Shown here: positions 1-64,000 of the stretch, piece by piece | Position numbering within the stretch: the first letter of the stretch is position 1 | How the letters are laid out: the number at the start of each line of letters is the position of its first letter | IMG/VR virus record: IMGVR_UViG_3300033994_001334 | Location: 1 to 64,000 of that record | From: a virus | Lineage: Duplodnaviria > Heunggongvirae > Uroviricota > Caudoviricetes | Reading direction: 5' to 3' (one strand) | Length of the DNA stretch: 64,000 nucleotides | Position numbers and translations under genes: made by a program | The notes under the pieces: generated by a model | The model's input: only the letters and a program-made list of their open reading frames with translations | Databases searched by the model: none | What the model was told of the DNA's origin: nothing

Positions 1-783
1 GACTTCTTCTTTACCACCAACAGAACCGCCACCACCGGCACCACCCATCATTTGTTTCATCATATCGTCACTTAATTGCCAATAAAGAGTATCATTTATT
101 GACATCAACACACCATATTGGTTAATTAAATCCTCTGAACCAGTTATTTCTTCGATTTTATCTGCAACATAATGATACATATAGTGACCCTTTTTTGATG
201 CACCTTGTATCATATTATTAATTAATCTTCTTTTGGCTTTTTCCAAATCAATTTTTTCCAAATCATCCATCAAATCTGTTTCAATATCAACAGGCTCAAT
301 ATTTGGTTGTTGCTCCATTTCTCTATTGAAATCATTAGTCCCAATTTCACCCATACCGACAATTTTAGCGTTAAATTGTAACGCTCCTTCTGGTATACCC
401 ATTTCTTTCATTACCAATTCAACGGCTAATTGTTCTAATTGTTCTCTATGTGCTCTTTCAGTTTGGATTATTTGATTGTGAGCCGTCATCATCATTTGAG
501 CTAATGGCATAATATTAGAACCCCCTGTTAGTGGTGTATTAATACCGGTATATTCCCTAACTCTTGCGATTACTTGTTTGTATCTTTCAGACGCTAATAG
601 TTCCTGAAAGTTATTATTTGGTTGTTCCGCATTTGGTAATGGGATTTTTTTAAGTGGGGTGTCACCTTGCGATAATTTATTTTGTACCCCTTGGTCGGGT
701 CTATCTGGTGTGTCAAAACTCATTGCCATCTCTTCAATATTTTCTTTGAGTAAAGATAACAAAATTTTTTTAGTAAATTCCAT
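1..783 (-). CDS. hypothetical protein, C-terminus beyond left edge (start ATG at 781-783; MEFTKKILLSLLKEN…GGAGGGGSVGGKEEV)
   Basis: Minus-strand frame translated by hand with no stops from 783 to the window edge. Glycine-rich C-terminal stretch. Not in the ORF track because no stop lies inside the window. Confidence 0.4.
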   Translation of the reverse strand, partial: MEFTKKILLSLLKENIEEMAMSFDTPDRPDQGVQNKLSQGDTPLKKIPLPNAEQPNNNFQELLASERYKQVIARVREYTGINTPLTGGSNIMPLAQMMMTAHNQIIQTERAHREQLEQLAVELVMKEMGIPEGALQFNAKIVGMGEIGTNDFNREMEQQPNIEPVDIETDLMDDLEKIDLEKAKRRLINNMIQGASKKGHYMYHYVADKIEEITGSEDLINQYGVLMSINDTLYWQLSDDMMKQMMGGAGGGGSVGGKEEV

Positions 784-789
784 TTTAAA

Positions 790-1431
790 TTATTTATTTT
801 TCTTTTCTGATAATGCTTTAGGTTTTGGATTTGTTCCAGGTCCTGGTTCATATGGAGTTTTAGGTTTATTCGGTTTTTCTCTTGGTGGTGCGTCAGGTAA
901 AACTTCAGGTTGATTTGGTGACGGAGCGGTTGATGGTTGATTACCAACAATCGAATCATAAGTCATAAATTCGGGAACACCGTTGTGTCCAATTTTAGCT
1001 TTACCCGGCATTGGGTTTGATGTTGTCATTACCTTTTCATTAATAATACTCATAATATCTTTTTTAGATGTGAATTTTGTAAATTTACTTTCCGCCAAAG
1101 ATAACACCCATTCTGATAATTCCGTATTTTCTTTTTTTCCTTTTATGTTTTTTGTTTTCTTTCCATGTTTTTTATCTTTACATGTACATTCTTTCATTCC
1201 ACAAATAGGACAAACATCTTCTTTACCTTCGTAAGTTTCAATAGTTTTACCTTGTTTCATTGCGTTTGCAATATCTGTTTTTTCGGTTGCACCACCCTTT
1301 TTAACCATAACACTTTCATTAAATAGTGTTTTACATAGGGTTTTAAGTTCATTGTCACTCATCATAATGATGGTACTTCTATTAAACCCTTCCGATAATA
1401 ATTTTCTTACAAATTCTTTTCTTGTTGTCAT
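790..1431 (-). CDS. hypothetical Lys-rich protein with a CxxC…CxC zinc-ribbon-like motif and a Pro-rich C-terminus
   Basis: 213-aa ORF. Contains CPICGMKECTCKDKK. 4-nt overlap (ATGA) with the upstream gene indicates translational coupling. Confidence 0.5.
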   Translation of the reverse strand: MTTRKEFVRKLLSEGFNRSTIIMMSDNELKTLCKTLFNESVMVKKGGATEKTDIANAMKQGKTIETYEGKEDVCPICGMKECTCKDKKHGKKTKNIKGKKENTELSEWVLSLAESKFTKFTSKKDIMSIINEKVMTTSNPMPGKAKIGHNGVPEFMTYDSIVGNQPSTAPSPNQPEVLPDAPPREKPNKPKTPYEPGPGTNPKPKALSEKKNK

Positions 1432-1829
1432 GATATTTTAAATTTTAAATCTTGTTTTTCTAATTTTAAATCTCTCGATTTTAGTTTATCTGTTACCTTT
1501 TCGTATGATTCACCAAAACGGAAAAATAATCTATCATCCTCCATATCGAAGTTTGATTTTTCCCAAGCCATAGCGATTATACCATCTACAGCATCAATAA
1601 CACCGAAATAGTCAGAATTTTGTATCAATTCAAAAACTACGTCGGTGTCACGTAAAAGACCAACTTGGTCTATATATTTTACATCCGGAGATTTAGGACT
1701 TACTGTTGATGAGGCTGGTATATCAAACCATTCTTCCATGTCAATTTCAGTACTTTCACTAAAAATGAATTCGTACTGTTTTTGACCTTTATAATCGGAA
1801 CCAATCTCATTAACATATATTAAACGCAT
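1428..1829 (-). CDS. hypothetical protein
   Basis: 133-aa ORF tightly packed in a minus-strand operon. Confidence 0.45.
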   Translation of the reverse strand: MRLIYVNEIGSDYKGQKQYEFIFSESTEIDMEEWFDIPASSTVSPKSPDVKYIDQVGLLRDTDVVFELIQNSDYFGVIDAVDGIIAMAWEKSNFDMEDDRLFFRFGESYEKVTDKLKSRDLKLEKQDLKFKIS

Positions 1830-1830
1830 C

Positions 1831-2829
1831 TTACTTGAAATATTTTCCTAAAGTTTCAGAAATACTTTTATTAATTTCACTTTTAATTTCATCCAAATCT
1901 AATTCTTTAATTTCTTCTTCATTTGGAGTACCTAAGTCAGCATATTTTGATAGGTCAATTTCTTCATCTTGTACTGCTGGCGTATTTAAGAATTTTTGTA
2001 ATTTATCCATTGTCTCACCTAATTCTTCATCGCCTGTTGGTTCTGATGGTGCTTCTTCATCATCCGATGGAACATCAGGAGTTTCAACGTTAGAATCGGC
2101 ATCTTCTTCCGCTTCTCTATCAAATTTCTTACCTATTTCTTCAATATCCTCATCTTCAAGTTTATTTAAATCAACAGCTGAAATAATCATGTTAAGTACG
2201 TATTTAATATCATCACTTTCCATTTTAGATTTTTGGTCTCTCAATTCTTGACCTAACTTACCTGAGAATTTTTGAACTTCAGCCATATAATCTGAAGGTT
2301 TAGATTCTCCACCCATTTCATCTGAAGGTGACATTTCTGTTCCCATATCATCTGAAGGTGGCATTTCTGTACCCATTTCATCTGAAGGTAATGGTGCACC
2401 CATAGGTTGTTCTGAATCCATAGGTGGCATTTCTGTACCCATATCATCTGAAGGTGGCATTGATTCAGATTCTGGTTTATTTTGTTTTAAAACATATTTT
2501 GTAGCTTCGTTTAATTCCGAGCCACTTAATAAGTTCATTCTTTTATCAGCATCCGCATATGAATTAAATCGGTTTTTGTTTTTCATGAAAAGACCACCGA
2601 TATAATCAAGTGAATTTTCATTCAAACCTTTTTTTACATAGTAACCGTCTTTTTCTTTAACGATACCAAAAACACCATTTGATGATTCTGTTATACGTTC
2701 AACTTTAGATGTAGATGAATGTGATGACTTGGTATTTTGTTTATTACCGTAATAAGTCAACTCAAGGATACGTTTAAGTTTATCGTCTCCGTTAAGTTTC
2801 TCACTTCCTAGTGGTTTTAAGTCTGCCAT
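1831..2829 (-). CDS. acidic protein with tandem MGTEMPPSD repeats
   Basis: 332-aa ORF, very acidic. Five tandem 11-aa repeats encoded by 33-bp DNA repeats. Confidence 0.55.
   Translation of the reverse strand: MADLKPLGSEKLNGDDKLKRILELTYYGNKQNTKSSHSSTSKVERITESSNGVFGIVKEKDGYYVKKGLNENSLDYIGGLFMKNKNRFNSYADADKRMNLLSGSELNEATKYVLKQNKPESESMPPSDDMGTEMPPMDSEQPMGAPLPSDEMGTEMPPSDDMGTEMSPSDEMGGESKPSDYMAEVQKFSGKLGQELRDQKSKMESDDIKYVLNMIISAVDLNKLEDEDIEEIGKKFDREAEEDADSNVETPDVPSDDEEAPSEPTGDEELGETMDKLQKFLNTPAVQDEEIDLSKYADLGTPNEEEIKELDLDEIKSEINKSISETLGKYFK
2311..2460. repeat. tandem ~33-bp repeat x ~4.5 (catttcatctgaaggtggcatttctgtaccc) inside the CDS
   Basis: Repeats read directly from the sequence. They encode the MGTEMPPSD peptide repeats. 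Confidence 0.6.
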
Positions 2830-2903
2830 TTTTGTTAATTGTTAAATATATTATTCTTCGTTATCCTATAAATACATGCATATAGGTAAAAAATTTAAGT
2901 TTT

Positions 2904-3683
2904 CTATTGTGGGAGGGACAATTTATTATTTCTAATAGAAGTTTTGATTTTCATCAATTTCTCAATATACCCGTTTCTTCTTAGTAATTTAAATGTTAGG
3001 TTCTCATATGAATACTCCCCACCACTTTCAAGTCCACTCTGTCTGAACTTTTTTATTTTTGATTTTAATTCGTTTAAATCTTTTGTGATGTCATTATCCT
3101 GTTCTGATTTTTCAGAAAGGTCGTCAATTAGTTTTGCGTATTCCTCACCTTTTTCAAGTATTATTTCATCATCAATTTTTGGATTTGATTTCTGAGGTTC
3201 AACAACCCATTCATTATTTAATATTGAATAAACACCAGATGATAGATGTTTATCATCAACATCCTGTACATACAATTCAACTTCATAATTTTTAATTGAG
3301 ATATCAGTTGAGGTATTCCAAAGTCGTCTTTTTAAATCAAAAAACTCTTTTACAATTGTCATATAAACCTCGGAACTTACTTTTCCTGAACTAAATTCAT
3401 CAAAATCTATTAATATGTGTATATCAACATCCGAATATTTTGACCAATTATAGTTTGCTAATGAACCGGTTAAAACAATGTCAAATACAAAAAAATCAAT
3501 ACCGATAAATTCTAAAAATTCATTAGATATTTCTAATAATTTTTCTCTTATTTCATCTTTTAGTTTGTGGTTACCATTATCATTTGAAAAAATAGTATCG
3601 GGCAAAGAATCTTTTGACCTAAAAGATTTAATAATCTCTTTGTCAACATCTTTATCTTCTATTAGTTCTTCAAATAAACTCAT
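2904..3683 (-). CDS. pol-beta-superfamily nucleotidyltransferase-fold protein
   Basis: LTGSLANYNWSKYSDVDIHILID fits the minimal NTase motif hG[GS]x9-13Dh[DE]h. 259 aa. Confidence 0.45.
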   Translation of the reverse strand: MSLFEELIEDKDVDKEIIKSFRSKDSLPDTIFSNDNGNHKLKDEIREKLLEISNEFLEFIGIDFFVFDIVLTGSLANYNWSKYSDVDIHILIDFDEFSSGKVSSEVYMTIVKEFFDLKRRLWNTSTDISIKNYEVELYVQDVDDKHLSSGVYSILNNEWVVEPQKSNPKIDDEIILEKGEEYAKLIDDLSEKSEQDNDITKDLNELKSKIKKFRQSGLESGGEYSYENLTFKLLRRNGYIEKLMKIKTSIRNNKLSLPQ

Positions 3684-3925
3684 TGTACCTTTTTATATTT
3701 AAATGTTCTCGAAATGTTTCCGTTAAAGTATTTTCCCTGTGATTCGGCCATTCTGAATTTAGTAAAAATTTCCCACGGAACTTTTTCATACTCATAAATA
3801 GAGCCGTTATTAAATTCCATCAATAGAGTTTCATCCTCTGTATTGAACTTTGCTGATTTAAGATTTGATGATGAGATAGTTACCTCAATCATCTTACCCT
3901 CAATTTTTTCTGAAATAATACCCAT
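3680..3925 (-). CDS. KTSC-domain protein (start re-called at MGIISEK…)
   Basis: …NGSIYEYEKVPWEIFTKFRMAESQGKYFNGNI resembles the KTSC/PF13619 pattern (Y.Y..VP…F..F…S.G.YFN..I). The longer 122-aa ORF in the track has an unlikely N-terminal extension. Confidence 0.45.
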   Translation of the reverse strand: MGIISEKIEGKMIEVTISSSNLKSAKFNTEDETLLMEFNNGSIYEYEKVPWEIFTKFRMAESQGKYFNGNISRTFKYKKVQ

Positions 3926-4062
3926 AATATAATTTTTGTGATAATATACACAATAAATATCAAATAAAAAACCAATAATGTTGACTACTTGTGAACGAAA
4001 AATTACCCATAACTTGTTTTTGAAACAAATTTTTAGTATCTTTACCAAAAATTATAAATAAT

Positions 4063-6075
4063 ATGTCAGTAGATTTTTTCGAAGAGGGACCGGTTTCAAA
4101 CCCTAAAAGAACCAAAAAAGGTTCAACTACACCCATTCTTGACAATTTTTCAAGAGACCTCAATAAGTTAGCTGAGGAAGGTAAAATTGACCCTGTTATT
4201 GGGAGAGATAAAGAAGTTAAACGAATAGCACAAATTCTTTCAAGAAAGAAGAAAAACAACGCAGTTATTGTTGGTGATGCTGGTGTGGGTAAATCCGCAT
4301 TAGTTGAAAAACTTGCGTTAATGATAGTAAAAGGTGATTGTCCAACTAATCTTTTAGATAAACGAATAATGTCACTTGATTTAACTTCATTAGTGGCGGG
4401 TACAAAGTATAGAGGACAATTTGAGGAGAGAATCAAAGCAATTTTAAATGAGTTACAAAACGAACCAAATGTTATTATATTCATTGATGAGTTACACACA
4501 ATGGTTGGTGCGGGTAATGCAAGTGGAGCAATGGATGCGGCTAATATACTTAAACCAGCATTAGCGAGAGGTGAAATGCAATGTATTGGTGCAACAACAT
4601 TTGATGAGTTTAAAAAACACATTGAAAAAGACGGAGCACTTGTTAGAAGATTCCAAAAAATTATTTTAAAAGAACCAACAATAGGTGAAACCACTCAGAT
4701 TTTGGATAATTTGAAGTCTTCATATGAATCATTCCATAAAGTACATTACGATGATGGGGTTATTGAAACAATTGTAAAATTATCTGACAGATATATAACC
4801 GATAGACAGTTTCCCGATAAAGCAATCGATGTAATGGATGAGTTGGGTTCAGATAAAAAAATTAATACAAAAATACCAGATTCAATTGAAAAATTGAAGA
4901 AGGAATCGGACGAAATAAAAGAAAGAAAAATCCAAGTAGTAAGAAGTCAAAATTATGAACAAGCAGCAAAATTAAGGGATGAAGAAAGAAAAGTAATTGC
5001 TAAATTGGACGATGAAAAACTTAAATGGCAGGAAAAACAAAAAGACAATAAAACACCAATTAGTGTTGATGATGTTTATGCTATTATATCTCAAATGACT
5101 GGTGTCCCAATAAGTAAATTGGATAGTAGAGAAACTGAAAATTTATTAAAAATTGATGAAAGGTTGAAATCTAAGGTAATTGGTCAAGATGATGCTATTG
5201 GTATTATTTCAAAGGCTATTAAAAGAAATAGAGTTGGTATTAAAGATGCGAATAAACCCATCGGTTCTTTTATCTTTTTAGGTTCTACCGGTGTGGGTAA
5301 AACATATCTCGCAAAATCAATTGCGGAAATTTTATTTGGTGACCCCGAAAAGGTTATTAGGGTTGACATGAGTGAATTCATGGAAAAACATAACGTATCA
5401 AGATTGATTGGTTCTCCTCCGGGTTATGTTGGATATGATGAAGGTGGTCAATTAACTGAGAAAATTAAAAACAACCCATTCTCTGTTGTTTTATTTGATG
5501 AGATTGAGAAAGCTCATAAAGACGTGTTCAATATTTTACTACAAATACTTGATGAGGGTCATCTAACCGATTCATTTGGTAGAAAAGTAAACTTTACAAA
5601 TACAATTATAATCATGACCTCAAATATTGGAGCTAAAAAGGTATCCGATTTTGGTGGAGGAGTTGGTTTTAACACATCATCAAGTGAGACTCAAAAATAT
5701 GAAGTTAGAAAGAGTATTATACAAAAATCACTAAAACAACAGTTTAATCCCGAATTTTTAAATAGGATTGACGATGTAATCTTGTTTAACAAATTGGATA
5801 AGGATGTTATGAATAAAATCATACAAATTGAATTAAATAAACTTGTTAATAGACTTAAAGAAAAGAACTATAACATTACTTTTGATAAAACAATAATTTC
5901 TCGTATTTCCGAACTTAATACACAGGAAGATTACGGTGCGAGACCAATTAAAAGAATTATTCAAAATCTTTGTGAGGATTTTTTAAGTGATGAAATCTTA
6001 AAGGGTACAATTAAAGAAAAAACTAACGTTACTTTAAAAATAAAAGACGGAGAAATAAAAATTTTTAAAAAATAG
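4063..6075 (+). CDS. ClpC/ClpB-like AAA+ chaperone with two nucleotide-binding domains
   Basis: Walker A1 GDAGVGKSA and Walker A2 GSTGVGKTY. Clp N-terminal signature IGRDKEVKRIAQILSRKKKNN. UVR-like mid-domain QNYEQAAKLRDEERKV (ClpC-type short M-domain). 670 aa. Confidence 0.85.
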   Translation: MSVDFFEEGPVSNPKRTKKGSTTPILDNFSRDLNKLAEEGKIDPVIGRDKEVKRIAQILSRKKKNNAVIVGDAGVGKSALVEKLALMIVKGDCPTNLLDKRIMSLDLTSLVAGTKYRGQFEERIKAILNELQNEPNVIIFIDELHTMVGAGNASGAMDAANILKPALARGEMQCIGATTFDEFKKHIEKDGALVRRFQKIILKEPTIGETTQILDNLKSSYESFHKVHYDDGVIETIVKLSDRYITDRQFPDKAIDVMDELGSDKKINTKIPDSIEKLKKESDEIKERKIQVVRSQNYEQAAKLRDEERKVIAKLDDEKLKWQEKQKDNKTPISVDDVYAIISQMTGVPISKLDSRETENLLKIDERLKSKVIGQDDAIGIISKAIKRNRVGIKDANKPIGSFIFLGSTGVGKTYLAKSIAEILFGDPEKVIRVDMSEFMEKHNVSRLIGSPPGYVGYDEGGQLTEKIKNNPFSVVLFDEIEKAHKDVFNILLQILDEGHLTDSFGRKVNFTNTIIIMTSNIGAKKVSDFGGGVGFNTSSSETQKYEVRKSIIQKSLKQQFNPEFLNRIDDVILFNKLDKDVMNKIIQIELNKLVNRLKEKNYNITFDKTIISRISELNTQEDYGARPIKRIIQNLCEDFLSDEILKGTIKEKTNVTLKIKDGEIKIFKK

Positions 6076-6194
6076 TATTAAATATTGAGATTTTTCAAAA
6101 AAGATATATATTTATATTTATACACATAGGAAATCTTTGCCGAAATCCTTTCGTTTTTTAGTCCGTGGCGTTGAAACCACAAAATGACCTTAAT

Positions 6195-6221
6195 CCCCAA
6201 CCACTCGTTGGGGATTTTTTA
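6195..6221 (+). terminator. rho-independent terminator (CCCCAAC cactc GTTGGGG + T-run)
   Basis: Perfect 7-bp GC-rich stem followed by TTTTTT. Confidence 0.55.
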
Positions 6222-6251
6222 TTTCAAAAAATTTACGTATATTTGTAGAAT

Positions 6252-6425
6252 ATGAGAAAATACGCATACTTTCTTGCATTTGTTGCTATGATTACAATGA
6301 GTGCATGTGGTTCAAACGAATCGACCACAGAAACAGGAAAAACAGATTCAACATCAGTTTCTATTGACACTACGGTAGTTCCAGTTATGGAGTCTACAGA
6401 GGTGTCAACTGATTCTGTTAACTAG
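6252..6425 (+). CDS. small lipoprotein (MRKYAYFLAFVAMITMSAC…)
   Basis: 57-aa ORF, shorter than the track cutoff. Signal peptide plus lipobox-like MSAC. A TAtaTTTG −7 box lies at 6234-6241. Confidence 0.4.
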   Translation: MRKYAYFLAFVAMITMSACGSNESTTETGKTDSTSVSIDTTVVPVMESTEVSTDSVN

Positions 6426-6513
6426 TTTAATGAGTGCTCACTACTATTAGTGGTAATGTGAGTTAAATGTATTGATTGTGACACCACAGCTCGTTTTTTT
6501 ATTAAAAATAATT

Positions 6514-6933
6514 ATGGATATGATATATACAAAAGATTTAATACTATTAAGGGGAGTACCGGGTTCAGGTAAAACAACATTAGGTGAAGTTATCCTACAT
6601 ATGCCCAACAACCAACTAAAACCATTATCCGCCGATGATTACTTTATTGATGACTCAGGAAATTATAATTTTGATGCCTCAATTTTAAAAGAAGCACACA
6701 ATGACTGTCAACAAAGATGTTCTCATCTTATGCAGAACGATGTTATGAAAATTGTAGTTTCAAATACATTTACTCAGGAGTGGGAAATGAAACCATATTA
6801 TCAAATGGCCGAAAGATATGGTTATAGAGTACATAGTGTTATTGTTGAAAACAGACATGGTGGTATAAATGAACACAATGTACCAGAAGAAAAACTTTTA
6901 CAAATGAAAAACCGTTTTGAGGTAAAATTATAA
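6514..6933 (+). CDS. pnk: polynucleotide 5'-kinase-like P-loop kinase (kinase domain only)
   Basis: GVPGSGKTT Walker A. Layout LSADDYFID…VVSNTF…YGYRV parallels the T4 Pnk kinase domain (GCPGSGKST…RDDYR…ISDTNL…YGWKV). Start re-called at MDMIYTK. Confidence 0.55.
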   Translation: MDMIYTKDLILLRGVPGSGKTTLGEVILHMPNNQLKPLSADDYFIDDSGNYNFDASILKEAHNDCQQRCSHLMQNDVMKIVVSNTFTQEWEMKPYYQMAERYGYRVHSVIVENRHGGINEHNVPEEKLLQMKNRFEVKL

Positions 6934-6934
6934 A

Positions 6935-7978
6935 ATGATTGAGAAATTAGAACAATATCACAAAGATGGTTTGTTACAGAAACAAATCCACCCAACTCTT
7001 GACTTAACTATTTGGAATTATTCCCCAAAAGTTCAATACGAAAGATTGTGGGATGATATCACTATGCAATGTCGTGGATTGGTTACTAACAGTAAAGGTG
7101 AAATTGTTGCAAGACCATTCACTAAGTTTTTTAATTATGAAGAATTAACACCTGAAGAAATACCAAATGAATATTTTGATGTCTACGAAAAAATGGATGG
7201 TTCTTTGGGTATATTATTCAATTACCAAGGAGAGTGGGTATTATCAACAAGAGGTTCATTTACATCACCACAATCAATAGTTGGTTTTGAGATACTAAAA
7301 AAATATAAGTACAAATACCTTCCATCTGATTGTACATATCTTTTTGAAATAATTTATCCAGAAAACAGAATTGTTGTTGATTATGGTTCGGAAAAAAAAT
7401 TAGTTTTACTTGCCGTAATTCAAACCAACACAGGAGAGGAATATAATATCCACAATCAAGATTATGAATCGTTAGGTTTTAAAACAGTTACTATATATAA
7501 AACTTGGGGAGAGGGATATGATATACTAAAAAAAGAGATATCGAAAGATAAAGAAGGGTATGTAATTCGTTTTAAAAATGGTTTTCGTATGAAAATAAAA
7601 GGGGATGAGTATGTCCGTTTGCATCGAATATTGACCAACATATCTAACCGAGATATATGGGAGTATTTGAAAGATGGGAAACCTTTGGACGAGATACTTG
7701 ATAAAGTACCCGATGAATTTTATGATTGGGTTAAACAAACTAAAGAAGAGTTGTTAACTCAATTTGAAACATTAGATAAAGAATATCAATGGATATTCAA
7801 AATAATAAATAGGGTTCCGGGTATTGAAAATAGAGGTGTATTTGCATCATATGCGAAAATGTATAAGCACCCAAATTTATTATTTAACATGTTAGATGGT
7901 AAAGATTATTCAGAACAAATATGGAAATTACTATACCCACCGTACTCAAAACCATTTAATAAGAATGAAGAGAATTAG
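6935..7978 (+). CDS. rnlA: RNA ligase 1 (RnlA-like), ATP-dependent
   Basis: Motif I KMDGSL, matching T4 Rnl1 K99-EDGSL. 347 aa. 1-nt spacing from the kinase gene. Confidence 0.7.
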   Translation: MIEKLEQYHKDGLLQKQIHPTLDLTIWNYSPKVQYERLWDDITMQCRGLVTNSKGEIVARPFTKFFNYEELTPEEIPNEYFDVYEKMDGSLGILFNYQGEWVLSTRGSFTSPQSIVGFEILKKYKYKYLPSDCTYLFEIIYPENRIVVDYGSEKKLVLLAVIQTNTGEEYNIHNQDYESLGFKTVTIYKTWGEGYDILKKEISKDKEGYVIRFKNGFRMKIKGDEYVRLHRILTNISNRDIWEYLKDGKPLDEILDKVPDEFYDWVKQTKEELLTQFETLDKEYQWIFKIINRVPGIENRGVFASYAKMYKHPNLLFNMLDGKDYSEQIWKLLYPPYSKPFNKNEEN

Positions 7979-7994
7979 TAAAAAAAATTACACA

Positions 7995-8411
7995 ATGAAA
8001 AAAAGAATTTATTTGGATGACGTTAGAACCCCCATTTTAAAAGATGAATGGGTGATTGTTAGGAATTATGAAGAATTTGTAGATAAGATAACCGAAATAG
8101 GGTTAGAAAATATTGAATTGATTTCATTAGACCATGACTTAGGGGATAGTGCAATGAAAGAATGGCACAAAAATGTTTATCATAACTATACATTGAACTA
8201 TGATAATATTACCGAAAAGACGGGTATGGATTGCGTAAAATGGTTAGTTGAACAATGGATGGATGGTAAATCTGTTGTTGATGTTTTTGTACACTCAGCA
8301 AATGCTGTGGGTAGTGGAAATATGATGGGGTACATTAATAATTTTAGACACATCAATCACTTACCACAAAATTGTATTAGAGTTCAAATCGAACATACTG
8401 TTGAAAAATAA
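7995..8411 (+). CDS. hypothetical protein adjacent to the RNA-repair pair (…ISLDHDLGD…)
   Basis: In-frame ATG at 7995. The longer 7896 start overlaps rnlA. Confidence 0.4.
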   Translation: MKKRIYLDDVRTPILKDEWVIVRNYEEFVDKITEIGLENIELISLDHDLGDSAMKEWHKNVYHNYTLNYDNITEKTGMDCVKWLVEQWMDGKSVVDVFVHSANAVGSGNMMGYINNFRHINHLPQNCIRVQIEHTVEK

Positions 8412-8422
8412 TCAAACAAACC

Positions 8423-8752
8423 ATGACAACAAAAAATAATGAAACCTCAATTAAAAAATTGAGTATTAAAGGAAAATATTCGGGATTTACAGATTTTTAC
8501 GATATCAATAAAGTTAAAATCTATAAGAACATAATAAATCTTTTTGGTAATCTTAAAAACAAAGAAAAAAATAATTTAATTTTGGTTTTATCGGCTAAAA
8601 TAATGGATTTAGATTGGGAAACGGAATTAAAATTTAATAGACAAGAAATTATAGTTCTAATTAGAGATTTAATACCATATTTTGAAAGTGTTGAAGATTA
8701 TGAAACCTGTGGAGAAATCCACAAACTATATCTAGAACTTTCTTCTATTTAG
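8423..8752 (+). CDS. hypothetical protein
   Basis: 109-aa ORF. Confidence 0.4.
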   Translation: MTTKNNETSIKKLSIKGKYSGFTDFYDINKVKIYKNIINLFGNLKNKEKNNLILVLSAKIMDLDWETELKFNRQEIIVLIRDLIPYFESVEDYETCGEIHKLYLELSSI

Positions 8753-11058
8753 TTTGATGATGACGATAAATCAACGTCACCTTTAACAATATATTTGATA
8801 TTCAATATCACCGAGCTTGTTGTGAAATTTATTACAAAAAACTCCACGGGGGTAAATGAATTAAAGTTTGAGATTGTCATAGAATTAAAATTTGATGCGG
8901 TGTACCAAAATACCTCATTATATGGGACTAATCCCGTTAAATTCGCACCAAGTAAATACGCGTCAGATATTGTTATCTTTCCGTCTTTGTTAATATCACC
9001 ACTCTTCATTCTTTGTCCACTTGTTAAAACTAAACCCGGACTTAATAAAGTTGGTACATTCTCGTTTTGAGATTCATTAAATACTAAATTAAAATCAGTA
9101 TTATTAACAACTCCCGTATATGTTGGAACTACTTTATATGTGGAATTATAAGTGGTCGGGTTTAATGTAAACGTTCCGGTTACACCAACGGTAACAGTTT
9201 GTAGAAGAGTCTCCGTAGTACCAACAACCAAATATAATTTAACCTGTGGTCTCGTAGATAGTCCAGATGGGATTGTAATTGTACCACTAATTGTTTCTGT
9301 TATAATTGACACCGTACCATTACTACTATACGCAAATCCACATGTACCACTTTGTAATTGTGCTCTGAATAATGTCTTTGAGGTAATATTAGTATAACTA
9401 TATGTTGATGCGGTATTTGTTATATCTATCCAATTGACACCGTCATTAGTTGACCTTTGCCATTTAACAATTGTACCACTATAACTACTTAATGTTAATG
9501 TACCTGAGTTTGTTGTACTTGTGTGAGTTGAGGATGACACACCACCACCAACAGGAGGTGTTCCCGATGTTACCGTAATTGTTTTTGAACTTGAGTTAAC
9601 CGCACTACCACAACTCGGTGTTTGTACCTCAACACGGTAGTAATATGTACCAGCCGAACTAATTGTTTCTGTTAAACTTGTTGTTGTGTTAGAGATATTA
9701 GTCCAATTCACATTGTCCGTTGAACGTTGCCATTTATTCACATTACCCTGTTGACCTGATAATGTTAATTCAACTTGACCACCCGCACATATAGAATTGT
9801 TTGCCGCAAATACTGTTCCCGATTTAGTTGGTTTTACGGTAACGTAAACACTTGAAGTTGCTAAACCTGAACAACTAACCGGACTTGATGAATTAACAAT
9901 TGCTCTGTAATATGTTGTTTTTGTTAAATTAGTTACCGTTATACTTGATGATGTACTCGAAATAGTAGTACCAGCAGTGAAAAAGTTATCAAAAGAAGAT
10001 TCCCATCTAACAACACTTCCAGTATAACTATTAAGAGTTAATGTTGTACTATTTGAACCCGAACAAACATTAATATTACCCCCACTAATAAACCCACTTG
10101 ATGCACCATTAATTTCTATGTTTCTTGTCAATATCGTTGTACTTGTTGTGATGTCTCCCGGCATGTCACCGTATTCACAAAGATAACCATTTAAGTTTGT
10201 ATTAGGTAAGTCATTCCATTGACCCGAATTTGCGGAATAAAATTGACCATAATGTTCACCACCCGAGTTGTTTGGTTCACCACCGGCCCATTTTGCATAT
10301 TGACCCGATACCGTGGTTGGACCTGAACCCCAATTACCATTTGAAAAGTTTGTTCCTTTTTCAGGTCCTGAAATCCAATGCCATTTACCTTCAACCGCCG
10401 ATTGATTAGTAAATGCCGTAGTTCCCTTGGCTGCGTTAACTAAACTTACTTCATCTGATGCACCAAACCAACAATCACTTGCCATCAAGCGCCAAACGAA
10501 ATTATTTTCGGCCTCAGAAGACATTGTTGCTAAATAACCGGCCCTACCAAAATAAGATTTAGTTTGGGCGGCAGTTACTGAATTTGTAAAAGTAATACTA
10601 CCTGAAACATATTCATAAAAGTGTTCCGTTAGAGGGTTATAGAATACAGTACCCGCAACAAATGTGATTCTTCTTTGTAATGCATAACAGGTAGATGTGG
10701 TTGACCTAAATTCAACCCCTCTTAGGATGGTTTCCCAATTTGATGCGGTGGTTGTACCATTAAAAACTAACACACCTGTGGTGTTATTAAATGTTGAAAC
10801 ACTAATACCCGAAGGTAATGTTGCGGTTGACCTTAATTGGTCACCGTTAGTACCACTTATATAACTCTGAGATATTTGAACTCTAAAACCTGTAATTGTT
10901 CCATTTGCGGTTAAAGTAACATTTGGGTCAACTTTTGTCCAAGTGTTGTGACTGACAGATAGTTTACCTGTACTTGATGTTCCAAGACTAACGGATGTTG
11001 ATTGTGAAAAACCTAAGACAGGTAATAATAAAAATAACACATATATTAGTTTTCTCAT
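8749..11058 (-). CDS. secreted C-type-lectin-domain protein with Ig-like/Cys-containing repeats and a dockerin-like Ca motif
   Basis: Signal peptide MRKLIYVLFLLLPVLGFSQ. C-type lectin core WHWISGPEKGT…WAGGEPNN…WNDLP…GYLCEY. Repeated …SCG/…TCGFAY modules. DINKDGKITISD. Confidence 0.6.
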   Translation of the reverse strand: MRKLIYVLFLLLPVLGFSQSTSVSLGTSSTGKLSVSHNTWTKVDPNVTLTANGTITGFRVQISQSYISGTNGDQLRSTATLPSGISVSTFNNTTGVLVFNGTTTASNWETILRGVEFRSTTSTCYALQRRITFVAGTVFYNPLTEHFYEYVSGSITFTNSVTAAQTKSYFGRAGYLATMSSEAENNFVWRLMASDCWFGASDEVSLVNAAKGTTAFTNQSAVEGKWHWISGPEKGTNFSNGNWGSGPTTVSGQYAKWAGGEPNNSGGEHYGQFYSANSGQWNDLPNTNLNGYLCEYGDMPGDITTSTTILTRNIEINGASSGFISGGNINVCSGSNSTTLTLNSYTGSVVRWESSFDNFFTAGTTISSTSSSITVTNLTKTTYYRAIVNSSSPVSCSGLATSSVYVTVKPTKSGTVFAANNSICAGGQVELTLSGQQGNVNKWQRSTDNVNWTNISNTTTSLTETISSAGTYYYRVEVQTPSCGSAVNSSSKTITVTSGTPPVGGGVSSSTHTSTTNSGTLTLSSYSGTIVKWQRSTNDGVNWIDITNTASTYSYTNITSKTLFRAQLQSGTCGFAYSSNGTVSIITETISGTITIPSGLSTRPQVKLYLVVGTTETLLQTVTVGVTGTFTLNPTTYNSTYKVVPTYTGVVNNTDFNLVFNESQNENVPTLLSPGLVLTSGQRMKSGDINKDGKITISDAYLLGANLTGLVPYNEVFWYTASNFNSMTISNFNSFTPVEFFVINFTTSSVILNIKYIVKGDVDLSSSSN

Positions 11059-12761
11059 AAATTTACTTTACTACCAATTAAAAAGAATGACAAAATTGGA
11101 AATTGAGGATTCGTACTCAAATTCGCTTTATAGTTTACATTTACTTTAAATCTTTTTGATACTTGATAATCAAAACCACTACCAATAAATCCACTAAAAT
11201 ATCTATCTGAAACGGTAACCTTTTCTTTTGTTGAATAAACTAATGGAGTTGATATTATATAAATTTCGGGAGATATTATTAATTTTTTATTTACTTTTAT
11301 TGGTCTTGTATAAAATGCCGTTATCGATGGTGAATAGTAACCACTTTTATCGGTTGCAATTACTGTTGCCGCCGCACTTACATTAAATCCGGTTATACCG
11401 TATTTTCCACCATTTAAAATCCCACTATAACCAACAAAACCTAAAAAATTACCGTATGTATAAACACCGGTTAAATTAACATTATGTACAAATTTTAATT
11501 TTTTACTTTTATTAAAGTGTATTTTGGTGTATCTCGCGGATAGTGCAAATTGTTCAAAATTTAACCATACCATACCCGTAACACCGTAACTTGATAGACC
11601 GGTCATAGATGACCTACTAGTTCCAACATTAATAATTGGGGTATATGATTTATTTAAATTTTGAGCGGATGTTATATCTGACGATACAATAATTGGATTA
11701 CTTCTAGCATTACCACCTGATTTACCGCTTTTACTACCTCCACTACCTGAAGTCCCACCCGAACCATTATCATTGTGTGCATCGTTGTTCATTGTTACGG
11801 TTGTTCCGACCTCTTCACCTTTTTGTGTTTTGGTGTCAGTTCCCGATGTTGTTCCCGAACCTCCATTATTACCGGAATTACCGGATGTGGAACTTCCACT
11901 TCCCGAACCCCCTGTAGAACCTGAACCACTAGAACCTCCGTTATTACCGGAATTACCGGATGAACCACTTCCACTTCCTGAACCTCCATTATTGCCGGAT
12001 GTGGAACTTCCACTTCCCGAACCCCCTGTAGAACCTGAACCACTAGAACCTCCGTTATTACCGGAACCGCCAGATGTACTACTTCCACTTCCTGAACCTA
12101 CAGGTGGCTGAGTCGTTGAACCTCCCCCTTGAGTTGAGTTACCTGAATTTGTAGACCCTCCACCATTTGTTGAAGTTCCACCTCCTTGTGAATTATTTGT
12201 TCCTCCATTTGGGTTACTAGTTCCTGAACTCGATTGGGATTCTCCTCCATTTTGATTTGAAGAAGAACCTGTCGAAGTCCCGTTAGTGTTATTTGAACCA
12301 TTACTTTTTTTCTTATTTGAATTATCATTATTACCCTTATCACCGGCATCATTACTACCAGAACTACTACTTGTTTCTGTATTTGTAGATTGGGGTTGAG
12401 AGGAAGACATAATACTACTAACAATAGATTGTACGGTATTACTAATAATTTGAGTTGTAATTTGATTTTGAGTTACCTGTCCTTGTTGTTGTGAACATGG
12501 TGATATTTTTCTAAAATCAGAATATGATTGGTTTATCCAATTAGCAAATGTGCCATTTGAAACATCGTTAGCATCAAAATTTCCGACTTTACCATAAAAA
12601 ATAATTGTTGTTTTTCCTGATTGTGTTGGTATACTAAATAGTGTAACTTCTTTAGTACATGGGTCAATAAAAGTATAAGTAATTATTTGGGCGTTAGCAT
12701 TTTGTCCGAATGACACGAAACATAAAACAAAAAAAATAATTCTAATTGACTTTAAAAACAT
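11055..12761 (-). CDS. outer-membrane beta-barrel-like protein with a long Ser/Gly/Asn-rich low-complexity linker
   Basis: Signal peptide …FGQNANAQ. About 300 aa of SGSGS/NNGG repeats. C-terminal ~230 aa of alternating hydrophobic beta-strand pattern. Confidence 0.5.
   Translation of the reverse strand: MFLKSIRIIFFVLCFVSFGQNANAQIITYTFIDPCTKEVTLFSIPTQSGKTTIIFYGKVGNFDANDVSNGTFANWINQSYSDFRKISPCSQQQGQVTQNQITTQIISNTVQSIVSSIMSSSQPQSTNTETSSSSGSNDAGDKGNNDNSNKKKSNGSNNTNGTSTGSSSNQNGGESQSSSGTSNPNGGTNNSQGGGTSTNGGGSTNSGNSTQGGGSTTQPPVGSGSGSSTSGGSGNNGGSSGSGSTGGSGSGSSTSGNNGGSGSGSGSSGNSGNNGGSSGSGSTGGSGSGSSTSGNSGNNGGSGTTSGTDTKTQKGEEVGTTVTMNNDAHNDNGSGGTSGSGGSKSGKSGGNARSNPIIVSSDITSAQNLNKSYTPIINVGTSRSSMTGLSSYGVTGMVWLNFEQFALSARYTKIHFNKSKKLKFVHNVNLTGVYTYGNFLGFVGYSGILNGGKYGITGFNVSAAATVIATDKSGYYSPSITAFYTRPIKVNKKLIISPEIYIISTPLVYSTKEKVTVSDRYFSGFIGSGFDYQVSKRFKVNVNYKANLSTNPQFPILSFFLIGSKVNL
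11795..12090. repeat. tandem ~66-bp repeats encoding (GSGSSTSGNSGNNGGSSGSGSTG)n
   Basis: Near-identical DNA units seen at 11.80-12.09 kb. They explain the spurious ORFs on both strands. Confidence 0.55.
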
Positions 12762-12780
12762 ATCAATAATAAATATTAAA

Positions 12781-12812
12781 AAGGGGGTTAATACCCCCTC
12801 TTTATTTTAAAA
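12781..12812. terminator. bidirectional hairpin (AAAGGGGGttaataCCCCCTCTTT)
   Basis: GC stem flanked by A- and T-runs, between convergent or adjacent genes. Confidence 0.4.
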
Positions 12813-12822
12813 AAAATTTTAT

Positions 12823-13602
12823 TTACTTGGGAAAAACTCCCTTTTTAATCATTCTAAGTAATATCCGACTACATGCTATATCTAAAGCTTTTTTAGTACT
12901 GATTCCGATAGTTGATTGGTTAAATTTAACCTCACTTAAATTATCGTCATTTATTAAACTTAGTTCTCTCACGGTCTTAGCTTCCCCTAATCCACTAGCC
13001 GCTATGATTTGACCCGTCTCCGCATCTGTAAATCTTATTTGAAGACCAAGTCTAGTGACCACGGTATTTTTAACACCGTTAGTCATATTAACAGTTTCAT
13101 CTTCACTTATTGAAAAATCATAAACTTCAATTGTAACAAAATAGTGCGCTAATCTAATTTTACCTCTACCGTCTAAAGTATCGGCCGATATTCCAGCTTG
13201 AGATGCTTGGAATTGTTTAACCATTCTGTTCTTAATCTCTGTTTTATCTTCAGTAAATGTGAATCTATTTAGGTTTTCTAAGTATTCTAACACAATGTTA
13301 GCAACACCTAGTCCAACCTTTTTTTCTTTTAATTCTGGATATTGTTCATATACCTCATCATTAATACCAATCTTTAAAATTTGTATTGGTATTTGTTTAC
13401 CATCGTAATTCATTAATGAATCAATATTAACACTAGTTTCAAAAGAAGCTTTATATTGTTCTGTTTGTGTTTTACCTATAGGTTGAGCATTTGCCGATAC
13501 CGATAGTAAAATCATAAATGTAACCCATAGTATGATTGTACCAATAATTATTGTGTACTCTTTTATTTTAGATGCGTTATTCATTGTCTTTAATTTTACC
13601 AC
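12823..13602 (-). CDS. CsgG/LpoB-like periplasmic protein
   Basis: N-terminal signal anchor. GLGVANIVLEYLENLNRFTFTEDKTEIKNRMVKQFQASQAGI resembles CsgG-family motifs. Weak call. Confidence 0.35.
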   Translation of the reverse strand: MVKLKTMNNASKIKEYTIIIGTIILWVTFMILLSVSANAQPIGKTQTEQYKASFETSVNIDSLMNYDGKQIPIQILKIGINDEVYEQYPELKEKKVGLGVANIVLEYLENLNRFTFTEDKTEIKNRMVKQFQASQAGISADTLDGRGKIRLAHYFVTIEVYDFSISEDETVNMTNGVKNTVVTRLGLQIRFTDAETGQIIAASGLGEAKTVRELSLINDDNLSEVKFNQSTIGISTKKALDIACSRILLRMIKKGVFPK

Positions 13603-14149
13603 ATTTTAAACATTCTAATTCACCGTCATTATCTTGGTCACCCCAAACATGTTCACATTGTCTATGTTCAAAATACTCATCAATTATACCGTCTCCGTCT
13701 GTATCATAACCGTCCATTGTTCCGTCTCCATCTTCATCAATTTCAACTTTTTTAATTTCGGTTGTTACCGAATCGGTTATTTGATTGTTTACATTTTCAA
13801 TTGGTAAAACAGACGGAGATGATGGTTTTGGAGAATCTGGAAAATCCGATGTACTAGACAAAGAAGTTCCGTCCTCTTCATCCATTTTTTGTACCAACAT
13901 TTTATCTTTATCGGTATCGCTAAACCAATAATCGATAATTTTACCATATGAACCAATAAATGCTCCTAATAATAACAAAAGTAATTCTTTCCATTCTCCT
14001 GCTATTTCAGATTTAGAAAATATAGCGAAGAACATCCCCCCTATGATAAACATAAATCCACCTAATACTAATGCAGTGATGTACCATCTTCTTTTCATCA
14101 TTGCATTTAACAATTCTTTAAACCCTGTTGGTGTTGTTTGATTACTCAT
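13577..14149 (-). CDS. membrane protein with Asp-rich Ca-binding (DxDxDG) repeats
   Basis: TM helix, then DEDGDGTMDGYDTDGDGIIDE and GDQDNDGELEC. Confidence 0.45.
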   Translation of the reverse strand: MSNQTTPTGFKELLNAMMKRRWYITALVLGGFMFIIGGMFFAIFSKSEIAGEWKELLLLLLGAFIGSYGKIIDYWFSDTDKDKMLVQKMDEEDGTSLSSTSDFPDSPKPSSPSVLPIENVNNQITDSVTTEIKKVEIDEDGDGTMDGYDTDGDGIIDEYFEHRQCEHVWGDQDNDGELECLKCGKIKDNE

Positions 14150-14172
14150 ATTTTTTTGTTTTTTTTAGTTTA

Positions 14173-14517
14173 TTACCATTTAGGTACTTCTTCTTTAAAT
14201 TCATCACCTTCTTTTTTCTTAGGTTTTGGTGATTCACTTTTTGCTGGTACTTCTTTTTCAATAACTCTTTCTTTAATTATTGTATTTGTACCACCACCGT
14301 TTGATTGTTGACTAGCATTACTGTTAGTAATATTAATAACAGGTGCCACTTGTTGTGTTGGAGCACTTTCTTTTACTTCCTCACCACCATTAAAAAAGGT
14401 AGTGGTTAACCAACCACCACCAGCCAAAATGGCCGTTGATAATGTTCCGATTAATGTTTTCTTTAATCCTGACCAAGTTCCATCATTGGTTTCAGGTGCG
14501 TTTGTTTCTTCACTCAT
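14173..14517 (-). CDS. hypothetical membrane protein
   Basis: 114-aa ORF with one TM segment. Confidence 0.4.
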   Translation of the reverse strand: MSEETNAPETNDGTWSGLKKTLIGTLSTAILAGGGWLTTTFFNGGEEVKESAPTQQVAPVINITNSNASQQSNGGGTNTIIKERVIEKEVPAKSESPKPKKKEGDEFKEEVPKW

Positions 14518-14521
14518 AGTT

Positions 14522-16420
14522 TTAGACTTTTACGAATTGTTTTGTTATTTGTTTTTGTTTATTGTTTAGTATCAAGAAATAATTACCATTATCTGATGCT
14601 GTCATATCGATTTGTTTGTACGAAACATTTGTCATACCGTTACCCGATATCTCACCTACAGTTTTAATTAATCTTCCTTGTGTATCATAAATACTTGCAA
14701 ATACAGACATATTTACGTCTGGAAACTTAACTTCAACTTCAAACCAACCGGTTGTTGGATTTGGTCTAATTAATGCGGTGATTTCTGTAATATCTAAACC
14801 AGAATTTGGTGACATTTTAAACATTAATGTTGTAACTTGACTTGTTAAAGCAATGTTATAATGGTCACCATTATTATCCGAAGCGTCCATTAATTTTCTT
14901 ACATATATGTTAGTCACAACATCGTTAGTACCGATAGGTGAGAATTTAAGTTTGAATGGTGTTGATGAACCAATAAGTGCTCCGCTAGTTTGGTTATTCA
15001 TACCACCAAATCTAACAGTACCATTTTGTTCATCATGAGTTACATATTGTAACCATGGGGTTTCTCCAAAATTAGATACGATTTCTTCAAATTTAACTTT
15101 TGTGTTATCGTATTTCATTTCAAATTGTAATCCATAAGCCATGTCACCATTTGTATTCACATTAAATGGAACATAAAGAGGTTGACCTGTTGGTGCATTT
15201 AGATTAGGAATAGTAACATCAAATTTACCTTTATAAATTGCTCTTACTATTGGACTACCAAACGCATCTAAAACTGGAGATGAATATGTTCTATCAACGT
15301 CACCTAATATATAATATTTGATATCTACGTTAATATTCGAAGTACCGACACTATCGTAAATGTAATTATTTCCGTTTACGTGGTTTGCCCATAGTGACCA
15401 TTGATTTGTACTTAAAACAAGTGAATCATAATCAGATTTACTCATTGCGTTAATTACAAAAGACGTATCTATTTTCTTTAAACCTGAAACCGATGCATAT
15501 ATTGAATATGGGTCACCACCATCAAGTTTTCCGTTTTTATTTATGTCACCAATTAAATACGATAAACCAAATTTTAAATATGAACGACTAAATGATTGGT
15601 TTACGTCTGTTTGAGTGTACTCATCATAAGTTTTTACCGCATCTGATATTGTAACGGCATAATCTCTAATTTGAGCCAAACTATCTGTTGGGAATCTAAG
15701 TTCAAGTTTATATTTTGTATTTTTATCTACATTAATTAATGTATAGTTACCTGTAGCGTCACATTGTGCTTCTGAAATAAATGCTCCCGTTGATGCTTTA
15801 GTACAGATAACTTTTGGTAATATGGTCATTGAAGGACCCAACCAAACTTTACCTGATATCACTAAGTTACCCATTAATTCGATGTGCATCTTTTGGTAAT
15901 CTAATGTTGCCACATTATCACCGATTGTTGTACCATCAAGCTTAAACATTCTAGCCCAGTTTACTGTGATACTGTCTGCCGCAAAATTTGGTACAACATT
16001 GTTAATGATAAATTTATTGTGGACGATATATCCATTAGTTGTTATTTTAGAACCACTCGAAAGAACTAAGTAATTTCTACCTACAGTCCAATTAGTATCT
16101 GAAGTGTAATTATAAATTCCCGTTGATGAATTATAAGAATCGTATTTGTAGTTATCGAATTTTTTAAACGATACAGCAGGTGTCATTGTACTAATACCGG
16201 CATCCACAGTTGTAGACAAATAACTGAACAATTGTTTCTTAAATTGAAAATCAATTTGAAACGTTCTAATGTCTTTAGATGTGTCTGGTTTATAGTAATA
16301 AGCGACATCTAATGTGTCACCTCTTCTTACGGTTGACATTTGTTGGAAGTGTCCAATTCCTTGAGCGAAAACACCTGCGGACATAAATGCAGATGTGATT
16401 AAAATTAGGATTTTTTTCAT
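14522..16420 (-). CDS. secreted protein with a T9SS C-terminal sorting domain
   Basis: Signal peptide MKKILILITSAFMSAGVFAQ. C-terminus …GNYFLILNNKQKQITKQFVKV is typical of type-A Por_Secre_tail. Confidence 0.6.
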   Translation of the reverse strand: MKKILILITSAFMSAGVFAQGIGHFQQMSTVRRGDTLDVAYYYKPDTSKDIRTFQIDFQFKKQLFSYLSTTVDAGISTMTPAVSFKKFDNYKYDSYNSSTGIYNYTSDTNWTVGRNYLVLSSGSKITTNGYIVHNKFIINNVVPNFAADSITVNWARMFKLDGTTIGDNVATLDYQKMHIELMGNLVISGKVWLGPSMTILPKVICTKASTGAFISEAQCDATGNYTLINVDKNTKYKLELRFPTDSLAQIRDYAVTISDAVKTYDEYTQTDVNQSFSRSYLKFGLSYLIGDINKNGKLDGGDPYSIYASVSGLKKIDTSFVINAMSKSDYDSLVLSTNQWSLWANHVNGNNYIYDSVGTSNINVDIKYYILGDVDRTYSSPVLDAFGSPIVRAIYKGKFDVTIPNLNAPTGQPLYVPFNVNTNGDMAYGLQFEMKYDNTKVKFEEIVSNFGETPWLQYVTHDEQNGTVRFGGMNNQTSGALIGSSTPFKLKFSPIGTNDVVTNIYVRKLMDASDNNGDHYNIALTSQVTTLMFKMSPNSGLDITEITALIRPNPTTGWFEVEVKFPDVNMSVFASIYDTQGRLIKTVGEISGNGMTNVSYKQIDMTASDNGNYFLILNNKQKQITKQFVKV

Positions 16421-16917
16421 AGTAAATTATTGATTAGGGTTATTATTGTTTTCTTTATTGCGGAACTTGCCGACTCCTGATTAAATTTACCACCCTCATC
16501 AATAATAATAGTTGATGTTGAGATTTCGGTTGATTTACCTTCAGAAAATTCCTGTTTTATTTTTTTATTTCCTTTATATAGGATACCTTTCATTCTAATA
16601 ACAGTTGTACTCTTATCTTCATGAAAAATACTAAATCCGGAATTGGTGTTAACGATATCAAAAAATATTAATTCTACTCTAATTGAATAATCAGACATAT
16701 CCTTTGAACCGACCAATATGAAACTATCTTGTTCGTTAATGATTTCTTGAACCATATTTTTTACCCCGAAAGCAAGATTTTTATTTCCAGATAAAGAACC
16801 TATTTGGATATTATTGATAACGGTATCTACATATATTTTTGGATTGGTTTGTGCATTCGAATTGACACAAACAATAAAAAATAGTGCAAAGACTAAAAGA
16901 CCTTTGAATTTTTTCAC
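16417..16917 (-). CDS. secreted protein or lipoprotein, hypothetical
   Basis: Signal peptide …FFIVCVNSNAQ. 4-nt overlap with the upstream gene. Confidence 0.45.
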   Translation of the reverse strand: MKKFKGLLVFALFFIVCVNSNAQTNPKIYVDTVINNIQIGSLSGNKNLAFGVKNMVQEIINEQDSFILVGSKDMSDYSIRVELIFFDIVNTNSGFSIFHEDKSTTVIRMKGILYKGNKKIKQEFSEGKSTEISTSTIIIDEGGKFNQESASSAIKKTIITLINNLL

Positions 16918-16944
16918 GGTACGAGTATGTAAAAAGTAGATTGA

Positions 16945-17196
16945 TTATCCTTCTAAAGAATCGTCTTTCTTTTTATGTGAGAACTTATCCAAAGTATCTG
17001 CACCCATACCGATTGCTGTGATAATCATTACGGCGTTCACCAAGTCAGGTGAAGGTTTAATGTCACCATGTGTAAATGAGTTAATCATCATGGTTGAACA
17101 TAGAAATAATGCTCCTAAGAAAGCAATTACTGGTTTGATTGATGTTGAACCTCTCTCGTCTTTAAAAAGGTCAACTATCCAATTTTTAAAATTCAT
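16945..17196 (-). CDS. small membrane protein
   Basis: 83 aa with two hydrophobic helices. Confidence 0.4.
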   Translation of the reverse strand: MNFKNWIVDLFKDERGSTSIKPVIAFLGALFLCSTMMINSFTHGDIKPSPDLVNAVMIITAIGMGADTLDKFSHKKKDDSLEG

Positions 17197-17463
17197 AATT
17201 TTGTAGTTTGTGTTTGGTTTATGTTTGGTTATTAATAAATACCTTGGTTTTTTATTTGGTAACCTTTTATTAAAAAAAGATTTTTAAATTTTTTTTGTGT
17301 TTTTCTTGTTTTTTCAAATACTTATATGTATCTTTGTTAAAAATTTAGAGAATTCAATGAAACGCACTTCACATACAATGTCAATTACAATCTGTTCGAA
17401 ATGGGCAGAGGTGGCTGATTTTTGCATGTCCCGAGGTGTCTTATAAGTTGTATTCTTTAATCA

Positions 17464-17504
17464 ACATATAAAAAACCTCGGGATTGTATCTCGAGGTTTT
17501 TTTG
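17464..17504 (+). terminator. hairpin CCTCGgg…tcTCGAGG + T7
   Basis: Stem plus TTTTTTT immediately before the first tRNA. Confidence 0.45.
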
Positions 17505-17509
17505 TTTAT

Positions 17510-17582
17510 GGGCTGATGGTATAGATGGCTAACACATGACATTTGCAATGTCAAGTCCCGAGTTCGAGGCTCGGTCGGTCCA
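17510..17582 (+). tRNA. tRNA-Ala(TGC)-like, G3:U70 present, D-arm weak
   Basis: Acceptor GGGCTGA/TCGGTCC. Anticodon stem TGACA/TGTCA with loop TTTGCAA. T-arm CCGAG-TTCGAGG-CTCGG. Confidence 0.5.
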
Positions 17583-17587
17583 CAAAC

Positions 17588-17661
17588 GGGATAAAAGCAC
17601 ATTAGGATGTGCAACCACTAGACGGTGGGAGGTATGGGTTCGAATCCCAAATATTCCACCA
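17588..17661 (+). tRNA. tRNA-like with atypical anticodon arm (4-bp CCAC/GTGG stem, 6-nt loop); encodes CCA
   Basis: Acceptor GGGATAA/ATATTCC. D-arm GCAC…GTGC. T-arm TGGG-TTCGAAT-CCCA. No canonical 5+7+5 anticodon arm. Confidence 0.3.
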
Positions 17662-17690
17662 AAGTGTTCTTTGACATATTGGTTTAACAC

Positions 17691-17763
17691 GGTGCGGTAG
17701 CTCAGTTGGTAGAGCACAGGACTGAAAATCCTGGTGTCGGCAGTTCGATTCTGCCCCGCACCA
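17691..17763 (+). tRNA. tRNA-Phe(GAA)
   Basis: GGTGCGG…CCGCACC. Anticodon stem CAGGA/TCCTG, loop CTGAAAA. Confidence 0.85.
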
Positions 17764-17768
17764 CATAT

Positions 17769-17842
17769 GACTTCGTAGCTCAGTTGGTTAGAGCACATCA
17801 CTTTTAATGATGGGGTCGACAGTTCGAATCTGTCCGGGGTCA
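17769..17842 (+). tRNA. tRNA-Lys(TTT)
   Basis: Anticodon stem CATCA/TGATG, loop CTTTTAA. T-arm GACAG-TTCGAAT-CTGTC. Confidence 0.85.
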
Positions 17843-18093
17843 CTTTAAAATTTAAATAACATGAAAAAAGAACAATCGCTGGACGCAATGTAGGCCGTTA
17901 TCGGAGGCTAAAAGAAATATCTGATAAAATTGGAACTAAACATCAAAGAAAACTTAAAAAATTTTCAGATGGGTTCAAAGAGAAATTCAATTTCTTTTTT
18001 AAAGTTAGAAAATCTGGTTTAATTGATTTTTGTGGTGAAAAAATTGAGGTTGAATTTAATGTAAATGGTCCTTGTGGTAGAGAATGTTTTAGA

Positions 18094-18363
18094 ATGTTCG
18101 AAGACGGTCAATTTAGTAAAGGAAAAAACAAAATTGAAACACGTCATCCAAACATTGTTAAAACGGTCATTCAAGGAAAAAAAGGATGGGGTCTTTGGGT
18201 AAATGAATGGTCCGAAGGAATATCCGAAGGTTCATTTACCAAACATGAAATTCTAAATGAATTTGAAATTCGAAACATAAAAATACCGGAATCGTTTAAA
18301 GAAGATTTTGAAAATAGAATTTGGAAAAAAAGAATTAATTATTTTAATAAAAATAAGATATAA
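18094..18363 (+). CDS. hypothetical small protein between tRNA islands
   Basis: 89-aa ORF. The frame is open upstream to 17860 with no ATG. Confidence 0.35.
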   Translation: MFEDGQFSKGKNKIETRHPNIVKTVIQGKKGWGLWVNEWSEGISEGSFTKHEILNEFEIRNIKIPESFKEDFENRIWKKRINYFNKNKI

Positions 18364-18369
18364 ATTCAT

Positions 18370-18443
18370 AGTTTCTTAGCTCAGTTGGTTAGAGCATCTG
18401 GTTTACATCCAGAGGGTCGTAGGTTCGAATCCTACAGGGACTA
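18370..18443 (+). tRNA. tRNA-Val(TAC)
   Basis: Loop TTTACAT. T-arm GTAGG-TTCGAAT-CCTAC. Confidence 0.85.
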
Positions 18444-18452
18444 CTAATATAC

Positions 18453-18523
18453 ACGGGTGTGGTGCAATGGTAGCATACGGGTCTCCAAAACCTTTGATGG
18501 GAGTTCGAATCTCTCCACCCGTG
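18453..18523 (+). tRNA. tRNA-Trp(CCA)
   Basis: Acceptor ACGGGTG/CACCCGT. Loop CTCCAAA. Confidence 0.7.
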
Positions 18524-18528
18524 CTAAT

Positions 18529-18600
18529 GGTTTCTTTGTGTAACGGAGAGCACGTAACGCTACGGACGTTAAAGTAAGGGTTCGAATCCTTTAGGAACTA
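18529..18600 (+). tRNA. tRNA-Arg(ACG)
   Basis: Anticodon stem TAACG/CGTTA, loop CTACGGA. Confidence 0.8.
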
Positions 18601-18607
18601 CAAATAA

Positions 18608-18677
18608 GGTCAGTTTGGTCGTGGAGGCCAGTTAGTCTGCAAAACTAACGGAGTTGGTTCGATTCCAACATTGACCT
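18608..18677 (+). tRNA. tRNA-Cys(GCA)
   Basis: Anticodon stem (G)TTAGT/ACTAA(C), loop CTGCAAA. T-arm GTTGG-TTCGATT-CCAAC. Confidence 0.75.
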
Positions 18678-18686
18678 CAAATACAT

Positions 18687-18764
18687 GGTGGACGTAGCTT
18701 AGTTGGTTAGAGCACCTGATTGTGGTTCAGGAGGTCATGAGTTCGATTCTCATCGTTCACACCA
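18687..18764 (+). tRNA. tRNA-His(GTG) with encoded G-1 and CCA
   Basis: Loop TTGTGGT. Extra 5' G before GTGGACG. Confidence 0.85.
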
Positions 18765-18767
18765 AAT

Positions 18768-18844
18768 TGGAATGTAGCTCAGTTGGTTAGAGCATCTCGC
18801 TGATACCGAGAAGGTCGATGGTTCGAGTCCATCCATTCCAACCA
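18768..18844 (+). tRNA. tRNA-Ile(GAT), CCA encoded
   Basis: TGGAATG…CATTCCA. Loop CTGATAC. Confidence 0.85.
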
Positions 18845-18849
18845 AACAT

Positions 18850-18921
18850 TGCGGGGTAGAGCAGTGGTAGCTCAACGGGCTCATAACCCGTAGGTCGTGG
18901 GTTCGACTCCCACCCCCGCAA
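18850..18921 (+). tRNA. tRNA-Met(CAT), initiator-like (GGG/CCC in anticodon stem)
   Basis: Anticodon stem ACGGG/CCCGT, loop CTCATAA. Confidence 0.75.
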
Positions 18922-18995
18922 CAAATTTTTAAAAAACATTTTATAATTCAAGATTTCTTTTGTATATTTGAAGTGTTCTTTGATTTAAAATACAT

Positions 18996-19068
18996 AGCGA
19001 GATAGTAGCAGCGGTAGCTCGCCAGGCTCATAACCTGGAGGTCGGGGGTTCGATTCCCTCTCTCGCAA
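18996..19068 (+). tRNA. tRNA-(CAT) second copy with 1:72 A:A mismatch (fMet-like or Ile-LAU)
   Basis: Acceptor aGCGAGA/TCTCGCa. Loop CTCATAA. 3-bp D-stem. Confidence 0.6.
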
Positions 19069-19077
19069 CAAAAATAA

Positions 19078-19151
19078 GCCTCCTTAGCTCAGTTGGCCAG
19101 AGCAACGCACTTGTAATGCGTGGGTCGGCGGTTCGAATCCGTCAGGAGGCT
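19078..19151 (+). tRNA. tRNA-Thr(TGT)
   Basis: GCCTCCT…AGGAGGC. Loop CTTGTAA. Confidence 0.85.
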
Positions 19152-19156
19152 CAATT

Positions 19157-19228
19157 GGTCTCATAGTTAATCGGCTATAATATTGCCCTGTCACGGCAAA
19201 GTGCCGGGTTCGATTCCCGGTGGGACCG
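19157..19228 (+). tRNA. tRNA-Asp(GTC)
   Basis: Anticodon stem TTGCC/GGCAA, loop CTGTCAC. Confidence 0.8.
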
Positions 19229-19450
19229 CAATGAGTAAGAGATACTCAATAGATTTGGTGCCGTTTCTTAACAAAGGTATAGTTGTCGCTTTCCACAACT
19301 TTAAAGAGGGGGTCGTCGGAGTATGGTCGTAACAAATCCACCGAGTATGTTTGATTTATGGTTTCATGTGGTAAGACACTAATGTGTTTGTTTTTAATAA
19401 AACTAAACCGTTAAAATCTACTTATCTGTAATCTCAGGGTAGGGAAAATT

Positions 19451-19541
<91 letters not shown>

Positions 19542-19584
19542 ACAATTATTGTTCTTTGACAAATTTAAAAACAACTTTAAAATT

Positions 19585-19890
19585 ATGGAAACATTATCAT
19601 TTATTTTAGGGGTGTCTTCTGTGGTTGGTATTGTAATTTCAATACTGGCTGTGGTTGGATACGTCAAGGTAGGAAAAGTGGAAAAGAACTTGGAATCTTT
19701 TCAAAATAATATATCCAATGAATTGGATAACATAAGAAAAGAAATCTACGATTTAATTAATCATAATCATGATGAGGTAAATCGAAGGATTGATAACACA
19801 GAAAGAGAAATCTTTTCCCAATTAGACTCTCGATTAGATAAATTGGAAAACAAAATAAAAAATGGTCAAAAGGAAGTTTTAAACTCCTAA
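19585..19890 (+). CDS. membrane-anchored coiled-coil protein (start re-called at METLSF…)
   Basis: TM helix, then a heptad-like region. The longer track ORF starts inside tRNA-Ser. Confidence 0.45.
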   Translation: METLSFILGVSSVVGIVISILAVVGYVKVGKVEKNLESFQNNISNELDNIRKEIYDLINHNHDEVNRRIDNTEREIFSQLDSRLDKLENKIKNGQKEVLNS

Positions 19891-19926
19891 GACATAACTA
19901 AAGTTGAAGAACAATAATTGTTAAAT

Positions 19927-19998
19927 GGCCCTATCGTCTATCGGTTAGGACATCAGGTTTTCATCCTGAAAAGTCGGGTTCGACTCCCGGTGGGGCTA
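19927..19998 (+). tRNA. tRNA-Glu(TTC)
   Basis: Anticodon stem TCAGG/CCTGA, loop TTTTCAT. D-stem GTCT/GGAC. Confidence 0.75.
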
Positions 19999-20019
19999 CA
20001 AAATTTTAAATAAACCAGT

Positions 20020-20262
20020 ATGTTAGATAGAATAATAGAACAGTATCAAGATGAAGAAATCTTGATTGCAGACGGATTCGATGATGCCGTAATCGGAATT
20101 GATGAGAAATCAATGAGATTAATTTATTCAGTTGAGAAGTGTATTGAAATCCTAATGAAACAGGGGATGGATATGACTGAAGCGATTGAATACTTTGAAT
20201 ATAATGTATCCGGTTCATATGTCGGAGAAAAAACACCAATATGGTGTGAAGATTTATTTTAA
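20020..20262 (+). CDS. hypothetical acidic small protein
   Basis: 80-aa ORF. Confidence 0.4.
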   Translation: MLDRIIEQYQDEEILIADGFDDAVIGIDEKSMRLIYSVEKCIEILMKQGMDMTEAIEYFEYNVSGSYVGEKTPIWCEDLF

Positions 20263-20370
20263 AAAAATTAACATTTTATGTTACCTTATTGTTAAAGGGA
20301 TTTATTGATGTGTTTTTATTATTATATTATAATATCTATGGGTAATAATAAATAAACTAAAACACTTAAC

Positions 20371-20931
20371 ATGAAAAAAATCCTATTCTTTTTTGTTGTC
20401 TTAATTCCAATGATAACAAAATCACAGTCTTTCACATTTAAACCTCTTGTTGACCAAAACATATCTTGTTACGGTAACAATGATGGGTCAGTACAATTGA
20501 ATGCTGAACCCGCATCTAATTACAAATATACCATATCAAGATTAACCTTTAAGGATACTAATTCTTCAGGTATATTTGGAAACTTAAAACCAGGTGTCTA
20601 TAAAGTTTGTGCAACAAATAATAAAATAACACAATGTTCAAAGTTAACAATAACAGAACCAAAAAAATTATCAATTAAATTTGCGGTCGATAAATACCCA
20701 ACAACAAAAGACCCTATGGGTACAGTTGTGATTGATGTTCTTGGTGGTGTATCGGTACTTCAACCTATTTTAACAACTTGGATTAATAGTAAAGGTGTAC
20801 AAATGAATGATGTAAACAATAATTTTGCCACTTATATGGAGAATATGCCCGCAGACACATATACCGTTAAACTTGAAGATGATAACGGTTGTTTTCTCAC
20901 TAAATCATTTAAATTAATAAAAAAGAAATAA
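20371..20931 (+). CDS. secreted protein with an SprB-repeat-like motif
   Basis: Signal peptide MKKILFFFVVLIPMITKSQ. CYGNNDGSVQL resembles the SprB C.G.NDG repeat. Confidence 0.5.
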   Translation: MKKILFFFVVLIPMITKSQSFTFKPLVDQNISCYGNNDGSVQLNAEPASNYKYTISRLTFKDTNSSGIFGNLKPGVYKVCATNNKITQCSKLTITEPKKLSIKFAVDKYPTTKDPMGTVVIDVLGGVSVLQPILTTWINSKGVQMNDVNNNFATYMENMPADTYTVKLEDDNGCFLTKSFKLIKKK

Positions 20932-20959
20932 AATAAACAAAACAAAAAAAACAAAAATT

Positions 20960-21124
20960 ATGAAAAAAGAACAAATACTAGGAATCGTAAGACACACATT
21001 AACATTTATTGGTGGTGCTTTAGTAGCAAAAGGTTTAGCAACAGACGCTATATCTAATGAATTAATTGGTGCAATCATGACATTAATTGGTGGTGTGTGG
21101 TCAATCGTATCAAAAAATAAATAA
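20960..21124 (+). CDS. small membrane protein (54 aa; MKKEQILGIVRHTLTFIGGALVAKGL…), possibly holin-like
   Basis: Two hydrophobic segments. Below the track size cutoff. Confidence 0.3.
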   Translation: MKKEQILGIVRHTLTFIGGALVAKGLATDAISNELIGAIMTLIGGVWSIVSKNK

Positions 21125-21321
21125 AAATTTTTTAAAAAAGATTTGGAAATTAAAAAACTTTTCGTATCTTTGTAATACTTATCAGAATAACGATGAATAA
21201 CTTGGTATACATACAACCCTCAAATAATCCACTTAGTGGTAATGGGAGAGGTATATATTTATGTGTCCCAAGTTCGGAGTTAAACAGATTATAAGAAACT
21301 AGACTTATGAAACACTTTAAA

Positions 21322-21351
21322 CCCGGACTCCAAAAAAGTTCGGGTTTTTTT
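21322..21351 (+). terminator. CCCGGACT ccaaaaa AGTTCGGG + T7
   Basis: 8-bp stem (one G:U) plus T-run. Confidence 0.5.
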
Positions 21352-21412
21352 GTTTTTATCGAGTTTGTTTCTTATCTTTGTAACGGTCTTTGACATATTG
21401 GAATTAAAAGAT

Positions 21413-21500
21413 GCCGAGGTGATGGAATGGTAGACATGAGGGACTTAAAATCCCTTGACCTGAAAAGGTCGTGTGGGTTCGACTCCCATCCTCGGTACCA
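21413..21500 (+). tRNA. tRNA-Leu(TAA), class II, CCA encoded
   Basis: Loop CTTAAAA. Long variable arm TGACCTGAAAAGGTCGT. Confidence 0.85.
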
Positions 21501-21509
21501 AAAAAAAAT

Positions 21510-21581
21510 GGGCTCATAGTTAAAGGGATATAACTTCTCACTTCTAATGAGATGTTCCAAGTTCGAGTCTTGGTGAGCCTA
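21510..21581 (+). tRNA. tRNA-Arg(TCT)
   Basis: Anticodon stem TCTCA/TGAGA, loop CTTCTAA. Confidence 0.85.
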
Positions 21582-21589
21582 CAAAACTT

Positions 21590-21878
21590 AGGATTAATTA
21601 CCCTAAGTATGTCAGGTTCGAAACTGACGATTGATTATGGTGTATGGTGCACACCACCCCTTAACACGGTTCGAGTCCGTGGTCGATGGGTCGACAGGGG
21701 AGGGAGATTATGGTTCGAATCCATTTTAATCAGCGAAGATAATGGTTTTCTCCATTCAACGGATGTCGACAATCCAGAGTGGAATTAGAATTCACCACCC
21801 TTTGCTGAGGCCTCATTAAAACTCAGGAAGCAATTAAGATTGGGACGAGACGGGTATCCCATCATTATCTTTTTTTTT
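21590..21878 (+). ncRNA. tRNA-fragment / tRNA-like structured region (three T-arm-like hairpins, no complete cloverleaf), ending in a terminator
   Basis: GTCAG-GTTCGAAA-CTGAC, CACGG-TTCGAGT-CCGTG and ATGG-TTCGAAT-CCAT hairpins, plus anticodon-like hairpins. Ends GGGACgagacgggtaTCCC + T9. Confidence 0.35.
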
Positions 21879-21953
21879 CGGGATGTAGCGTAGTCCGGTT
21901 ATCGCGCATGGTTTGGGACCATGAGGTCGCAGGTTCGAATCCTGCCATCCCGA
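21879..21953 (+). tRNA. tRNA-Pro(TGG)
   Basis: CGGGATG…CATCCCG. Loop TTTGGGA. Confidence 0.8.
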
Positions 21954-21960
21954 CATAAAT

Positions 21961-22032
21961 TCCTCGGTAGCTCAGCGGTAGAGCAGTAGACTGTTAATCT
22001 ATTGGTCCCAAGTTCAAATCTTGGCCGGGGAG
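21961..22032 (+). tRNA. tRNA-Asn(GTT)
   Basis: Loop CTGTTAA. T-arm CCAAG-TTCAAAT-CTTGG. Confidence 0.85.
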
Positions 22033-22107
22033 CAAAAAAATCGTAACAGAAATGTTGAAGGTGAGTAATGATATCATCACCACAGGTTAATCGATGTCCT
22101 GTAGTTT

Positions 22108-22181
22108 GCCTTCGTAGGAGAACTGGTATATCCACTGCACTTAGGATGCAGATTTTGTGGGTTCGAATCCCACCGAGGGTA
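22108..22181 (+). tRNA. class-I tRNA with anticodon TAG (reads CUA); Leu by anticodon but lacks the long variable arm
   Basis: Acceptor GCCTTCG/CGAGGGT. Anticodon stem CTGCA/TGCAG, loop CTTAGGA. Variable region only ATTTT. Discriminator A. Confidence 0.6.
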
Positions 22182-22187
22182 CAATTT

Positions 22188-22272
22188 GGGAGCGTCGCAT
22201 AGTGGCAATTGCAAGGGACTGTAAATCCCTCCTCTTTTGAGTTCGAAGGTTCGAGTCCTTCCGCTCCCACCA
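22188..22272 (+). tRNA. tRNA-Tyr(GTA), class II, CCA encoded
   Basis: GGGAGCG…CGCTCCC. Loop CTGTAAA. Long variable arm. Confidence 0.8.
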
Positions 22273-22284
22273 AAATAAAAAGTT

Positions 22285-22845
22285 ATGACAAGAAGTAAAG
22301 TGTTTGATGATATCTTTAAAAGATTAACACCAGAAGAAATGGAAAAGATAAAACAAGAAAGAATTAGTTATGTTAAGTCATTAACATCAGAATTTCAACT
22401 TGGTTTATATGTCGGTGAACATATTGTGAATCGTCATCTACCAACTCTTTCAACTGATGGTATCCGAACCAGAAATGTTATACAAGTTTCTGAGGAAGAT
22501 GTTACAGAAAATGAAAGGTTGGACAAAGATTGGTTTTCAACAACTCGTTATGGTGAAAACAACAACGGGTCGGAAAATGGTGATAAAGAAAAATGGAATT
22601 TATATTACCAACATAATAAGATGTTGGAAAAAAAATATCTTCCCAATCCACTTGTTTGTTATGTGGGAACATTAAACATTCAGGATATGGATGAATTCAA
22701 AAAAGGATTAATCCAAACATTGTGGGATTGTGATACATGTTCATATAATCTTGAAAAGGATAATATAAAAATATATAACGATGAAGGATATTATTCCACA
22801 ATAATTGAATTTAAATTGGATGAAGATAAGTTAACATTAAAATAA
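22285..22845 (+). CDS. hypothetical protein
   Basis: 186-aa ORF between tRNA islands. Confidence 0.45.
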   Translation: MTRSKVFDDIFKRLTPEEMEKIKQERISYVKSLTSEFQLGLYVGEHIVNRHLPTLSTDGIRTRNVIQVSEEDVTENERLDKDWFSTTRYGENNNGSENGDKEKWNLYYQHNKMLEKKYLPNPLVCYVGTLNIQDMDEFKKGLIQTLWDCDTCSYNLEKDNIKIYNDEGYYSTIIEFKLDEDKLTLK

Positions 22846-22851
22846 ATTTTG

Positions 22852-22928
22852 GGCCTTTAGCTCATTAGGTTAGAGCAGCTCGCTCATAACGAGAAGGTGA
22901 TAGGTTCGAATCCTATATGGCCCACCAA
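22852..22928 (+). tRNA. tRNA-(CAT) third copy (elongator Met or Ile-lysidine), CCA encoded
   Basis: Anticodon stem GCTCG/CGAGA, loop CTCATAA. T-arm ATAGG-TTCGAAT-CCTAT. Confidence 0.8.
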
Positions 22929-22992
22929 AATGTGGTCAACCCTTAACTCCAAAACTTTTTATTGAGTCTTTGTTATGGGAAGACCACTCCAA

Positions 22993-23064
22993 GCGAGTAT
23001 AGTATAACGGTTATTATGCCTGGCTTCCAACCAGGATATGTCAGTTCGATTCTGACTACTCGCT
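22993..23064 (+). tRNA. tRNA-Gly(TCC)
   Basis: GCGAGTA…TACTCGC. Loop CTTCCAA. Confidence 0.8.
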
Positions 23065-23073
23065 CCGTATAAT

Positions 23074-23143
23074 GTCCTGTGGTGTAACGGCAGCACGTCT
23101 GGTTTTGGTCCAGAAAATTGAGGTTCGAATCCTTGCGGGACAA
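23074..23143 (+). tRNA. tRNA-Gln(TTG)
   Basis: Anticodon stem TCTGG/CCAGA, loop TTTTGGT. Confidence 0.7.
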
Positions 23144-23202
23144 CTAAAATAATTCTAATATGAAAAAAACAGATGACTTCTATTGAATAAACTCAATAGA
23201 TT

Positions 23203-23460
23203 ATGTCAAAAAACAGAAACAGAGCACGACTCTCAAAATCGGAATGTGGTAGGGATTACCACTTAATTTCTTTGAACGAATGGTATCCCCTTTATTGGGA
23301 TGAAGGATTAAATTTCTATCCATACTATAAAAAAGGTTATAAAAATCCCAATAAAAGAATTCCCATGTATAAAGTACGTGAGTACAAGACGTGGAAATAT
23401 AATAGAAGAACTAAATGGAAGGTTACCCAAGTTGGTGAAGGGGTCAGTTTGCTAAACTGA
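23203..23460 (+). CDS. doubtful ORF (3' 44 nt overlap tRNA-Ser)
   Basis: 85-aa ORF whose end runs into a well-formed tRNA. Confidence 0.25.
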   Translation: MSKNRNRARLSKSECGRDYHLISLNEWYPLYWDEGLNFYPYYKKGYKNPNKRIPMYKVREYKTWKYNRRTKWKVTQVGEGVSLLN

Positions 23461-23505
23461 TAGGGTGTCACAGCCGCGAGGGTTCGAGCCCCTCATCTTC
23501 CGCCA
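23417..23505 (+). tRNA. tRNA-Ser(GCT), class II, CCA encoded
   Basis: Acceptor GGAAGGT/ATCTTCC. Anticodon stem TCAGT/ACTGA, loop TTGCTAA. T-arm GAGGG-TTCGAGC-CCCTC. Confidence 0.7.
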
Positions 23506-23530
23506 CATAATTATAGAGAAACAAAATGAA

Positions 23531-23992
23531 ATGAAAAACTTTAGAACATTGTACGGGAAAAAAATTACCGATGTTGTACAATACATCAAAGACTACTTAG
23601 TAGATAAAAATGATGTTGAGATATTAATTGGTTCAGACTCACAATCGTTTAGTAATTCTAAAACGGTGTACGGAGTCGTTATTGCACTTTATACCAAAGG
23701 TAAAGGTGCTCACGTATTATGTACTAAAGAAACCGTTCCATTTGAAAAAAACACACCTCACAGATTAATGACCGAAGTATGGAAAGCGGTTGAGGTTGCG
23801 GAATTTTTAAGAAATAACGATTTACCAAGAGCGGAATGGATTGATATTGATTTAAATCCAGACCCACGATTCAAATCCAATTCAGTTTTAAGACAAGCCG
23901 TTGGTTTGGTTGAAGGTATGGGTTATAAAGTTAGATACAAACATGCGGGTGCGTTAGTTACATATACCGCAAATCACTTAGTAAGATTATAA
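23531..23992 (+). CDS. RNase-H-like YkuK/DUF458-type protein (start re-called at MKNFRTLY)
   Basis: …ILIGSDSQ…VYGVVIALYT…. The longer track start lies inside tRNA-Ser. Confidence 0.45.
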   Translation: MKNFRTLYGKKITDVVQYIKDYLVDKNDVEILIGSDSQSFSNSKTVYGVVIALYTKGKGAHVLCTKETVPFEKNTPHRLMTEVWKAVEVAEFLRNNDLPRAEWIDIDLNPDPRFKSNSVLRQAVGLVEGMGYKVRYKHAGALVTYTANHLVRL

Positions 23993-24417
23993 TGAAAAAT
24001 AAAATAAACATAGTTAATAGAAAATCTAAATTTGAATACCAATTCGTTGACACGTATACCGCCGGTGTTGTGTTAAATGGTGTCGAAGTTAAATTTATAC
24101 GAGATGGTAATTTATCATTTACGGATTCATATTGTATTTTCCAAAATGGAGAATTATTCATGAAAAATACTTCCATATCCGGTATTGGTAATGATAATAT
24201 CAGAAGAGACAGAAAACTATTACTGAAGAAAAAAGAACTTACTAAGTTAAATAAAGATTTAATTAATGGTTTATCAATAATCCCCTATCGTTTATATGAG
24301 AATGATAGGGGAATATTTAAAATTGAAGTTGTTCTTGCAAAAGGAAAGAAACTTCACGATAAGCGAGAGTCAATTAAAAAGAGAGATGTTGAAAGAGAAA
24401 TAAAAAAAATATTTTAA
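23992..24417 (+). CDS. smpB: SsrA-binding protein SmpB
   Basis: Matches along the whole SmpB length: NRKSKFEY…AGVVLNGVEVKFIRDGNLSFTDSY…RDRKLLLKKKEL…IIPYRLYENDRGIFKIEVVLAKGKKLHDKRESIKKRDVEREI. Confidence 0.85.
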   Translation: MKNKINIVNRKSKFEYQFVDTYTAGVVLNGVEVKFIRDGNLSFTDSYCIFQNGELFMKNTSISGIGNDNIRRDRKLLLKKKELTKLNKDLINGLSIIPYRLYENDRGIFKIEVVLAKGKKLHDKRESIKKRDVEREIKKIF

Positions 24418-24481
24418 AAAAAATTTGGAATATTAAAAATACTATCTTACCTTTGTTGTTCAACAAAATAAATTTACAAAA

Positions 24482-26365
24482 ATGACAACATCAATTTCAA
24501 CAATTTTAAGTTATTCGTGGATGTTAATTCCACTAATTGTAATCATCGGTTACAAATGGACATTAAGGGTCTTATGTGGTATGGTAATCATTCCCGAAGA
24601 CAAGATTGGTTTAGTAACCAAAAAATTCGTATTATTTGGTACGAACAAATCACTTCCTGATGGTAAAATCATCGCATTAAATGGTGAACCTGGATATCAG
24701 GCTGACACATTAGCTCCCGGTTTATATTGGGGATATTGGGTTTGGCAATATTCAGTTGAACAATCGGCACTTACAGTTATTCCTAAAGGTAAAATTGGTT
24801 TAGTTACCGCGAAAGACGGAGCACAATTACCTGTAGGTTCAATCTTAGCTCGACATGCTGACTGTGACAATTATCAAGACGCAAGAGCGTTCCTTACAAA
24901 AGGTGGACAACGTGGTAAACAAGTTGGTTATCTAAACAATGGTGTTTACCGTATTAATCCTTACTTATTTGAATTATTCGCGGCAGACATTACAAATATT
25001 GAAGATGGTATGGTTGGTGTTATTACCGCATTAGATGGTACACCTTTAGACCAAAATAGTATTGCAGGTAAAGTAGTTGATAACCACAACAACTTCCAAG
25101 ACTTTGATAAATTTTTGGAAAATGGTGGACAACGTGGTCTTCAAATTCAAGTAGTTCAAGCGGGTAACTATTCATTGAACCCATGGGCGGTTGAAGTTGA
25201 AAAAGTTGAGATGACAAAAATTCCAATTGGATATGTTGGTGTCATTATATCATATGTTGGTGGAGAAGGTAAAGATGTAACAGGTGAAGGATTTAAACAC
25301 GGTAACATCGTTAATAAAGGTGAGAAAGGTGTTTGTATATCACCACTTGACCCGGGTAAATATGCAATCAATCCTTACACTACTAAAATTGAAGTTGTTC
25401 CAACTACAAACTTAGTATTGAATTGGGCTAACGCAAGAACTGAATCACATAATCTTGATAAAGGATTAAGTACAATCACAGTTCGTTCTAAAGATGGTTT
25501 CCCATTCAATTTGGATGTATCTCAAATCATTCATATACCAGCACCTGAAGCACCAAAAGTAATTGCTCGTTTCGGTTCAATGCAAAACTTGGTATCTCAA
25601 GTATTAGAACCAACAATTGGTAACTACTTCCGTAACTCGGCTCAAGGTTCTGATGTTATTTCATTCTTATCTACTCGTCAAGAAAGACAAAATTCAGCTA
25701 AATTGGCGATTAGTAAAGTATTGGATGAATATAATGTTCACGCAGTTGATACGTTAATTGGTGATATTACCCCACCAGAATCGTTGATGAAAACATTAAC
25801 TGACCGTAAAATTGCTGAAGAAGAAAAAGTAACATACGACACACAACGTCAGGCTCAAGACCAACGTAAAACATTGGAATCAGCAAAGGCTTTGGCCGAT
25901 ATGCAAGGTAAGATGGTTGCCGCTCAACAATCGGTAGAGATTTCCGAAAGAGAAGCACAGGCATTGGTAAAGAAAAATGAAGGTGAGGCTAAATCGATTG
26001 AATTGAAAGCGGGAGCAAACTCAAAGGCTAAGATTCTAAACGCAGAAGCTGAGGCTAAACAAATTGAATTAACAGGTAACGCTGAAGCAACAAAAATTGA
26101 GGCGATTGGTAAAGCAACCGCTGAGGCGTATGAAAAACAAGTAACCGCGATGGGTGCTGATAATTTCGCTAAGTTCAAGATTACCGAAATGATTGGACAA
26201 AACGGTATCAAAATTATTCCTGAAATTCTTATCTCAGGTAATGAAGGTGGTAACGGTCCGATATCGGGATTACTTGGAATGGAATTATTAAGTATGGTTC
26301 GTGAAAAAAATAATTCAAAAGAAATTCTAAACGAAACAATCAAGGACGCATTACCTAAAGTGTAA
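24482..26365 (+). CDS. flotillin-like SPFH/band-7 protein
   Basis: N-terminal TM. SPFH domain. C-terminal Ala/Glu-rich flotillin repeats (AEAEAKQIELTGNAEATKIEAIGKATAEAYEKQ). Confidence 0.8.
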   Translation: MTTSISTILSYSWMLIPLIVIIGYKWTLRVLCGMVIIPEDKIGLVTKKFVLFGTNKSLPDGKIIALNGEPGYQADTLAPGLYWGYWVWQYSVEQSALTVIPKGKIGLVTAKDGAQLPVGSILARHADCDNYQDARAFLTKGGQRGKQVGYLNNGVYRINPYLFELFAADITNIEDGMVGVITALDGTPLDQNSIAGKVVDNHNNFQDFDKFLENGGQRGLQIQVVQAGNYSLNPWAVEVEKVEMTKIPIGYVGVIISYVGGEGKDVTGEGFKHGNIVNKGEKGVCISPLDPGKYAINPYTTKIEVVPTTNLVLNWANARTESHNLDKGLSTITVRSKDGFPFNLDVSQIIHIPAPEAPKVIARFGSMQNLVSQVLEPTIGNYFRNSAQGSDVISFLSTRQERQNSAKLAISKVLDEYNVHAVDTLIGDITPPESLMKTLTDRKIAEEEKVTYDTQRQAQDQRKTLESAKALADMQGKMVAAQQSVEISEREAQALVKKNEGEAKSIELKAGANSKAKILNAEAEAKQIELTGNAEATKIEAIGKATAEAYEKQVTAMGADNFAKFKITEMIGQNGIKIIPEILISGNEGGNGPISGLLGMELLSMVREKNNSKEILNETIKDALPKV

Positions 26366-26377
26366 TAGATATAGGGT

Positions 26378-26432
26378 TTTGGAGAGTTACGAGGTAACCA
26401 AAAAATTACTTCGTAACACTCTCTCCAAAAAT
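26378..26432 (+). terminator. long imperfect hairpin (TTGGAGAGTTACGAGGTAA…TTACTTCGTAACACTCTCTCCAA)
   Basis: About 20-bp interrupted stem downstream of the flotillin stop. Confidence 0.4.
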
Positions 26433-26523
26433 ATTTTTAAAAAAAGTTTTAAAAATACTTGTTTTTTAAAAAAAGTTTCGTATATTTGTATTCACAACAA
26501 CTAATTAAAACATTTTTACTACA

Positions 26524-33809: not shown

Positions 33810-35970
33810 AAGTTGTTCTATTTTCTAAATCAGAGATATCGGTGTTATCTTGTGTATTTCCGGTTTCTTCTGTTGGTTTATTCTTTTTGAAAACAATTTT
33901 TTCACCAAATCTTTTATCTTTGTTATCTCTTGAAAGTCTGAAACCTCTAGTACTCAAATAAGTTGTAATTTTGTCCAATTCTTCTTTAGATAAATCTTCT
34001 CCTTTATAAACTATAACACTTCTCTGAAATCTACGCGGACCTAAAAGACCTGCAGCATTTAACCTAGCATATAACTCACCACCCGATTCTGTTCTTGGTG
34101 ATGATGTGGGTTGTGTTGTTGATGCGGTTGTATCAGAAACAGGTTTAGTGTTCTCAATTGGTTTCACATCAGGGATTACCGGTTTTTTTGTATCTGTGGT
34201 TGTTGTACCCGTAGTACTAATAGTTGTACCTGTATTGGTTGTTGTACCTGTTGTAGATGTTGGATTACATTTTTCTTTAATTCTTTTGTATGTGTCCTCA
34301 TTAATTTCAGAAGTACCGTATAATTCCTGTAGTTTCTTTAATGTTATCGGTCCAAAATTACCTGTCTGCCATTTTTTTGGAAATCCAAAACATATTTGAA
34401 CTTCTTTTATAATCGGACCTCTATGTCCAAAACTATATGGGAATTTATCTCTATCAGTATACTTAGTTGATTTTTTTGTATCTTCAGATGATTTAACAAC
34501 TGGAGTTTCAGGTTCTGCGGTTTTTTCTCCATCCCATGTGATATTAATACCACCGATTCCTCCACCAGTAGATGGGTTAGGTGTTATTGTTGGGGTTGGT
34601 GTGGTTTTACCACCTTCAATTTGTGAAATTAAACTTGACATTTCTCTTTTAGCTCTTGCGGATGATGCTTTAGTTGTGGTAATATATGTTAATGACTTTT
34701 GCAAACTTCCACGACCATATCCAGCATCTTTATAAGATTTTAAGAATTCTTTACCTTTTGGACTTGTTGAATATTTTTTAAGCATTGCTAACGCATCTTG
34801 CATATCATTACTTGTTACTGGAAAATCCAATAAATCAATCATAGTTTCCACATCACTATCTATTTCAGAATCTGTCTGTTCATTTAAAAACATTTCTTTA
34901 ATTACAGCTTCACCATCTTTACATGTCCAAGAACCCATTTTACCATTACCACTTAATCTCACTCTACCATTTGAATAAAATTGTAAACCACCTAACTTAT
35001 CATATTCTGCATTACCTGTTTTAGTAACTACTACTGAAACCTCACCACTAGGTGATGAGCTAACAACTCCTGATTTATTATTAATTAAGTTTTGAATACA
35101 TGGTGCCCAATCACCATTTACCGTAGGTTCGTTTTCAGGTAAATCATCAGGAACAATTTCCGCATTGTCATAGAACCACCACCATAGAGCTAAAGCCCCT
35201 ACTCCAATACCAGCACCCCAAGCAAGAACTTTTTTCCAATTCCATTTTTTGTTTTTGATACCATCAAGTAATTCTTGTGTTCTTTTTATTAAAGTAGTTT
35301 TTTGAGCCGGAGGAACAGTAGTACCATTTGTTTTAGTGTTTAGGTTTTTAGTTTTACCCGTTGAGGTTTTTTTAAGTTTTCTTTTTTGAACACCTTTTTG
35401 ATATGCGGTTTTAAAGTTCTTGTCTTTTTTAGCGTTTTCCATTAATGACTTAACGGCATTATCACTATATCCTTTACTTTTTAATGCCGCCTCCATTTCT
35501 TTTGGTGTCATTTTACCATAATTCTTAATAAAAGTATCGGTTCCTACAACTTCCTTTGCAATATCTTCAATAATCTGTGTTGGTGTTTTTGCCGATTTTA
35601 ATAAACCTTGATTAAACAATGCAAGGGTTTGGTCGGTCATACCCCTATCGGTTCTTAATGCATATAATAAATCATCAATATTCTCGATGTTAACAAATTT
35701 ATTTGGTGATAATTTGGTTAAACCTTTAATTTGATTTTTATCCTTTTTAGCATATGTTAGAACATCACTAAAAGCAGCATGTAATGCGGGTTCGGCAGTA
35801 CTTAATGCCTTAGCATCACCACTAAAAGTTTTAATCCACGTTCTATTAAATTCGTTAATTGTTTGAACCTCTTCGTTTTCAATAATAACCTTATCTGATA
35901 AAAGTTTATTTTCGATAGATTCCATTAGATTCATGTAATTTCTAATCATTTGGGAGTCTTTGTTTTCCAT
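33781..35970 (-). CDS. large membrane-anchored protein with Thr/Gly/Asn-rich linkers
   Basis: 729 aa. One TM (GAGIGVGALALWWWFY). Low-complexity TTGTTTN… linkers. Confidence 0.5.
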   Translation of the reverse strand: MENKDSQMIRNYMNLMESIENKLLSDKVIIENEEVQTINEFNRTWIKTFSGDAKALSTAEPALHAAFSDVLTYAKKDKNQIKGLTKLSPNKFVNIENIDDLLYALRTDRGMTDQTLALFNQGLLKSAKTPTQIIEDIAKEVVGTDTFIKNYGKMTPKEMEAALKSKGYSDNAVKSLMENAKKDKNFKTAYQKGVQKRKLKKTSTGKTKNLNTKTNGTTVPPAQKTTLIKRTQELLDGIKNKKWNWKKVLAWGAGIGVGALALWWWFYDNAEIVPDDLPENEPTVNGDWAPCIQNLINNKSGVVSSSPSGEVSVVVTKTGNAEYDKLGGLQFYSNGRVRLSGNGKMGSWTCKDGEAVIKEMFLNEQTDSEIDSDVETMIDLLDFPVTSNDMQDALAMLKKYSTSPKGKEFLKSYKDAGYGRGSLQKSLTYITTTKASSARAKREMSSLISQIEGGKTTPTPTITPNPSTGGGIGGINITWDGEKTAEPETPVVKSSEDTKKSTKYTDRDKFPYSFGHRGPIIKEVQICFGFPKKWQTGNFGPITLKKLQELYGTSEINEDTYKRIKEKCNPTSTTGTTTNTGTTISTTGTTTTDTKKPVIPDVKPIENTKPVSDTTASTTQPTSSPRTESGGELYARLNAAGLLGPRRFQRSVIVYKGEDLSKEELDKITTYLSTRGFRLSRDNKDKRFGEKIVFKKNKPTEETGNTQDNTDISDLENRTTFDDEFTTNK

Positions 35971-36006
35971 AATATATGTTTTTTCTATTTTATTAATTTT
36001 TTATTT

Positions 36007-37254
36007 TTACCATTCGACACTATCATAATCGGGTTTAACATTTGAACCTGATAATGCGTTGGAAATTTGGTCATATTCATCTCGTTCTTTATATTTTTGA
36101 TACGTACCTAAAGCCGCGAGAGGGGTCAATGTATTTGCTGTTGCTTGAACTGCTTTACCCCCTCCAAGTTTTGAGGCCAGTTTACCCGGTGAGCTTAATA
36201 CTTTTAAACCAAATCCTAAAACCGCTTTTATTGAATTTATCAATTTAGTGATGAATTTTGTTAACCCGTTCATTATACCTGAAAGGAATTTATACATCAT
36301 TGGAGATTTTGTTTTTAAAAATTCGGCCGCCCTGGTCATAATACTTGATGCTTTAGTTGAACCTTCAAGTATTTTTGTTAGGATACCTTTAAATTGTGGA
36401 CTTGATTTAGCTGCTTCCGATAAACCTTTAGTTGATGTTCCGAATTTTCTTAATAGAGACCCAACGATTCCTTTTGATGTTTTTGCTGCAGCTCCTGCAA
36501 ACACTAAACCTATAATATCAATCCCAAAGAATAATAACCTTGTAATCATATTTTCATTAGGGTCCTCATAGTTACCCGAAATTAATTCGTATATATCAAG
36601 AGCAACTACAATTGACCAAACAACAAATTGAAATCCTTTACCAATACCTGTAGCAATTAAAATTGCATCAAGTATTAAACCAACCGGATTATACAATGCT
36701 GACCTAATACTTCTGGCAACATATAAAGCTCCTTTTTTTAATAGATTGACAATTTTCATCCAATCACCTTCGGATATTGCGATACCTAATTTTTTTAACC
36801 CTTCGTAACCTGTTTTTACAAAATCGGTAACTCCTTTAACTGTATTTGTTGCGGTTTCTTTAGCCCAATTTCCCAAATCACCTAGTACTCCCCAATCCTT
36901 ATCCTCTTTTAATAGTTCTTTAAATAATGGTTTTAATGGTGTTAAATTTTGAGTAGATTCGGTTAATAAAAAAGAATCTAAAGTTTTTAATACATCCTCT
37001 TTAATTTGTTGTGGTATTGTGGTTGATACTTCAAAAGAATGTTTTAGGAAAAATTTAAAATTATCAAAATTTTCCCAAACATTACCTAATTTAGTTTTGG
37101 ATTGAATATCGTAAAGTTCATCTAAAAAAATTACATATTTTTCATCTGGTGATAACCAATCAGAGATTACAAAATCTAAAGAAACGGGAGTTTCATAAAG
37201 ATTTTTAATTCTTACCCTTTCTGATTCGGTTATTATTATTTTTCTATTACCCAT
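36007..37254 (-). CDS. multi-pass membrane protein, hypothetical
   Basis: 415 aa with several hydrophobic helices. Confidence 0.5.
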   Translation of the reverse strand: MGNRKIIITESERVRIKNLYETPVSLDFVISDWLSPDEKYVIFLDELYDIQSKTKLGNVWENFDNFKFFLKHSFEVSTTIPQQIKEDVLKTLDSFLLTESTQNLTPLKPLFKELLKEDKDWGVLGDLGNWAKETATNTVKGVTDFVKTGYEGLKKLGIAISEGDWMKIVNLLKKGALYVARSIRSALYNPVGLILDAILIATGIGKGFQFVVWSIVVALDIYELISGNYEDPNENMITRLLFFGIDIIGLVFAGAAAKTSKGIVGSLLRKFGTSTKGLSEAAKSSPQFKGILTKILEGSTKASSIMTRAAEFLKTKSPMMYKFLSGIMNGLTKFITKLINSIKAVLGFGLKVLSSPGKLASKLGGGKAVQATANTLTPLAALGTYQKYKERDEYDQISNALSGSNVKPDYDSVEW

Positions 37255-37297
37255 TATAATTTTGTGGTTTAATATATAAATATCCCATAAATGTTAA

Positions 37298-37564
37298 TTA
37301 TTTCAATCGATATTTGTTCCTTGAAACTTTTGAACCCACAATATCCGACCACTTAGTAACACCTATTTGATTTGCTGGTCCTTCTCTCCCTGTACCCGAT
37401 TCCCATTTACCAACTTCAGGATATCCCTGTTTACTTCCTGAACTACCCGTACCGGATGTAGGTTGTGCTGCGGCTGGGTCTGTAGGTTGCTCCTCAATCT
37501 GTTTGGGTTTATTAATATGTCCTAAAATTAGGTCATATTGTTTTTCGGATATCTGTATCTTCAT
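37298..37564 (-). CDS. hypothetical protein
   Basis: 88-aa ORF. Confidence 0.4.
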   Translation of the reverse strand: MKIQISEKQYDLILGHINKPKQIEEQPTDPAAAQPTSGTGSSGSKQGYPEVGKWESGTGREGPANQIGVTKWSDIVGSKVSRNKYRLK

Positions 37565-37662
37565 GTTAATATATAAATAGTCAAATTTTTATTTAAAAAA
37601 ACTTGTTACACTATAAATAATACGTAATTTAGGTTTAAATTTAAACCTAAATGGAGAAACAA

Positions 37663-38031
37663 TTACTCATCGTAAATTGTACCATCAATTTGTGCAAACA
37701 ATTTAATGTACTGTCCGGCTTTAGAGTTTGCTTCATCTTCAATATCCCCACCAATATCTGCGGGTTTTACTAATAACCTACCCTCTTCAAATTGTTTGTG
37801 ATGTACCATTTCGTGAGCAATACTTCTCATAACATCAACCAACGCTCTGTTTTTTGAATTTACCCTAATAATTTTATTCTCTTTTGAATAATCATAATTA
37901 GCGGTTGTTTTAAGTTCACCTCTACCATTTTGTAAAACAATAGTAGGACACTTCTCAAGTTGAAGTTCCTTTCTAACGAATTTTACAAATTCAGTAATTA
38001 TCCCTTTTTTATTGTCGTTTAAAGAGTTCAT
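37663..38031 (-). CDS. small HExxH metallopeptidase-like protein
   Basis: IAHEMVHHKQ zincin motif. 122 aa. Confidence 0.4.
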   Translation of the reverse strand: MNSLNDNKKGIITEFVKFVRKELQLEKCPTIVLQNGRGELKTTANYDYSKENKIIRVNSKNRALVDVMRSIAHEMVHHKQFEEGRLLVKPADIGGDIEDEANSKAGQYIKLFAQIDGTIYDE

Positions 38032-38115
38032 AACATATAAATATATTGGTATTCTGAATAATTTTTATGTTTTATATATACAACTAATGGTGTTTTCATT
38101 ATAATTACTAGTATT

Positions 38116-38448
38116 ATGGATTGGTACGTTATTGAATATCTATACCCAAATGCATTGAACAAATTTATTAAAACTATGTTCCCAAATGTTGGTGTGCCTT
38201 GTTTATCGGTACTTTCGTATTACGATATTAAAAAACTTTATTCTTTTTTTGATAAATTTGGAATATATTTGACCGTTGAAACATACACAAAAGACATGTG
38301 GGGTTATACAATTTCATTGAACGATGGACGTGTTTTTTGTCCCATTCAAGAACCTAAAACAAGTAGGGAAGGTACTGAAATTGAGGGGTTTTATGAGTGT
38401 TTTAAACTGTTAGAAAAAAAATTAGAAAATATTTATTATTATGGATGA
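38116..38448 (+). CDS. hypothetical protein
   Basis: 110-aa ORF. Confidence 0.4.
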   Translation: MDWYVIEYLYPNALNKFIKTMFPNVGVPCLSVLSYYDIKKLYSFFDKFGIYLTVETYTKDMWGYTISLNDGRVFCPIQEPKTSREGTEIEGFYECFKLLEKKLENIYYYG

Positions 38449-38737
38449 GACCTTTGCATACCTACTACACACCGCAAGATTAATAACATCCAATAAACAT
38501 ACAAAAGATGATGTTGATTTTATTAATGACTTATTATTGAGTCTTGACAATGAGACTTTAATTCGTTATTTTAATACAAAGACAGTCGATACTATCGGTT
38601 GTGATTATAATTTATTTGTAAAACTTTGTAAATACGCAATTCATTATTATGAAAATAGTGAAGAGTATGAAAAGTGTGATAAATTAAAAAATAAAATGAA
38701 CGAGTCGGAAGACATAATTAAATTAAAAACAACGTAA
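38441..38737 (+). CDS. hypothetical protein
   Basis: 98-aa ORF overlapping the upstream stop. Confidence 0.4.
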   Translation: MDETFAYLLHTARLITSNKHTKDDVDFINDLLLSLDNETLIRYFNTKTVDTIGCDYNLFVKLCKYAIHYYENSEEYEKCDKLKNKMNESEDIIKLKTT

Positions 38738-38738
38738 T

Positions 38739-38885
38739 ATGAGCGGATTAAACATGAGTGAGGAGGAGAAGAAAAAAATTCTTCAACAACACAAAAAAGC
38801 AACAAGTGATGTAAATCAAAAAAGGGATGAACTTAAAAAAGGTTTACAGAACCCAAAACCAGAAAACAAAAAACCTAATCGTTAA
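38739..38885 (+). CDS. small basic protein (48 aa) followed by a terminator at 38873-38900
   Basis: ATG 2 nt after the previous stop. Hairpin CCTAATC…GATTAGG + T7. Confidence 0.3.
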   Translation: MSGLNMSEEEKKKILQQHKKATSDVNQKRDELKKGLQNPKPENKKPNR

Positions 38886-38888
38886 TGA

Positions 38889-39116
38889 TTAGGTTTTTTT
38901 CTTAGATGTTATCTTTGATAATATAAAAAAAGATAACCAAAAACATCCTGAAATAAAGTAGAAAACGATATCTGCACCCCAATACGAACCAGTTACCTCC
39001 ATCATCAATCTGAATAAAGCGTCGTACCCAAATGGGAGAAAGAACATCGCTAACATAAGCGACGTATCTCGATAGAGGGTCAGTCTTGTCTCTTTGTGTT
39101 TGAATTTGCGTATCAC
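38889..39116 (-). CDS. small membrane protein
   Basis: 75 aa with two TM helices. Confidence 0.4.
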   Translation of the reverse strand: MIRKFKHKETRLTLYRDTSLMLAMFFLPFGYDALFRLMMEVTGSYWGADIVFYFISGCFWLSFFILSKITSKKKT

Positions 39117-39198
39117 TATCGGGGTCCATATGTTTATATTAATATGTTTATGGTTTGAAACCTGTCGTAGTGATAAATATATTCAAAAATTGAAAATA

Positions 39199-42100
39199 TT
39201 AATTTTCTCTTCTTTCGTGTGCTTGATAATGTTTGATTCTATCGTGCCATATTGGTGCAGCTAATAAAATAGCCGGTTTAATGTTACCTAATTTAGTTTC
39301 TTGATAGATATGTGACATCCACGTTTGTTCAAATGGGTGTCCCCACTTAGTGTCTATGAACATCTTTTTATTACCCTCTTTACTAACAATCATAGGCCAG
39401 TTAGCGTAATAAACCTCGCCATCCAAGTAAGCCAATCCATCAAAAACTCTCATATTTTTAAAATTTGTTAGTGGTGCATTTGGGTCTAATCCCGTAACAG
39501 GTAATTTATCATAATCCGGCCAATCTCTAGTTCTTATTGCTTGGGGAACATTGTACCATGTACATTGTTTATCGTTATCGAAATAAACTTCAGTAAAGGT
39601 TAACTTTAAGAAATCAAATTTATCTCGTAACATAATTTTATGAACTATGTTATAAAGATTTGGAATATACTTTCTAAAACCATTTCTACAAAACTGACCT
39701 TCAATCTCTGGTGGGTTTACCGTCATATCATCTTCAAAGAAAAACATGAAGTCCGCATCAGATTCATGAAAATGTTCCGCGGCGGCTTGTCTACCACCAC
39801 ATATACCAGTGTTACCACCTAAACTAACATATTCAAAATTATACTGTTTAGCAATCTCCCTATTTTGGTCTCTAACTTCTTCTGTAGTTGAGTTATCCAA
39901 TAAAACCAAATGAGGTTTGTTTAACCATATTGGTGTTTTTTCCATTGATTTTATTGTATGTAAAACTTGTTCGGGGAAATTAAATGTTAGGATGTATAAA
40001 TTTGTTTTAACATTGTCAACATCTCTATCGGTGTATTTAATTGCATTATTGATTTTAGATTTATTGGGTGTAACAATTTTCACATCATTATCAATTACCG
40101 CTTGTGTGAATTTCACAATCAATCCATTACCATCAAGTTCGTATCTTCTATATAAGTCAGGTTCATTATATGACATTATAGTGAAAATACTCTCTTCTGT
40201 TCCCATATAACCAGCATTAATGGTTTTGGTCATTAAAGAATAATACGTTGAATTGGCCTCATTTAATTGTTGTTTATGACCACCAAATAAACCACCTCTA
40301 CAAACATACTCAACTTTAGACCCAGCAAAACGATTCATAGCATCAAATTCAAATCCATGAATTTCATTATTTGCTTCATATGGGTAACTCAAGAATAAAA
40401 ATGGATTACCATACTCCGTTAATTTATCTAAAATGTTATTTTCAACTAAATGTGTGTGAGGTACGGTATTTGTTATACCCGCATCCAACCAAAAGAAATA
40501 TTCTGTGTTAAACGGATTCCAAATTGAGGAGTCATTTAACATAAACATTTTTGATTGGACGATTGGGTTATACCATTCCAACTGTGCTTGAGGAGAACCT
40601 GGCAACCATCCGGCTAAATTTAACCATTCAGGATTGTTTCTTATTTCTTGTGTCTTATCCCAAAAAGGTCTGTAAATGTTTTTTACATCATCCAATTCAT
40701 AAATCTTAACAAAGGTATTTTCGGGTGTCCTTTTTTCCCAAACCAAATATTCATATTCTTTTGGAATGTAAATAAATAAATTTTGAGGTATATCTAAAAA
40801 CTTCTTAAAGTTTTCAATGTAATGGTCGAAGCTTCTACCGGTTCTGTTTATGTCCCATAATCCGGTTACAATGGTTAAATTCTTATTCACGTTAAATGTA
40901 GGTGTATTATTCTCAATTTCATTAGATTGAGTTTTATAAGTATTTTTTGAAAATTCCTCAGTATCATTTGTTAAACCTCTCTTAGAGTAATTTTTTCTTA
41001 TACATAGAAAAGTACCTTCATAAGATACGTCAAGATAATAATTATAAAAACATTCATGTTCATTAATTACCTCCATTAGTTCCTTATTGTATTCATTGAA
41101 AACATTAATTCCATCTCCACCACCTTTAATATCCTCAATTATATAGTATCCACCTTCTTTTACTTTACTAAAAAGGTTTTTAAATGTTGTTATTTGTGCA
41201 ATTGCGGTATGTAATCCATCATCAATAATAACATCAAATTCTAAATCTTTAAGGTTTATGATACATGAACTTGAATCTAAAGAACTCATCAAAAATGTTT
41301 TAATTCTCTCTTCTTCAATCATACAATCTTCAGCAACATCCATTCCATATATGTTACCTTTTGTAAAGTATTCTCTCCACATTCTTAAACATGCTGATGG
41401 TTTATAATGTGGATATGAATTTGTAATATCAGCAAAACTAGATTCAATCTCAGGCATCAATGTACCTAAACCAATCTCTAAATGGTTAATATTATCATGT
41501 CTAATACTTTCAAGTATTTTACTGTAATAGTTGTTGTATCCCGATTGTATTTTATCACTACCATATTTTAGTACGATATTATTAAACGATAATGAAACTT
41601 TTTTTTCAATTTCTTCTTCAATATCTTGAAGTTGTTGGTAAATCTCTAAAGCAACGGCATCAATATCTTGACCGATATCAACAATATACCCGTGGTAAGA
41701 CAATAAAGCTTGTGTCTGTAACTTTTCTTCTTCTGTTAAATTAATATATTCTAACCTTATAAATTTAGGTCTATATTTGGTTAAATCTAATTGTTTGAAA
41801 ATGTTCCAATCGTATCCTTCGGCATCACATATTAATATGTCAAAATATTCAATGTTGTATTTTTTAAGTAATGAATCAAATGTTAAAGATGGTACGGTTA
41901 CGTTAACACCAAATTGACCCATAACATCAATATCCGGTTGGTAATTACTACCAAACCCATTCTTTAATGGGTACATAGCACTCATACCTTTATATCCAGG
42001 ATGTAATCCTTCTCTTACAATAACATCAGGAGGTATGGTTAACATTTCTATTTCCCCATCGTGTTCCGTTATTGCACATTGCTCAAAAGTATAGTTTAAC

Positions 42101-42294
42101 CTATCTTTAAAATTTTCTTTTAATTCATTAAAAATTGCGGGAATTGGTTCTACTAAAAGTGATTTCCACTTGTACATATCTAAGAACCCTCTAGTGTCAT
42201 CAAAATTAACACCATCCATTGCCCCAATTTGTATAACAGATGCGTCCTCGTAATTTTTACCTATATAATGTAGTGTTTTTGATATTAAATCCAT
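39199..42294 (-). CDS. trifunctional sugar-modifying enzyme: FkbM-family methyltransferase + class-I SAM MTase (TylF/CmcI-like) + GT2-like glycosyltransferase
   Basis: N-terminus VIQIGAMDGVNFDD…FEQCAITEHDGEIEM (FkbM). Middle HLEIGLGT…VIIDDGLHT…GGYYIIEDI. C-terminus LVLLDNSTTEE…FFEDDMTV. 1031 aa. Confidence 0.65.
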   Translation of the reverse strand: MDLISKTLHYIGKNYEDASVIQIGAMDGVNFDDTRGFLDMYKWKSLLVEPIPAIFNELKENFKDRLNYTFEQCAITEHDGEIEMLTIPPDVIVREGLHPGYKGMSAMYPLKNGFGSNYQPDIDVMGQFGVNVTVPSLTFDSLLKKYNIEYFDILICDAEGYDWNIFKQLDLTKYRPKFIRLEYINLTEEEKLQTQALLSYHGYIVDIGQDIDAVALEIYQQLQDIEEEIEKKVSLSFNNIVLKYGSDKIQSGYNNYYSKILESIRHDNINHLEIGLGTLMPEIESSFADITNSYPHYKPSACLRMWREYFTKGNIYGMDVAEDCMIEEERIKTFLMSSLDSSSCIINLKDLEFDVIIDDGLHTAIAQITTFKNLFSKVKEGGYYIIEDIKGGGDGINVFNEYNKELMEVINEHECFYNYYLDVSYEGTFLCIRKNYSKRGLTNDTEEFSKNTYKTQSNEIENNTPTFNVNKNLTIVTGLWDINRTGRSFDHYIENFKKFLDIPQNLFIYIPKEYEYLVWEKRTPENTFVKIYELDDVKNIYRPFWDKTQEIRNNPEWLNLAGWLPGSPQAQLEWYNPIVQSKMFMLNDSSIWNPFNTEYFFWLDAGITNTVPHTHLVENNILDKLTEYGNPFLFLSYPYEANNEIHGFEFDAMNRFAGSKVEYVCRGGLFGGHKQQLNEANSTYYSLMTKTINAGYMGTEESIFTIMSYNEPDLYRRYELDGNGLIVKFTQAVIDNDVKIVTPNKSKINNAIKYTDRDVDNVKTNLYILTFNFPEQVLHTIKSMEKTPIWLNKPHLVLLDNSTTEEVRDQNREIAKQYNFEYVSLGGNTGICGGRQAAAEHFHESDADFMFFFEDDMTVNPPEIEGQFCRNGFRKYIPNLYNIVHKIMLRDKFDFLKLTFTEVYFDNDKQCTWYNVPQAIRTRDWPDYDKLPVTGLDPNAPLTNFKNMRVFDGLAYLDGEVYYANWPMIVSKEGNKKMFIDTKWGHPFEQTWMSHIYQETKLGNIKPAILLAAPIWHDRIKHYQAHERREN

Positions 42295-42299
42295 TTTTT

Positions 42300-45008
42300 T
42301 TATTTTTTATAATCGTATATTACTTCACTTATTTTTTCTTCTCCAATTCCATTTTGGTTCTTGTAGAACTCAACTAAAGATTCTTTATTTTTTTCAAAAA
42401 ATTCTTCTCTTGAGTTTGCTATTTCTAATTTATACATGCTTCTATATAAAAATTCATGGTGTAACGAAAAAAAATCATTTTCAGGATGGTATATATGTTT
42501 AACAATTCTAAAATCATTGGTTTCAACATCATATAGTTTATTAAAAAGACTACCTATCATAGAAGTTATCCATTCGTCTGGTACTGTCCAATTATTACCA
42601 TGTAATGTTGATGAATTAATTTCGTGTGCCATTTTAATTGTTCCATCCCATAAATTGAAATATTTTTTTAGTAAGTTAATATCATTAAACCAAAATCCTC
42701 TAAGCCACCCATCAATAGTAATTGAAGGGAATTCAAATCCCTCTATAGTTTCCCAATCAATTCCCTCTTTTTCAAAAATATCTTTTGTATATGAAATTGC
42801 ATCCAAATTATGAACACCACAAGACATTAGTGGACCAAATAAGACATTTTTACCGTCGTATTTATTTTTCATTTCATTATACATGTATTTTAATTCATCA
42901 TTAAAATTAATTAAACAATCCGAATCCAATAATGCAAATTTAGTAATACCTCTTTCAATTAACCACGGTAGAATATATCTCTGAGTTGATGATGAAAATC
43001 TTATTTTTTCTTCGTAATTTTTAATAAGTTTTTGAATATATAATTCATCATTTGATTCTTTAATCACCGGTTCATGTTCTCTACTAAAATCGTCAATTAT
43101 ATCATTTGAATCTACAACAATAAGATTAAATTTTACATCAATATCTTTTAATAATTCAGGTGTTGGTGTCATCACAATAACATTAACATTTTCAGGTATA
43201 TATTTAAAAGTTACCATCATTGTTTTAATGAATTGTGGACCAACTGGATAATAAACAAAATAAAAATCACTCATGTCCACCACATCCGTATTAGTAATAG
43301 ACTCTTCTATCTCAATCGATTCTTCAATAATAGTTGATTCTTTTACTTCAGTTAAATTAACTACAGGAGATGGAATTAAATGTGGGTCACCACATTTTTT
43401 AAAATAATAATTTTCAAGTACTAAACCATTCATTTCACTTTCTTTGAATATTTTAAATGCATCTTCAATTGTAGATAAAATTGGTTTTCCGTCTACATTA
43501 AATGATGTGTTCAATAAAACACCAATACCGGTTTTTTCGTTAAACATTGTAAGTAAATCATATAAAAATTCATTTTGTTGCCTAGTTACGGTTTGAACTC
43601 TAGCAGTCCCATCAACGTGGGTTATTGCACTTAATTTTTCTCTCCATTCCTCTCTAACTCTTGGACAAAAACTCATAAATCTAGATTCACCTTCCCAATA
43701 AAAATATTTGGATACATCTTCTAATCTAACAACAGGAGCGAATGGTCTGTACCATTCCCTGTGTTTAACTTTTTCATTTAAAATATCCTTCATATTAGGT
43801 ATTGATGGGTTACATAAAATACTTCTATTTCCTAATGCTCTAGGTCCATGTTCAGACCTACCTACAGCAACTCCAACAATTGAACCATTTATTAAATCAT
43901 CAGCTAATGTATTCAAATCTAATTCTGAAGATTTAAAGAAAAAATCTTGATTTTGAATTTTATTTCCCAGTGTTTCAAAATCCAGTAATTTAGTACCACT
44001 ATACGTTACATCAATTTGTTTTTTTGGTTTAATTTCATGTAACATCATACCTAAAGCAATTCCACAATCATTTGGGTTAGGACCAACAAATACTTCTTTG
44101 TTAAACTCTTCTTTAATTCTTGTGTTTAAAATAATATTCAATGCACATCCACCAGCAATGCAAATAGGTAAATCAGGATATTTTTCAATATATGGTTTAG
44201 CAACTTCTAAAAAACATTCTTCAAACGCTTTCTGACTTGTTGTTGCAATATTATATGCAATTTCATCTTTAAATCTATTGTTTATATCAAATGTTAAACC
44301 AATTTCATCTCCTAAAATTTTAAGTCTTTCCATATAATTCATTCCATTAACATCACTTTTATAAAATGTTATAAACGGATTTAACCATTCTTCTATAACT
44401 TTACCATAAGAAGATAGACCCATTACTTTACCTGGGTAAACTAAATTACCAATTGAAATATCTTGAAATTTAATATCATCAAGAAAATGAGCAAATATCA
44501 TGAAAGGAAAACCTAAATCATATTTAATATGGGGATAGTTAAATTTTGGGTTGTTAACCGATTCTAATAACTCAACTGAATTTTCTCTTGTTGCGGTATA
44601 GATATTGAATTTTCCATCGTTACCCCCACCATCAAATGAGAATATCAATGCACTCTCAAATGGTGATTGATAAAAACATCCGGCGGCATGTGCTTCGTGA
44701 TGATTTGATGTAATGAAATTTTTAGCCGGTATAAATTCTCTAGCCAAATCATGATTGCCATCGTAAATAATATCAGTATTTAAAGTGTAACAATTTTCGA
44801 ACTCATTGATGTTCAATAAATTCATTATGTATTGTGGTATGTACTTCGATAAAAAATATATATCTAAAACTTTTGGACACATATATTGAGCCATACCACT
44901 ATTTTTATAATTAAGAAACCTTTCAACTTCTAAAACAAGTAAGATTTCCCCTCCGTCCTCAACTACGTATGATGCATTATGAGACCCGTAAAAAGATAAA
45001 TTTGCCAT
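42300..45008 (-). CDS. NodU/CmcH-family carbamoyltransferase fused to a ~340-aa C-terminal domain of unknown function
   Basis: N-terminus YGSHNASYVVEDGG…NHHEAHAAGCFY…FDGGGNDG, the carbamoyltransferase HxxAH signature. 902 aa. Confidence 0.7.
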   Translation of the reverse strand: MANLSFYGSHNASYVVEDGGEILLVLEVERFLNYKNSGMAQYMCPKVLDIYFLSKYIPQYIMNLLNINEFENCYTLNTDIIYDGNHDLAREFIPAKNFITSNHHEAHAAGCFYQSPFESALIFSFDGGGNDGKFNIYTATRENSVELLESVNNPKFNYPHIKYDLGFPFMIFAHFLDDIKFQDISIGNLVYPGKVMGLSSYGKVIEEWLNPFITFYKSDVNGMNYMERLKILGDEIGLTFDINNRFKDEIAYNIATTSQKAFEECFLEVAKPYIEKYPDLPICIAGGCALNIILNTRIKEEFNKEVFVGPNPNDCGIALGMMLHEIKPKKQIDVTYSGTKLLDFETLGNKIQNQDFFFKSSELDLNTLADDLINGSIVGVAVGRSEHGPRALGNRSILCNPSIPNMKDILNEKVKHREWYRPFAPVVRLEDVSKYFYWEGESRFMSFCPRVREEWREKLSAITHVDGTARVQTVTRQQNEFLYDLLTMFNEKTGIGVLLNTSFNVDGKPILSTIEDAFKIFKESEMNGLVLENYYFKKCGDPHLIPSPVVNLTEVKESTIIEESIEIEESITNTDVVDMSDFYFVYYPVGPQFIKTMMVTFKYIPENVNVIVMTPTPELLKDIDVKFNLIVVDSNDIIDDFSREHEPVIKESNDELYIQKLIKNYEEKIRFSSSTQRYILPWLIERGITKFALLDSDCLINFNDELKYMYNEMKNKYDGKNVLFGPLMSCGVHNLDAISYTKDIFEKEGIDWETIEGFEFPSITIDGWLRGFWFNDINLLKKYFNLWDGTIKMAHEINSSTLHGNNWTVPDEWITSMIGSLFNKLYDVETNDFRIVKHIYHPENDFFSLHHEFLYRSMYKLEIANSREEFFEKNKESLVEFYKNQNGIGEEKISEVIYDYKK

Positions 45009-45025
45009 ATGATATTTTTTTTATT

Positions 45026-45559
45026 TTATTTTTTTATTCCGTAAAAATATAAATCATTAACGAAATAATCAACTTCAAAATGATATTCGGAAAACATTTC
45101 ATCTAAATTAAAATTTTCTCTATATTTTTGTTCATTTAGGTTTCCATAATAGTCATTAAGCACCGCAACTGCGGGAGCATCTTCAGGTCTGGATTTACTG
45201 GTTCCATGTTCACCTCTACCATCGTGAGCACAAGTAAACAATATTAAACCACCACTTTTTAATAACCTATACATGTTATCAAAGGATTCCTTCCAAAATT
45301 CATCATGTTCAAAACATTCTGTTGATATTGAAACATCAAATCTATCTTGGGTGTCATATTCGTGACCTCTACATACGAAATCTACGTTATTCCCTTCGAT
45401 TAAATCAACGCCAATATATTTATAATCACCTTCAAAAAGAAAATGATTTGTGCCGTTAACATCCAAAGAACCGACATCAAATATTAGAGTGTCTTTAAAG
45501 TAATTTGGGAATTTTTCTTTAACTTTTAAACAAAAGTTTTGTTGTTGTGGGTGTGCCAT
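45026..45559 (-). CDS. small methyltransferase-like protein
   Basis: LIFDVGSLDVNG…GVDL resembles SAM-binding motif I. Weak call. Confidence 0.4.
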   Translation of the reverse strand: MAHPQQQNFCLKVKEKFPNYFKDTLIFDVGSLDVNGTNHFLFEGDYKYIGVDLIEGNNVDFVCRGHEYDTQDRFDVSISTECFEHDEFWKESFDNMYRLLKSGGLILFTCAHDGRGEHGTSKSRPEDAPAVAVLNDYYGNLNEQKYRENFNLDEMFSEYHFEVDYFVNDLYFYGIKK

Positions 45560-45562
45560 ATA

Positions 45563-46510
45563 TTAATATAAATTTTTAGTAAAAAATGATGAGAATGATA
45601 TCTCTGTTTCTGGGTTAAATACTCCTTTTTCAATCCAATCTTCATGATAGAATGTATTAAAAGTCCAATTTTTAATGTTTTCTGGATACTTTGTGTTTAA
45701 ATAACACATAATCTCTTGTTCGGGTATTAAATAATCATCATTACTTAATATCTTTTCTATAAGTTCGTAACAAAATTCAACATATTTAGGGATTAAATTT
45801 GAGTTACCACCAAAAAAACCCGCAACAGGGTAGTTGATGTGACTTACCTCATTTAGTGTGTTTTGTAAGTCTAATTTTTCTAAAAATTGACCAAAATTAT
45901 AATGGGTACTTGTGTGACAAAGATTTATTAGTTTATTATCGTTAAATTCATTTACTCTTTTAACAAATTCAGGTGTAAATGCTTTAGTAAAATTATAATA
46001 TCTAAATTCCACTTCTGCTCCGTTTTCATTTGGAAATCCTTGGTCATAACCGTCTAAATCAGAGTACGGGTTGGTATTTTTTGCAAATAATCCAGGGTGA
46101 GAAAGACCACAGTCTATCCAATATAAATTAATATCTGGTTCAAATTCTAAATTCATAAAATGAAACTTCAACCAATAAATTTGTGGAGAAATATAAAATC
46201 TATAATCACTAAAATCTTTATACTGTGGAAATTTATCACTCGAAGCAATTTTATAAATTCTTTCTTGCCAAGGATTGTCACTTAATTTGAATATCTTTAT
46301 TTCTAAATTATTCAAATTGTGTGTATTCTTAATTTCTAAAAGTTGATTATATCCATAATCACCATCATCGGTATAACAAACAACTTGTTCGTTAACATTA
46401 CATATGGAAATTAAAGAATATTTATACCATCTTTCTCTATTTTTTTGTCCCCAAAATGGTTCACCAGAGTGATATGCATAATAGGACGTTACAAATTTAG
46501 TTTTCATCAT
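45563..46510 (-). CDS. hypothetical protein in the glycan locus
   Basis: 315-aa ORF. Confidence 0.45.
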   Translation of the reverse strand: MMKTKFVTSYYAYHSGEPFWGQKNRERWYKYSLISICNVNEQVVCYTDDGDYGYNQLLEIKNTHNLNNLEIKIFKLSDNPWQERIYKIASSDKFPQYKDFSDYRFYISPQIYWLKFHFMNLEFEPDINLYWIDCGLSHPGLFAKNTNPYSDLDGYDQGFPNENGAEVEFRYYNFTKAFTPEFVKRVNEFNDNKLINLCHTSTHYNFGQFLEKLDLQNTLNEVSHINYPVAGFFGGNSNLIPKYVEFCYELIEKILSNDDYLIPEQEIMCYLNTKYPENIKNWTFNTFYHEDWIEKGVFNPETEISFSSFFTKNLY

Positions 46511-46524
46511 TTTTATTTTTATTT

Positions 46525-47109
46525 TTATTTAGTTAAGATTAATACCCCCAAGCCATCTTTCCAACGTTCAATTACTATTTCATTTTTAAGAAAATCGGTC
46601 GTTATAATTTCTTTTGTGTTACTATAACCAGTTTGATTAGCTATGGATTTTAATTCGGGAATCCAAGATAAATTTACAATATCTTCAATAACCATTATTC
46701 CCCCGACCTTTAGTTTACTATAATAATTTTTAATTAAAAATTCAAATGATGTATATGTGTGAACACCATCATCAACTATTATATTAAAAAAATTATTGTC
46801 AAATAAATTTAACACTTCTTCACAGTAAGCGTCCGATACCCTTTGAGTTACATTTGGTATTGAGGATATCATTTCACAAAATTTTATATCTAAAGTGTGT
46901 ATTTGGGAATCGGGGTGAAAATAATCTTTCCACATTAGAATTGAATCTCCGTTTTGTACACCTATCTCAAGAAAATTTATCGGTGCATTTTTATATGAAT
47001 CAAATAACTCTGAATATAAATTATCAATATAACCTAATTCATATTTATCTGTTTTATATTTATCTCGATTTTCGAGATAAAGGTCTATTAGTTTTTTATT
47101 CATTTTCAA
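46525..47109 (-). CDS. class-I SAM methyltransferase (TylF/CmcI-like), paralogous to the middle domain of the 1031-aa protein
   Basis: FLEIGVQNGDS…IIVDDGVHT…GGIMVIEDI. Confidence 0.6.
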   Translation of the reverse strand: MKMNKKLIDLYLENRDKYKTDKYELGYIDNLYSELFDSYKNAPINFLEIGVQNGDSILMWKDYFHPDSQIHTLDIKFCEMISSIPNVTQRVSDAYCEEVLNLFDNNFFNIIVDDGVHTYTSFEFLIKNYYSKLKVGGIMVIEDIVNLSWIPELKSIANQTGYSNTKEIITTDFLKNEIVIERWKDGLGVLILTK

Positions 47110-48070
47110 TTATTTTTATTATGTTATTTAATCTGGTTAAAGGGTGTAAATTTTCCTCATAGTATTTTCTTGAATTTTTAGAAATAAAATTTAAAAATTC
47201 TAAATCATCTTTTACTTCTAAAAATCTTTTCAAATATAAATTTGAATATTCTTCACCTCCATATCTTTCTTCATCTATTTCTCCAATTCTTTCTATAGAT
47301 ATGTAATGATAATTTGGTATTAATTCCGGATTCCACTTTGTTAAATATTCAAATTTAATAAAAGGTAAACCTATCGCCATATATTCCACATCTCTATGAC
47401 AAAGTTCACCAATGCCCGGAATCGATAAACCAATCTTGTATTCGGTTAATGAATTAAAATATTGATATTGAGATAAGTATTCTGGCCCGTCAAAATATTC
47501 ATTACCTACCATAAATTTTACGGAATTTCTTGGCATAGAATCGACGTTACCTCTAAATACCATTTTGTCTTTAAAATCTTTTCGTGATAATCTTTTTAAG
47601 TAGTAATTATCAAATGACGAATATATTGTCGATTCGGGTAAATAATTTGCCGGTATAAATTTAAATTTCTCATTTCTTTCTTTATGAAATCTAAGTAGAG
47701 TAGAACCATTTTGTGCGAGAATAAGTAAATCATTTGGGTTATCTCTATGACGTAATAGACCACTTAATAAAGAATCTGTATCACAAAAACAAATTCCCTT
47801 TATTACGTCAATATCTTCATAATGGATTAATAATTGACAATCAAGGATAGTTATTTCAAAATGACCAATTTTAATAAATTGGTCATTTACTACATACTGT
47901 ATATTATATCCATAATTTTTATTTAAGAACAACGCAATTGTATGAAGATAATATTGAAAATCTTTCCCTATATTATCTTGACAATAAATTGTTGGTTTAT
48001 TTAAATCCGGCATATGTCTAATATAAATATTTTTTTTAATTAAATCAATCTTTTTTGAAATATTCCCCAA
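47096..48070 (-). CDS. hypothetical protein (glycan locus)
   Basis: 324-aa ORF. Confidence 0.45.
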   Translation of the reverse strand: MGNISKKIDLIKKNIYIRHMPDLNKPTIYCQDNIGKDFQYYLHTIALFLNKNYGYNIQYVVNDQFIKIGHFEITILDCQLLIHYEDIDVIKGICFCDTDSLLSGLLRHRDNPNDLLILAQNGSTLLRFHKERNEKFKFIPANYLPESTIYSSFDNYYLKRLSRKDFKDKMVFRGNVDSMPRNSVKFMVGNEYFDGPEYLSQYQYFNSLTEYKIGLSIPGIGELCHRDVEYMAIGLPFIKFEYLTKWNPELIPNYHYISIERIGEIDEERYGGEEYSNLYLKRFLEVKDDLEFLNFISKNSRKYYEENLHPLTRLNNIIKIIENE

Positions 48071-48740
48071 TTATAAATTTAGTATTAGTGTTAATTGTGG
48101 GTTTATCACTTGGTATAAATTTTTTAGAATCAACTAATCTAAAATCAATTGATACTCTTGTTGATTCGGATATATTTTCTTTGTTTCCGTGCATAAGATT
48201 TGCACCACTAAAAACTAAAATTTCGCCATATTTTACTAAATATGGTTTAAAGTCACCTCTATTTTCCTTACTCTCAATCCAAACGGAATTATATTCATTT
48301 GTATCGGTAAATGGTAACCAAAAATTCACTTCAGACACTCCGTGGTTATATGACTTATCTTTATGCCATTCTCCAACAGCTAAATTACCATTATTTAATT
48401 GTACTCTGAATGTTGGGATTTTTTGATATATTAATTCATCATATTCAAAAATGTCCTTTATTTCTTTTATTAATGAAAGATATGTTGGATAAAATTTTTC
48501 ATTAAAATTGGCGTAGTATTTTTTATGCCAAATTGTTGATTGGTCATTTTCGCGAATTAATTTATCGTAATGTTTTATTGTGTGTAATTTTTCTAAATCA
48601 ACGTCTATTTCCAAAATGTTATGGATTATCTCTTTGAATTGAAATTTCTTCGTGTCATAACTTATTTTATAAGGAACCGGTAAATACATATTTGTACAAT
48701 TTTTTTTTATTTTAATTTTATTTCTACTCTTTCGGCCCAA
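48045..48740 (-). CDS. cupin / 2OG-Fe(II)-oxygenase-like protein
   Basis: WHKDKS (HxD) and …LMHGN downstream His. Weak call. Confidence 0.4.
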   Translation of the reverse strand: MGRKSRNKIKIKKNCTNMYLPVPYKISYDTKKFQFKEIIHNILEIDVDLEKLHTIKHYDKLIRENDQSTIWHKKYYANFNEKFYPTYLSLIKEIKDIFEYDELIYQKIPTFRVQLNNGNLAVGEWHKDKSYNHGVSEVNFWLPFTDTNEYNSVWIESKENRGDFKPYLVKYGEILVFSGANLMHGNKENISESTRVSIDFRLVDSKKFIPSDKPTINTNTKFIIGEYFKKD

Positions 48741-49969
48741 CCTCTTTCAGGTGAATGAGCCCAATATACTACCCTCGATGGTTCTACATCAGTTAAGAAC
48801 ATTTCCTCGTAGTGTATCGGTCCGTCATTATTAAGGAATTTTTGTAAATCGTGACCATTAATTATTTTACTGTAAATACCCACACCATTTTCATCATCGT
48901 ATGCGATTAAAATACTATCATAGTCATTAGCATGTAAATCGTGTCTATTAACGGTTACCAAATAATAATATGAACGAACAAATGAGTTCTCCCACTCTTC
49001 TTCAGTTTCAAATTGAGGATTAGGTGGGAATTTATTATCTATTGTATGTTTTTGAAATGATTTCTTTTTAAAATGAATTCCCGCATATTTTTCGTAATCT
49101 CTAACGGTTCTCACTTTACCGACATCATAACCAGTTAAATCGTGACCACCATCTTCGACACCAATTAGTTGTCTTATTCTTGAACGACCAATATCTTGCT
49201 GTTTATGCCACATACTTTCACCCCTTTTATGTTGGTCATCCCAAACCAACATACCACTTCTTTCTTCTCTCATTGTTGCGTGCCATATAATAACTCTATG
49301 TGGGTGGAACAAATCATATCCGTGGGTAAAAGACCTAACAGATAAATTTAACTCTTCACCACTAAAGAAAATATTTGGGTCATGTTTCACATCCTTAGCC
49401 CATTTATTGGGTCCGAAAGCAAAATGACCACTAAGGAATCTTGCGGGATACGGTTTCGTTAATTCTCTCCAATTTGGAATACCCGTTGGTCTAATAAAAA
49501 TAGTACCATGTGGGTAAAAACTTGCCGCTTCCGATAACCATGGCTCCATGACTCTCTTTTCAGGGTCATTGTATGGGTCGTAATATGGTAAATAACCACA
49601 GATTAATGGGTTGTAACCATCACCTTTTAAATCATAATACCATTTAATTAATGTTGAATCCCAATCCTTATCAAATCTATGATGTGAATCTAATTGAACA
49701 ACAAATTCTTCGTCTTCCAATAATTCATCGTTTATTATCCCTCTAGCGTACGCTAAACCTTTGGCTTCCAAATAATGAATATCTTTTATTTTAAACCTCG
49801 GGTCATTTCTAAATTCGTCAACATTATCAAATCCATCATCTGGATTAAATTGTCTACAAATACCGAAATGTATTCTTTCGGGAAACTGTGCATTTTCTAA
49901 AGCACTTTTAATTGTTGGGATTAATTCCGGTTCTCTATATGCCGGTAAGTGTACTAATATTCTATCCAT
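48707..49969 (-). CDS. GT-A-fold glycosyltransferase, GlcNAc-transferase-like (DxH motif QLDSHHRF)
   Basis: DSH motif as in GT27/GT60-type enzymes. Paralog of the next gene. Confidence 0.5.
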   Translation of the reverse strand: MDRILVHLPAYREPELIPTIKSALENAQFPERIHFGICRQFNPDDGFDNVDEFRNDPRFKIKDIHYLEAKGLAYARGIINDELLEDEEFVVQLDSHHRFDKDWDSTLIKWYYDLKGDGYNPLICGYLPYYDPYNDPEKRVMEPWLSEAASFYPHGTIFIRPTGIPNWRELTKPYPARFLSGHFAFGPNKWAKDVKHDPNIFFSGEELNLSVRSFTHGYDLFHPHRVIIWHATMREERSGMLVWDDQHKRGESMWHKQQDIGRSRIRQLIGVEDGGHDLTGYDVGKVRTVRDYEKYAGIHFKKKSFQKHTIDNKFPPNPQFETEEEWENSFVRSYYYLVTVNRHDLHANDYDSILIAYDDENGVGIYSKIINGHDLQKFLNNDGPIHYEEMFLTDVEPSRVVYWAHSPERGWAERVEIKLK

Positions 49970-49983
49970 GTTAATATATTTTT

Positions 49984-51240
49984 TTAAATGTTTCCTTCAA
50001 TTCTATCACACCATCCATTTTTTTCTGAGTGTGGCCATACTATCCATTTTCGAGGTCTGTCTACGGTTTCGAATGTTCTCCAAACTTTACAATACCCATC
50101 AGGGTCATTCTTCATCATTTTTATTTCGTTAATATCAGCGTCTCTTCTATAAAGTTCATTACCATTTTCGTCTTCAAATATTACCGCCCAAAAAGTGTAA
50201 TCATCATATGGTACTTGGTGATAACCCACATCAATACAATGTTTAAAAACCAATGAAAATGAATTCTCATATTCAATTGGGTCTGATATAATTGGATTTG
50301 GTGCTAAATTATTATTTAAAGTATATTGTTGAACCCCTCTCTTTTTAAAAGAAATTCCGGCATATTTTTCATATTGTTCCAATGTTCTTACTTTACCAAG
50401 ACCATATATTCCAAAATCAATTTCTTTACCATCATCCTCCATCCCAAATAATTTTCTATTTTTATAGTGACAATAGTTGTTTCTTCTCACCCAATCAGGG
50501 TCGTCATCCCATTGTTTAATAGAACCTTTTCTTGTATAATAATGCCAAACCAATACTCTATGTAAATGGAATAAATCATATCCGTGTGTAAATGCTCTCA
50601 CAGCAATTGATATTTCTTCACCGTGAAAATAAAATTCAGGGTCATGTTGAACTTCTTTTGCAAATTGACCTAAAGTGAATGCAAAATGTGCCGAATAAAA
50701 TCTAGCGTGAACAGGTTCAGTTCTTTCTCTAAAATCGTCAATTGACGCAGGTAGAAAGAACACAACACCTTCAGGACTGAATCTATCAAAATTCATTTTC
50801 CATGGTATATCTAATCTTTGTGCTGGGTCATTATCAGGTTCGTAAGATGGAATATATCCGGTAATTAAAGGTTTTGGGTAACCCTTATCTTGTAGTTTTT
50901 TAAGTTCGTTTATCAATTCATCATCCCAATTAGAGACGAATCTGTGATGAGAATCCAATTGAAGAGTGTACTTCTCACCCCCATATTGTTGTTGTAGCAT
51001 GTTACGAGACCAACAAGCACCTTTCGATGTTTTATAGTCAATGTCAATGATTTTAAATCTAGGGTCACACCTATATTCATCTAAATTATCCCACTCATCA
51101 TCTTTAGAGTGTTGCCAAGCAATTGAAAATACCAAATTTTCAGGGTATTTTGCATTCTCGATACAGTTTTTTAAGGTGGGAATTAATTGTTTATCTCGAT
51201 AAGATGCAATTTGAATAAATATTTTTTCGTTTTCACTCAT
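49984..51240 (-). CDS. GT-A-fold glycosyltransferase paralog (QLDSHHRF)
   Basis: Roughly 40% identical by eye to 48707-49969 (…DPRFKI…QLDSHHRF…FTHGYDLFH…). Confidence 0.5.
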   Translation of the reverse strand: MSENEKIFIQIASYRDKQLIPTLKNCIENAKYPENLVFSIAWQHSKDDEWDNLDEYRCDPRFKIIDIDYKTSKGACWSRNMLQQQYGGEKYTLQLDSHHRFVSNWDDELINELKKLQDKGYPKPLITGYIPSYEPDNDPAQRLDIPWKMNFDRFSPEGVVFFLPASIDDFRERTEPVHARFYSAHFAFTLGQFAKEVQHDPEFYFHGEEISIAVRAFTHGYDLFHLHRVLVWHYYTRKGSIKQWDDDPDWVRRNNYCHYKNRKLFGMEDDGKEIDFGIYGLGKVRTLEQYEKYAGISFKKRGVQQYTLNNNLAPNPIISDPIEYENSFSLVFKHCIDVGYHQVPYDDYTFWAVIFEDENGNELYRRDADINEIKMMKNDPDGYCKVWRTFETVDRPRKWIVWPHSEKNGWCDRIEGNI

Positions 51241-51344
51241 TACTGTTGTATTTTTAACAATAATACCAATTTACACCTATATTGTCAAGTATAGTTTGAC
51301 TTTTAAATTTTTTTTGCTTATATTTTAAGTATTAAAAAATCGAT

Positions 51345-51719
51345 ATGGATAGAAAATATCAACCAGTGGTTTTAGACCATGCAGGTGTGATTATTGGAAT
51401 GCTTAGAGAAACAAATTTTTTTGTTGATTATGAATTGGAGAGTGAAGATTTTGCAACGGAGTACATGTGTGGAAAATTAACTGAAAAATTTATCCAAGGT
51501 GAATTGAATGGTGAATTTGACATTGAGGTTTTTTCAGAAGATGAAATGGAAAAATTTCTCAGAGAGATTGTTGCCGGTAGTATATTAATGGAACTACAGG
51601 AAAAAGGAATAATTGATTCTATTGAAGATGAAAACAACGAAGAACGTTTTTTCCTTACTGATTTGGGTAAAAATCTAGCTGACGATATAAAGAAACATTT
51701 AGAAACCGAAGAAGAATAA
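51345..51719 (+). CDS. acidic hypothetical protein
   Basis: 124-aa ORF. Confidence 0.4.
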   Translation: MDRKYQPVVLDHAGVIIGMLRETNFFVDYELESEDFATEYMCGKLTEKFIQGELNGEFDIEVFSEDEMEKFLREIVAGSILMELQEKGIIDSIEDENNEERFFLTDLGKNLADDIKKHLETEEE

Positions 51720-52049
51720 TTATTTTTTCTTTTCGTCCACTTGTTGTTGATATGTGGATTTTTTGTGCTCTTTAACTTTATTTTTAAGTTGTTTCAACGT
51801 ATTGTGAGCACCATACAAACTGGAACTTATTGATTTTAATCGGTTACCCGATAAAGTCTTCAATCCATCGGGAATAGAATCCTCAACTTTACGAAGTTCC
51901 TTAATGGTTTCCACTAATTGATTTTCAAGTTCTTCCATTTTAAATTGAACTTTACTGTAATCATTTCTATTAACCTTAGAAGTTTCTTCTTTAAGGATAT
52001 TTTTAATTACATTACGCACTATTTCTTCGTTTATTGTTATATTACCCAT
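51720..52049 (-). CDS. coiled-coil hypothetical protein
   Basis: 109-aa ORF. Confidence 0.4.
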   Translation of the reverse strand: MGNITINEEIVRNVIKNILKEETSKVNRNDYSKVQFKMEELENQLVETIKELRKVEDSIPDGLKTLSGNRLKSISSSLYGAHNTLKQLKNKVKEHKKSTYQQQVDEKKK

Positions 52050-52063
52050 AAATTCCTAATATT

Positions 52064-52297
52064 TTATTCTACTCTAAAATCTTTATCTTCTTGGTTTGAA
52101 ATTTGTTTGTCTCTTTTCATACCATCCTTAATGTATGTTCTAATAAGTTTAGATACACTCATTTTCTTTTTAGTAGCAACCTTTTCAATTTCTCGAAAAT
52201 AAGCGGGAACAACTCTAAATGACAACATTCGTACAAGTTGTTTCGATTTTGGGGTTTGTGATGAAGATGACTCTTCGTTAAAATTGTTAACTTCCAT
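52064..52297 (-). CDS. ribbon-helix-helix (CopG/Arc-like) DNA-binding protein (start re-called at MEVNNF)
   Basis: RMLSFRVVPAYFREIEKVATKKKMSVSKLIRTYI fits the RHH β-α-α pattern. Confidence 0.45.
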   Translation of the reverse strand: MEVNNFNEESSSSQTPKSKQLVRMLSFRVVPAYFREIEKVATKKKMSVSKLIRTYIKDGMKRDKQISNQEDKDFRVE

Positions 52298-52371
52298 GGT
52301 GGACTTTTTTTTATAAATATTTGGTGTAATGAAAATAATTTCGTATACTTTGTATATAAATAAATATCCAA

Positions 52372-52734
52372 ATGGCAGACGAAAAACAACCAACAGTAAA
52401 TCCGGTCGTAAAACAGGTCGAAGAACAGTATCCTGAAATGACCAAAGAGTTTAAAAGAATCATGAGGGAACAATATGAACTGTTTTGTAAAAAACAATCA
52501 AATTACGGTCCCGATAACATTTCTTTAGGTAGAGATTTGATTAAAGATGAAGATAAAAAATTATCACAAATGGGTTTATTCTTCAGAATGAATGATAAAA
52601 TCCAAAGAATCAAACAATTAGTTGTTATTGGTACAGATGACAACGTTGGTGAGGCGGTTGAAGACACCTATAAAGATTTATCCGTATATGGTATTATCGC
52701 TCAGTTGGTAAGAAGTGGTAAATGGGGTAAATAA
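52372..52734 (+). CDS. hypothetical protein
   Basis: 120-aa ORF. Confidence 0.4.
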   Translation: MADEKQPTVNPVVKQVEEQYPEMTKEFKRIMREQYELFCKKQSNYGPDNISLGRDLIKDEDKKLSQMGLFFRMNDKIQRIKQLVVIGTDDNVGEAVEDTYKDLSVYGIIAQLVRSGKWGK

Positions 52735-52834
52735 CCACCATTTATAAGATTTTAACGAAAAGGGGGACAATCTTCCCCTTTTTTTGTTCACTAAAACGAG
52801 ATATAAAATATTTATCTAAAAACGAAGAGGTCAT

Positions 52835-53200
52835 ATGAATATTAATACAAATCACCCAACATTTGTTTCTTTTATTGAAAATGTAAACAAAAATATATTA
52901 TCAAATATAACCCCTGAGAAGTATTTCCAACTAACAAACGAGAAAAAGTTAGCGTTTCAATACTTGGTTATGAAATTAATCCTTAAATCGGTTAGGGTTA
53001 GAGCAAAATTAACCGATAGTGAACTATTAGACTTTGCAAAAATTCTACAAAAGAAGAATGAAGGAATGGAAAACTACGAATTTGCATCAGTATTAAACGA
53101 CATCACAGTAAATTTTGATTCTTTATGTGAGATGACAAAAAACACACCAGCAATAAGGAAAAAAAGACCAATTAAGACAGATAAATCTAAAGATGCCTAA
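52835..53200 (+). CDS. hypothetical protein
   Basis: 121-aa ORF. Confidence 0.4.
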   Translation: MNINTNHPTFVSFIENVNKNILSNITPEKYFQLTNEKKLAFQYLVMKLILKSVRVRAKLTDSELLDFAKILQKKNEGMENYEFASVLNDITVNFDSLCEMTKNTPAIRKKRPIKTDKSKDA

Positions 53201-53600
53201 ATGTGTTGTTGATAGCGAAATAAAAGTTACGTACACCAAAATGGCATTAAAATGGTGTAAGGAAAACATTGGTATCAATGATAGAAAAAGAACGGAACTT
53301 AAATTAGATATTCGTCACACAGAAAGAAAAAAAGGTAAGTATGTTTTATATGGTAGTTACTGTTTTTATAGAAACAGAATAGTAATATATATACCAAATT
53401 GTTTGAGTCTTTATGATGTGGTCGGGACGGTCATTCATGAATATACTCATTATTTACAATCCAGAACAAAATATGAAATGTATGAGAAATCACATTACTA
53501 TTCGACTAACCCGTTTGAAAGACAAGCAAAAAGAAATGAACTTAAACATACTAAAGTATGTTTAAAAGAAATAAAAAAATTATTGAGGACTATTAACTAA
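53193..53600 (+). CDS. HExxH (HEYTH) metallopeptidase-like small protein
   Basis: VIHEYTHYLQS motif. 135 aa. Confidence 0.4.
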   Translation: MPKCVVDSEIKVTYTKMALKWCKENIGINDRKRTELKLDIRHTERKKGKYVLYGSYCFYRNRIVIYIPNCLSLYDVVGTVIHEYTHYLQSRTKYEMYEKSHYYSTNPFERQAKRNELKHTKVCLKEIKKLLRTIN

Positions 53601-53807
53601 ATCCTCAATAATTTCCGCTTCTTGTATTTCATTTAAAAATAATAAATAAACCTCACCAACGGGGTTTTTTTGTTTTAGTACTATGTCACATTCCCATAAT
53701 AACTTCAAATCATTTATTTTTTCCGGTTTAATGTGACTTTCCTTTACTTTATCGTATACTAAATAAAGTTTATCTTGATATCTTATTAATTCTTTACAAA
53801 GAGACAT
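53580..53807 (-). CDS. hypothetical small protein
   Basis: 75-aa ORF. Confidence 0.35.
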   Translation of the reverse strand: MSLCKELIRYQDKLYLVYDKVKESHIKPEKINDLKLLWECDIVLKQKNPVGEVYLLFLNEIQEAEIIEDLVNSPQ

Positions 53808-53808
53808 A

Positions 53809-54420
53809 TTAATGTTTTATACATTTTATTTCGTAACTCGGCCATTTATTGGTCGGTTTAATATTTTGAAATTTATAACATTTCCAAACACCGGTTTTAT
53901 GAAAATGAATGTGCTTTACTAAATAAGAAGGTATTGTTGCACCTGATGGTAAAACTTTAGAGTCATTATCGAATAATAATTCAATTTTTACCATTAAAGG
54001 TTCTTTATCGTCCCATACTCTTTCCTGTTCTTCTAATAATCTCCATTCACCTCTGTTTAAGTCTTGTTGTTGTAATGCGCAGTTCAAATAACTAAATGTT
54101 TGTTTAAGATTTTCCATGTTATCAGAAAATGATGCCGCTGGCGCTAAATGACCCTTATCCCACTCATTATTTTTGTAGTCTTGAGGACCTGAAGTAATAA
54201 TCTTAGGTTCTAAGTAAAAATCCATAGAACCCCTGTTAACATTTGTTGGTCTATTAATGGACTCGTACTTTAACATTAATGGTTGTTTTAGTTTTTGGGA
54301 GTACTCCACTTCAAATACTTTGTTTTTTATAACCACAACATCCTTATCGGGTGTGATGAATGAATTAAATAGTAATCCAAAAAATAGTGCAATTACACTA
54401 AACGTTAAAAATTTTTTCAT
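53809..54420 (-). CDS. secreted DNA/RNA non-specific endonuclease (NucA/Serratia-nuclease family)
   Basis: Signal peptide. Active-site motif DKGHLAPAA (compare DRGH). Downstream …N.G.W..LE. Confidence 0.65.
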   Translation of the reverse strand: MKKFLTFSVIALFFGLLFNSFITPDKDVVVIKNKVFEVEYSQKLKQPLMLKYESINRPTNVNRGSMDFYLEPKIITSGPQDYKNNEWDKGHLAPAASFSDNMENLKQTFSYLNCALQQQDLNRGEWRLLEEQERVWDDKEPLMVKIELLFDNDSKVLPSGATIPSYLVKHIHFHKTGVWKCYKFQNIKPTNKWPSYEIKCIKH

Positions 54421-54971
54421 AGTTTGTTTGTTTTTATATAATTAAATATATCAACAGCTGTATTTGAACAAACAGGAAACTCAATAAATGGTATATCGTG
54501 TATAAGTAGTTTATCTTTAATTGATTCATCAATTTCTTTAGATTCTTTAAGATTTTGAAACCTACCATTTTCGTTGTATGTGGTGTCATCTCTTTTTAGT
54601 AAAACATTTAAACTATTGTATTTCTTGAATAGTCTTAAAATAAAGAAATCAAAACTATTATCATAAAATGATGCTGGGTATTCGGGTTCATCATTATATA
54701 AGTCTTTATAGACCATACCTAAAATAATCGGTGAATCAACTATTATGTATTTTACTTTACCATATAATCTACTAATATTACGATGTTGATTTGCGGTGAT
54801 ATAAAATTGGTCTTTGATTGCTGAGTGATTTTCCTCCCAAGCAATTATTTTTGGAAATTCAAAAGTTAACTCAACATCCATGTGGTTTTTTTTCATTAAA
54901 GTAAAAAGTTCCGCACTTTGAGTTGATTTACCTATTCCAGGTCCACCAAAAAGATTAATAATTATACTCAT
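54417..54971 (-). CDS. P-loop nucleotide/NMP kinase-like protein
   Basis: N-terminal GGPGIGKST Walker A. 184 aa. 4-nt overlap with the nuclease gene. Confidence 0.5.
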   Translation of the reverse strand: MSIIINLFGGPGIGKSTQSAELFTLMKKNHMDVELTFEFPKIIAWEENHSAIKDQFYITANQHRNISRLYGKVKYIIVDSPIILGMVYKDLYNDEPEYPASFYDNSFDFFILRLFKKYNSLNVLLKRDDTTYNENGRFQNLKESKEIDESIKDKLLIHDIPFIEFPVCSNTAVDIFNYIKTNKL

Positions 54972-55014
54972 GGGTAAAAATATACGATTTTTTTTTGACT
55001 AAACCAACAAGAAA

Positions 55015-55581
55015 TTAACTATCTTTTGTCAACTTATCAAACACCTTGACCACTTCTTCTAAGGAATCATAAGAAAAACACTCAGAATACCCCGAAAAAC
55101 TTTCTAATAAAGGTCTGTATTTTTTAACCCCTCTCTTTTTTGATAGGGTATCCTTTATTTTTTCTTCCAATTTCTCAGCATCCACGGTATCTATTCTTCT
55201 TAGGATTGTTTCTAATTGATACCCAGTATATCCATAATCTTTACTGAATCTTCTCATGATAAATCTCTTAGAGGTTATACCAACCTTTACAAAGGTATTA
55301 CCCGAACTTTCCTCCTTCATTAAAATAAGATATAAAGATTTTGGTAAATCCTTTATTTTCTTCTTTTTGGTTTCGGTATGTTTGGATAATTTTTTTAGTA
55401 CATATTTCTTAGCGTCTTCCATATTGGTGAATTCCTTTACATCTCTATATGGATTTGCTGAATACTTTTTAAATCGTTTGGAGTATATTAACTTACCACT
55501 ATCAACCACATACTTTTTACCGGTTGCGGATTTTTTTTCATAAAAGGAATAGAATCCCATTTTTAATATTGGTTCACTCAT
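55015..55581 (-). CDS. hypothetical protein, possibly GIY-YIG-like
   Basis: MGFYSFY…TGKKYVVDSG spacing resembles GIY…YIG. Weak call. Confidence 0.3.
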   Translation of the reverse strand: MSEPILKMGFYSFYEKKSATGKKYVVDSGKLIYSKRFKKYSANPYRDVKEFTNMEDAKKYVLKKLSKHTETKKKKIKDLPKSLYLILMKEESSGNTFVKVGITSKRFIMRRFSKDYGYTGYQLETILRRIDTVDAEKLEEKIKDTLSKKRGVKKYRPLLESFSGYSECFSYDSLEEVVKVFDKLTKDS

Positions 55582-55667
55582 ATAAATCTATTTTAGTTAT
55601 ACATATTTAGAATATTTTTTGGTGATTAACGATTTTATCATAACTTTGTACCATCAAATACTTCAAA

Positions 55668-56012
55668 ATGAATAATAAAAAGAAATGTACAGGATGTAAA
55701 GGGGAATTTCCTCTTTCGAATTTTTACAAAAACAGATTAATCCACGATGGTCATAGTAACTATTGTGTTAGTTGTACTAAAGTTAATTCTAAGAAATATT
55801 TCCAAAGAAAGAAAGAAAAAGTGGTTAAACTTGAAAACGACGGATTAATGAAAATGGTTTTTTTAAATAATCATAATAGTGATGTTAATTCAACAAATGC
55901 GGATAGTTTAATGAAAGTATTAATGGTTGAAAGGATGTGTAAGTCAATTTTAGAGGAGTTGGAAGGGTTAAAAACAGATTTAGTAAAAACCGAAACAGAA
56001 ATTACGGGATAA
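55668..56012 (+). CDS. zinc-ribbon protein (CTGCKG…CVSC)
   Basis: 114-aa ORF with two CxxC pairs. Confidence 0.4.
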   Translation: MNNKKKCTGCKGEFPLSNFYKNRLIHDGHSNYCVSCTKVNSKKYFQRKKEKVVKLENDGLMKMVFLNNHNSDVNSTNADSLMKVLMVERMCKSILEELEGLKTDLVKTETEITG

Positions 56013-56063
56013 TTATATACTAAACCTACTTTTGTAGGTATTTATTGTATATATTTATCCAAT

Positions 56064-57647
56064 ATGAAAATTAACGACATTTTATATGACATACTACTAG
56101 AAGAATTTGAAAATAAAAAAATTCTTAAAACATGTATGTTAAAGTGGTACGGTGAGAATCCAACAAATGAACAATCATTTGAAGCTGACAATTTACTGAC
56201 CAAATTCTATGAATTAAAAACAGGTAACAAGTTAAAAACCACAGACGCTGAAGTTATAACATTTTTAAATAACTTTCCTGATTTCGATATTTCGAATATC
56301 CCTAACGCCACGATGTATTCATTACAACAAATGAAACTTCTTATTGGTGAATTCTATGAATTAGATGGTAATGAAGACAATACCACTAATACCATCCCCG
56401 AAATATTAAGAGGTAAGGATTTACCAAAAACACCCGAAAGAATAGAAGCATCTAAAAGTTTATGGTATGAAAATAACCAATATACTATCATAAATGAAGA
56501 TGGATTTAGAGTTTATTCTATACCAGATAGACAAACGTCAATAAATTTTGGGTACTATGAGGGTGAAATGAGTAGAACTGCACCATATAGTGAACAACCA
56601 AGTCATATGCAATGGTGTACCACCAGAGAAATAACATCTTCTAACTTATATAGTAGTTATCGTGATAGAAGAACATTCTACTTTGTAATTGATGAAAGTA
56701 AAAATCCAGAAGTTGAACCTAATGTTCAGATAAGTCAATATTATTTATCGGCTTTACAATACGCAACTGATTCACCATCTAATTTTAGGGTAACCTCAAT
56801 TTTAAATAATGGTAGTGACCCCTCTTTTACTGAAGAACAACTATATGCAATATATCCAAAATTAAGAGGGCACATTGATAAAATAAAAAAAGTAGAATAT
56901 GATTATGCGGCGGAACTTGGAGAAAGTGCAAATATACTTGATAGAATTAGTGAAAGTGAAGGTCAGTATGAATTTGCGAGAGTTCAATGGAGACTTAAAA
57001 AAGCTTATATTGATAGTGGTAAACCAATTAGAAAAGAAAAGTCTTGGATGTCTATGCAGGAAGGACTTAAAACATCATATATTGATTTAACAACAAAAAA
57101 TACCGTACTTGAAAGATTTAAAAAGGAATTATATTTTACAATAAAGAAAGATAGAAAGTGGTTAACCAGTTTAGAGAGAAGATTAACTATTTTGGGTTAT
57201 AAAGGTTTAAGTGAGTTGGTTGCTGAAATTAATAAAGATACATATGATTTAGTAAGGGTATCACAAAATAGTAATGATGTTGTTCTTTATAGAACAAAAT
57301 CAAAACCGTCTAAATACGGTATTTGGAATTCTAAGAAAAATGATTGGCAGGAACAAGGTGGTATAACATATAATGATGTATATACTGACCCAACACCTAG
57401 TGTGATGTCATCATCGAAAGACAATAAAAGATACCTTGTTCAAGTTTTTAGTGTTAACAAAGGACAAACCGATAATAGAAGTTTTGTTATCCTTTATTCA
57501 AGTGATAGGGAAGGAATGGCGAGAGGTTATTTCATGACCTATGATAAGTTTTTAGAACTAAAAGAAAACGAAAGGTTAAGTAAAGAAGGACAAACAGACG
57601 TTGATACTGAAATTGGAAACTATAGTGATATTAAAGAATGGAAATAA
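56064..57647 (+). CDS. large hypothetical protein
   Basis: 527-aa ORF followed by a terminator-like hairpin (AAAAGGGGTTTAAAACCCCTTTTTT). Confidence 0.5.
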   Translation: MKINDILYDILLEEFENKKILKTCMLKWYGENPTNEQSFEADNLLTKFYELKTGNKLKTTDAEVITFLNNFPDFDISNIPNATMYSLQQMKLLIGEFYELDGNEDNTTNTIPEILRGKDLPKTPERIEASKSLWYENNQYTIINEDGFRVYSIPDRQTSINFGYYEGEMSRTAPYSEQPSHMQWCTTREITSSNLYSSYRDRRTFYFVIDESKNPEVEPNVQISQYYLSALQYATDSPSNFRVTSILNNGSDPSFTEEQLYAIYPKLRGHIDKIKKVEYDYAAELGESANILDRISESEGQYEFARVQWRLKKAYIDSGKPIRKEKSWMSMQEGLKTSYIDLTTKNTVLERFKKELYFTIKKDRKWLTSLERRLTILGYKGLSELVAEINKDTYDLVRVSQNSNDVVLYRTKSKPSKYGIWNSKKNDWQEQGGITYNDVYTDPTPSVMSSSKDNKRYLVQVFSVNKGQTDNRSFVILYSSDREGMARGYFMTYDKFLELKENERLSKEGQTDVDTEIGNYSDIKEWK

Positions 57648-57672
57648 AAAAAGGGGTTTAAAACCCCTTTTT

Positions 57673-58500
57673 TTATGCTAACAATGAATAGTATTCTTTA
57701 AAGTGTTTTATCCTATCGGGTAATCCAATAGTTCCACCATTTACTCTTTTTGTTATTGATGTTACAACAGTATCGGTTGCTCCACCATCAGCCATTTTAT
57801 GTAAACCATTCTTACTAAAGAACCAAGCCGCAGATAATAATGGATAATGTGTTGCAACTTTATCGGGGTTAGCGGTCATATCCTCATTAATTGATTTTCC
57901 AAATGCCGTATAATTTTCTTTTCCGGTTAATTGGATGTATCCCCTGCCACGAAATTTATATCCTTCACCGGTTGGTTCGGCGCCATTACCCATTCTTCCA
58001 CCATAAACTTTAGATGCAATTTTTTGTGGGTTTCTTTGATATTGTTCCGCCAATGCTTGAGTTGGGAAATATTTTTTAAAGATACCCATCAATCCTTTTG
58101 CCGAATAATTTAAATTTTCTTGAGTTGCTTTAAAACCACCAGATTCGTGACCACATTGTGCCAAGAAATGAGCAAGTCTTAACGGTGTATTTATTTGGAA
58201 TTTTTCCGCAGTTTCAGGAATCTGTGCGATTACCGAATCAGGAATGTGTCCTTTTAATTTCTCTAATTTAAGACCACCAACATTGGGTACGGGTGATGGT
58301 TCTGTAATCACAGTTACGTTAGGGAACATTTTTGACCATGTACCGGGACCAACAATCCCATCGGCAACTAAACCGTGTGTTGATTGCCAACCTTTCACTG
58401 CTAATGATGTACCATTTCCAAAAATACCATCAGGGGTTAATCCCAATAACGACTGAAGTTTTTTAACGTCTTCTCCACTTGACCCTACTTTTAATAACAT
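57673..58500 (-). CDS. endolysin: N-terminal peptidoglycan-binding domain + GH19 lysozyme/chitinase-like catalytic domain
   Basis: GEDVKKLQSLLGL…DGIFGNGT…GIVGPGTW is PG_binding_1. …QCGHESGGF…YGGR…GRGYIQLTG is the GH19 signature. Confidence 0.8.
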   Translation of the reverse strand: MLLKVGSSGEDVKKLQSLLGLTPDGIFGNGTSLAVKGWQSTHGLVADGIVGPGTWSKMFPNVTVITEPSPVPNVGGLKLEKLKGHIPDSVIAQIPETAEKFQINTPLRLAHFLAQCGHESGGFKATQENLNYSAKGLMGIFKKYFPTQALAEQYQRNPQKIASKVYGGRMGNGAEPTGEGYKFRGRGYIQLTGKENYTAFGKSINEDMTANPDKVATHYPLLSAAWFFSKNGLHKMADGGATDTVVTSITKRVNGGTIGLPDRIKHFKEYYSLLA

Positions 58501-58594
58501 AATTATTTGATTTTATTTTGTTTATTTAGTTTATTGTTACTATAAATATTTCAATAAAGTAAAATTTTGTGGTATTTATATATAAAACAAAATA

Positions 58595-59062
58595 ATGGCT
58601 AAGTTTATATTTACAGAATCTCAAGTAGAAAAAATTAAAAAATCATTGGATGAAGATTATCCTGGTACCGATAACAATTATAAAGTAGGTGATTGTGACA
58701 TTAATCTTTATTATAATAAAGTAACATATAAAGGACAAGAGATTAACGACATCAGAGCTCCTCAAATTGGTTTTACATTTGATATTGATATGGATATTAA
58801 GAGTTATGGTATCAGAGGTATTTCTGTTTATAACCCTAAAGGTCCTTCTGAAATTGAGTTAGAGGTTTCTTATTACACCGGTGAAGACGATGATGAGAGT
58901 GAAGATATTATAACAATACCATTAGATTGGGAAAATGCTAGTGAAGATGACGGTGGTAATGGGTGGATAGGTTACGATAACCAAATTGAGATTACATTAA
59001 AAAATGATGAAAGTGGTAATATTGTGGTTGATTCTATGACCCTTTTTAAAAATGACTTTTAA
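58595..59062 (+). CDS. acidic hypothetical protein
   Basis: 155-aa ORF. Confidence 0.45.
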   Translation: MAKFIFTESQVEKIKKSLDEDYPGTDNNYKVGDCDINLYYNKVTYKGQEINDIRAPQIGFTFDIDMDIKSYGIRGISVYNPKGPSEIELEVSYYTGEDDDESEDIITIPLDWENASEDDGGNGWIGYDNQIEITLKNDESGNIVVDSMTLFKNDF

Positions 59063-59195
59063 TTATTTACATTTTTTTTATTTTTCATTATACTTATAAA
59101 AGACCTTGTGGTTGAATCGGAAGTGTCCTTGAGACATTTGAGTTGGAATTAATACCAACGAATTCGGGTTCAAATACAAAAAAAAATATAAGGAA

Positions 59196-60020
59196 ATGAA
59201 CAGAAGAATTTCAGTTAACACAACTGGTTTCGCTGTACCACAATCTTTCATTACTAAGAGTAAACAAAGATTAAAACAGCACATTGACACCGTTTATCTT
59301 AACAACGGTGATGAGTTCGAAATCGAACTTTTTAATCCAACACAAAATAAAGTTTTATCAAAGATTGAAATCAATGGTATATCCATCGGTAGTGGTATCA
59401 TACTTCGTCCTGGTGAGAGAGTATTCCTCGAAAGGTACTTGGATGAGGCCAAGAAGTTTTTGTTTGAAACATACGTTGTAAATGGAAATAACGAAGAAGT
59501 AAAAAATGCCATTGCTAATAATGGTGATATTACCATTAAATTCTTTGATGAGATGGTACTATTCCCCAAACCATTACGATACGACCAACCAATTTGGGTT
59601 AATTCATTTGGTACATTTAATAAATACCCATCGGCTAATCCAACTATTAATCCGTATAATGTTACATTTACAAATAGTTCCCAACCTATCGGTACCACAA
59701 CAACCAACGCTGCGTTCTTTTCAAGTAACACATTACATTTTGAAAAGGATATAGTTTTTAGTTCTTTAAAAACTAAAAAATCGGAAAAAAGAGATGTTGA
59801 AACGGGTAGGGTTGAAAAGGGTTCAAAATCTGACCAATCGTTTACATATGATAATTCAAGTTTTCATAGTTACCCATCACACACTAATTGGTGGAAAATT
59901 AAACCAGTTTCACAACAAATTTTAGTAAAAGAAGATTTAAAAGTTTTCTGTACTGAATGTGGAAGTAAGAGAAAAAAAGATTCTCATAAATTTTGTCCTC
60001 AATGCGGAACAAAATTCTAA
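59196..60020 (+). CDS. hypothetical protein with C-terminal zinc ribbon (CTECGS…CPQCG)
   Basis: 274-aa ORF. Confidence 0.5.
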   Translation: MNRRISVNTTGFAVPQSFITKSKQRLKQHIDTVYLNNGDEFEIELFNPTQNKVLSKIEINGISIGSGIILRPGERVFLERYLDEAKKFLFETYVVNGNNEEVKNAIANNGDITIKFFDEMVLFPKPLRYDQPIWVNSFGTFNKYPSANPTINPYNVTFTNSSQPIGTTTTNAAFFSSNTLHFEKDIVFSSLKTKKSEKRDVETGRVEKGSKSDQSFTYDNSSFHSYPSHTNWWKIKPVSQQILVKEDLKVFCTECGSKRKKDSHKFCPQCGTKF

Positions 60021-60072
60021 ATAATAAACAAATCACAAGGTCATAAAGAAAGGGAACAAATTGTTCCCTTTT

Positions 60073-60366
60073 TTATTTAAATGGTATTGGAATTGTTTTA
60101 ATGTCCGATATACGAACATTTTTAAGTGCTAACGTTCCGTGTGCTATTGGTGCAAACACACCTTGTTGGTGTAAGAATTGAAAATAATAATAAAGATAAC
60201 CCGGGTCAACCTTATCTTTAAATTCATCCATTATTTTAACTCCGATGTTTTCATCGTAGTATTCTTTGGTTGGAGTACCTACCGATTTTTCAGAACCTTT
60301 TCTTTGTAACCAAAAATCCGCTTCAGGGAAGTTAGTTTTAAAAATACAAATATCTCCTATTGTCAT
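60073..60366 (-). CDS. hypothetical protein
   Basis: 97-aa ORF. Confidence 0.4.
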   Translation of the reverse strand: MTIGDICIFKTNFPEADFWLQRKGSEKSVGTPTKEYYDENIGVKIMDEFKDKVDPGYLYYYFQFLHQQGVFAPIAHGTLALKNVRISDIKTIPIPFK

Positions 60367-60369
60367 AAT

Positions 60370-62178
60370 TTATAAAAATCTTTTAAATCCAATTACTGTT
60401 TCCAATAATTTATAGTTTGTAACATAAGATGGTAAGTTTTCAATTTTTACGGGACCATCATGTCTTTGACCTGTCTCTTTGTTCCAAAATTTTATATCAA
60501 CAGATTGAGTATCACAATCAATACTTAAATTTGGAATTTCAACTCTAACCTTATCATTCTCAAATGTGTTAGAACCTTTAAATAGTTTTTGAATAATGTC
60601 GGATAGTTGAAGTCTTGATTTAACACATTCCTGAGTCCCCTCAAAATCATCAAATATTGTGTCAAAATATTTTTCTATTGCAAATTGTATATCTCCTTCG
60701 TATTTTGGTTCTCTATGGTTATAATCATAAACACCCTCATATTCAGTTTGTATACTGTAATTACTAATATAGTCACTAAGTAAGTCCTCAACATATTCCG
60801 TAACAGACTTAATGTCTTTTTTACCTAAAAATAATATAAAGTAACCAACATTAATATCAACCCTATTATCTCTATTTGTTTCAAATGAAATATACTTTTC
60901 AATATCATTTATTAATTCTCGACATGTATTTTCATATTCCGCAACGTTTATATTTGTGTATTCGTTGTATATTTCTTCTTTTACCCTACTGTCGTTTTTA
61001 AAGTTATCAAAAAATTCAGTTTTAAATTGTTCATAACTTACAATTCCGTACTCACTTTTTAATTCATTGGTATTTTCTTTATAGTACATTTCGAAGAATC
61101 CTTCTAAACGTTTTTCTCCCCACTCATCGTCCTCGTTTGATATATCATCGTAGATTCTATCACCAGAATAATGTATGTCAGTTTCATAATAACCGATAAC
61201 ACTTTCCACACTACCTAAATCACCATCTAATCTACTAAAATAGAAACTAATATTAGTACCATTAAAGTCAATGGTATCTTTCATTTGGGGGTCTGTAATT
61301 AACTTATTAACCTCATCTTCGTCTCTATCAATAATAGCCCTAATTAATGGATTTATATCCGCAAGTTTTGAAGAAACCCTCTCAATTAATTTTGTTGAGT
61401 CTGATGGTGATAAAACCGGTAATCTACCTATTTCTAATGAAATCTCATCTTGTGATAGGTCATCCTTTAAAAATGATGGGAAAAAGAAATTTCTTATATC
61501 TGTATGTTTCTCTAAAAATTCACCGCTATTAATTCTTTTATCTTCCCTGTCCATAAATTGTTTGGATTGGAAGTGGAATTGATATTTGTCATTAAGATTT
61601 TTATTATTAATAATGATGTAGAGTTTGTCCCTTACATTATATGTATTAAATTGATTTGTTCTATCTTTATAATCAGGATTCAAAGAGTGTTGTCCCCATG
61701 TTGTACACCATTCGGTGTTTACCCCCAAATAACATGCGGCCTTTTCAGTAAAAGGTGTGAAAATTGTCCAATTCTCATTCTGAAATATTTTCTTATATTC
61801 CTTTTCGTCAATTGCTTGTAAAACATCTCCAAGGTTTTTTGTGTCTTTCACATAATAACCTTTAACAACCTGATATAAATCCCCAAGAGTTTTAATTTTA
61901 TTAGCATCTAACGGTACTGAGTGTTTATAAACATATGACAAATATTCTTTTGCTTTAGGTAAATCCTCAAGTTTAAGATTTTTCCTCTTAAACATGGTCA
62001 AAAGTAATTTTGTGTACTTACCAATTTTTTTAAGTTGTTCACCGTTGACTATTGTACCCGGGTCACTATTTGAAATGAGTTTAAATGTTTCAAACGGAAT
62101 ATCACTATAATAGGAAGAATGTATCTCTTCCGGTGTTGCTTCCAATACTAAAGATTCAAATATGTTTATTAAATTCAT
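60370..62178 (-). CDS. large hypothetical protein
   Basis: 602-aa ORF. Confidence 0.5.
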   Translation of the reverse strand: MNLINIFESLVLEATPEEIHSSYYSDIPFETFKLISNSDPGTIVNGEQLKKIGKYTKLLLTMFKRKNLKLEDLPKAKEYLSYVYKHSVPLDANKIKTLGDLYQVVKGYYVKDTKNLGDVLQAIDEKEYKKIFQNENWTIFTPFTEKAACYLGVNTEWCTTWGQHSLNPDYKDRTNQFNTYNVRDKLYIIINNKNLNDKYQFHFQSKQFMDREDKRINSGEFLEKHTDIRNFFFPSFLKDDLSQDEISLEIGRLPVLSPSDSTKLIERVSSKLADINPLIRAIIDRDEDEVNKLITDPQMKDTIDFNGTNISFYFSRLDGDLGSVESVIGYYETDIHYSGDRIYDDISNEDDEWGEKRLEGFFEMYYKENTNELKSEYGIVSYEQFKTEFFDNFKNDSRVKEEIYNEYTNINVAEYENTCRELINDIEKYISFETNRDNRVDINVGYFILFLGKKDIKSVTEYVEDLLSDYISNYSIQTEYEGVYDYNHREPKYEGDIQFAIEKYFDTIFDDFEGTQECVKSRLQLSDIIQKLFKGSNTFENDKVRVEIPNLSIDCDTQSVDIKFWNKETGQRHDGPVKIENLPSYVTNYKLLETVIGFKRFL

Positions 62179-62194
62179 TTTATAAAATTTTCAA

Positions 62195-62548
62195 TTAATT
62201 AATATAACAATTTAATTCATATTTTTTATTCATACCATAAACTTGTATGTGTAACATTTTTCTTTGTTCTTTACCATCTTTAAATAAAGTAATACTAAAT
62301 CTATTTGTTTCACCTTCTGTTGGTTTTCTTGGTCCCATACCTATTTTAGTAAAAGTTTCATCCTTATTATATTGGTAACCAAATTTTTCAGCATATTCTA
62401 AAGCAGTATTAATCGCTGATGTATATGAATTATGATAAACTTTATAATCCGAATGTTTATTCTCAACGATTCTTTGTGTTGAATGTTCGGTTATCATATT
62501 ATCTAAAACGTACTTCAACTGACTTTCTTTAACTATTATTTTTCTCAT
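62195..62548 (-). CDS. hypothetical protein
   Basis: 117-aa ORF. Confidence 0.45.
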   Translation of the reverse strand: MRKIIVKESQLKYVLDNMITEHSTQRIVENKHSDYKVYHNSYTSAINTALEYAEKFGYQYNKDETFTKIGMGPRKPTEGETNRFSITLFKDGKEQRKMLHIQVYGMNKKYELNCYIN

Positions 62549-62617
62549 TTAAGTGGGATTTATATATAAATATCGGTAAATAAGTAAACATTATGATATT
62601 TATAGTAAAATCAAAAA

Positions 62618-63238
62618 ATGAAAAATACTTTAAGACTAACAGAATCAGAATTTAGCGAACTAGTTAAACGATTAGTAAAAGAATCGGAGAATGAAATTGA
62701 TGAAATATCATACGATGATTATATGAGTGGCGAATCTTTACAATCGTTAAGAAATGCATTAGATAAGAATCAAATGGTTAGTGTTGCTTACGTAAAGGTA
62801 GATAAAACTGTAAGACATATGTTAGTTAAAAGAAACATTAGTTCTTATGTTAGAAGTGACAGAGAAAAAACCGAAAAACAAGCAAACGTTGAGTCGAATA
62901 ATGATATTAAAAAAGTTGTTGATTTCGCGTTATATAGAAAAAATCTTAAAGCTAATGGTGGTGATAAGGAAATGGCGGCAAAATCTTGTTGGAGGACAAT
63001 TAATCTAAAAGATGTTTTAGGTTTTAGTGCTGGTGGTAGGTTTATTGATTTACGTCAAGAAAATGACATTCTTAATCGTTTTGGTGAAACTATATATGGT
63101 TCACTTACAAAATCAATGCAGAGAGCTATGGACGCTGAACAAGGTGACGCTCAAATGGGTATTGAAGAAGATATAAATGAGGCTTTAGTTAATGGAGCAT
63201 TAAAAGGTGTTGCAACTAAAGTTGTGAGGATTAAATAA
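62618..63238 (+). CDS. hypothetical protein
   Basis: 206-aa ORF. Confidence 0.45.
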   Translation: MKNTLRLTESEFSELVKRLVKESENEIDEISYDDYMSGESLQSLRNALDKNQMVSVAYVKVDKTVRHMLVKRNISSYVRSDREKTEKQANVESNNDIKKVVDFALYRKNLKANGGDKEMAAKSCWRTINLKDVLGFSAGGRFIDLRQENDILNRFGETIYGSLTKSMQRAMDAEQGDAQMGIEEDINEALVNGALKGVATKVVRIK

Positions 63239-63574
63239 TTAATAATGTTTAATACCCTTACCCTTTTGAATAAATTTGGTTAGGTCTTTACCAGAAATTA
63301 ATTTCATTACAGTATTATACAAAGCATTACTTTCGGGTTGTGAAAATTTAATAGGTGGTTTTTTATCTCTGATATTCTCACAGTAAATCATCACCTCTTT
63401 TTTTGCTTGTAACATTTTCATTTTATCCTTCGCGTTATCAACGATTTGACTACCGTACATATCAAGATAACCTATAATTGCAGTACATGTGTTAACTGAG
63501 GGTGATTTCATAACGTCTTCGTTAATTACTCCCATCATTTCTTTAATTCTATTTATATTCTCTTGTAGGTTCAT
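63239..63574 (-). CDS. hypothetical protein
   Basis: 111-aa ORF. Confidence 0.45.
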   Translation of the reverse strand: MNLQENINRIKEMMGVINEDVMKSPSVNTCTAIIGYLDMYGSQIVDNAKDKMKMLQAKKEVMIYCENIRDKKPPIKFSQPESNALYNTVMKLISGKDLTKFIQKGKGIKHY

Positions 63575-63682
63575 AATGATAAATATTAGTTAGCAACAAA
63601 AAGGGGGACGAGTAGCGAATTCAGTCCCCCAAAATCGGAAGTAACTTTCCGGTCCTAATGTGGGTTCTATGACCCAACTATC

Positions 63683-64000
63683 TTATTTATGTTTAATTAT
63701 TAACTCACCCAACACTTCAATCAAACCAACCAATTTTTGAAATTCAACTTGTTCAATATTCATTTCTCCTTTGGTTGATTGGTATAATTTTTTCAAAAGT
63801 TCTTTATATTCTTTCTTACCTTCTTCCATATTAAATTTCCCTTCGGATGCTTTCTTATAATATGGTAATTTAACTCTAAAATGGTGATAAGTTAAAAGTG
63901 AAAAACCACCTTTTTCTTTCGCCGTGTCACTAATTTTTTTAGCTCCACCCATTCTTGTATCCGCAAACTTTTCAAAACTTTTTGTTTCGGATTCATTTAA
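63683..64000 (-). CDS. hypothetical protein, N-terminus may lie beyond the right edge
   Basis: Frame stays open upstream of the internal Met (63952) to the window edge. Confidence 0.35.
   Translation of the reverse strand, partial: LNESETKSFEKFADTRMGGAKKISDTAKEKGGFSLLTYHHFRVKLPYYKKASEGKFNMEEGKKEYKELLKKLYQSTKGEMNIEQVEFQKLVGLIEVLGELIIKHK

Follow-up and report, generated by a model that had tools for sequence, protein, structure and literature searches.

A phage gene cluster of a polynucleotide-kinase-like protein, an Rnl1-family RNA ligase and a cREC protein as a candidate RNA repair system

Introduction

Cutting of tRNA is a frequent anti-phage defence of the host, which phages counter with repair enzymes or with tRNAs of their own. 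To our knowledge, the Pnkp/Rnl1 tRNA repair pathway of phage T4, which counters PrrC, an anticodon nuclease of the host, is the only phage repair pathway that has been biochemically dissected. In T4 Pnkp, a HAD (DxDxT) 3'-phosphatase domain is fused to the kinase. Bacteria have Pnkp/Hen1 and Pnkp1-Rnl-Hen1 repair systems, the former built on a trifunctional kinase-phosphatase-ligase polypeptide with an Rnl4-type ligase and a Hen1 methyltransferase partner. In fungi and plants, the C-domain of the Trl1 ligase (Rnl6) is of another kind, and the enzyme depends on a 2'-phosphate that Tpt1 removes afterwards. Trl1 as a whole comprises this ligase, a GTP-dependent kinase and a 2H cyclic phosphodiesterase (PMC6379707).

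A further repair neighbourhood has been predicted by Iyer, Aravind et al. (2021, 2022), who described the cREC or 'cyclic-phosphate processing receiver' family (PF20274), predicted that it resolves 2',3'-cyclic phosphates in RNA repair, and reported neighbourhoods of ligase, cREC and kinase in rV5-like phages (PMC7824862, PMC9503650). Fusions of cREC to Nudix are frequent in jumbo phages, and a further predicted substrate is cyclic phosphates derived from ADP-ribose (PMC9503650). The family reportedly never occurs in association with histidine kinases (PMC7824862) and is described as experimentally uncharacterized (PMC9503650), and we found no paper on its characterisation later than 2022.

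Organisation of the locus

The window, i.e., the whole stretch of 64,000 nucleotides that was analysed, comes from a large Flavobacterium-type phage with a putative Bacteroidota host. Three adjacent genes encode a small putative RNA 5'-kinase, an RNA ligase of the T4 type and cREC, a receiver-like protein. The features considered here are the following.

6514..6933, + strand: P-loop kinase, polynucleotide-kinase-like, stand-alone, 139 aa
6935..7978, + strand: Rnl1-family (T4 RnlA-like) ATP-dependent RNA ligase, 347 aa
7995..8411, + strand: cREC protein (PF20274), predicted 3'-end healing phosphoesterase, 138 aa
8423..8752, + strand: conserved open reading frame (ORF) without a family, downstream of cREC on the same strand, 109 aa
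17510..23505, + strand: array of 25 tRNA genes (ARAGORN and Rfam)
30118..30837, + strand: MPPED2-type binuclear metallophosphodiesterase, candidate 2',3'-cyclic phosphodiesterase, 239 aa

The profile matches of the kinase, the ligase, cREC and the metallophosphoesterase, as well as the tRNA genes, are all far beyond chance. The ORF positions are those of the original prediction, and the 1-nt spacing that it reported between kinase and ligase can be read from the letters: the kinase gene ends with AAA TTA TAA (6931-6933), and the ATG of the ligase follows at 6935 after a single nucleotide. The ligase stop codon (7976-7978) is separated by a 16-nt gap from the cREC ATG at 7995. Some gene callers elsewhere place the cREC start at 7965 (148 aa), but the start at 7995 is favoured because most homologues are 135-138 aa long and share the N-terminus MKK.IYLDD. 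No convincing terminator was found inside the kinase-ligase-cREC block; the sole terminator-like match there is weak (7 pairs, 3 of them G-C, tail TGATTGTTAG) and lies at 8031-8052, within the cREC coding sequence. Upstream of the block, a strong terminator-like hairpin is present at 6192-6216. The ORF at 8423-8752 lies 3' of cREC in every syntenic locus (57-97% identity), including two loci devoid of kinase and ligase, and has no match to any Pfam or PHROG family; that it belongs to the repair system is uncertain.

The kinase

The product of 6514-6933 matches Pfam AAA_33 (E 1.4e-12), phrog_2071 (E 2.5e-38) and phrog_505, annotated as 'polynucleotide kinase' (E 2.9e-8). When its AlphaFold2 model (pLDDT 85) was compared with the PDB using Foldseek, the top structures were the kinase of Clostridium thermocellum Pnkp (CthPnkp), T4 Pnkp, Pnkp1 and the Mucorales RNA kinases, with E-values of 5e-6 to 3e-4 and TM-scores of merely 0.56-0.67. 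The fold is nearer to known polynucleotide kinases than to other P-loop kinases. Sequence searches against the PDB, with the single sequence or the family profile, gave matches at the P-loop level only. Aligned with T4 Pnk by hhalign (probability 87%, E 3.9e-6), the P-loops coincide and D41 stands opposite D35 of T4. Both the P-loop (G14xPGSGKT21) and the candidate catalytic residue Asp41 are invariant in 30 homologues. The protein may also resemble the PNK-like domain of animal N4BP2/N4BP2L.

Two arginine residues of T4 Pnk, R38 and R126, which bind the acceptor and the donor, respectively, are essential. R38 is not conserved here: in the alignment with T4 Pnk, an invariant phenylalanine (F44) stands opposite it. 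An invariant R114 falls opposite T4 R122 and not R126, which is left without a clear counterpart. The replacement of R38 by an invariant phenylalanine and the lack of a clear R126 counterpart make the acceptor specificity of the enzyme uncertain. By fold and profile, the protein groups with polynucleotide kinases and not with unrelated P-loop families, as had been proposed, and it is probably a polynucleotide 5'-kinase.

According to both Pfam and the structural model, the kinase is a single domain of 139 aa from which the HAD 3'-phosphatase domain of T4 Pnkp is absent, confirming another element of the original prediction. This small kinase family is present in 626 sequenced phage records, and its lack of a phosphatase domain raises the question of how the 3' end would be healed in these phages. 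In the present locus, the cREC gene is found where a phosphatase would be expected by comparison with T4.

The ligase

The product of 6935-7978 is a predicted RNA ligase that belongs to the Rnl1 family along its entire length. It matches PF09511 with E 9.8e-21 and, from end to end, phrog_562 with E 5.8e-72, and T4 Rnl1 is the sole PDB family matched (E 3.6e-16). With the family profile, residues 43-346 align with residues 50-368 of T4 Rnl1 (E 7.8e-20); at E<0.01, this profile matched PDB entries of no further ligase clade. At the level of sequence, the alignment takes in the C-terminal domain that is specific to Rnl1, by which the clade is defined and to which Rnl1 owes its tRNA specificity.

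As originally noted, motif I reads KMDGSL, and its lysine, K86, aligns with the T4 nucleophile K99. In addition, R47, K64, F66, D88 and G89 align with T4 R54, K75, F77, D101 and G102, and E138, E207, G208, K220, K222 and Y226 with T4 E159, E227, G228, K240, K242 and Y246. We take these conserved T4 residues to be essential; among the essential T4 residues listed, K119 is the lone exception, being conservatively replaced by R106. The nucleotidyltransferase motifs I, III, IV and V (K86, E138, E207-G208 and K220/K222) are invariant in 30 homologues. In T4 Rnl1, Arg54, Lys75 and Phe76/77 contact ATP in the N-terminal subdomain (PMC6379707). The score against NCBIfam TIGR02308, the T4 RnlA equivalog, is 78.3 bits for a cut-off of 242, so the protein is a divergent member of the Rnl1 family and not a T4 equivalog.

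The comparison with the T4 pair thus survives the alignment, profile and fold tests for both enzymes: the ligase shares the catalytic residues and a homologous C-domain with Rnl1, the kinase is a P-loop kinase of the polynucleotide kinase fold with a catalytic Asp, and the heal-then-seal logic is presumably the same. Trl1 also unites a kinase, the opening of a cyclic phosphate and an Rnl1-related adenylyltransferase acting on RNA>p and 5'-OH ends (PMC6379707). In contrast to Trl1, the window ligase aligns with the C-domain of Rnl1, and neither Tpt1/KptA nor a 2H enzyme was found.

The cREC protein and the metallophosphoesterase

The third gene was initially regarded as an unknown ORF that might supply the phosphatase function. 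It in fact encodes a member of a named Pfam family, PF20274 (cREC_REC; 81.9 bits for a cut-off of 27, E 5.6e-23), of which there are about 1,600 cluster representatives, while the guess of 3'-end healing fits the published prediction for this family. The structural model displays a confident receiver fold with an intact acidic pocket plus DxD and an invariant DHD motif; this predicted combination of fold and motif is new here. Invariant residues are D8, D46-H47-D48, T76-G77, H100, N103 and G106, and the polar ones among them (D8, D46, H47, D48, T76, H100 and N103), which look catalytic, are kept across homologues that are just 32-50% identical. An hhalign comparison of the cREC profile with CheY was not significant, so the relationship to receivers is structural only. 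Neither the scanned ORFs of the window nor the neighbour clusters compared with Pfam include a histidine kinase; the neighbours of cREC are instead RNA ligases, the kinase and metallophosphoesterases.

The metallophosphoesterase at 30118-30837 had been put forward as an alternative source of phosphatase activity. It is confirmed by its PF00149 match (E 9.6e-15), and its sequence identifies it as a putative MPPED2-type enzyme, an identification that is new here: it aligns with mammalian MPPED2 structures over 229 residues (E 8.4e-49), including the metal-binding motifs DxH, GD, GNHD, H and GHxH. Its substrate preference would be that of the MPPED class, which prefers 2',3'-cyclic nucleotides, accepts free cyclic nucleotides and displays no detectable monoesterase activity (PMC10547211). 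Because of this missing monoesterase activity, a second enzyme would still be needed to produce a 3'-OH. The gene is located 22 kb from the cassette in the window and next to cREC in many relatives, where this enzyme type is the commonest neighbour of cREC in this phage lineage. Its MPPED2-like character and this frequent association lend support to the proposed alternative.

The analogy with bacterial Pnkp/Hen1 systems, which had also been drawn, is only partial. The kinase fold is nearest to that of CthPnkp, a binuclear metallophosphoesterase is a candidate healer of the 2',3'-phosphate, and the window kinase and the window ligase each match PHROG 8238, a fusion of the form kinase-X-ligase that resembles Pnkp. 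In contrast, the window proteins are separate, the ligase is of the Rnl1 type, cREC has no counterpart in Pnkp/Hen1, and neither a Hen1 homologue nor a fusion of kinase, phosphatase and ligase was recognised among the scanned window ORFs.

Gene neighbourhoods in related phages

We compared the neighbourhoods within +/-8 kb of each cREC gene. The order kinase-ligase-cREC is kept in 13 of the 20 loci closest in identity to the window cREC. Among the close relatives of this cREC, an RNA ligase (of the Rnl1 type or PF09414), this kinase or a metallophosphoesterase is present within 8 kb in about 10 of some 16 distinct neighbourhood types. Several arrangements join cREC with RNA ligases of two families, the kinase and two families of metallophosphoesterases. 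In Aeromonas, Pseudomonas and rV5-like phages, too, kinase and Rnl1 genes adjoin, in many cases together with a phosphoesterase. Orthologues of the window metallophosphoesterase (46-52% identity) are found near cREC in about 17 of 80 loci of the first cREC clade; in the second clade, 37 of the 58 loci have one at 130-750 bp upstream of cREC. A universal co-occurrence of cREC with MPPED2-type enzymes at the genome level was rejected, as 84 isolate phage records have the enzyme, 119 have cREC and only a handful have both. A scan with P0384 gave no match.

The window is an instance of the ligase-cREC-kinase repair neighbourhood already predicted. In rV5-like (V5) and Mydo-like phages, cREC is likewise linked to a T4-like ligase and a small nucleotide kinase, and the phage also encodes a calcineurin-like phosphoesterase (PMC7824862, PMC9503650). 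We confirmed this linkage in phage NHEP1, and in an rV5-like phage MazG-Sir2-cREC-Rnl1 faces kinase-phosphoesterase, with tRNA genes adjoining. Several differences are nevertheless observed. The three window genes are collinear on one strand, unlike those of rV5-like phages; the window cREC is longer, with DHD and an EKTG insert, whereas rV5 cREC has DND and no insert; and the window phosphoesterase is of the MPPED2 type and 22 kb distant, in a phage of a putative Bacteroidota host. Of the sirtuin-centred type 2 neighbourhood (Iyer et al. 2022), neither the sirtuin (Sir2) nor MazG was found among the 58 window ORFs scanned; the window covers part of the phage genome.

A new observation concerns the kinase-ligase pair, which is variable and sometimes missing between Clp and cREC, both of which are conserved in related phages. 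At 88% identity, the syntenic loci contain 2 allele classes of cREC, 5 of the kinase and 6 of the ligase. Many relatives have a cREC of 73-88% identity without kinase or ligase within 8 kb, and two loci (L051 and L052) retain Clp and cREC but cleanly lack the pair between them. In the second cREC clade, the neighbour of cREC is the metallophosphoesterase, or else cREC is flanked by GroEL and a clamp loader; in neither case is a kinase or ligase close by. We therefore rejected the notion of a strict three-gene unit, since the presence of cREC without kinase or ligase implies that it has a role that does not require the pair.

Proposed repair reaction and alternative explanations

The families of the proteins, their conserved catalytic residues and folds, and the recurring linkage of their genes argue for RNA repair of the T4 heal-and-seal kind, with cREC, perhaps aided by the metallophosphoesterase, standing in for the HAD phosphatase that the kinase lacks. 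We estimate the probability of this reading, in which every enzymatic activity, the RNA substrate and the respective parts of cREC and the metallophosphoesterase are inferred, at roughly 0.6. The substrate would be an RNA, most probably a tRNA, in which cleavage by a host ribonuclease has produced a 5'-OH and a 2',3'-cyclic phosphate end. The kinase would phosphorylate the 5'-OH end, a phosphoesterase would convert the 2',3'-cyclic phosphate to 2'-OH/3'-OH, and the Rnl1-type ligase would adenylylate K86, pass the AMP to the 5'-phosphate and seal the break. The healer of the 3' end would most likely be the co-transcribed cREC, possibly acting together with the MPPED2-type metallophosphodiesterase.

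For 3'-end healing in phages with a small stand-alone kinase, cREC is the leading candidate, and the locus suggests a specific partner for it in the MPPED2-type phosphodiesterase. A tentative version of this partnership is that the metallophosphoesterase opens RNA>p and cREC, acting as an aspartyl-phosphate phosphomonoesterase, strips the resulting 2'- or 3'-phosphate, the two proteins substituting for the HAD domain of T4 Pnkp. The invariant D46-x-D48 occupies the phospho-acceptor position of receivers and mimics the DxD of HAD enzymes (D165/D167 in T4 Pnkp). In the published prediction, by contrast, the cyclic phosphodiesterase would be cREC, working without a metal. If cREC is catalytic, a receiver domain would be acting as an enzyme and not as a switch controlled by phosphorylation. 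As cREC is compact, confidently folded and endowed with clear invariant residues, the question is directly testable.

The higher conservation of cREC relative to the kinase and ligase, its occurrence without the pair in many relatives and the second-clade contexts could also be explained if cREC works outside RNA repair. It would then break down small molecules that carry a cyclic phosphate or derive from ADP-ribose, be they metabolites or second messengers of immunity, perhaps with the MPPED2-type phosphodiesterase, and the kinase-ligase pair would have been inserted beside a resident gene. The action of MPPED-class enzymes on free cyclic nucleotides (PMC10547211), the Nudix-cREC fusions and the predicted ADPr>p role (PMC9503650) are in line with this. 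However, the several arrangements that tie cREC to two RNA ligase families, the kinase and two metallophosphoesterase families, its tight one-strand spacing in the window, and a kinase-ligase pair with no other 3'-end healing enzyme nearby make such a role rather unlikely.

It is improbable that the metallophosphoesterase heals the 3' end alone, with cREC as a non-catalytic partner that senses cyclic-phosphate ends or regulates the kinase or ligase. Receiver domains are classically regulatory, kinase-Rnl1 pairs of other phages lie beside a phosphoesterase and have no adjacent cREC, and in bacterial Pnkp a binuclear metallophosphoesterase performs the 3' step (PMC3675462). Nevertheless, the need for a second enzyme beside the MPPED class, the catalytic-looking residues that cREC retains at low identity and its reported lack of association with histidine kinases speak against it.

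A pair serving maturation of the 25 phage tRNAs or of intron-containing transcripts, or tail-fibre attachment as with T4 gp63, would be in line with the words 'tail fiber protein attachment catalyst' in the name of the PHROG family, with the large tRNA array and with the group I intron detected in the phage by Rfam, but is highly improbable, as the high allelic diversity and presence/absence of the pair better fit an accessory conflict function than essential maturation, group I splicing needs no ligase, and tail-fibre attachment is, as far as we know, a property of the T4 protein that needs no kinase.

tRNA genes and other features of the window

The 25 tRNA genes detected by ARAGORN together cover all 20 amino acids. 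The tRNA-Lys(TTT) and tRNA-Arg genes invoked in the original prediction as common nuclease targets are indeed present (tRNA-Lys(TTT) and two tRNA-Arg genes, 3 of the 25), but singling them out was selective in a phage that encodes tRNAs for all 20 amino acids, and they were rejected as specific evidence. The array can be seen as a second way of protecting translation beside the cassette. Elsewhere, ARAGORN and Rfam found no tmRNA in the window to accompany SmpB, and the upstream nucleotidyltransferase had no match in the PDB. Two small methyltransferase ORFs at 45026-47109 are located in a sugar-modification cluster.

Organization of the cassette

The kinase, the ligase and the third gene are arranged as a compact block, which is followed by a fourth conserved ORF.

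Features of the cassette and tRNA array of the phage
6514-6933, plus strand: kinase ORF
6935-7978, plus strand: ligase ORF
7995-8411, plus strand: third ORF (cREC)
8423-8752: orf8423, fourth conserved ORF, after cREC, 109 aa
17510-23505: tRNA array, 25 genes covering all 20 amino acids (ARAGORN, Rfam)

As originally noted, the kinase and the ligase are adjacent, with one base between the kinase stop codon (6931-6933) and the ligase ATG (6935); 16 bases separate the ligase stop codon (7976-7978) from the ATG of the third ORF. A strong terminator-like hairpin is present upstream of the cassette (6192-6216), the sole terminator-like hit inside the block is weak and falls within the cREC coding sequence (8031-8052), and the unit is bounded downstream by a convergent gene. 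The orf8423 product shows no family match, and its gene lies behind cREC in every syntenic locus. Its C-terminus, EDYETCGEIHKLYLEL, resembles a UVR motif by eye.

Just 5' of the cassette, a 670-aa two-ring ClpA/ClpB/ClpC-like AAA+ protein with a UVR motif (4063-6075) is 84-98% conserved across relatives, and a putative ClpP-like gene is observed near cREC in some related contigs. A 57-aa ORF (6252-6425) separates Clp from the kinase; its product carries a lipoprotein-like signal sequence. It is kept in a dozen related loci, in some of which it adjoins cREC and the kinase and ligase are absent. The minus-strand region 2904-4048, whose synteny with the cassette is conserved, encodes a Pol-beta-type nucleotidyltransferase (weak PF01909, phrog_36119) and a KTSC-domain protein. 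RNA-ligase-associated nucleotidyltransferases (RlaP) have been described previously; the present nucleotidyltransferase matches neither the RlaP family nor any protein in the PDB.

Kinase and ligase

As first proposed, the most plausible reading of the kinase-ligase pair is a T4-like module that heals and seals broken RNA, given the Pnkp-type fold of the kinase and the T4 Rnl1 residues of the ligase. Profile searches matched AAA_33 and PF09511, respectively. The kinase (139 aa) consists of a single domain and indeed lacks the T4-type HAD domain. It matches AAA_33 (E 1.4e-12) and phrog_2071 'ATPase' (E 2.5e-38); its match to phrog_505 'polynucleotide kinase' is weaker. Its homologues are numerous, about 140 aa long and highly conserved, with an invariant P-loop, S39-A-D41, N84-T-F-T, W90-E-M, E112-N-R-H and R134. 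PDB sequence searches with the kinase returned nothing informative. The closest fold to its AF2 model (pLDDT 85) is the kinase domain of C. thermocellum Pnkp, followed by T4 Pnkp, Pnkp1, two Mucorales RNA kinases and PSTK. With hhalign, T4 Pnk residues 1-152 (100% identical to 1ly1) align with a probability of 87% and an E-value of 3.9e-6, pairing the two P-loops and D41 with the catalytic D35 of T4. These results support its assignment as a polynucleotide-kinase-like P-loop enzyme. An invariant phenylalanine occupies the position of T4 R38, and no residue clearly corresponds to T4 R126. The family is found in 626 phage records, where its genes often overlap or abut an Rnl1 or phosphoesterase gene.

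The ligase has a full-length match to phrog_562 (E 5.8e-72) and a further match to PF09511 (E 9.8e-21); in the PDB it hits no family other than T4 Rnl1. The comparison used the essential residues of T4 Rnl1 (in part from PMC6379707). Allowing for a one-residue shift in the T4 chain numbering, R47, K64, F66, K86, D88, G89, E138, E207, G208, K220, K222 and Y226 align with T4 R54, K75, F77, K99, D101, G102, E159, E227, G228, K240, K242 and Y246, whereas T4 K119 corresponds to R106. The Rnl1-type assignment therefore stands, with the nucleophile among the aligned residues. With a family profile, residues 43 to 346 are aligned with T4 50-368, so the alignment extends over the clade-defining C-terminal domain of Rnl1 ligases (PMC6379707). 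With a score of 78 bits, against an NCBIfam equivalog cut-off of 242, the ligase is a divergent family member.

The third gene and the metallophosphoesterase

The third gene, originally regarded as unknown, clearly belongs to PF20274 (cREC_REC; 81.9 bits, cut-off 27), a family with 1619 representatives at E<=1e-3. cREC was named in 2021 by Iyer et al., who proposed that it resolves 2',3'-cyclic phosphates of RNA or ADP-ribose derivatives (PMC7824862). In 2022, they described a neighbourhood of V5/Mydo-type phages comprising a sirtuin, a T4-like ligase, cREC, a nucleotide kinase and MazG, sometimes with a calcineurin-like phosphoesterase, and the family was experimentally uncharacterized (PMC9503650); we found no later literature on cREC. 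Our analysis of the rV5-like phage NHEP1 confirmed the published layout, with MazG-Sir2-cREC-Rnl1 facing kinase-phosphoesterase beside tRNA genes. The NHEP1 and window cRECs are 29% identical (E 1e-7).

Nine residues do not vary across 54 sequences that are 32-100% identical (D8, D46, H47, D48, T76, G77, H100, N103 and G106), and seven more are nearly invariant (D9, R11, P13, S44, L49, S101 and N109). D8/D9 lie after strand 1 and D46 after strand 3, as do the acidic pair and the phospho-acceptor of receiver domains. The D46-x-D48 spacing recalls, in our view, the HAD motif of T4 Pnkp. As rV5 cREC exhibits DND instead of DHD, DxD is retained and the histidine is not.

Over 229 residues, the product of the 30118-30837 ORF is strikingly similar to mammalian MPPED2 (E 8.4e-49), and every metal-binding motif aligns. 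MPPED2-class enzymes are phosphodiesterases with undetectable monoesterase activity, and preferentially convert 2',3'-cAMP to 2'- and 3'-AMP (PMC10547211). This suggests split roles, in which the metallophosphoesterase would open the cyclic phosphate and another enzyme would take off the resulting monoester. For the missing 3'-end healing step, the leading candidate is cREC, either by itself or together with the MPPED2-type enzyme. This pairing is not general among isolate phages: 84 records have an MPPED2-type enzyme, and just a handful of them also carry cREC.

Gene neighbourhoods in relatives

The first cREC clade comprises 80 viral loci (cREC 73-100% identical to that of the window). About 35 share the order nucleotidyltransferase-KTSC-Clp-kinase-ligase-cREC-orf8423. 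Clp (84-98% identical to the window) and cREC (78-100%) are much better conserved in these loci than the kinase (55-95%) and the ligase (56-96%) that they flank. At 88% identity, five kinase and six ligase allele classes can be told apart, compared with two for cREC, and the alleles occur in mixed combinations. Two loci (L051/L052) exhibit Clp, a small ORF, cREC and orf8423, with kinase and ligase cleanly absent. Across the related loci L005-L084, the pair (6514-7978 in the window) behaves as a hypervariable, exchangeable island. Such mobility and diversity are consistent with a function in conflict with host nucleases.

The remaining close cREC genes fall into about 15 more neighbourhood types, several with a PF09414 RNA ligase, a window-type kinase or either of two metallophosphoesterase families, and some with none of these. 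In the second clade (58 loci, cREC about 40% identical to that of the window), 37 loci carry an orthologue of the window's metallophosphoesterase (46-52% identical, E about 1e-60). It precedes cREC by 130-750 bp in the same orientation, with small variable ORFs in between. In 16 others cREC is flanked by GroEL and a clamp loader. The conservation of cREC where the pair is absent shows that it has a pair-independent function, additional or primary.

No sirtuin, MazG, 2H, KptA or Nudix gene turned up among the 58 scanned window ORFs. Taken together, the findings make the cassette one more example of a type that earlier papers had predicted, useful as a small and experimentally accessible system in which to test cREC.

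Phage, host and other genes

The source phage is large and AT-rich; its nearest isolate by DNA similarity is Flavobacterium phage immuto, and many IMG/VR viral contigs encode proteins 75-100% identical to its own. The host is probably a member of the Bacteroidota; SprB repeats and sorting domains for type IX secretion occur in the encoded proteins. On the minus strand, 8749-16420 encodes several large Ser/Thr/Asn-rich proteins without family match and one that combines a cohesin domain with a C-terminal sorting domain for type IX secretion, which likewise points to a Bacteroidota host. The anticodons of the tRNA array mostly serve A/U-ending codons, and three genes are of tRNA-Met type.

A phage SmpB (23992-24417; 147 bits, NCBIfam equivalog cut-off 119) is preceded immediately by an RNase H-like ORF (PF04308, 23465-23992); ARAGORN and Rfam found no tmRNA gene in the whole 64 kb. 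A group I intron (31268-31482, plus strand; Rfam RF00028, 65.8 bits, full model) is located where no long host ORF is obvious, and adjoins a 173-aa Cys-rich ORF without Pfam match (31501-32022, minus strand). A minus-strand cluster of sugar- or modification-type enzymes (39199-51240) includes a 1031-aa FkbM methyltransferase/HtrL/GT2 fusion, a 902-aa carbamoyltransferase, two GlcNAc-transferase-like proteins and small methyltransferases.

Follow-up and report, generated by a model that had tools for sequence, protein, structure and literature searches.

An operon-like cassette of eight closely spaced genes (g1-g8), located on the minus strand at positions 8749-17196, was found to encode proteins for the envelope of the infected host cell. 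The analysis covered a viral DNA stretch of 64,000 nucleotides (the window), i.e., positions 1 to 64,000 of the IMG/VR record IMGVR_UViG_3300033994_001334. The envelope location of the products is well supported. With slightly less than even confidence, we infer for their function that the cassette specifies an envelope complex that shows a lectin on the infected cell, and that this complex probably masks receptors. The host is probably a Flavobacterium-type member of the Bacteroidota. An initial annotation of the region had missed the cohesin domain of g3, the dockerin-like module that is common to g3 and g8, and the wide conservation of the cassette among related phages.

Gene layout and export signals

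The initial annotation had placed a same-strand gene set in this region, and it was verified that the ORFs have exactly these coordinates and are all encoded on the minus strand; however, eight instead of seven genes were counted. The intergenic distances range from -26 to +61 nt, and there are overlaps of 4 nt between the stop codon of g2 and the start codon of g3 and likewise between g7 and g8. A GC-rich hairpin followed by a T-run is present between g6 and g7 (12777-12804, minus strand) and is a candidate internal terminator or attenuator. A bidirectional terminator-like hairpin with a stem of 15 bp (17470-17502) lies between the cassette and a divergent tRNA array. The adjoining genes are this array of 25 tRNA genes and tRNA-repair genes, and no structural genes were found as neighbours. 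A cluster of glycan-modification genes is also carried by the same phage.

Signal peptides had been proposed for every gene of the set, but they were detected only for g2, g3, g6, g7 and g8. These five products have cleavable signal peptides with a Gln at position +1, which fits the Gln +1 rule of Bacteroidota. When distinct N-termini of the families were compared, a small-x-small motif directly followed by Gln was present after the hydrophobic region in all 33 sequences of g3, all nine of g8, 40 of 41 of g6 and 29 of 38 of g2. The window sequences include SNA followed by Gln in g2 and ANA followed by Gln in g7. In contrast, g1, g4 and g5 are membrane proteins that lack a cleavage site, which for g1 was true for all distinct N-termini (0 of 8 had a site). 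The cassette proteins had no match to the PADLOC defence and exclusion models, and the domain searches did not reveal any catalytic carbohydrate-active domain in them.

The cohesin scaffold, the lectin and their common module

The g3 gene (14522-16420, minus strand) encodes a predicted scaffold protein of 632 aa that contains, in this order, a signal peptide (MKKILILITSAFMSAGVFA, followed by Gln), an N-domain, a beta-sandwich, a dockerin-like module, a cohesin and a type-A T9SS sorting domain. The sorting domain is located at about aa 553-630 (aa 552-631 with TIGR04183; nt 14531-14764, minus strand) and stops 1-2 residues short of the stop codon. It scored 31.1 bits with PF18962 (Por_Secre_tail, cut-off 27) and 30.8 bits with TIGR04183 (cut-off 23). 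The initial annotation had assigned a C-terminal T9SS sorting domain to one protein of the set, and the TIGR04183 search confirmed this; as judged by the curated HMM thresholds, g3 is a bona fide type-A T9SS cargo. Because of this domain, the host T9SS is the predicted route of g3 through the outer membrane. A sorting domain is present in 19 of 26 members of the g3 family, and PF18962 was found on almost all of 54 database homologues. The cohesin (PF00963; aa 402-500, nt 14921-15217, minus strand) exceeds its cut-off of 24.1 bits by a small margin in the window copy (25.7 bits), and it was detected in nine of the 26 family members, with a best E value of 5.3e-9.

The identical g3 protein is encoded on at least nine independent metagenomic contigs from several samples. 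In the cultured Flavobacterium phage immuto the gene is split into gp14, which comprises the N-domain and the dockerin-like module and has no sorting domain, and gp15, which comprises the cohesin and the sorting domain; the corresponding immuto entry bears the annotation 'cohesin domain-containing protein'. As the two halves form a single protein in the window and, fused again, in contig L083, they should act together and in the same compartment.

The g8 gene (8749-11058, minus strand) encodes a secreted protein of 769 aa, which is composed of a signal peptide, an N-domain, a C-type lectin domain (nt 10159-10623, minus strand), three Ig-like repeats of about 85 aa each (nt 9319-10122, minus strand), a beta-sandwich and a dockerin-like module (nt 8752-9036, minus strand). 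It does not contain a sorting domain. The presence of a C-type lectin had been claimed before, and the PF00059 (Lectin_C) search bore this out at the level of the family: the window protein stayed below the cut-off (18.7 versus 22.6 bits), but 25 of 29 family members matched, the best with 1.9e-15, and the motifs of the sugar and calcium site are kept. These motifs, EPN (aa 261-263), E268 and WND (aa 281-283), are nearly invariant, and W257, G260, E261, P262, N263, E268, W281, N282 and D283 are conserved in at least 90% of the family; the sequence of the site is GGEPNNSGGEHYGQFYSANSGQWNDLPN. Judged from these residues, g8 is a Ca-dependent C-type lectin with a predicted sugar site of the mannose/glucose-type EPN/WND class. 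Its counterpart in immuto carries the annotation 'lectin C-type domain protein'.

The module of g3 (aa 278-380, nt 15281-15589, minus strand) is homologous to the C-terminus of g8 (hhalign 99.2%, E 7.6e-20, 97 columns). When a joint profile of both was compared with PDB sequences, at least 20 of the 23 matches were dockerins or dockerin-bearing cellulases (best 3.1e-5), and these matches covered one Ca-loop/helix repeat alone (profile positions of about 28-65). Of the two duplicated Ca-binding loop-helix segments of dockerins, only one is recognisable in the g3/g8 module, and it was therefore named dockerin-like. Beyond the single repeat it has an extension of about 60 aa that ends with GDVNLSHSS. 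The Pfam model Dockerin_1 gave 19 bits with the window g8, below the cut-off of 22.9, and matched five of 29 family members at E < 0.01.

Membrane components, distribution and variation

The product of g6 (12823-13602, minus strand) is a secreted protein of 259 aa (253 aa according to other gene callers) and is encoded by the most conserved gene of the cassette. The window protein itself is below HMM detection, without a direct match in Pfam, including CsgG (PF03783), or NCBIfam at E <= 0.1, and its link to CsgG was made via the fold and via remote homologues that were found with the g6 profile (E 1e-11 to 1e-16), which pass the CsgG cut-off of 20.8 bits (P0376 with 24.0, P0340 with 24.8 and P0380 with 45.8 bits). 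According to the structural model, g6 has a CsgG-type alpha/beta fold that resembles CsgG, LptE and PelC. A long hairpin is seen in the model at aa 154-193; its tip is polar and its amphipathic part is short, and a clear pair of transmembrane hairpins was not discerned. None of 17 aligned members has a Cys at the cleavage site, where Gln follows ANA or ASA, and g6 is predicted to be a non-lipoprotein that is cleaved by signal peptidase I.

The g7 gene (11055-12761, minus strand) encodes a predicted outer-membrane protein of 568 aa. Its signal peptide is followed by a domain of about 60 aa between the conserved Cys35 and Cys89, a Ser/Gly/Asn/Thr-rich linker with a length that varies among relatives, and a C-terminal barrel (nt 11058-11693, minus strand), which is predicted to be closed and to consist of about 12 antiparallel, amphipathic strands. 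No Pfam match was found for g7 at E <= 0.1, and hence also none to PorP/SprF. The secreted g2 protein (16417-16917, minus strand, 166 aa) is homologous to gp19 of immuto (E 3.7e-7). An hhalign comparison with the g6 family yielded a probability of 64.6% (E 6.3e-5), limited to the GxGVxNxxxExL helix, and the g2 profile had no match to PDB sequences; g2 is possibly a small relative of the CsgG/LptE-type fold. It also has a weak match to a PHROG 'portal protein' (E 0.0022). The pair of an outer-membrane protein and a CsgG-like protein in the initial annotation thus proved to be real at the level of the fold, but not as a direct match of g6 to CsgG.

The remaining three proteins, g1, g4 and g5, are predicted to be located in the inner membrane. 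The g1 protein (16945-17196, minus strand, 83 aa) has two predicted transmembrane helices and a charged C-terminus; no match was found in Pfam, PHROG or PADLOC, and homologues with 70-96% identity are present in 19 of 81 loci. The g4 protein (14173-14517, minus strand, 114 aa) has one transmembrane helix and a low-complexity tail that is rich in Lys, Glu and Pro, ends with a conserved Trp and is predicted to be periplasmic; its N-terminal 55 aa are 55% identical to gp16 of immuto. The g5 protein (13577-14149, minus strand, 190 aa) combines two transmembrane helices with a C-terminal tail that has a net charge of -23, DxDGDG motifs and a CxH...CxxC motif, and which is shortened in some relatives (116 aa in contig L055). 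It is second in conservation (mean p-distance 0.23). A Ca-binding membrane protein had been proposed here; the acidic protein with its DxDGDG motifs exists, but calcium binding is doubtful, because the positive-inside rule places the acidic tail in the cytoplasm.

The search of viral contigs yielded 493 hits for the cassette, on contigs of up to 321 kb, and the gene order is kept in about 80 retrieved contigs; g6 alone is represented by 6204 protein clusters. The sole cultured relative identified is immuto, a lytic phage of Flavobacterium sp. LMO8. In contrast, almost no trace of the family was detected in a set of 185,579 reference genomes of bacteria and archaea, where just two (phage-like) contigs were found. 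The tRNA array, PHROG hits, 95% protein identity to IMG/VR contigs and the synteny with immuto support that the cassette is viral and not cellular.

The genes g5 and g6 and the barrel of g7 form a conserved core with p-distances of 0.17-0.27. Correlation of distance matrices revealed that the N-domain and the lectin domain of g8 co-vary with one another (rho 0.85), but only poorly with all other parts. The C-terminal part of g8 tracks g7 and the N-domain of g3 (rho 0.71-0.77; 0.71 with g7), and the correlation of its module with the g3 cohesin is lower (rho 0.52), so that the cohesin is not singled out as a partner. Exchange of the lectin head seems to occur independently of the rest, and, read from these distances, the pattern is the one expected when a binding head can be swapped and the domain that attaches it is conserved.

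In variant cassettes no sorting domain was detected in g3, the lectin protein has a borderline C-terminal cohesin match (23.9 versus 24.1 bits) and is followed by small lipoproteins, and thus the architecture of the cassette is not fixed. In these variants g1 homologues are placed between g5 and g6, several kb of unrelated genes separate g7 from g6, and g8 adjoins g3. Relatives of g8 additionally carry PA14, SdrD_B and CHU_C-associated Ig domains, and in one related phage the cassette region also contains genes for a TonB-dependent-receptor-like protein, a lipoprotein and a lipase.

Possible functions and comparison with known systems

According to the favoured reading, the gene set would assemble a phage-specified complex within the envelope of an infected host cell. 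Surface manipulation or superinfection exclusion, as proposed in the initial annotation, is plausible, with no feature that sets exclusion apart from adhesion, and the g6/g7 pair may, as also proposed there, be export or anchoring machinery. The domain and fold evidence places g2, g3, g6, g7 and g8 in the periplasm via Sec and signal peptidase I, predicts that the host T9SS carries g3 through the outer membrane to the cell surface, and identifies g7 as an outer-membrane barrel with a tethered N-terminal domain. The dockerin-like modules may attach g8 and further copies of g3 to the g3 scaffold or to a core of g7 and g6, which would result in an assembly like a cellulosome in which a T9SS domain takes the place of the SLH domain as the anchor. 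For the lectin g8, the way to the surface may be either association with g3 or passage via the g6/g7 pair. The conserved parts (g5, g6 and the barrel of g7) would serve as a platform, and specificity would be conferred by the recombining lectin head. The lectin coat could bind the host's own surface glycans or T9SS-dependent structures that are used as phage receptors. Phage resistance of Flavobacterium is reported to map commonly to gliding-motility and T9SS genes (10.1101/2020.10.02.323337; PMC9804748), and T9SS-dependent surface structures may therefore be receptors in this genus. Masking of receptors would block superinfection and would prevent progeny phages from attaching to debris and to already infected cells.

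It is also conceivable, at a modest probability, that the same surface complex sticks the infected cell to particles, to glycans from algae or other sources or to adjacent cells, and thereby brings new hosts or nutrients near during a long latent period; this would be a viral equivalent of the lectin adhesins that are secreted by the T9SS and of systems for polysaccharide capture. Cohesin-dockerin systems are classically organisers of polysaccharide-binding machinery, and the intact EPN/WND site on an extended stalk of Ig repeats, the adhesin-typical PA14, SdrD_B and CHU_C-associated Ig domains of the relatives, and the TonB-dependent-receptor-like protein, lipoprotein and lipase of the related phage fit such a role. 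However, the cassette is devoid of a catalytic carbohydrate-active domain, and the rapid turnover of the lectin head suits strain-specific host glycans at least equally well; binding of self and of foreign glycans is not separable by sequence. An unlikely extension of the favoured reading is that g1/g4/g5, a CsgG-like ring of g6 (with g2) and the g7 barrel are the phage-made export or anchoring platform of a self-contained viral display apparatus that spans the envelope, which would cooperate with the host T9SS in building a cellulosome-like g3 lattice with exchangeable lectin heads, a coat that would alter adhesion, aggregation and recognition by other phages. Distinctly unlikely is a separation of the cassette, in which g6 and g7 (plus g2) together with g1, g4 and g5 would merely be neighbours of g3 and g8 and would form a channel, an exporter or a permeability device, modelled on the barrel-plus-partner pairs LptD-LptE and PelB-PelC. 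The fold of g6, the barrel of g7, the hairpin and T-run between the two genes, the distance between g7 and g6 and the adjacency of g8 and g3 in the variants, and the far higher conservation of the core genes than of g3 and g8 are in accordance with this. It is opposed by the finding that all genes stay in one region across about 80 contigs and immuto, by the co-variation of the C-terminal part of g8 with g7 and the 4-nt overlap of these two genes in the window, and by the absence of a lipobox and of clear membrane-spanning hairpins from g6.

A role in egress, with g1 and g5 as holin and antiholin, g4 as a spanin-like inner-membrane protein and g2, g6 and g7 breaching the outer membrane, is very unlikely. 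The holin-like topology of g1 and g5, the single helix and periplasmic tail of g4 and the combination of inner- and outer-membrane proteins in one set would be compatible with it, but an endolysin is missing in and beside the cassette (the glucosaminidase gene of immuto is about 9 kb distant), a lipobox, as expected for an outer-membrane spanin, is not present in any cassette protein, g4 is devoid of a coiled-coil region, no PHROG lysis family was matched, and a lectin, a cohesin and a T9SS cargo are out of place in lysis. Most improbable of all is that the products are virion components for decoration or receptor binding, or that the region derives from host DNA or from a faulty assembly. Lectin and Ig-like domains do occur on phage particles, g2 has its weak 'portal protein' match, and beta-sandwiches similar to the sorting domain are encoded beside head and tail genes of crAss-like phages (PMC6949934). 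Yet the cleavable signal peptides, the outer-membrane barrel and the sorting domain at the extreme C-terminus point to export, as the initial annotation had already held in preferring the envelope to the virion, and the neighbours are tRNA-repair genes and the tRNA array rather than structural genes. A host or artefactual origin is contradicted by the presence of the cassette in a cultured lytic phage and in hundreds of viral contigs but in only two (phage-like) reference-genome contigs, and by the identical g3 on independent contigs.

Proteins with type-A T9SS sorting domains have been described for Bacteroidota phages, i.e., for the 'Cryophage' (Bellas et al. 2020, PMC7468147) and for crAss-like phages (PMC6949934). 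These cargoes were proposed to hijack host secretion, are highly variable between variants, and a role in superinfection exclusion was suggested (PMC7468147; PMC6949934). Each of these cases is either an isolated gene for an enzyme or PA14 cargo, carried by an unrelated phage of 76 kb, or an ORF located close to head and tail genes, in contrast to the non-enzymatic cohesin scaffold inside a conserved eight-gene set that was found here. Phage-encoded T9SS cargo has thus been noted before, but no description of such a multi-component cassette was found in the literature searched.

The arrangement is similar to the anchoring scaffoldins of cellulosomes in that a surface-anchored cohesin protein is encoded together with a partner that has a dockerin-type segment, and in the fusion and fission of the g3 halves between genomes. 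It differs in the anchor, which is a T9SS sorting domain and not an SLH domain or a sortase signal, in the dockerin-like module with one repeat and its extension, in the cargo, which is a lectin and not an enzyme, and in its viral origin and Gram-negative host; the pairing itself is read from sequence. In Flavobacterium johnsoniae, RemA and SprB are surface adhesins delivered by the T9SS, RemA, which contains a lectin domain, mediates the binding of cells to one another and to polysaccharides, and cognate outer-membrane barrel partners of the SprF/PorP family are encoded beside cargo of this type. Here, the lectin is of the C-type and not the SUEL type and is without a sorting domain, the genes are viral, and g7, unlike SprF/PorP, has no Pfam match. 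The g6 protein can be grouped by its fold with the CsgG/LptE/PelC/LpoB/TraT-like outer-membrane-associated proteins, but compared with the CsgG curli channel it is without a lipobox, a direct Pfam match, a clear pair of transmembrane hairpins or curli genes as neighbours, as none similar to csgE, csgF, csgA or csgB was found in the cassette. The usual view is that a lytic phage alters the host surface by means of one protein, for example an exclusion lipoprotein or an O-antigen modifier. Llp of phage T5 and Cor are single small surface-exclusion lipoproteins that act on a protein receptor; in contrast to these and to TraT of the F plasmid, the cassette specifies a multi-protein set with a glycan-binding head, and no sequence relationship to Llp, Cor or TraT and no PADLOC match was found.

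Taken together, eight conserved, tightly packed genes, with products placed in every layer of the envelope, are shared by large aquatic phages of Bacteroidota that belong to a widespread lineage and apparently use the host T9SS for lectin display. The compact, highly conserved and unannotated g6 family deserves a name, and with immuto and Flavobacterium sp. LMO8 a cultured system is at hand. If the favoured reading is true, a cohesin/dockerin-type assembly would be ascribed to a virus for the first time, and the cassette would be a concrete case of T9SS hijacking; the phage-made display platform, if it exists, would represent a novel type of viral 'extended phenotype' machinery that is common in these phages. 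Under the favoured reading, infected Flavobacteria would also have a way to alter how sticky they are or how susceptible to other phages, which would matter for the colonisation of particles and for the turnover of carbon in lakes and seas.

Gene content and surroundings of the cassette

The interval 8749-17196 of the window contains eight ORFs, every one on the minus strand, which were numbered in the order of transcription: g1 (16945-17196, 83 aa), g2 (16417-16917, 166 aa), g3 (14522-16420, 632 aa), g4 (14173-14517, 114 aa), g5 (13577-14149, 190 aa), g6 (12823-13602, 259 aa), g7 (11055-12761, 568 aa) and g8 (8749-11058, 769 aa). The envelope gene set observed in the initial annotation is therefore real and co-directional, but it comprises eight genes instead of seven. 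The genes are tightly spaced: neighbours overlap by up to 26 nt or are at most 61 nt apart, with 4-nt overlaps at g2/g3 and g7/g8. For metagenomic contigs with an identical g3, independent gene callers gave the same ORFs, except that the start of g6 was placed six codons later. A strong bidirectional hairpin (17470-17502) lies between the cassette and a divergent array of 25 tRNA genes (17510-23505), and a second hairpin, followed by a T-run, is located in the g6-g7 interval. A sigma-70 scan for promoters yielded 40 sites versus 44.5 expected from shuffled sequence, with a consensus that is unsuited to Bacteroidota.

On the other flank of the cassette (4063-8411, plus strand), the gene of a 670-aa double-AAA+ protein resembling ClpB precedes a tRNA-repair-like trio, which encodes an AAA_33 kinase, a T4 Rnl1-type RNA ligase and a receiver domain for cyclic-phosphate processing (cREC_REC). 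The tRNA array is adjoined by a homologue of SmpB, the protein partner of tmRNA (23992-24417, plus strand; Pfam SmpB, E 3.4e-42), which is preceded by an RNaseH-like ORF (23465-23992); for tmRNA itself, ARAGORN detected no gene within the window. The gene at 24482-26365 (plus strand) codes for a protein of 627 aa that has an SPFH/Band-7 domain and belongs to a PHROG "lipoprotein" family. A glycan-modification cluster (39199-51240, minus strand) includes a 1031-aa fusion of an FkbM methyltransferase, HtrL_YibB and GT2, a 902-aa NodU/CmcH-like carbamoyltransferase, two phrog_24687 glycosyltransferases and additional methyltransferases, which suggests that the phage also alters the host surface polysaccharide.

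At the N-termini of g2, g3, g6, g7 and g8, a basic n-region precedes a hydrophobic core and then a small-x-small site with glutamine behind it; glutamine at +1 is a known habit of signal peptidase I in Bacteroidota. The cleavage motif recurred in the distinct N-termini of the families (g3 33/33, g6 40/41, g8 9/9, g2 29/38). No signal-peptidase cleavage site was found in g1, g4 and g5, for which two, one and two transmembrane helices are predicted, respectively. Signal peptides, previously ascribed to all genes, are thus confined to five of them, and these export signals support the proposed location at the envelope. The tail of the membrane protein g5 has a net charge of -23, DxDGDG motifs and a CxH...CxxC cluster. 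According to the positive-inside rule this acidic tail should face the cytoplasm, and therefore the label "Ca-binding", which g5 had received, is doubtful.

A putative scaffold, a lectin and a shared dockerin-like module

As had been proposed, one protein ends in a T9SS sorting domain: residues 552-631 of g3 match the type-A sorting domain above the curated cut-offs of Pfam and NCBIfam, and residues 402-500 match cohesin above the curated Pfam cut-off. Within the g3 family the sorting-domain model matched 19/26 and the cohesin model 9/26 members, and PF18962, the Pfam type-A sorting domain, was found on almost all of 54 database homologues of the C-terminal half. The N-terminal domain of g3 was considered as a second cohesin, which was unsupported (hhalign 2.9%).

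The predicted C-type lectin with Ig-like repeats is g8. Its window copy falls slightly short of the Lectin_C cut-off, but the model is matched by 25 of 29 relatives (best 1.9e-15), and conservation at the Ca/sugar site (EPN, E and WND) is 90% or more, which argues for a working lectin, probably with a mannose/glucose-type preference, as is established for C-type lectins. Beyond the lectin domain, explicit alignment revealed three repeats of about 85 aa with 31-39% mutual identity, which self-BLAST did not report at E < 1e-3. In some relatives the repeat region matches a CHU_C-associated Ig-like family, and in others PA14 or SdrD_B domains are added.

A sorting domain is absent from g8. Its last ~95 residues are homologous to residues ~278-380 of g3 (hhalign 99.2%, E 7.6e-20), and a joint profile of this module, compared with all PDB sequences, retrieved 23 hits, at least 20 of which were dockerins or cellulases that carry a dockerin (best 3.1e-5). 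Only one Ca-loop with its helix, D[VI]NxDGxxxxxDAYL, takes part in the match, and the remainder, with a conserved terminal GDVNLSHSS motif, has no known relative; therefore the module was named dockerin-like and not dockerin.

The proteins g2 and g6, the latter of the CsgG superfamily, have the signature helix alone in common (hhalign 64.6%), and their profiles gave chance-level hits only against PDB sequences. Remote g6 homologues (P0349, P0360, P0370, P0380) are fusions. In three of them a g6/CsgG-like region at the N-terminus is joined to a C-terminal caspase (Peptidase_C14) domain; in the remaining one a Ser/Thr kinase is N-terminal and a CsgG domain C-terminal. The barrel protein g7 has a Ser/Gly/Asn-rich linker, within which a 114-bp unit occurs as two tandem copies (93% matches; 11877-12099). 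Among homologues the linker varies from 0 to 295 aa, and thus the tether length of g7 appears to evolve fast.

Distribution and variants of the cassette

The window carries its 25 tRNA genes together with PHROG-type phage genes and is devoid of any cellular housekeeping context. A search of IMG/VR with g6 matched 493 stretches, and the best 80 of these, with 75-95% identity, come from contigs that reach 321 kb. Among 50,697 GenBank phage records, the cassette proteins matched only three isolates of Flavobacterium phage vB_FspM_immuto (160 kb; host Flavobacterium sp. LMO8), and megablast of the region against the same records gave no match. A scan of bacteria and archaea (one genome per species, 185,579 species) yielded only two real matches, both on metagenome-bin contigs, i.e., one of 254 kb with the cassette (L083) and one of 2.7 kb with g6 alone (L082). 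Two weak "homologues" from Amphritea were spurious and were caused by a common YEQYPELKEW peptide within an unrelated lipoprotein. The phage context, the IMG/VR matches, the presence in immuto and the near-absence from cellular genomes indicate that the cassette is a phage feature rather than an operon captured from a host and still represented among living cells.

BLAST of the cassette proteins against the ORFs of 81 fetched loci, in all of which g6 was counted (81/81), detected g5 in 76, g4 in 74, g2 in 71, g7 and g8 in 69 each, g3 in 66 and g1 in 19 loci, and the order g2-g3-g4-g5-g6-g7-g8 is kept in most of them. Immuto has the same families in a rotated order, from the lectin gp13 via gp14, the cohesin gp15, gp16 (g4), gp17 (g6, 57% identical) and gp18 (g7) to gp19 (g2), and its genes are annotated as "lectin C-type domain", "cohesin domain" and "hypothetical" only. 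The single g3 corresponds to gp14 plus gp15: gp14 bears the dockerin-like module without a sorting domain, gp15 is a minimal cohesin with a sorting domain, and both are fused again in L083 as a 642-aa protein. Just upstream of its cassette, immuto has a signal-peptide-bearing endonuclease G gene, which is resembled by a DNA/RNA non-specific endonuclease of the window (53809-54420, minus strand).

In a second cassette type, found for example on contigs L055 and L065, no sorting domain was detected in the g3 homologue, and the lectin gene directly follows g3 and has a borderline C-terminal match to Pfam cohesin (23.9 bits; cut-off 24.1). The interval between g5 and g6 is occupied by a g1 homologue, and g6 is separated from g7 by an insertion of unrelated genes. 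The lectin is followed by two small lipoproteins (113-123 aa, lipobox Cys; L065 7824-8545, L055 8181-8893), which might replace the T9SS anchor that is missing from g3. DUF3244 is weakly matched by one of them, and on visual inspection their C-termini look similar to the ends of sorting domains. In L055, a related IMG/VR contig, the g6-g7 interval (10718-16351) encodes a class-3 lipase, a 398-aa lipoprotein and an 827-aa TonB-dependent-receptor-like protein (CarboxypepD_reg, Plug, barrel), and that of L065 a GT2 and a calcineurin-like phosphoesterase. In these relatives the region serves as an envelope-gene island.

Mean pairwise p-distances and Spearman correlations of distance matrices were calculated for 28 distinct cassettes. 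The distances rise from g6 (0.17), g5 (0.23) and the g7 barrel (0.27) via the g8 lectin domain (0.40), g4 (0.41) and g2 (0.44) to the g8 N-terminal domain and the g3 sorting domain (0.49 each). The N-terminal and lectin domains of g8 correlate with each other (rho 0.85) and only weakly with all else (0.34-0.66), while the C-terminal part of g8 co-varies with g7 and g3. Such a pattern would be expected if the binding head could be exchanged and its attachment domain were conserved, which is also the case in tail fibres.

Possible assembly and role at the host surface

A cohesin on the T9SS-anchored g3, a common module on lectin and scaffold, and the gp14/gp15 fission would be most economically explained by a cellulosome-style assembly. 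The distance matrices of the 28 cassettes count against this scaffold model, because the cohesin was not singled out as the partner of the g8 module (rho 0.52, versus 0.71-0.72 with the g3 N-terminal domain and both parts of g7). Starting from the export signals, domain identities, folds, synteny and fusion/fission event shown here, the scaffold model would have g3 leave through the host T9SS and stay at the surface, where dockerin-like modules would tie the lectin and further g3 copies onto scaffold or core. Together, g6, g2 and g7 would form an outer-membrane platform, possibly also the export route of g8, and g1, g4 and g5 would connect it to the inner membrane. The displayed lectin would bind host surface glycans.

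Receptor masking and superinfection exclusion are favoured as the purpose of the cassette. Two studies place Flavobacterium phage resistance typically in gliding-motility and T9SS genes (10.1101/2020.10.02.323337; PMC9804748), and this mapping is joined by the variable head, which would fit strain-specific glycans, and by the phage's own glycan-modifying enzymes. A PADLOC scan for known defence models was empty but for one chance-level hit. A serious rival is that the cassette serves adhesion or resource capture. A contribution to lysis is unlikely, as no endolysin was found among the ~48 window ORFs scanned, and a place of the proteins in the virion is also unlikely.

T9SS cargo of phages has been described twice before, in both cases in silico. 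The 76 kb "Cryophage" encodes an enzyme and a PA14 protein as cargo, which was called a unique occurrence and for which an exclusion role was suggested (PMC7468147), and crAss-like phages have ORFs with a T9SS sorting domain (PMC6949934). Full-text literature searches for cohesin or dockerin in Bacteroidota phages returned nothing relevant. Taken together, the compartment-level reading of the cassette is supported. The principle of hijacking the T9SS is already known; new are a conserved cassette that spans several envelope layers and its proposed wiring through cohesin and dockerin-like modules.

What the first reader, a model, noticed from the sequence alone, without database searches (positions are those of the whole stretch)
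23992..24417. Phage-encoded SmpB
A full-length SmpB homolog sits at the end of the tRNA islands. Virus-encoded SmpB is uncommon. It implies that the element carries or depends on its own trans-translation system and supports the tmRNA interpretation of the 30.9-31.5 kb RNA.
Basis: partly seen in the sequence, partly recalled or inferred. Interest (0 to 1): 0.55.

Follow-up and report, generated by a model that had tools for sequence, protein, structure and literature searches.

The report
Phage SmpB with intron-split tmRNA partner
A large freshwater phage carries a real, selected copy of the ribosome-rescue protein SmpB together with its RNA partner (tmRNA), whose gene is hidden from standard tools by a self-splicing intron; phage SmpB itself has been reported before in huge phages.

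Summary
The ORF at 23992-24417 (+) is a full-length SmpB. It exceeds the curated cutoffs of Pfam PF01668 and of the TIGR00086/NF003843 equivalogs. Its model matches only SmpB structures with significance. Its C-terminal tail is intact, and dN/dS is about 0.1.

ARAGORN and Rfam find no tmRNA in the window and call only a group I intron at 31268-31482. The region 30893-31489 is nevertheless a tmRNA gene split in its T-loop by a 192-nt group I intron (31278-31469). Close relatives carry the same gene without the intron, and those copies pass the Rfam tmRNA threshold at 68-90 bits. The acceptor stem, which spans the intron, shows compensatory changes and an invariant G3-U70. The tag, GNVYNNMEVAGLLATSKVAA, is conserved and about twice the usual length.

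This SmpB belongs to a phage-only clade that is at most 52% identical to any cellular SmpB sampled; the closest are Bacteroidota. Its central loop is 5-6 residues shorter than in all 80 cellular relatives.

SmpB and tmRNA in huge phages were reported by Al-Shayeb et al. (2020), and intron-form tmRNA genes are known in bacteria. This is therefore a new member of a known kind with some unusual details. Interest is moderate.

The parts
23992..24417 (+). smpB coding sequence (141 aa including the C-terminal tail; stop codon TAA 24415-24417)
   Evidence: PF01668 E=3.4e-42. TIGR00086 and NF003843 score above their equivalog cutoffs. Fold search returns only SmpB with significance. dN/dS is 0.09-0.12 against relatives.
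23531..23992 (+). PF04308 (RNaseH_like / DUF458) ORF of 153 aa whose stop overlaps the smpB start codon; probably co-transcribed, function unknown
   Evidence: PF04308 E=7e-17. The sequence shows the TAATG overlap. The same gene pair is kept in relatives L007/L008 and L017, whose SmpB is 76-82% identical.
17510..23505 (+). Array of 25 tRNA genes covering all 20 amino acids, ending 26 nt before the PF04308-smpB pair
   Evidence: ARAGORN and Rfam.
30893..31277 (+). tmRNA exon 1: 5' acceptor strand GGGGAUG, the D-loop analogue, the tag reading frame, the pseudoknot region, the 5' T-stem strand and the first T-loop U
   Evidence: It is 94% identical to the intronless tmRNAs of L015 and L050, 88% to L017 and 80% to L007. 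Those homologues score 68-90 bits on Rfam RF00023, whose gathering score is 47. ARAGORN calls a tmRNA on the spliced sequence at a 95% threshold, with 0 false positives in 20 shuffled windows.
30986..31048 (+). Tag reading frame inside the tmRNA: GGC resume codon to TAA stop, encoding GNVYNNMEVAGLLATSKVAA
   Evidence: ARAGORN calls an identical tag in the intronless L017 at default settings. Across 66 related tmRNAs there are 17 tag variants, all matching GNV(Y/L)..M...G(L/I)....VA(A) and 20-22 aa long.
31278..31469 (+). Group I intron (192 nt) inserted between the first and second nucleotides of the tmRNA T-loop
   Evidence: Rfam RF00028 65.8 bits (gathering score 50), full-length match to the model. 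U31277 pairs with G31287 in P1, and the last intron base, G31469, is the omega G. The intron is absent from relatives L015 and L050, whose tmRNA is 94% identical. A homologous intron sits at the same site in a second lineage, L162/L196. It is 73% similar to the annotated psbA intron of Synechococcus phage S-CBWM1.
31470..31489 (+). tmRNA exon 2: remainder of the T-loop (UCGAAA), 3' T-stem strand CCCGU, 3' acceptor strand CAUCUCC, discriminator A31488 and C31489; CCA is not fully encoded
   Evidence: After splicing, the T-arm reads ACGGG-UUCGAAA-CCCGU and all 7 acceptor pairs form. Acceptor positions 4-7 co-vary across 14 unique homologues, and G3-U70 and A73 are invariant.
31490..31518 (+). 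Terminator-like hairpin followed by a T-run, directly after the tmRNA 3' end
   Evidence: Terminator scan: 12 pairs, 5 of them G-C.

Best explanation
The ORF encodes a functional SmpB kept by a lineage of large freshwater phages that probably infect Bacteroidota. It acts as the protein half of a phage-borne trans-translation module.

Shown here:
- The protein is a full-length SmpB under purifying selection.
- A cognate tmRNA gene lies 6.5 kb downstream on the same strand.
- That gene is interrupted in its T-loop by a group I intron.
- Intronless and intron-bearing alleles coexist in nature.
- The tmRNA keeps a conserved tag frame and the alanine identity elements G3-U70 and A73.

Inferred from what is known about tmRNA-SmpB:
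- The pre-tmRNA self-splices, which restores the T-loop.
- Host RNase P and the CCA-adding enzyme mature its ends, and host AlaRS charges it.
- Phage SmpB binds the tRNA-like domain, and EF-Tu delivers the complex to ribosomes stalled on broken or non-stop mRNA.
- The SmpB tail (GKKLHDKR plus helix) probes the empty mRNA channel.
- Translation resumes on the tag frame and appends (A)GNVYNNMEVAGLLATSKVAA, which releases the ribosome.

Proposed benefit (inference): the module keeps ribosomes available during infection, when host mRNA decay or RNA-cutting host defences would otherwise strand them. This fits its position in a translation-maintenance region that also holds a complete tRNA set, an RNA repair cassette (P-loop kinase, T4 Rnl1-type ligase, cyclic-phosphate processing domain) and a Clp/Hsp100 unfoldase.
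For: SmpB identity.

Selection: dN/dS is 0.087-0.12 in three pairwise comparisons.

Phage-specific clade: 120 of the top 120 database hits are 69-98% identical proteins of about 141 aa from metagenomes, on contigs up to 301 kb. There are 56 IMG/VR viral loci. The best of 581 cellular hits are 45-52% identical and are Bacteroidota. In a neighbour-joining tree the phage sequences form one clade next to Bacteroidota.

tmRNA: the in-silico spliced gene is called by ARAGORN at the 95% threshold, with no false positives in 1.28 Mb of shuffled sequence. Intronless homologues are called at default settings and by Rfam RF00023 at 68-90 bits against a gathering score of 47. All 7 acceptor pairs are kept in 14 unique sequences, with two-sided changes at positions 4-7. 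The tag is conserved in 66 tmRNAs.

Linkage: the tmRNA lies 1-7 kb from smpB both in the window's clade and in a second phage clade whose SmpB is 54-58% identical. Only 1 of 80 cellular loci has a tmRNA within 8 kb of smpB.

Intron.

Phage context: endolysin at 57673-58500, a holin family hit in the identical locus L001, RNA repair genes, and the Clp ATPase and Rnl1 also lying near smpB in the second clade.
Against: - Nothing here is experimental. Splicing, alanylation, SmpB-tmRNA binding and tagging are all inferred.
- ARAGORN at default threshold does not call the spliced window sequence or the L015/L050 homologues. Rfam finds no tmRNA in the window even at E<=10.
- The SmpB central loop is 11 residues, against 16-17 in 80 of 80 cellular relatives. 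That loop is thought to contribute to alanylation and EF-Tu activation (PMC4131195), so activity could be altered.
- Several relatives with 67-75% identical SmpB (L009-L014, L016) show no tmRNA within 10 kb.
- CCA is not encoded at the 3' end.
- The window holds no capsid, portal or terminase gene, so phage origin rests on relatives and on lysis genes.
- The proposed benefit (ribosome supply, counter-defence) rests on gene neighbourhood only.
Confidence: 0.8

Rival explanations
1. The SmpB acts against the host system rather than as a rescue factor. With its shortened central loop it would bind and sequester host tmRNA (or occupy stalled ribosomes) and so block host trans-translation. This would be analogous to the TLD-only tmRNA of mycobacteriophage DS6A, which inhibits tmRNA in E. 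coli.
For: The central loop is 5-6 residues shorter than in all 80 cellular relatives. That loop is linked to alanylation and EF-Tu activation (PMC4131195). Inhibition by a phage tmRNA fragment has a precedent. Lak-C1 and the LR7565xx phages have smpB but no ARAGORN-detectable tmRNA within 20 kb.
Against: A linked phage tmRNA with intact identity elements and a strongly conserved, translatable tag frame co-occurs with smpB in two phage clades. The ribosome-probing tail and the HDKR motif are fully conserved. Neither feature would be needed by a pure decoy.
Confidence: 0.08
2. The gene is a recently captured host gene carried as a passenger, or the contig is a mis-binned piece of a Bacteroidota genome. 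In either case the SmpB would be cellular.
For: The closest cellular relatives are Bacteroidota. A Clp ATPase lies 2-4 kb from smpB in three Flavobacteriaceae genomes, and one is also present in the window. No virion structural gene was found in the 64 kb.
Against: No cellular SmpB exceeds 52% identity, whereas dozens of metagenomic and viral contigs carry 69-98% identical copies. The clade-specific loop deletion is found in 8 of 8 clade members and in 0 of 80 cellular sequences. Purifying selection acts within the phage clade. Relatives are IMG/VR viral contigs up to 310 kb carrying phage-type genes such as T5orf172, DUF3310, GIY-YIG and SLT. The window also holds an endolysin, an all-20-amino-acid tRNA array and a phage-type intron.
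Confidence: 0.04
3. The module is decaying in this particular phage. On this view the intron insertion inactivated the tmRNA, and smpB is on its way to becoming a pseudogene.
For: Intron-bearing alleles are rare: 2 of about 89 informative metagenome hits, plus the window and L003. CCA is not encoded in either intron-bearing lineage.
Against: The intron matches the full Rfam group I model above threshold and has canonical -1 U-G and omega-G boundaries. A homologous intron sits at the same site in a tmRNA lineage only about 80% identical, with intact exons, a matching acceptor stem and compensatory changes inside the intron, which suggests the intron was retained while the tmRNA stayed functional. 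The smpB ORF is intact, and the identical protein occurs on at least 15 contigs from several samples.
Confidence: 0.06

Closest known systems
Bacterial SmpB (SsrA-binding protein; Pfam PF01668, TIGR00086), e.g. Thermotoga maritima 7LJP, Thermus thermophilus 1J1H/4V8Q
   Same: The match to the profile is full length and above the equivalog cutoffs. The fold is the same beta-barrel plus C-terminal helix. The invariant residues and the GKKxHDKR tail motif are conserved.
   Different: It is phage-encoded and at most 52% identical to any cellular SmpB sampled. Its central loop is 11 residues instead of 16-17 and lacks the usual aromatic residue and the N-H-D/E-P motif. Its tail, at 24 residues, is at the short end of the cellular range.
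SmpB and tmRNA of huge phages (Al-Shayeb et al. 2020, Nature 578:425, PMC7162821); SmpB homologues in Prevotella Lak megaphages and in LR756501-4
   Same: SmpB is encoded by a very large phage alongside many tRNAs and other translation genes. Many of these phage SmpBs have Bacteroidetes-like best hits.
   Different: The window's SmpB is only 36-42% identical to those phage proteins. It belongs to a separate freshwater clade with the loop deletion. Here the tmRNA partner lies within 7 kb and is intron-split. Lak-C1 and LR756501/2/4 show no ARAGORN tmRNA within 20 kb of smpB.
Intron-form tmRNA genes of bacteria (Williams 2002; tmRNA database expansion, PMC11915505)
   Same: A group I intron sits in the T-loop of the tRNA-like domain, with a -1 U paired to G in P1 and a terminal G. 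Such genes are missed by standard tmRNA finders.
   Different: This one is in a phage genome. The parts of that survey I searched (it covered RefSeq viruses) mention no phage intron form. By my reading of that paper's numbering, the insertion is at T-loop subsite 2 (between loop nucleotides 1 and 2), which it reports only from Anaerolineae and one Myxococcota; its Bacteroidia cases are at subsite 3. The intron resembles phage introns such as the psbA intron of cyanophage S-CBWM1.
Phage tmRNAs without SmpB (mycobacteriophage Bxz1 group, Bacillus phage G, TLD-only DS6A; PMC4131195)
   Same: These are also phage-borne tmRNA genes.
   Different: No Mycobacterium phage appears among the organism and host names listed for the 58 SmpB tblastn hits. 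If those phages lack smpB, they must use host SmpB, or in the case of DS6A titrate it. This phage carries both partners.

Membership tests
SmpB (PF01668 / TIGR00086) | Sequence match to the family profile above the curated threshold over the full length | tested here: met
   PF01668 144.2 bits against 27. TIGR00086 147.2 against 119.1. NF003843 143.4 against 130. Profile coverage is 2-142 of 144.
SmpB (PF01668 / TIGR00086) | Oligonucleotide-binding beta-barrel fold followed by a C-terminal helix | tested here: met
   The AlphaFold2 model (pLDDT 76) has strands at 14-28, 47-62, 72-77, 94-103 and 109-120 and helices at 80-91 and 124-140. The top 18 Foldseek PDB hits are all SmpB.
SmpB (PF01668 / TIGR00086) | C-terminal tail with the conserved G-K-K-x-H/Y-D-K-R motif and a basic helix of about 25 residues, needed for A-site and mRNA-channel probing | tested here: met
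   The sequence is GKKLHDKRESIKKRDVEREIKKIF, 24 residues from G118. The cellular range is 24-30. H122, D123, K124 and R125 are each the majority residue in 114-123 of 123 aligned sequences.
SmpB (PF01668 / TIGR00086) | [quoted passage not shown] | tested here: inconclusive
   The loop is present but shortened. It has 11 residues between the I62 and R74 alignment columns, against 16-17 in 80 of 80 cellular relatives and 14 in the sister phage clade. It is not lost outright as in Carsonella or the hemoplasmas. The functional consequence is unknown.
SmpB (PF01668 / TIGR00086) | A cognate tmRNA gene in the same genome | tested here: met
   The tmRNA is at 30893-31277 plus 31470-31489.
SmpB (PF01668 / TIGR00086) | Binds tmRNA and supports trans-translation on stalled ribosomes | not testable with these tools
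   This needs biochemistry.
tmRNA (Rfam RF00023), intron gene form | tRNA-like domain: 7-bp acceptor stem with G3-U70 and discriminator A, plus a T-arm | tested here: met
   After intron removal the acceptor is GGGGAUG/CAUCUCC with A73, and the T-arm is ACGGG-UUCGAAA-CCCGU. All 7 acceptor pairs hold in 14 unique homologues, with compensatory changes at positions 4-7.
tmRNA (Rfam RF00023), intron gene form | Internal tag reading frame with a resume codon and a stop, conserved at the peptide level | tested here: met
   The frame is 30986-31048 and encodes GNVYNNMEVAGLLATSKVAA. The tag is identical in L017 as called by ARAGORN. There are 17 variants of one pattern among 66 tmRNAs.
tmRNA (Rfam RF00023), intron gene form | Recognised by a tmRNA model | tested here: inconclusive
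   The window as it stands gives no hit with ARAGORN or Rfam. The spliced sequence is called by ARAGORN only at the 95% threshold. The intronless homologues L017, L015, L007 and L020 pass the RF00023 gathering score. The published tmRNA_intron model was not available to run.
tmRNA (Rfam RF00023), intron gene form | Pseudoknots PK1-PK4 | not tested
   The full-length RF00023 matches in homologues (model positions 1-374) imply the core architecture, but the pseudoknots were not analysed individually.
Group I intron (Rfam RF00028) | Catalytic core matching the family model; -1 U paired with G in P1; terminal G | tested here: met
   The score is 65.8 bits against 50, over model positions 1-253. 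P1 pairs are G31274-C31290, G31275-C31289, G31276-C31288 and U31277-G31287. The terminal G is G31469.
Group I intron (Rfam RF00028) | Self-splicing activity | not testable with these tools
   Support is indirect: a homologous intron at the same site in a diverged tmRNA, with both exons intact.
Huge-phage translation gene complement (Al-Shayeb et al. 2020) | Encoded on a phage genome | tested here: inconclusive
   In favour: an endolysin, a holin family hit in the identical locus, near-identical and related IMG/VR viral contigs up to 310 kb, and a 25-tRNA array. No capsid, portal or terminase gene lies within the 64 kb.

The most novel reading that the evidence does not exclude
The phage may run a private, partly orthogonal trans-translation system. 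Under this reading, the loop-shortened SmpB has co-evolved with the phage tmRNA so that the pair works independently of the host pair. The unusually long, strongly conserved 20-22-aa tag would route (or protect) stalled products differently from the host's tag of about 10 aa, possibly through the phage's own Clp/Hsp100 unfoldase. The whole module would belong to an anti-defence island (full tRNA set, RNA repair cassette, SmpB-tmRNA) that counters host immunity based on cutting tRNA or mRNA. The intron, a mobile element, would additionally hide the gene from annotation.
Probability: 0.15. Interest if true: 0.75.

Novelty: new member of a known kind. Interest (0 to 1): 0.42.

Why it matters
The result shows that a widespread group of large freshwater phages carries both halves of the bacterial ribosome-rescue system as a linked, selected module. 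It also shows that the RNA half can go unnoticed by routine annotation when a group I intron splits it. Surveys that count phage tmRNAs with ARAGORN, as in the huge-phage study, will therefore undercount them.

The conserved double-length tag and the trimmed SmpB loop offer concrete experimental handles on a question nobody has yet tested: what phage-encoded trans-translation is for. The neighbourhood of a complete tRNA set and RNA-repair enzymes suggests it protects translation against RNA-targeting host defences.

Tried and rejected
- ARAGORN and Rfam (gathering threshold, E<=1 on the whole window, E<=10 on 30800-31600) found no tmRNA in the window. I rejected that after reading the flanks and comparing homologues.
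- ARAGORN at default settings found nothing on any of 408 in-silico splice-junction combinations. It works only at the 95% threshold, so the tmRNA call rests mainly on homologues.
- An exact-pattern scan of viral contigs with a 21-nt 3' tmRNA segment found nothing, because the T-stem varies. A scan of metagenome contigs for the exon-intron junction also found nothing. A more conserved 23-nt pattern then gave 91 loci.
- A regex-based measure of the SmpB loop anchored inconsistently. I replaced it with alignment-column counts.
- The Bacteroidota -7 promoter motif TAnnTTTG is not enriched in the window: 123 matches against 110 +/- 10 expected. One copy at 30866-30873 lies about 20 nt upstream of the tmRNA, and similar copies occur upstream of the tmRNA in L007 and L020, but this is not used as evidence for the host.
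- The MAFFT alignment of tmRNAs mis-registers the 5' end, so I counted stem pairs directly from the sequence ends.
- No tmRNA was found by ARAGORN within 20 kb of smpB in Lak-C1 or LR756501/2/4. The whole genomes were not scanned.
- A megablast of 24 kb of the window against known phages matched only a tRNA, so no catalogued close relative exists.
Full report
**1. The observation**

The ORF at 23992-24417 on the + strand runs from ATG to TAA and encodes 141 aa. It matches Pfam PF01668 (SmpB) with E=3.4e-42 over profile positions 2-140 of 143 and matches no other family. It scores above the curated equivalog cutoffs of NCBIfam TIGR00086 (147.2 against 119.1 bits) and NF003843 (143.4 against 130).

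All 15 significant PDB sequence matches are SmpB. The best is Thermotoga maritima 7LJP at E=4.8e-37. An AlphaFold2 model (mean pLDDT 76) has the expected beta-barrel followed by a C-terminal helix. Its 18 best Foldseek matches in the PDB are all SmpB chains, and the next hit has E>0.2.

The gene follows an array of 25 tRNA genes (17510-23505) that covers all twenty amino acids. Only a 153-aa PF04308 (RNaseH_like) ORF at 23531-23992 lies between the array and smpB. Its stop codon overlaps the smpB start as TAATG.

**2. Is the gene alive, and whose is it?**

Codon comparisons with relatives that are 96% and 82% identical give dN/dS of 0.09-0.12, which indicates strong purifying selection.

The 120 best hits among 5.8 billion proteins are all SmpB proteins of about 141 aa, 69-98% identical, from metagenomes. 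They sit on contigs of up to 301 kb. The identical protein is found on at least 15 contigs from several freshwater samples with the same gene order. IMG/VR holds 56 viral loci with relatives, including a 96% identical one and a 76% identical one on a 310-kb viral contig.

By contrast, the best 80 of 581 confirmed hits in one-genome-per-species bacterial and archaeal contigs reach only 40-52% identity. The top ones are all Bacteroidota (Roseivirga, Cellulophaga, Chitinophagales, Flavisolibacter). That search finds candidates by shared 8-residue words, so the cellular sample is biased.

In a neighbour-joining tree, the window's clade and a second phage clade (54-58% identical) form one group next to the Bacteroidota sequences. 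The Lak megaphage and the 735-kb phage LR756501 group with the Bacteroidota sequences; LR756502 and LR756504 fall in separate nearby phage branches. The tree has no support values and is only indicative.

Evidence that the element is a phage:
- an endolysin at 57673-58500;
- a holin-family ORF in the identical locus L001;
- the tRNA array;
- typical phage genes in relatives (T5orf172, DUF3310, GIY-YIG, SLT).

No capsid, portal or terminase gene lies in these 64 kb. A protein with a type IX secretion sorting domain at 14522-16420 fits a Bacteroidota host.

**3. Features of the protein**

It is retained as GKKLHDKRESIKKRDVEREIKKIF, 24 residues from the GKK glycine. The 80 cellular relatives have 24-30. 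The H, D, K and R residues are those found in 114-123 of the 123 aligned sequences.

The unusual feature is the central loop. Between the alignment columns of I62 and R74:
- the window's clade has 11 residues (8 of 8 unique sequences);
- the sister phage clade has 14 (14 of 14);
- other phage SmpBs have 15-17;
- cellular SmpBs have 16-17 (80 of 80).

This loop contacts the tRNA-like domain of tmRNA. It is thought to help alanylation and EF-Tu activation, and it is lost outright only in a few reduced genomes (PMC4131195). Here it is trimmed but not lost, and what this does to function is unknown.

**4. The RNA partner**

ARAGORN and Rfam report no tmRNA anywhere in the window, even at permissive thresholds. 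Rfam calls a group I intron at 31268-31482 with 65.8 bits against a gathering score of 50.

The sequence tells more. Position 30893 begins GGGGAUGAAUGGAAUUGA, a tmRNA-like 5' end. Positions 31470-31489 read UCGAAACCCGUCAUCUCCAC, which supplies the rest of a T-loop, a T-stem strand and an acceptor strand complementary to the 5' end. A terminator hairpin follows at 31490-31518.

Removing 31278-31469 joins ACGGGU to UCGAAACCCGU and gives a normal T-arm (ACGGG-UUCGAAA-CCCGU). On this spliced sequence ARAGORN calls a 405-nt tmRNA at a 95% threshold. At the same threshold there were no false calls in twenty shuffled 64-kb windows. At the default threshold it calls nothing.

The decisive evidence comes from relatives:
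- In the syntenic position, L007 (SmpB 82% identical) and L017 (76%) carry intronless tmRNAs that ARAGORN calls at default settings.
- L015 and L050 (SmpB 95-96% identical) carry intronless copies 94% identical to the spliced window sequence.
- Rfam's tmRNA model scores L017, L015, L007 and a sister-clade copy (L020) at 89.6, 83.8, 70.4 and 68.0 bits, against a gathering score of 47. All are full-length matches.
- Across 14 unique sequences, all seven acceptor pairs are maintained, with two-sided compensatory changes at positions 4-7. G3-U70 and the discriminator A are invariant. Because the 3' acceptor strand lies beyond the intron in the window, this covariation ties the two exons together.

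**5. The intron**

The boundaries follow the group I rules. U31277 pairs with G31287 in P1, and the last intron base, G31469, is the omega G.

The insertion point lies between the first and second T-loop nucleotides. By my reading of the numbering in the 2025 tmRNA database paper, this is subsite 2. That paper reports subsite 2 only from Anaerolineae and one Myxococcota, and reports its Bacteroidia cases at subsite 3 (PMC11915505). I could not see the figure, so the subsite label is tentative.

Among 91 metagenome loci that share a conserved 23-nt segment of this tmRNA, 80 are intronless, 2 are cut off, 7 are T-loop variants, and 2 (L162, L196) carry a homologous intron at the same site. In L162/L196 the tmRNA is only about 80% identical, both exons are intact, and compensatory changes occur inside the intron. 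This argues that the intron splices and the gene works. The intron is 73% similar over 78% of its length to the annotated psbA intron of Synechococcus phage S-CBWM1, and it resembles introns in several jumbo phages.

**6. The tag and the linkage**

The tag frame (30986-31048) encodes GNVYNNMEVAGLLATSKVAA. The same tag is called in L017. In 66 related tmRNAs there are 17 variants of one pattern, 20-22 aa long and ending VAA, AVA, VVA or NVA. The most frequent tag length in the tmRNA database is 10 aa.

The sister phage clade also has a tmRNA, on the opposite strand 1-2 kb from smpB. ARAGORN misses it, but an nhmmer profile and Rfam find it. Only 1 of 80 cellular loci has a tmRNA within 8 kb of smpB, so the tight linkage is a phage feature. 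It is not universal: relatives L009-L014 and L016 show no tmRNA within 10 kb. Lak-C1 and LR756501/2/4 show none within 20 kb by ARAGORN.

**7. How it most likely works**

Shown here: a selected, full-length SmpB; a linked, conserved tmRNA with alanine identity elements and a conserved tag frame; and a canonical group I intron that is polymorphic in the population.

Inferred from the established mechanism of tmRNA-SmpB:
- the intron self-splices;
- host enzymes mature the RNA, add CCA (the window encodes ...A-CAAAA, not CCA) and charge it with alanine;
- phage SmpB binds the tRNA-like domain, and its tail licenses entry into ribosomes stalled on truncated mRNA;
- the tag is added and the ribosome is released.

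Why a phage would keep this is inference from the neighbourhood. The same region holds:
- a complete tRNA set;
- a P-loop kinase (6472-6933), a T4 Rnl1-family RNA ligase (6935-7978) and a cyclic-phosphate processing domain protein (7896-8411), which together resemble a heal-and-seal RNA repair cassette;
- a two-ring Clp/Hsp100 ATPase (4063-6075).

Rnl1 and the Clp ATPase are also near smpB in the sister clade. I therefore think the module keeps ribosomes available when host or phage nucleases, or RNA-cutting defences, generate broken mRNAs. I put about 0.8 on 'functional SmpB working with the phage tmRNA' and much less on any particular benefit.

**8. Comparison with what is known, and novelty**

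Al-Shayeb et al. (2020) state that huge phages encode tmRNAs and SmpB. At least eight of their supplementary GenBank files annotate an SsrA-binding protein, several with Bacteroidetes best hits. Lak megaphages and LR756501-4 have homologues 36-42% identical to this one. Phage tmRNAs are known from the Bxz1 group, phage G and DS6A. Intron-form tmRNA genes are known from 883 bacterial sequences.

I found no report of an intron-form tmRNA in a phage in the searchable library. This is absence of evidence only.

The SmpB is therefore a new member of a known kind. The particular points of interest are:
- the clade-specific loop deletion;
- the double-length conserved tag;
- the intron that hides the partner gene from ARAGORN, the tool the huge-phage survey used to find tmRNAs;
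- the linkage with RNA-repair genes.

**9. Verdict**

Interest is moderate at 0.42.

Noticed in passing
window 28600-29536: An ORF-free stretch (longest ORF 49 aa) is conserved at 72-94% in relatives. RNAalifold on 7 sequences predicts 81 pairs, 22 of them with compensatory changes. The stretch contains four repeats of a GGCTAT(G/C/A)T...TTACTTCT unit and has no Rfam match. It is a candidate for an undescribed structured RNA.
   Followed up: partly
L020:9521-9927, L007:16303-16712, L162:3144-3550: GOLLD RNA (Rfam RF02032, 318-326 bits) is present in relatives. In L020 it ends 74 nt upstream of smpB. It is absent from the window, where the syntenic gap (29989-30118) is only 129 nt.
   Followed up: partly
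window 6472-8411: Three adjacent genes resemble an RNA heal-and-seal repair cassette of the T4 Pnkp/Rnl1 kind: an AAA_33 P-loop kinase, a T4 Rnl1-family RNA ligase and a cREC_REC cyclic-phosphate processing domain protein. An Rnl1 homologue also lies near smpB in the sister phage clade.
   Followed up: partly
window 4063-6075: A two-ring Clp/Hsp100 ATPase of 670 aa has no N-domain and scores below the ClpA and ClpB equivalog cutoffs. It contains a G-V-G-F stretch where ClpP-docking loops sit in ClpC/ClpA; this placement is my reading and was not tested. Homologues lie 5-9 kb from smpB in the sister phage clade and 2-4 kb from smpB in three Flavobacteriaceae genomes.
   Followed up: partly
L070 and L034 (reverse strand, directly after the tmRNA 3' end); L015 and L050 3' flanks: An ORF that looks like a GIY-YIG homing endonuclease (by eye) sits immediately downstream of the tmRNA in some sister-clade phages. 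L015 and L050 share a similar 3' flank (TAGACTTTTTGTACTTT). The tmRNA 3' end therefore looks like a hotspot for mobile elements in these phages.
   Followed up: no
L018-L035, L070 (e.g. L020:11299-11693, minus strand): Full-length tmRNAs of the sister phage clade (5' end GGGAGUG, tags such as GNILNKMALVGLVRQDELVNVA) are missed by ARAGORN even at a 90% threshold, but pass the Rfam RF00023 gathering score. ARAGORN-based surveys of phage tmRNA will undercount them.
   Followed up: yes
window 24482-28599: Directly downstream of smpB lie a 627-aa SPFH/Band 7 protein and a 691-aa protein with a partial match to the MXAN_6230/SCO0854 RING-domain family (226 bits, cutoff 600). The 691-aa protein is conserved at 86-100% in relatives. 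The function of both is unknown.
   Followed up: no
window 14522-16420 (minus strand): A 632-aa protein carries a C-terminal type IX secretion sorting domain (Por_Secre_tail), a Bacteroidota-specific signal. This is a hint to the host phylum.
   Followed up: no
window 39199-51240 (minus strand): A cluster of sugar and modification enzymes: an FkbM methyltransferase/HtrL fusion (1031 aa), a carbamoyltransferase (902 aa) and two tandem GlcNAc-type glycosyltransferases (420 and 418 aa).
   Followed up: no
window 17588-17658: A possible 26th tRNA-like sequence scores just below the Rfam gathering score (27.4 against 29 bits). It lies between tRNA-Ala and tRNA-Phe and is not called by ARAGORN.
   Followed up: no

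Follow-up and report, generated by a model that had tools for sequence, protein, structure and literature searches.

The window analysed here is a 64,000-nucleotide stretch of a Caudoviricetes genome (IMG/VR record IMGVR_UViG_3300033994_001334). Positions 39199-51240 are filled exactly by nine consecutive minus-strand ORFs, g9 to g1, with gaps or overlaps between a few nt and ~35 nt (Table 1). The first-pass annotation had described a nine-gene glycan-decoration locus, and this is confirmed by the ORF positions and by domain searches, which bear out its glycosyltransferase, 2OG oxygenase, methyltransferase and carbamoyltransferase assignments. The cassette carries seven glycosyltransferase-like domains, one TobZ/NodU-type O-carbamoyltransferase, one 2OG oxygenase and four methyltransferase domains (one each in g3 and g5, two in g1), against an earlier count of three or four. 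Two previously unannotated genes are an HtrL paralog (g4) and a new GT-B glycosyltransferase (g6). All nine proteins are predicted to be soluble, with a KD19 hydrophobicity maximum of 1.47 and no membrane segment in the hydrophobicity scan, and eight of them are acidic (pI 4.5-6.2). Domain searches detected no flippase, polymerase, ligase or phosphoglycosyltransferase domain in the cassette. The cassette is no assembly artefact, because the same gene order is repeated gene for gene in the independent ENA and NCBI assemblies L033, L034 and L035.

A promoter-like site precedes g9. It is the top sigma-70-type match within 38400-51800 (11/12 positions), purely a match to a consensus that differs from Bacteroidota promoters, and sigma-70-type sites show no overall enrichment. 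Downstream of g1, pattern matching alone picks out two terminator-like hairpins, at 39065-39044 (8-bp stem) and at 38899-38868 (13-bp stem with a T run behind it).

Table 1. Genes, domains and candidate signals of the cassette, in window coordinates.
Feature	Position	Strand	Evidence
Promoter-like site	51260..51288	-	TTGACA-17-TATTAT with TG extension, ~20 nt upstream of g9
g9, GT-A glycosyltransferase, GT60 family	49984..51240	-	Pfam PF11397 at 1.4e-70
g8, g9 paralog, GT-A	48707..49969	-	Pfam PF11397 at 2e-49
g7, 2OG-Fe(II) oxygenase, 'sporadic carbohydrate cluster' type	48045..48740	-	TIGR04324 at 4.5e-15 (below curated cutoff)
g6, GT-B-fold glycosyltransferase, family without Pfam model	47096..48070	-	179 homologs, AF2
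g5, SAM methyltransferase	46525..47109	-	PF13578 at 8.3e-06; phrog_21658 at 1.5e-12
g4, HtrL/YibB-like paralog	45563..46510	-	WIDCG and GFFGG motifs; hhalign
g3, small class-I SAM methyltransferase	45026..45559	-	PF13489, PF08241
g2 residues 1-549, TobZ/NodU/GdmN-type O-carbamoyltransferase	43362..45008	-	PF16861 at 2e-64; PF02543 at 1.3e-22
g2 residues 550-902, linker and orphan ~325-aa domain	42300..43361	-	fused in frame
g1, 1031-aa four-domain enzyme	39199..42294	-	Pfam and PDB matches
g1 FkbM methyltransferase	41590-42294	-	PF05050 at 2.2e-15
g1 MycE/TylE-like sugar O-methyltransferase	40915-41589	-	PDB 3ssm at 1.4e-12; 8ia9 at 4.5e-11
g1 HtrL_YibB domain (residues 473-716)	40075-40914	-	PF09612 at 7.7e-12
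g1 GT2 domain	39202-40074	-	PF00535 at 1.3e-05
Two terminator-like hairpins	38868..39065	-	downstream of g1 (last gene)

The two DxH-type GT-A paralogs noticed initially, g9 and g8, both belong to PF11397. They share 41% identity, an invariant D-S-H-H motif (DxH at D96-S97-H98 in g9) and a C-terminal domain, which in g9 is beta-rich and comprises ~110 residues. g9 matches phrog_24687 over its full length (2e-167), has at least 7540 homologs and is the first gene of the island across all related loci (48-75% identity); the g9-g8 pair occurs also in L007, L023, L024 and L031. The best structural matches of the AF2 model of g9 (pLDDT 91.3) are mucin-type polypeptide GalNAc-transferases, and we propose g9 as a candidate initiating polypeptide O-glycosyltransferase. 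To our knowledge, the characterised GT60-like enzymes include none from phages or bacteria. The family of g9 is nevertheless one that glycosylates polypeptides: its characterised member TcOGNT1 of T. cruzi forms GlcNAc-alpha-O-Thr on mucin-like proteins (PMC9472816).

The 2OG-oxygenase-like protein of the first reading is g7, which combines the sub-cutoff TIGR04324 match with a weak PhyH match (Pfam) and an HxD...H arrangement (H126-x-D128, H185, R195). It is found only among the closest relatives of the window. Its true start is probably 48689, giving 214 aa, and the L033 counterpart is called as 214 aa. Translation of g6 probably begins at 48013, which gives 305 aa. Its AF2 model reaches a pLDDT of 94.5; no Pfam domain occurs in its homologs, some of which are fused to an FkbM methyltransferase. 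g5 is a relative of the MycE/TylE-like domain in g1 (phmmer 2e-12), and g3 matches phrog_32762 over its full length (1.6e-55). g4, a putative sugar transferase, has no Pfam match and aligns with the HtrL domain family (hhalign probability 97.8%, E 1.1e-12) and is homologous to ORF332 of the cultured relative XacN1. We know of no activity for HtrL/YibB proteins.

The NodU/CmcH-type carbamoyltransferase is found in residues 1-549 of g2, a Kae1-like domain with HHEAH at 103-107 plus a YrdC-like domain. It matches phrog_1601 at 5e-128 and the structures 7xb6 (4.6e-50), GdmN (1e-42) and TobZ (9e-37). The extra C-terminal domain noted before is present, behind a Glu/Ser/Ile-rich linker, but it is a separate gene in close relatives. 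In L031 and L032 it is encoded as 324 aa, 12 nt after a 556-aa carbamoyltransferase, with 83% identity, and L033 and L035 carry the intact fusion. The family (30 clusters, 129 representatives) is nearly always standalone at ~330 aa, and the domain is an orphan gene that was recently fused. It has no match in Pfam, PDB or by hhalign; it carries a DxD-like LLDSDC (692-698) and an invariant HIYHPEND (838-845) and is possibly a GT-A-like transferase. g1 had been described as a trifunctional fusion of two methyltransferases and GT2. These three domains stand, and a fourth, HtrL_YibB, precedes GT2. The second methyltransferase is similar to MycE (3ssm) and TylE (8ia9), both sugar O-methyltransferases. 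The HtrL-GT2 half equals XacN1 ORF330 and is the usual island-closing gene, in 16 of 30 loci.

The corresponding locus of related 300-kb phages is a hypervariable island in which conservation covers the flanks and g9, and frequently HtrL-GT2. The middle varies and holds, in relatives, GT25, GT10, GT11, GT34, FkbM, TylF and CmcI as well as GDP-mannose dehydratase, UDP-galactopyranose mutase (GLF) and DegT. The cassette is one allele of an operon-like glycosylation island in a freshwater jumbo-phage lineage, whose host is probably a member of the Bacteroidota. A g9-[CT]-[FkbM]-HtrL-GT2 module is also present on bacterial chromosomes, for instance in the isolate Jiulongibacter sediminis. The conserved upstream flank encodes a weak match to DUF1599, 'nucleotide modification associated' (9.5e-05), a non-specific nuclease (Endonuclease_NS) and an AAA_28 kinase-like gene. 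Such a flank would also fit a DNA-modification neighbourhood, which speaks against a protein target.

Among 23 non-redundant phage loci, 10 have an S/T/P-rich ORF beside the module (at least 70% S+T+P over 40 aa, within 1.5 kb of it). Mucin-like ORFs make up 12/88 of the near and 1/190 of the far ORFs (Fisher p=5.6e-6), belong to at least five unrelated families and lack signal peptides. The nearest relative sharing this cassette type, L031, has such an ORF 66 nt upstream. Thr/Pro-repeat proteins also accompany the bacterial module (near 10/233, far 4/440 ORFs; p=0.005). There, all 12 inspected clustered neighbours carry a twin-arginine-like signal, which fits glycosylation ahead of Tat export. 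No mucin-like ORF lies beside the cassette in the window or in the closest flank-sharing relatives L003, L005, L007 and L015; within the window, the ORF at 33781-35970 comes nearest with no more than 57% S+T+P, a feature not seen in its L003 homolog. None of the phage mucin-like proteins matched annotated structural proteins, and their virion location is assumed.

XacN1 carries the core module. Its virions show at least two bands that Schiff staining marks as glycoproteins, and BssHII, NaeI and SpeI digest its DNA (PMC5852040). A 3313-aa protein with a Thr/Pro-rich stretch is encoded after the baseplate genes, ~2.5 kb from the module.

We suggest, with a probability of roughly 55%, that the island serves cytoplasmic, mucin-type O-glycosylation of phage proteins with Thr/Pro/Ser repeats, which are probably fibre or decoration proteins of the virion. 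Of the three targets offered initially, protein decoration is favoured because of the g9 fold, the enrichment of mucin-like neighbours and the glycoprotein bands and digestible DNA of XacN1; the host surface and DNA are less supported. An O-linked oligosaccharide would be assembled in the host cytoplasm on Thr/Ser of mucin-like phage proteins. g9, perhaps aided by g8, would start the glycan on the polypeptide with a host UDP-sugar as donor, and the HtrL-GT2 module of g1, g4, g6 and possibly the g2 orphan domain would extend the chain. The four methyltransferase domains, the ATP- and carbamoyl-phosphate-dependent O-carbamoyltransferase and the oxygenase would then tailor the sugars to a methylated, carbamoylated glycan particular to this phage variant. 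We infer acceptor, donor sugars, step order and every catalytic activity, whereas gene content, folds, island structure and the genomic association with mucin-like proteins are shown here.

Alternatively, the enzymes could work on host O-antigen, capsule or LOS intermediates that are linked to undecaprenyl at the inner membrane, and the changed cell surface would block superinfection, as Iyer et al. 2021 read variable jumbo-phage glycosyltransferase and cyanophage carbamoyltransferase/2OG/methyltransferase clusters (PMC7824862). HtrL_YibB, GT25 and the TIGR04324 oxygenase are characteristic members of LPS, LOS or 'carbohydrate cluster' loci, the NDP-sugar synthesis genes and variability of related cassettes resemble those of O-antigen loci, and peripheral soluble glycosyltransferases are normal in lipid-linked polysaccharide pathways too. 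Initiation, flipping and ligation would depend on host enzymes. Against this reading, the cassette encodes no membrane protein, phosphoglycosyltransferase, Wzx/Wzy, ABC transporter or ligase. The conserved g9 resembles polypeptide rather than lipid-linked-sugar transferases, bacterial copies of the module lie outside polysaccharide loci, and adjacency to signal-less mucin-like proteins is not predicted. We consider this remodelling unlikely.

Very unlikely, in our estimate, is a hypermodification of DNA in which 5-hydroxymethylpyrimidines would be glycosylated, and the base or its sugar would then receive carbamoyl and methyl groups that diversify protection against restriction and CRISPR. Conversion of 5hmC to 5-carbamoyloxymethylcytosine is known for a phage carbamoyltransferase that shares the Pfam architecture of the cassette's own enzyme (PMC8670742), GT-A and GT-B enzymes of phages can build multi-sugar glycans on DNA, and the DUF1599 flank and the DNA polymerase and RNase H genes near the XacN1 module point in the same direction. 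Hypermodification genes usually cluster, but no thymidylate-synthase-like gene was found in the window (Pfam, tblastn) or within 10 kb on either side of 35 related loci (tblastn), and no 5mYOX/TET or C5-methyltransferase among the Pfam hits of the scanned window ORFs and the called genes of relatives. The MetaGPA study placed carbamoyltransferases with neighbouring glycosyltransferases in unmodified contigs and found co-occurrence with ThyS to be specific to the modified contigs. g9 has DxH and not the JGT-like motifs R..DDD..EDY/F of DNA GT-A enzymes, XacN1 DNA is cleaved by all three enzymes named above, and the acidic pI values are weak evidence in the same sense.

Just as improbable is a non-virion acceptor, a phage or host mucin-like protein glycosylated in the cytoplasm and exported (e.g. 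by Tat) to the infected-cell surface. In this the phage system would parallel the bacterial one, where some of the twin-arginine-like neighbours bear T9SS-type C-terminal domains, and the window codes for several secreted proteins, including a T9SS-tail/cohesin protein. These have Sec-type signals and no Thr/Pro repeats, though, the phage mucin-like neighbours have no signal peptide, and the glycoprotein bands came from purified XacN1 virions. A free methylated, carbamoylated oligosaccharide or aminoglycoside-like toxin or signal, an option raised for the cyanophage cluster (PMC7824862) and in line with the antibiotic-tailoring enzymes TobZ, GdmN, novobiocin carbamoyltransferase, MycE and TylE as nearest solved relatives of the carbamoyltransferase and the second methyltransferase, is hardly credible given a cassette with neither scaffold genes (PKS, NRPS, cyclitol, aminotransferase) nor exporter, and with seven glycosyltransferase-like domains, a polypeptide-transferase-like lead and a mucin-like link that it would not lead one to expect.

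The combination of glycosyl transfer, O-methylation and O-carbamoylation of a glycan is supported at the level of domains and folds. Its description as closer to Nod-factor or antibiotic tailoring than to known phage functions was overstated: phrog_1601, phrog_24687 and phrog_32762 exist, as do 144 phage records with a related carbamoyltransferase. A review covers the glycan and carbamoyltransferase clusters of jumbo phages (PMC7824862) and a phage 5hmC carbamoyltransferase is known (PMC8670742); within the literature searched, a phage protein glycan that carries carbamoyl groups would nonetheless be new.

The nine ORFs of the locus leave almost no intergenic space. Some 20 nt upstream of the first gene is the region's strongest promoter-like site, and the last gene is followed by two terminator-like hairpins; all three are pattern matches only. 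The identical nine genes, both large fusion proteins included, are present again in the independent ENA/NCBI assemblies L033-L035, and the locus is therefore real. When the 12-kb locus was compared by Megablast with phage records, no match came up. The window is AT-rich with a G+C content of about 31% and looks like a piece of a jumbo phage. Its lowest G+C content (0.267-0.297, compared to 0.31-0.36 for most of the window) is found in the variable middle of the cassette, which is consistent with mosaic acquisition. In total, seven domains of the cassette are glycosyltransferase-like and four are methyltransferases, with one carbamoyltransferase and one oxygenase besides. No membrane-spanning hydrophobic segment is found in any of the nine proteins.

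Table. Positions and assignments of features in the window and in two related loci
Feature	Position	Strand	Assignment
Locus	39199-51240	-	nine ORFs, g9 (first) to g1 (last)
g9	49984-51240	-	PF11397 (GT60), 1.4e-70, 239 bits vs cutoff 21
g8	48707-49969	-	PF11397 (GT60), 2e-49, 169 bits vs cutoff 21
g7		-	2OG-Fe(II) oxygenase, 'sporadic carbohydrate cluster' type; TIGR04324, 4.5e-15, below curated cutoff
g5, g3		-	small SAM methyltransferases
g4		-	HtrL/YibB-domain paralog; hhalign 97.8%, E 1e-12; no Pfam match
g2	42300-45008	-	902 aa; residues 1-549 predicted TobZ/NodU/GdmN-type O-carbamoyltransferase, 578-902 orphan family
g1		-	FkbM methyltransferase, MycE/TylE-like sugar O-methyltransferase-like, HtrL_YibB and GT2 domains
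L031, region compared with g2	8318-10975		carbamoyltransferase and orphan-family member as separate genes
L055 (Jiulongibacter sediminis)	6956-13157		module beside long-Thr/Pro-repeat proteins that bear a twin-arginine-like signal; likewise L073, L052, L076, L089, L104
Cassette middle	40001-48000		lowest G+C in window
Downstream neighbour	33781-35970		729 aa, conserved; predicted membrane helix at about 248-267
Upstream flank	52372-52734, 53809-54420, 54417-54971		conserved; weak DUF1599, non-specific DNA/RNA endonuclease, AAA_28 kinase-like gene
ClpA-like group	4063-6075, 6472-6933, 6935-7978		ClpA-like ATPase (phrog_4871, 1e-245), AAA_33 kinase-like gene, T4 Rnl1-type RNA ligase
Secreted proteins	14522-16420, 8749-11058, 11055-12761		three, phage-encoded
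tRNA array	17510-23505		25 tRNA genes
SmpB homolog	23992-24417		Pfam 3.4e-42; tblastn to E. coli SmpB 1.7e-13
SPFH/Band-7 domain protein	24482-26365		627 aa
Endolysin	57673-58500		GH19 and PG_binding_1 domains combined

Most of what the first-pass annotation had proposed for these genes is borne out. The two DxH-type GT-A glycosyltransferase paralogs are g9 and g8, which share 41% identity and an invariant D-S-H-H motif. Their predicted structures have a GT-A fold with the DxH metal motif, are related to GT27 and resemble GalNAc-T1 best. Both end in a beta-rich domain of about 110 residues, and for that of g9 Pfam returns no match at E up to 10. The proposed 2OG-oxygenase-like protein is g7, in which the HxD...H triad is whole. 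It is found solely in the closest relatives of the window and thus stands outside the core. A role of g7 as prolyl hydroxylase for a Skp1-like Hyp-GlcNAc pathway was rejected, as it matches the carbohydrate-cluster oxygenase family and not P4H. Three or four SAM methyltransferases had been expected, and we count four domains (g5, g3 and two in g1). For g1, described at first as a trifunctional fusion of two methyltransferases and GT2, these three parts hold but the domains are four: residues 473-716 match HtrL/YibB (PF09612) with 45.8 bits vs a cutoff of 24.1. The HtrL/YibB family occurs in LOS outer-core loci. Pfam at E up to 10 gave nothing for g4, g6 and the C-terminal domain of g2, and sequence and profile searches of these three, g9 and g7 against PDB sequences gave chance matches only. 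Sugar-nucleotide synthesis genes, which the annotation had advised to look for elsewhere in the genome, were detected neither in the cassette nor among the window ORFs scanned.

The claimed O-carbamoyltransferase is the first part of g2. Its Kae1/ASKHA-like N-terminal domain matches PF02543 above the gathering score (1.3e-22), and the YrdC-like domain, carbamoyl-adenylate-forming by family, matches PF16861 over model positions 1-170 of 170 (2e-64). The HxxxH metal site is HHEAH at residues 103-107. Solved O-carbamoyltransferases are matched with 4.6e-50 (PDB 7xb6), 1.4e-42 (GdmN) and 9e-37 (TobZ). The extra C-terminal domain is likewise present, as an in-frame fused member of an orphan family of proteins of about 330 aa. 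In the related loci L031/L032 this member, 83% identical, is a separate gene that follows a 556-aa carbamoyltransferase after a gap of 12 nt. Because the two parts stand there as separate adjacent genes, we regard g2 as a recent in-frame gene fusion. The two parts are joined by a Glu/Ser/Ile-rich linker, which resembles a former intergenic sequence that is now translated. Since the fusion is intact in independent assemblies, an artefact of assembly or a frameshift is ruled out. In the orphan domain, HxYHPEND is invariant, and there is also a DxD-like motif. A deep profile search collected 129 representatives; Pfam on the remote ones gave a single GT34 match, located in a different region of the fusion protein P0368, and hhalign of the domain against the g9 family was negative. 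Going by the DxD and His motifs alone, our guess is a GT8-like GT-A fold.

At least 7540 homologs of g9 are detected. The best 120 of these are 66-85% identical, with many on contigs of 200-330 kb. In related contigs, the genes flanking the island are conserved at both sides. Without exception the island begins with g9 (48-75% identity), and it usually ends with a two-domain HtrL-GT2 gene (16/30 loci). The middle differs from phage to phage. It contains glycosyltransferases (GT25, GT10, GT11, GT34), O-methyltransferases of the FkbM, TylF and CmcI type, sugar genes (GDP-mannose dehydratase, epimerases, UDP-galactopyranose mutase, DegT aminotransferase) and, now and then, a carbamoyltransferase. 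Island length goes from about 4 kb up to the 11 kb of the copy in the window. The window locus is one allele of this hypervariable island. Among phage isolates, only four have a homolog of g9. In the cultured Xanthomonas/Stenotrophomonas jumbo phages XacN1, Xoo-sp13, CM1 and RAS14, the g9 and carbamoyltransferase homologs lie side by side. The region was read for the full core in XacN1 and Xoo-sp13, and both contain the g9 homolog, the carbamoyltransferase, a g4 homolog, a 246-aa gene and HtrL-GT2.

A possible acceptor is suggested by the gene neighbourhood of the module, which runs from the g9 homolog to HtrL-GT2. A long Thr/Pro/Ser repeat, for example PTSTPTSTPTATPTATPT..., is encoded by the gene immediately before g9 or immediately after HtrL-GT2 in 10 of 23 non-redundant phage/metagenome loci. 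Within 1.5 kb of the module 12/88 ORFs are of this kind, vs 1/190 at greater distance in these loci (Fisher p=5.6e-6). The encoded proteins are without signal peptides. Their folded domains come from at least five unrelated families, and the module thus associates with the mucin-like feature itself. In L031, which has the cassette type of the window, the gene of a SprB-repeat protein that also contains a Thr/Pro repeat stops 66 nt ahead of the first glycosyltransferase. Two phage mucin-like proteins gave no useful annotation in tblastn against annotated phages. These neighbours suggest cytoplasmic mucin-type O-glycosylation of Thr/Pro/Ser-repeat phage proteins, to which we assign a probability of roughly 0.55. 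Everything said here on function is inferred from the sequences, the predicted structures and the neighbouring genes. GT27 enzymes start mucin O-glycans. The characterised GT60 member TcOGNT1 of T. cruzi adds GlcNAc to Thr residues in mucin-like proteins (PMC9472816). In XacN1, Schiff staining reveals at least two virion glycoproteins with no gene linked to them, and the authors of that study already suggested that ORF334, the g9 homolog, might glycosylate virion proteins (PMC5852040). XacN1 ORF325, a protein of 3313 aa encoded after the baseplate genes and about 2.5 kb from the module, has a Thr/Pro-rich stretch inside.

No mucin-like gene stands beside the island in the window or in its closest flank-sharing relatives, and the acceptor of this phage may be located outside the 64 kb. 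The best candidate within the window, a weak one, is the downstream neighbour with 57% S+T+P. It combines a Thr-rich run, Thr-rich linkers (TTPTPTITPNPST; NPTSTTGTTTNTGTTISTTGTTTTDT) and a peptidoglycan-binding-like segment. The other two Ser/Thr-rich window proteins were rejected, as both have Sec signal peptides and are therefore poor substrates for cytoplasmic glycosylation.

Among the alternatives, remodelling of host-surface polysaccharide survives best, although we consider it unlikely. Similar clusters have been published under this interpretation (PMC7824862), HtrL and GT25 as LPS-type families fit it, and the cassette enzymes may use host components. This reading leaves unexplained the polypeptide-GT-like initiator, the missing membrane component and the mucin-like neighbours. 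By Pfam/NCBIfam, the cassette has none of the phosphoglycosyltransferase, flippase/polymerase or ABC transporter genes looked for as signs of an O-antigen or capsule locus.

Hypermodification of DNA by the cassette enzymes is more improbable still. The weak DUF1599 match, the nuclease and the kinase-like gene in the conserved upstream flank speak for it; DUF1599 is 'nucleotide modification associated domain 1', and these genes could point to the metabolism or the modification of nucleotides, linked or unlinked to the island. A phage carbamoyltransferase is known to make 5-carbamoyloxymethylcytosine, but those with flanking glycosyltransferases came from unmodified contigs (PMC8670742). Moreover, g9 lacks the R...DDD...EDY/F motifs of JGT-like DNA GT-A enzymes and reads DSH at the DxD position, with positions judged from text and not from an alignment. 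Neither 5mYOX nor ThyS was found near g9. No ThyS-like hydroxymethylase, PRA-PH or dCMP deaminase was found among the Pfam-scanned window ORFs, which cover most of those of at least 100 aa, or among the called genes of the related loci L003-L006 and L031-L035. A tblastn search for ThyA, of limited sensitivity due to an approximate query, found no homolog in the window or 35 loci. DNA of XacN1 could be mapped with BssHII, NaeI and SpeI (PMC5852040) and is thus without heavy C/T modification. A glycoprotein that is exported and not built into virions, or a free small-molecule product, are minor options.

Mucin-type O-glycosylation of phage proteins would bring the locus close to eukaryotic pathways. 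The GT60 polypeptide alpha-GlcNAc-transferases, which include Skp1 Gnt1 of Dictyostelium and Toxoplasma, and the GT27 polypeptide GalNAc-transferases share with g9 and g8 the DxH-containing GT60 match and the resemblance to GalNAc-T1, respectively, and Thr/Pro/Ser-repeat proteins are encoded beside the module. The Skp1 pathway is cytoplasmic, with a GT60 enzyme followed by a multi-domain GT2-containing enzyme, all soluble. The cassette appears to repeat this order, with a GT60-like gene and a multi-domain GT2 enzyme that are predicted to be soluble throughout. In contrast to the eukaryotic systems, the setting is prokaryotic and viral, the ricin-type lectin domain is replaced in g9 and g8 by the novel beta-rich C-terminal domain, and HtrL, the carbamoyltransferase and the four methyltransferases of the cassette have no counterpart there.

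Phage-encoded protein glycosylation is already known from mycobacteriophages (PMC12619734), and a viral one from chloroviruses. In the mycobacteriophages, virion proteins receive their glycans in the cytoplasm from phage glycosyltransferases, on the C-termini of capsid and tail-tube subunits (Freeman et al. 2023, summarised in PMC12619734). Hosts and enzyme families differ. Here the module heads a hypervariable island of 4-12 kb, and candidate acceptors are long Thr/Pro-repeat linkers of diverse proteins. The chlorovirus PBCV-1 uses A064R, a GT-GT-methyltransferase, and A075L for atypical N-linked glycans on its major capsid protein. It differs as a eukaryotic virus without GT60-like initiator and without carbamoylation. 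In Gram-positive bacteria, serine-rich-repeat adhesins are glycosylated by GtfA/GtfB (GT-B GT4) with accessory Sec; initiating family (not GT-A GT60-like), export route and taxa are different. Iyer et al. 2021 (PMC7824862) describe variable clusters in large phages, namely cyanophages and jumbo phages, that combine glycosyltransferases with Nol-like carbamoyltransferases, 2OG oxygenases and O-methyltransferases, and their carbamoyltransferase shares phrog_1601 with g2. The cyanophage clusters differ in that they lack a GT60-like gene and have halogenases, full sets for NDP-sugar synthesis and the like. The phage 5hmC carbamoyltransferase has the same two-domain architecture as g2, yet it has a ThyS homolog, PRA-PH and dCMP deaminase within 3 kb (Yang et al. 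2021, PMC8670742), whereas the neighbours of g2 are glycosyltransferases and methyltransferases.

The module, with optional carbamoyltransferase and FkbM genes, is also found in bacterial chromosomes, for example on a 1.3-Mb contig of the isolate Jiulongibacter sediminis. Thr/Pro-repeat proteins are enriched beside it (10/233 near vs 4/440, p=0.005), and all 12 of the 12 clustered repeat neighbours inspected have a twin-arginine-like signal. Some of these neighbours have a T9SS-type C-terminal domain too. The bacterial copies fit glycosylation in the cytoplasm before Tat export and may represent an undescribed pathway of this kind, mucin-type and O-linked. A consistent polysaccharide-locus context was rejected, as their neighbours are heterogeneous.

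In its widest form, the proposal is tentative and falls clearly short of even odds: true mucin-type O-glycosylation would take place in jumbo phages and in various bacteria. A GT27/GT60-like enzyme, a relative of the eukaryotic mucin/Skp1 starters, would place the first sugars on Thr/Pro-repeat 'phage mucins' and the hypervariable cassette would build these up into O-methylated and O-carbamoylated oligosaccharides that differ from strain to strain, giving a variable virion glycocalyx and the first carbamoylated protein glycan, while the bacterial module would act in the cytoplasm on Tat-exported, mucin-like surface proteins. If so, an abundant freshwater jumbo-phage lineage (more than 7500 homologs are detected for the g9 family alone) would coat its own proteins with mucin-type glycans and diversify their composition by cassette exchange, similar to bacterial O-antigen variation. 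Such viral surface variation would bear on how hosts are recognised, on how the phage escapes recognition by hosts or grazers, and on particle stability. New tailoring enzymes would be a protein-glycan O-carbamoyltransferase and the four-domain MT-MT-HtrL-GT2 protein, together with a new GT-B family and the orphan domain family. For bacteria, the copies beside Tat-signal mucin-like proteins suggest a combined route of cytoplasmic O-glycosylation and Tat export that would be new. As both XacN1 and Jiulongibacter sediminis are cultured, the system is open to testing. Core glycosyltransferase orthogroups with unassigned role are noted in a 2025 account of freshwater 'moraphages'. In the literature searched, we found no account of an island with a conserved GT60-like initiator, of the module linked to Thr/Pro-repeat proteins in phages or bacteria, or of an O-carbamoyltransferase and several O-methyltransferases recruited to such a protein-glycan pathway.

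The window also holds an Rnl1 RNA ligase, SmpB, an endolysin, a ClpA-like ATPase and a 25-tRNA array. The SmpB homolog comes directly after the tRNA genes, and ARAGORN finds no tmRNA gene in the window. The ClpA-like ATPase, AAA_33 and Rnl1 genes look like a tRNA/RNA repair module, and a protein with a cREC_REC (cyclic-phosphate processing receiver) domain is also present. Of the three secreted proteins, one has a cohesin and a type-IX-secretion C-terminal sorting domain, another a C-type-lectin-like motif and a dockerin-like repeat, and the third a Ser/Gly/Thr/Asn low-complexity region of about 220 aa before a beta-barrel-like C-terminus. This suggests that the phage puts a cohesin-dockerin-type assembly on the surface of the infected Bacteroidota cell. 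A Bacteroidota host is indicated by the type-IX-secretion tail and SprB repeats of the secreted proteins.
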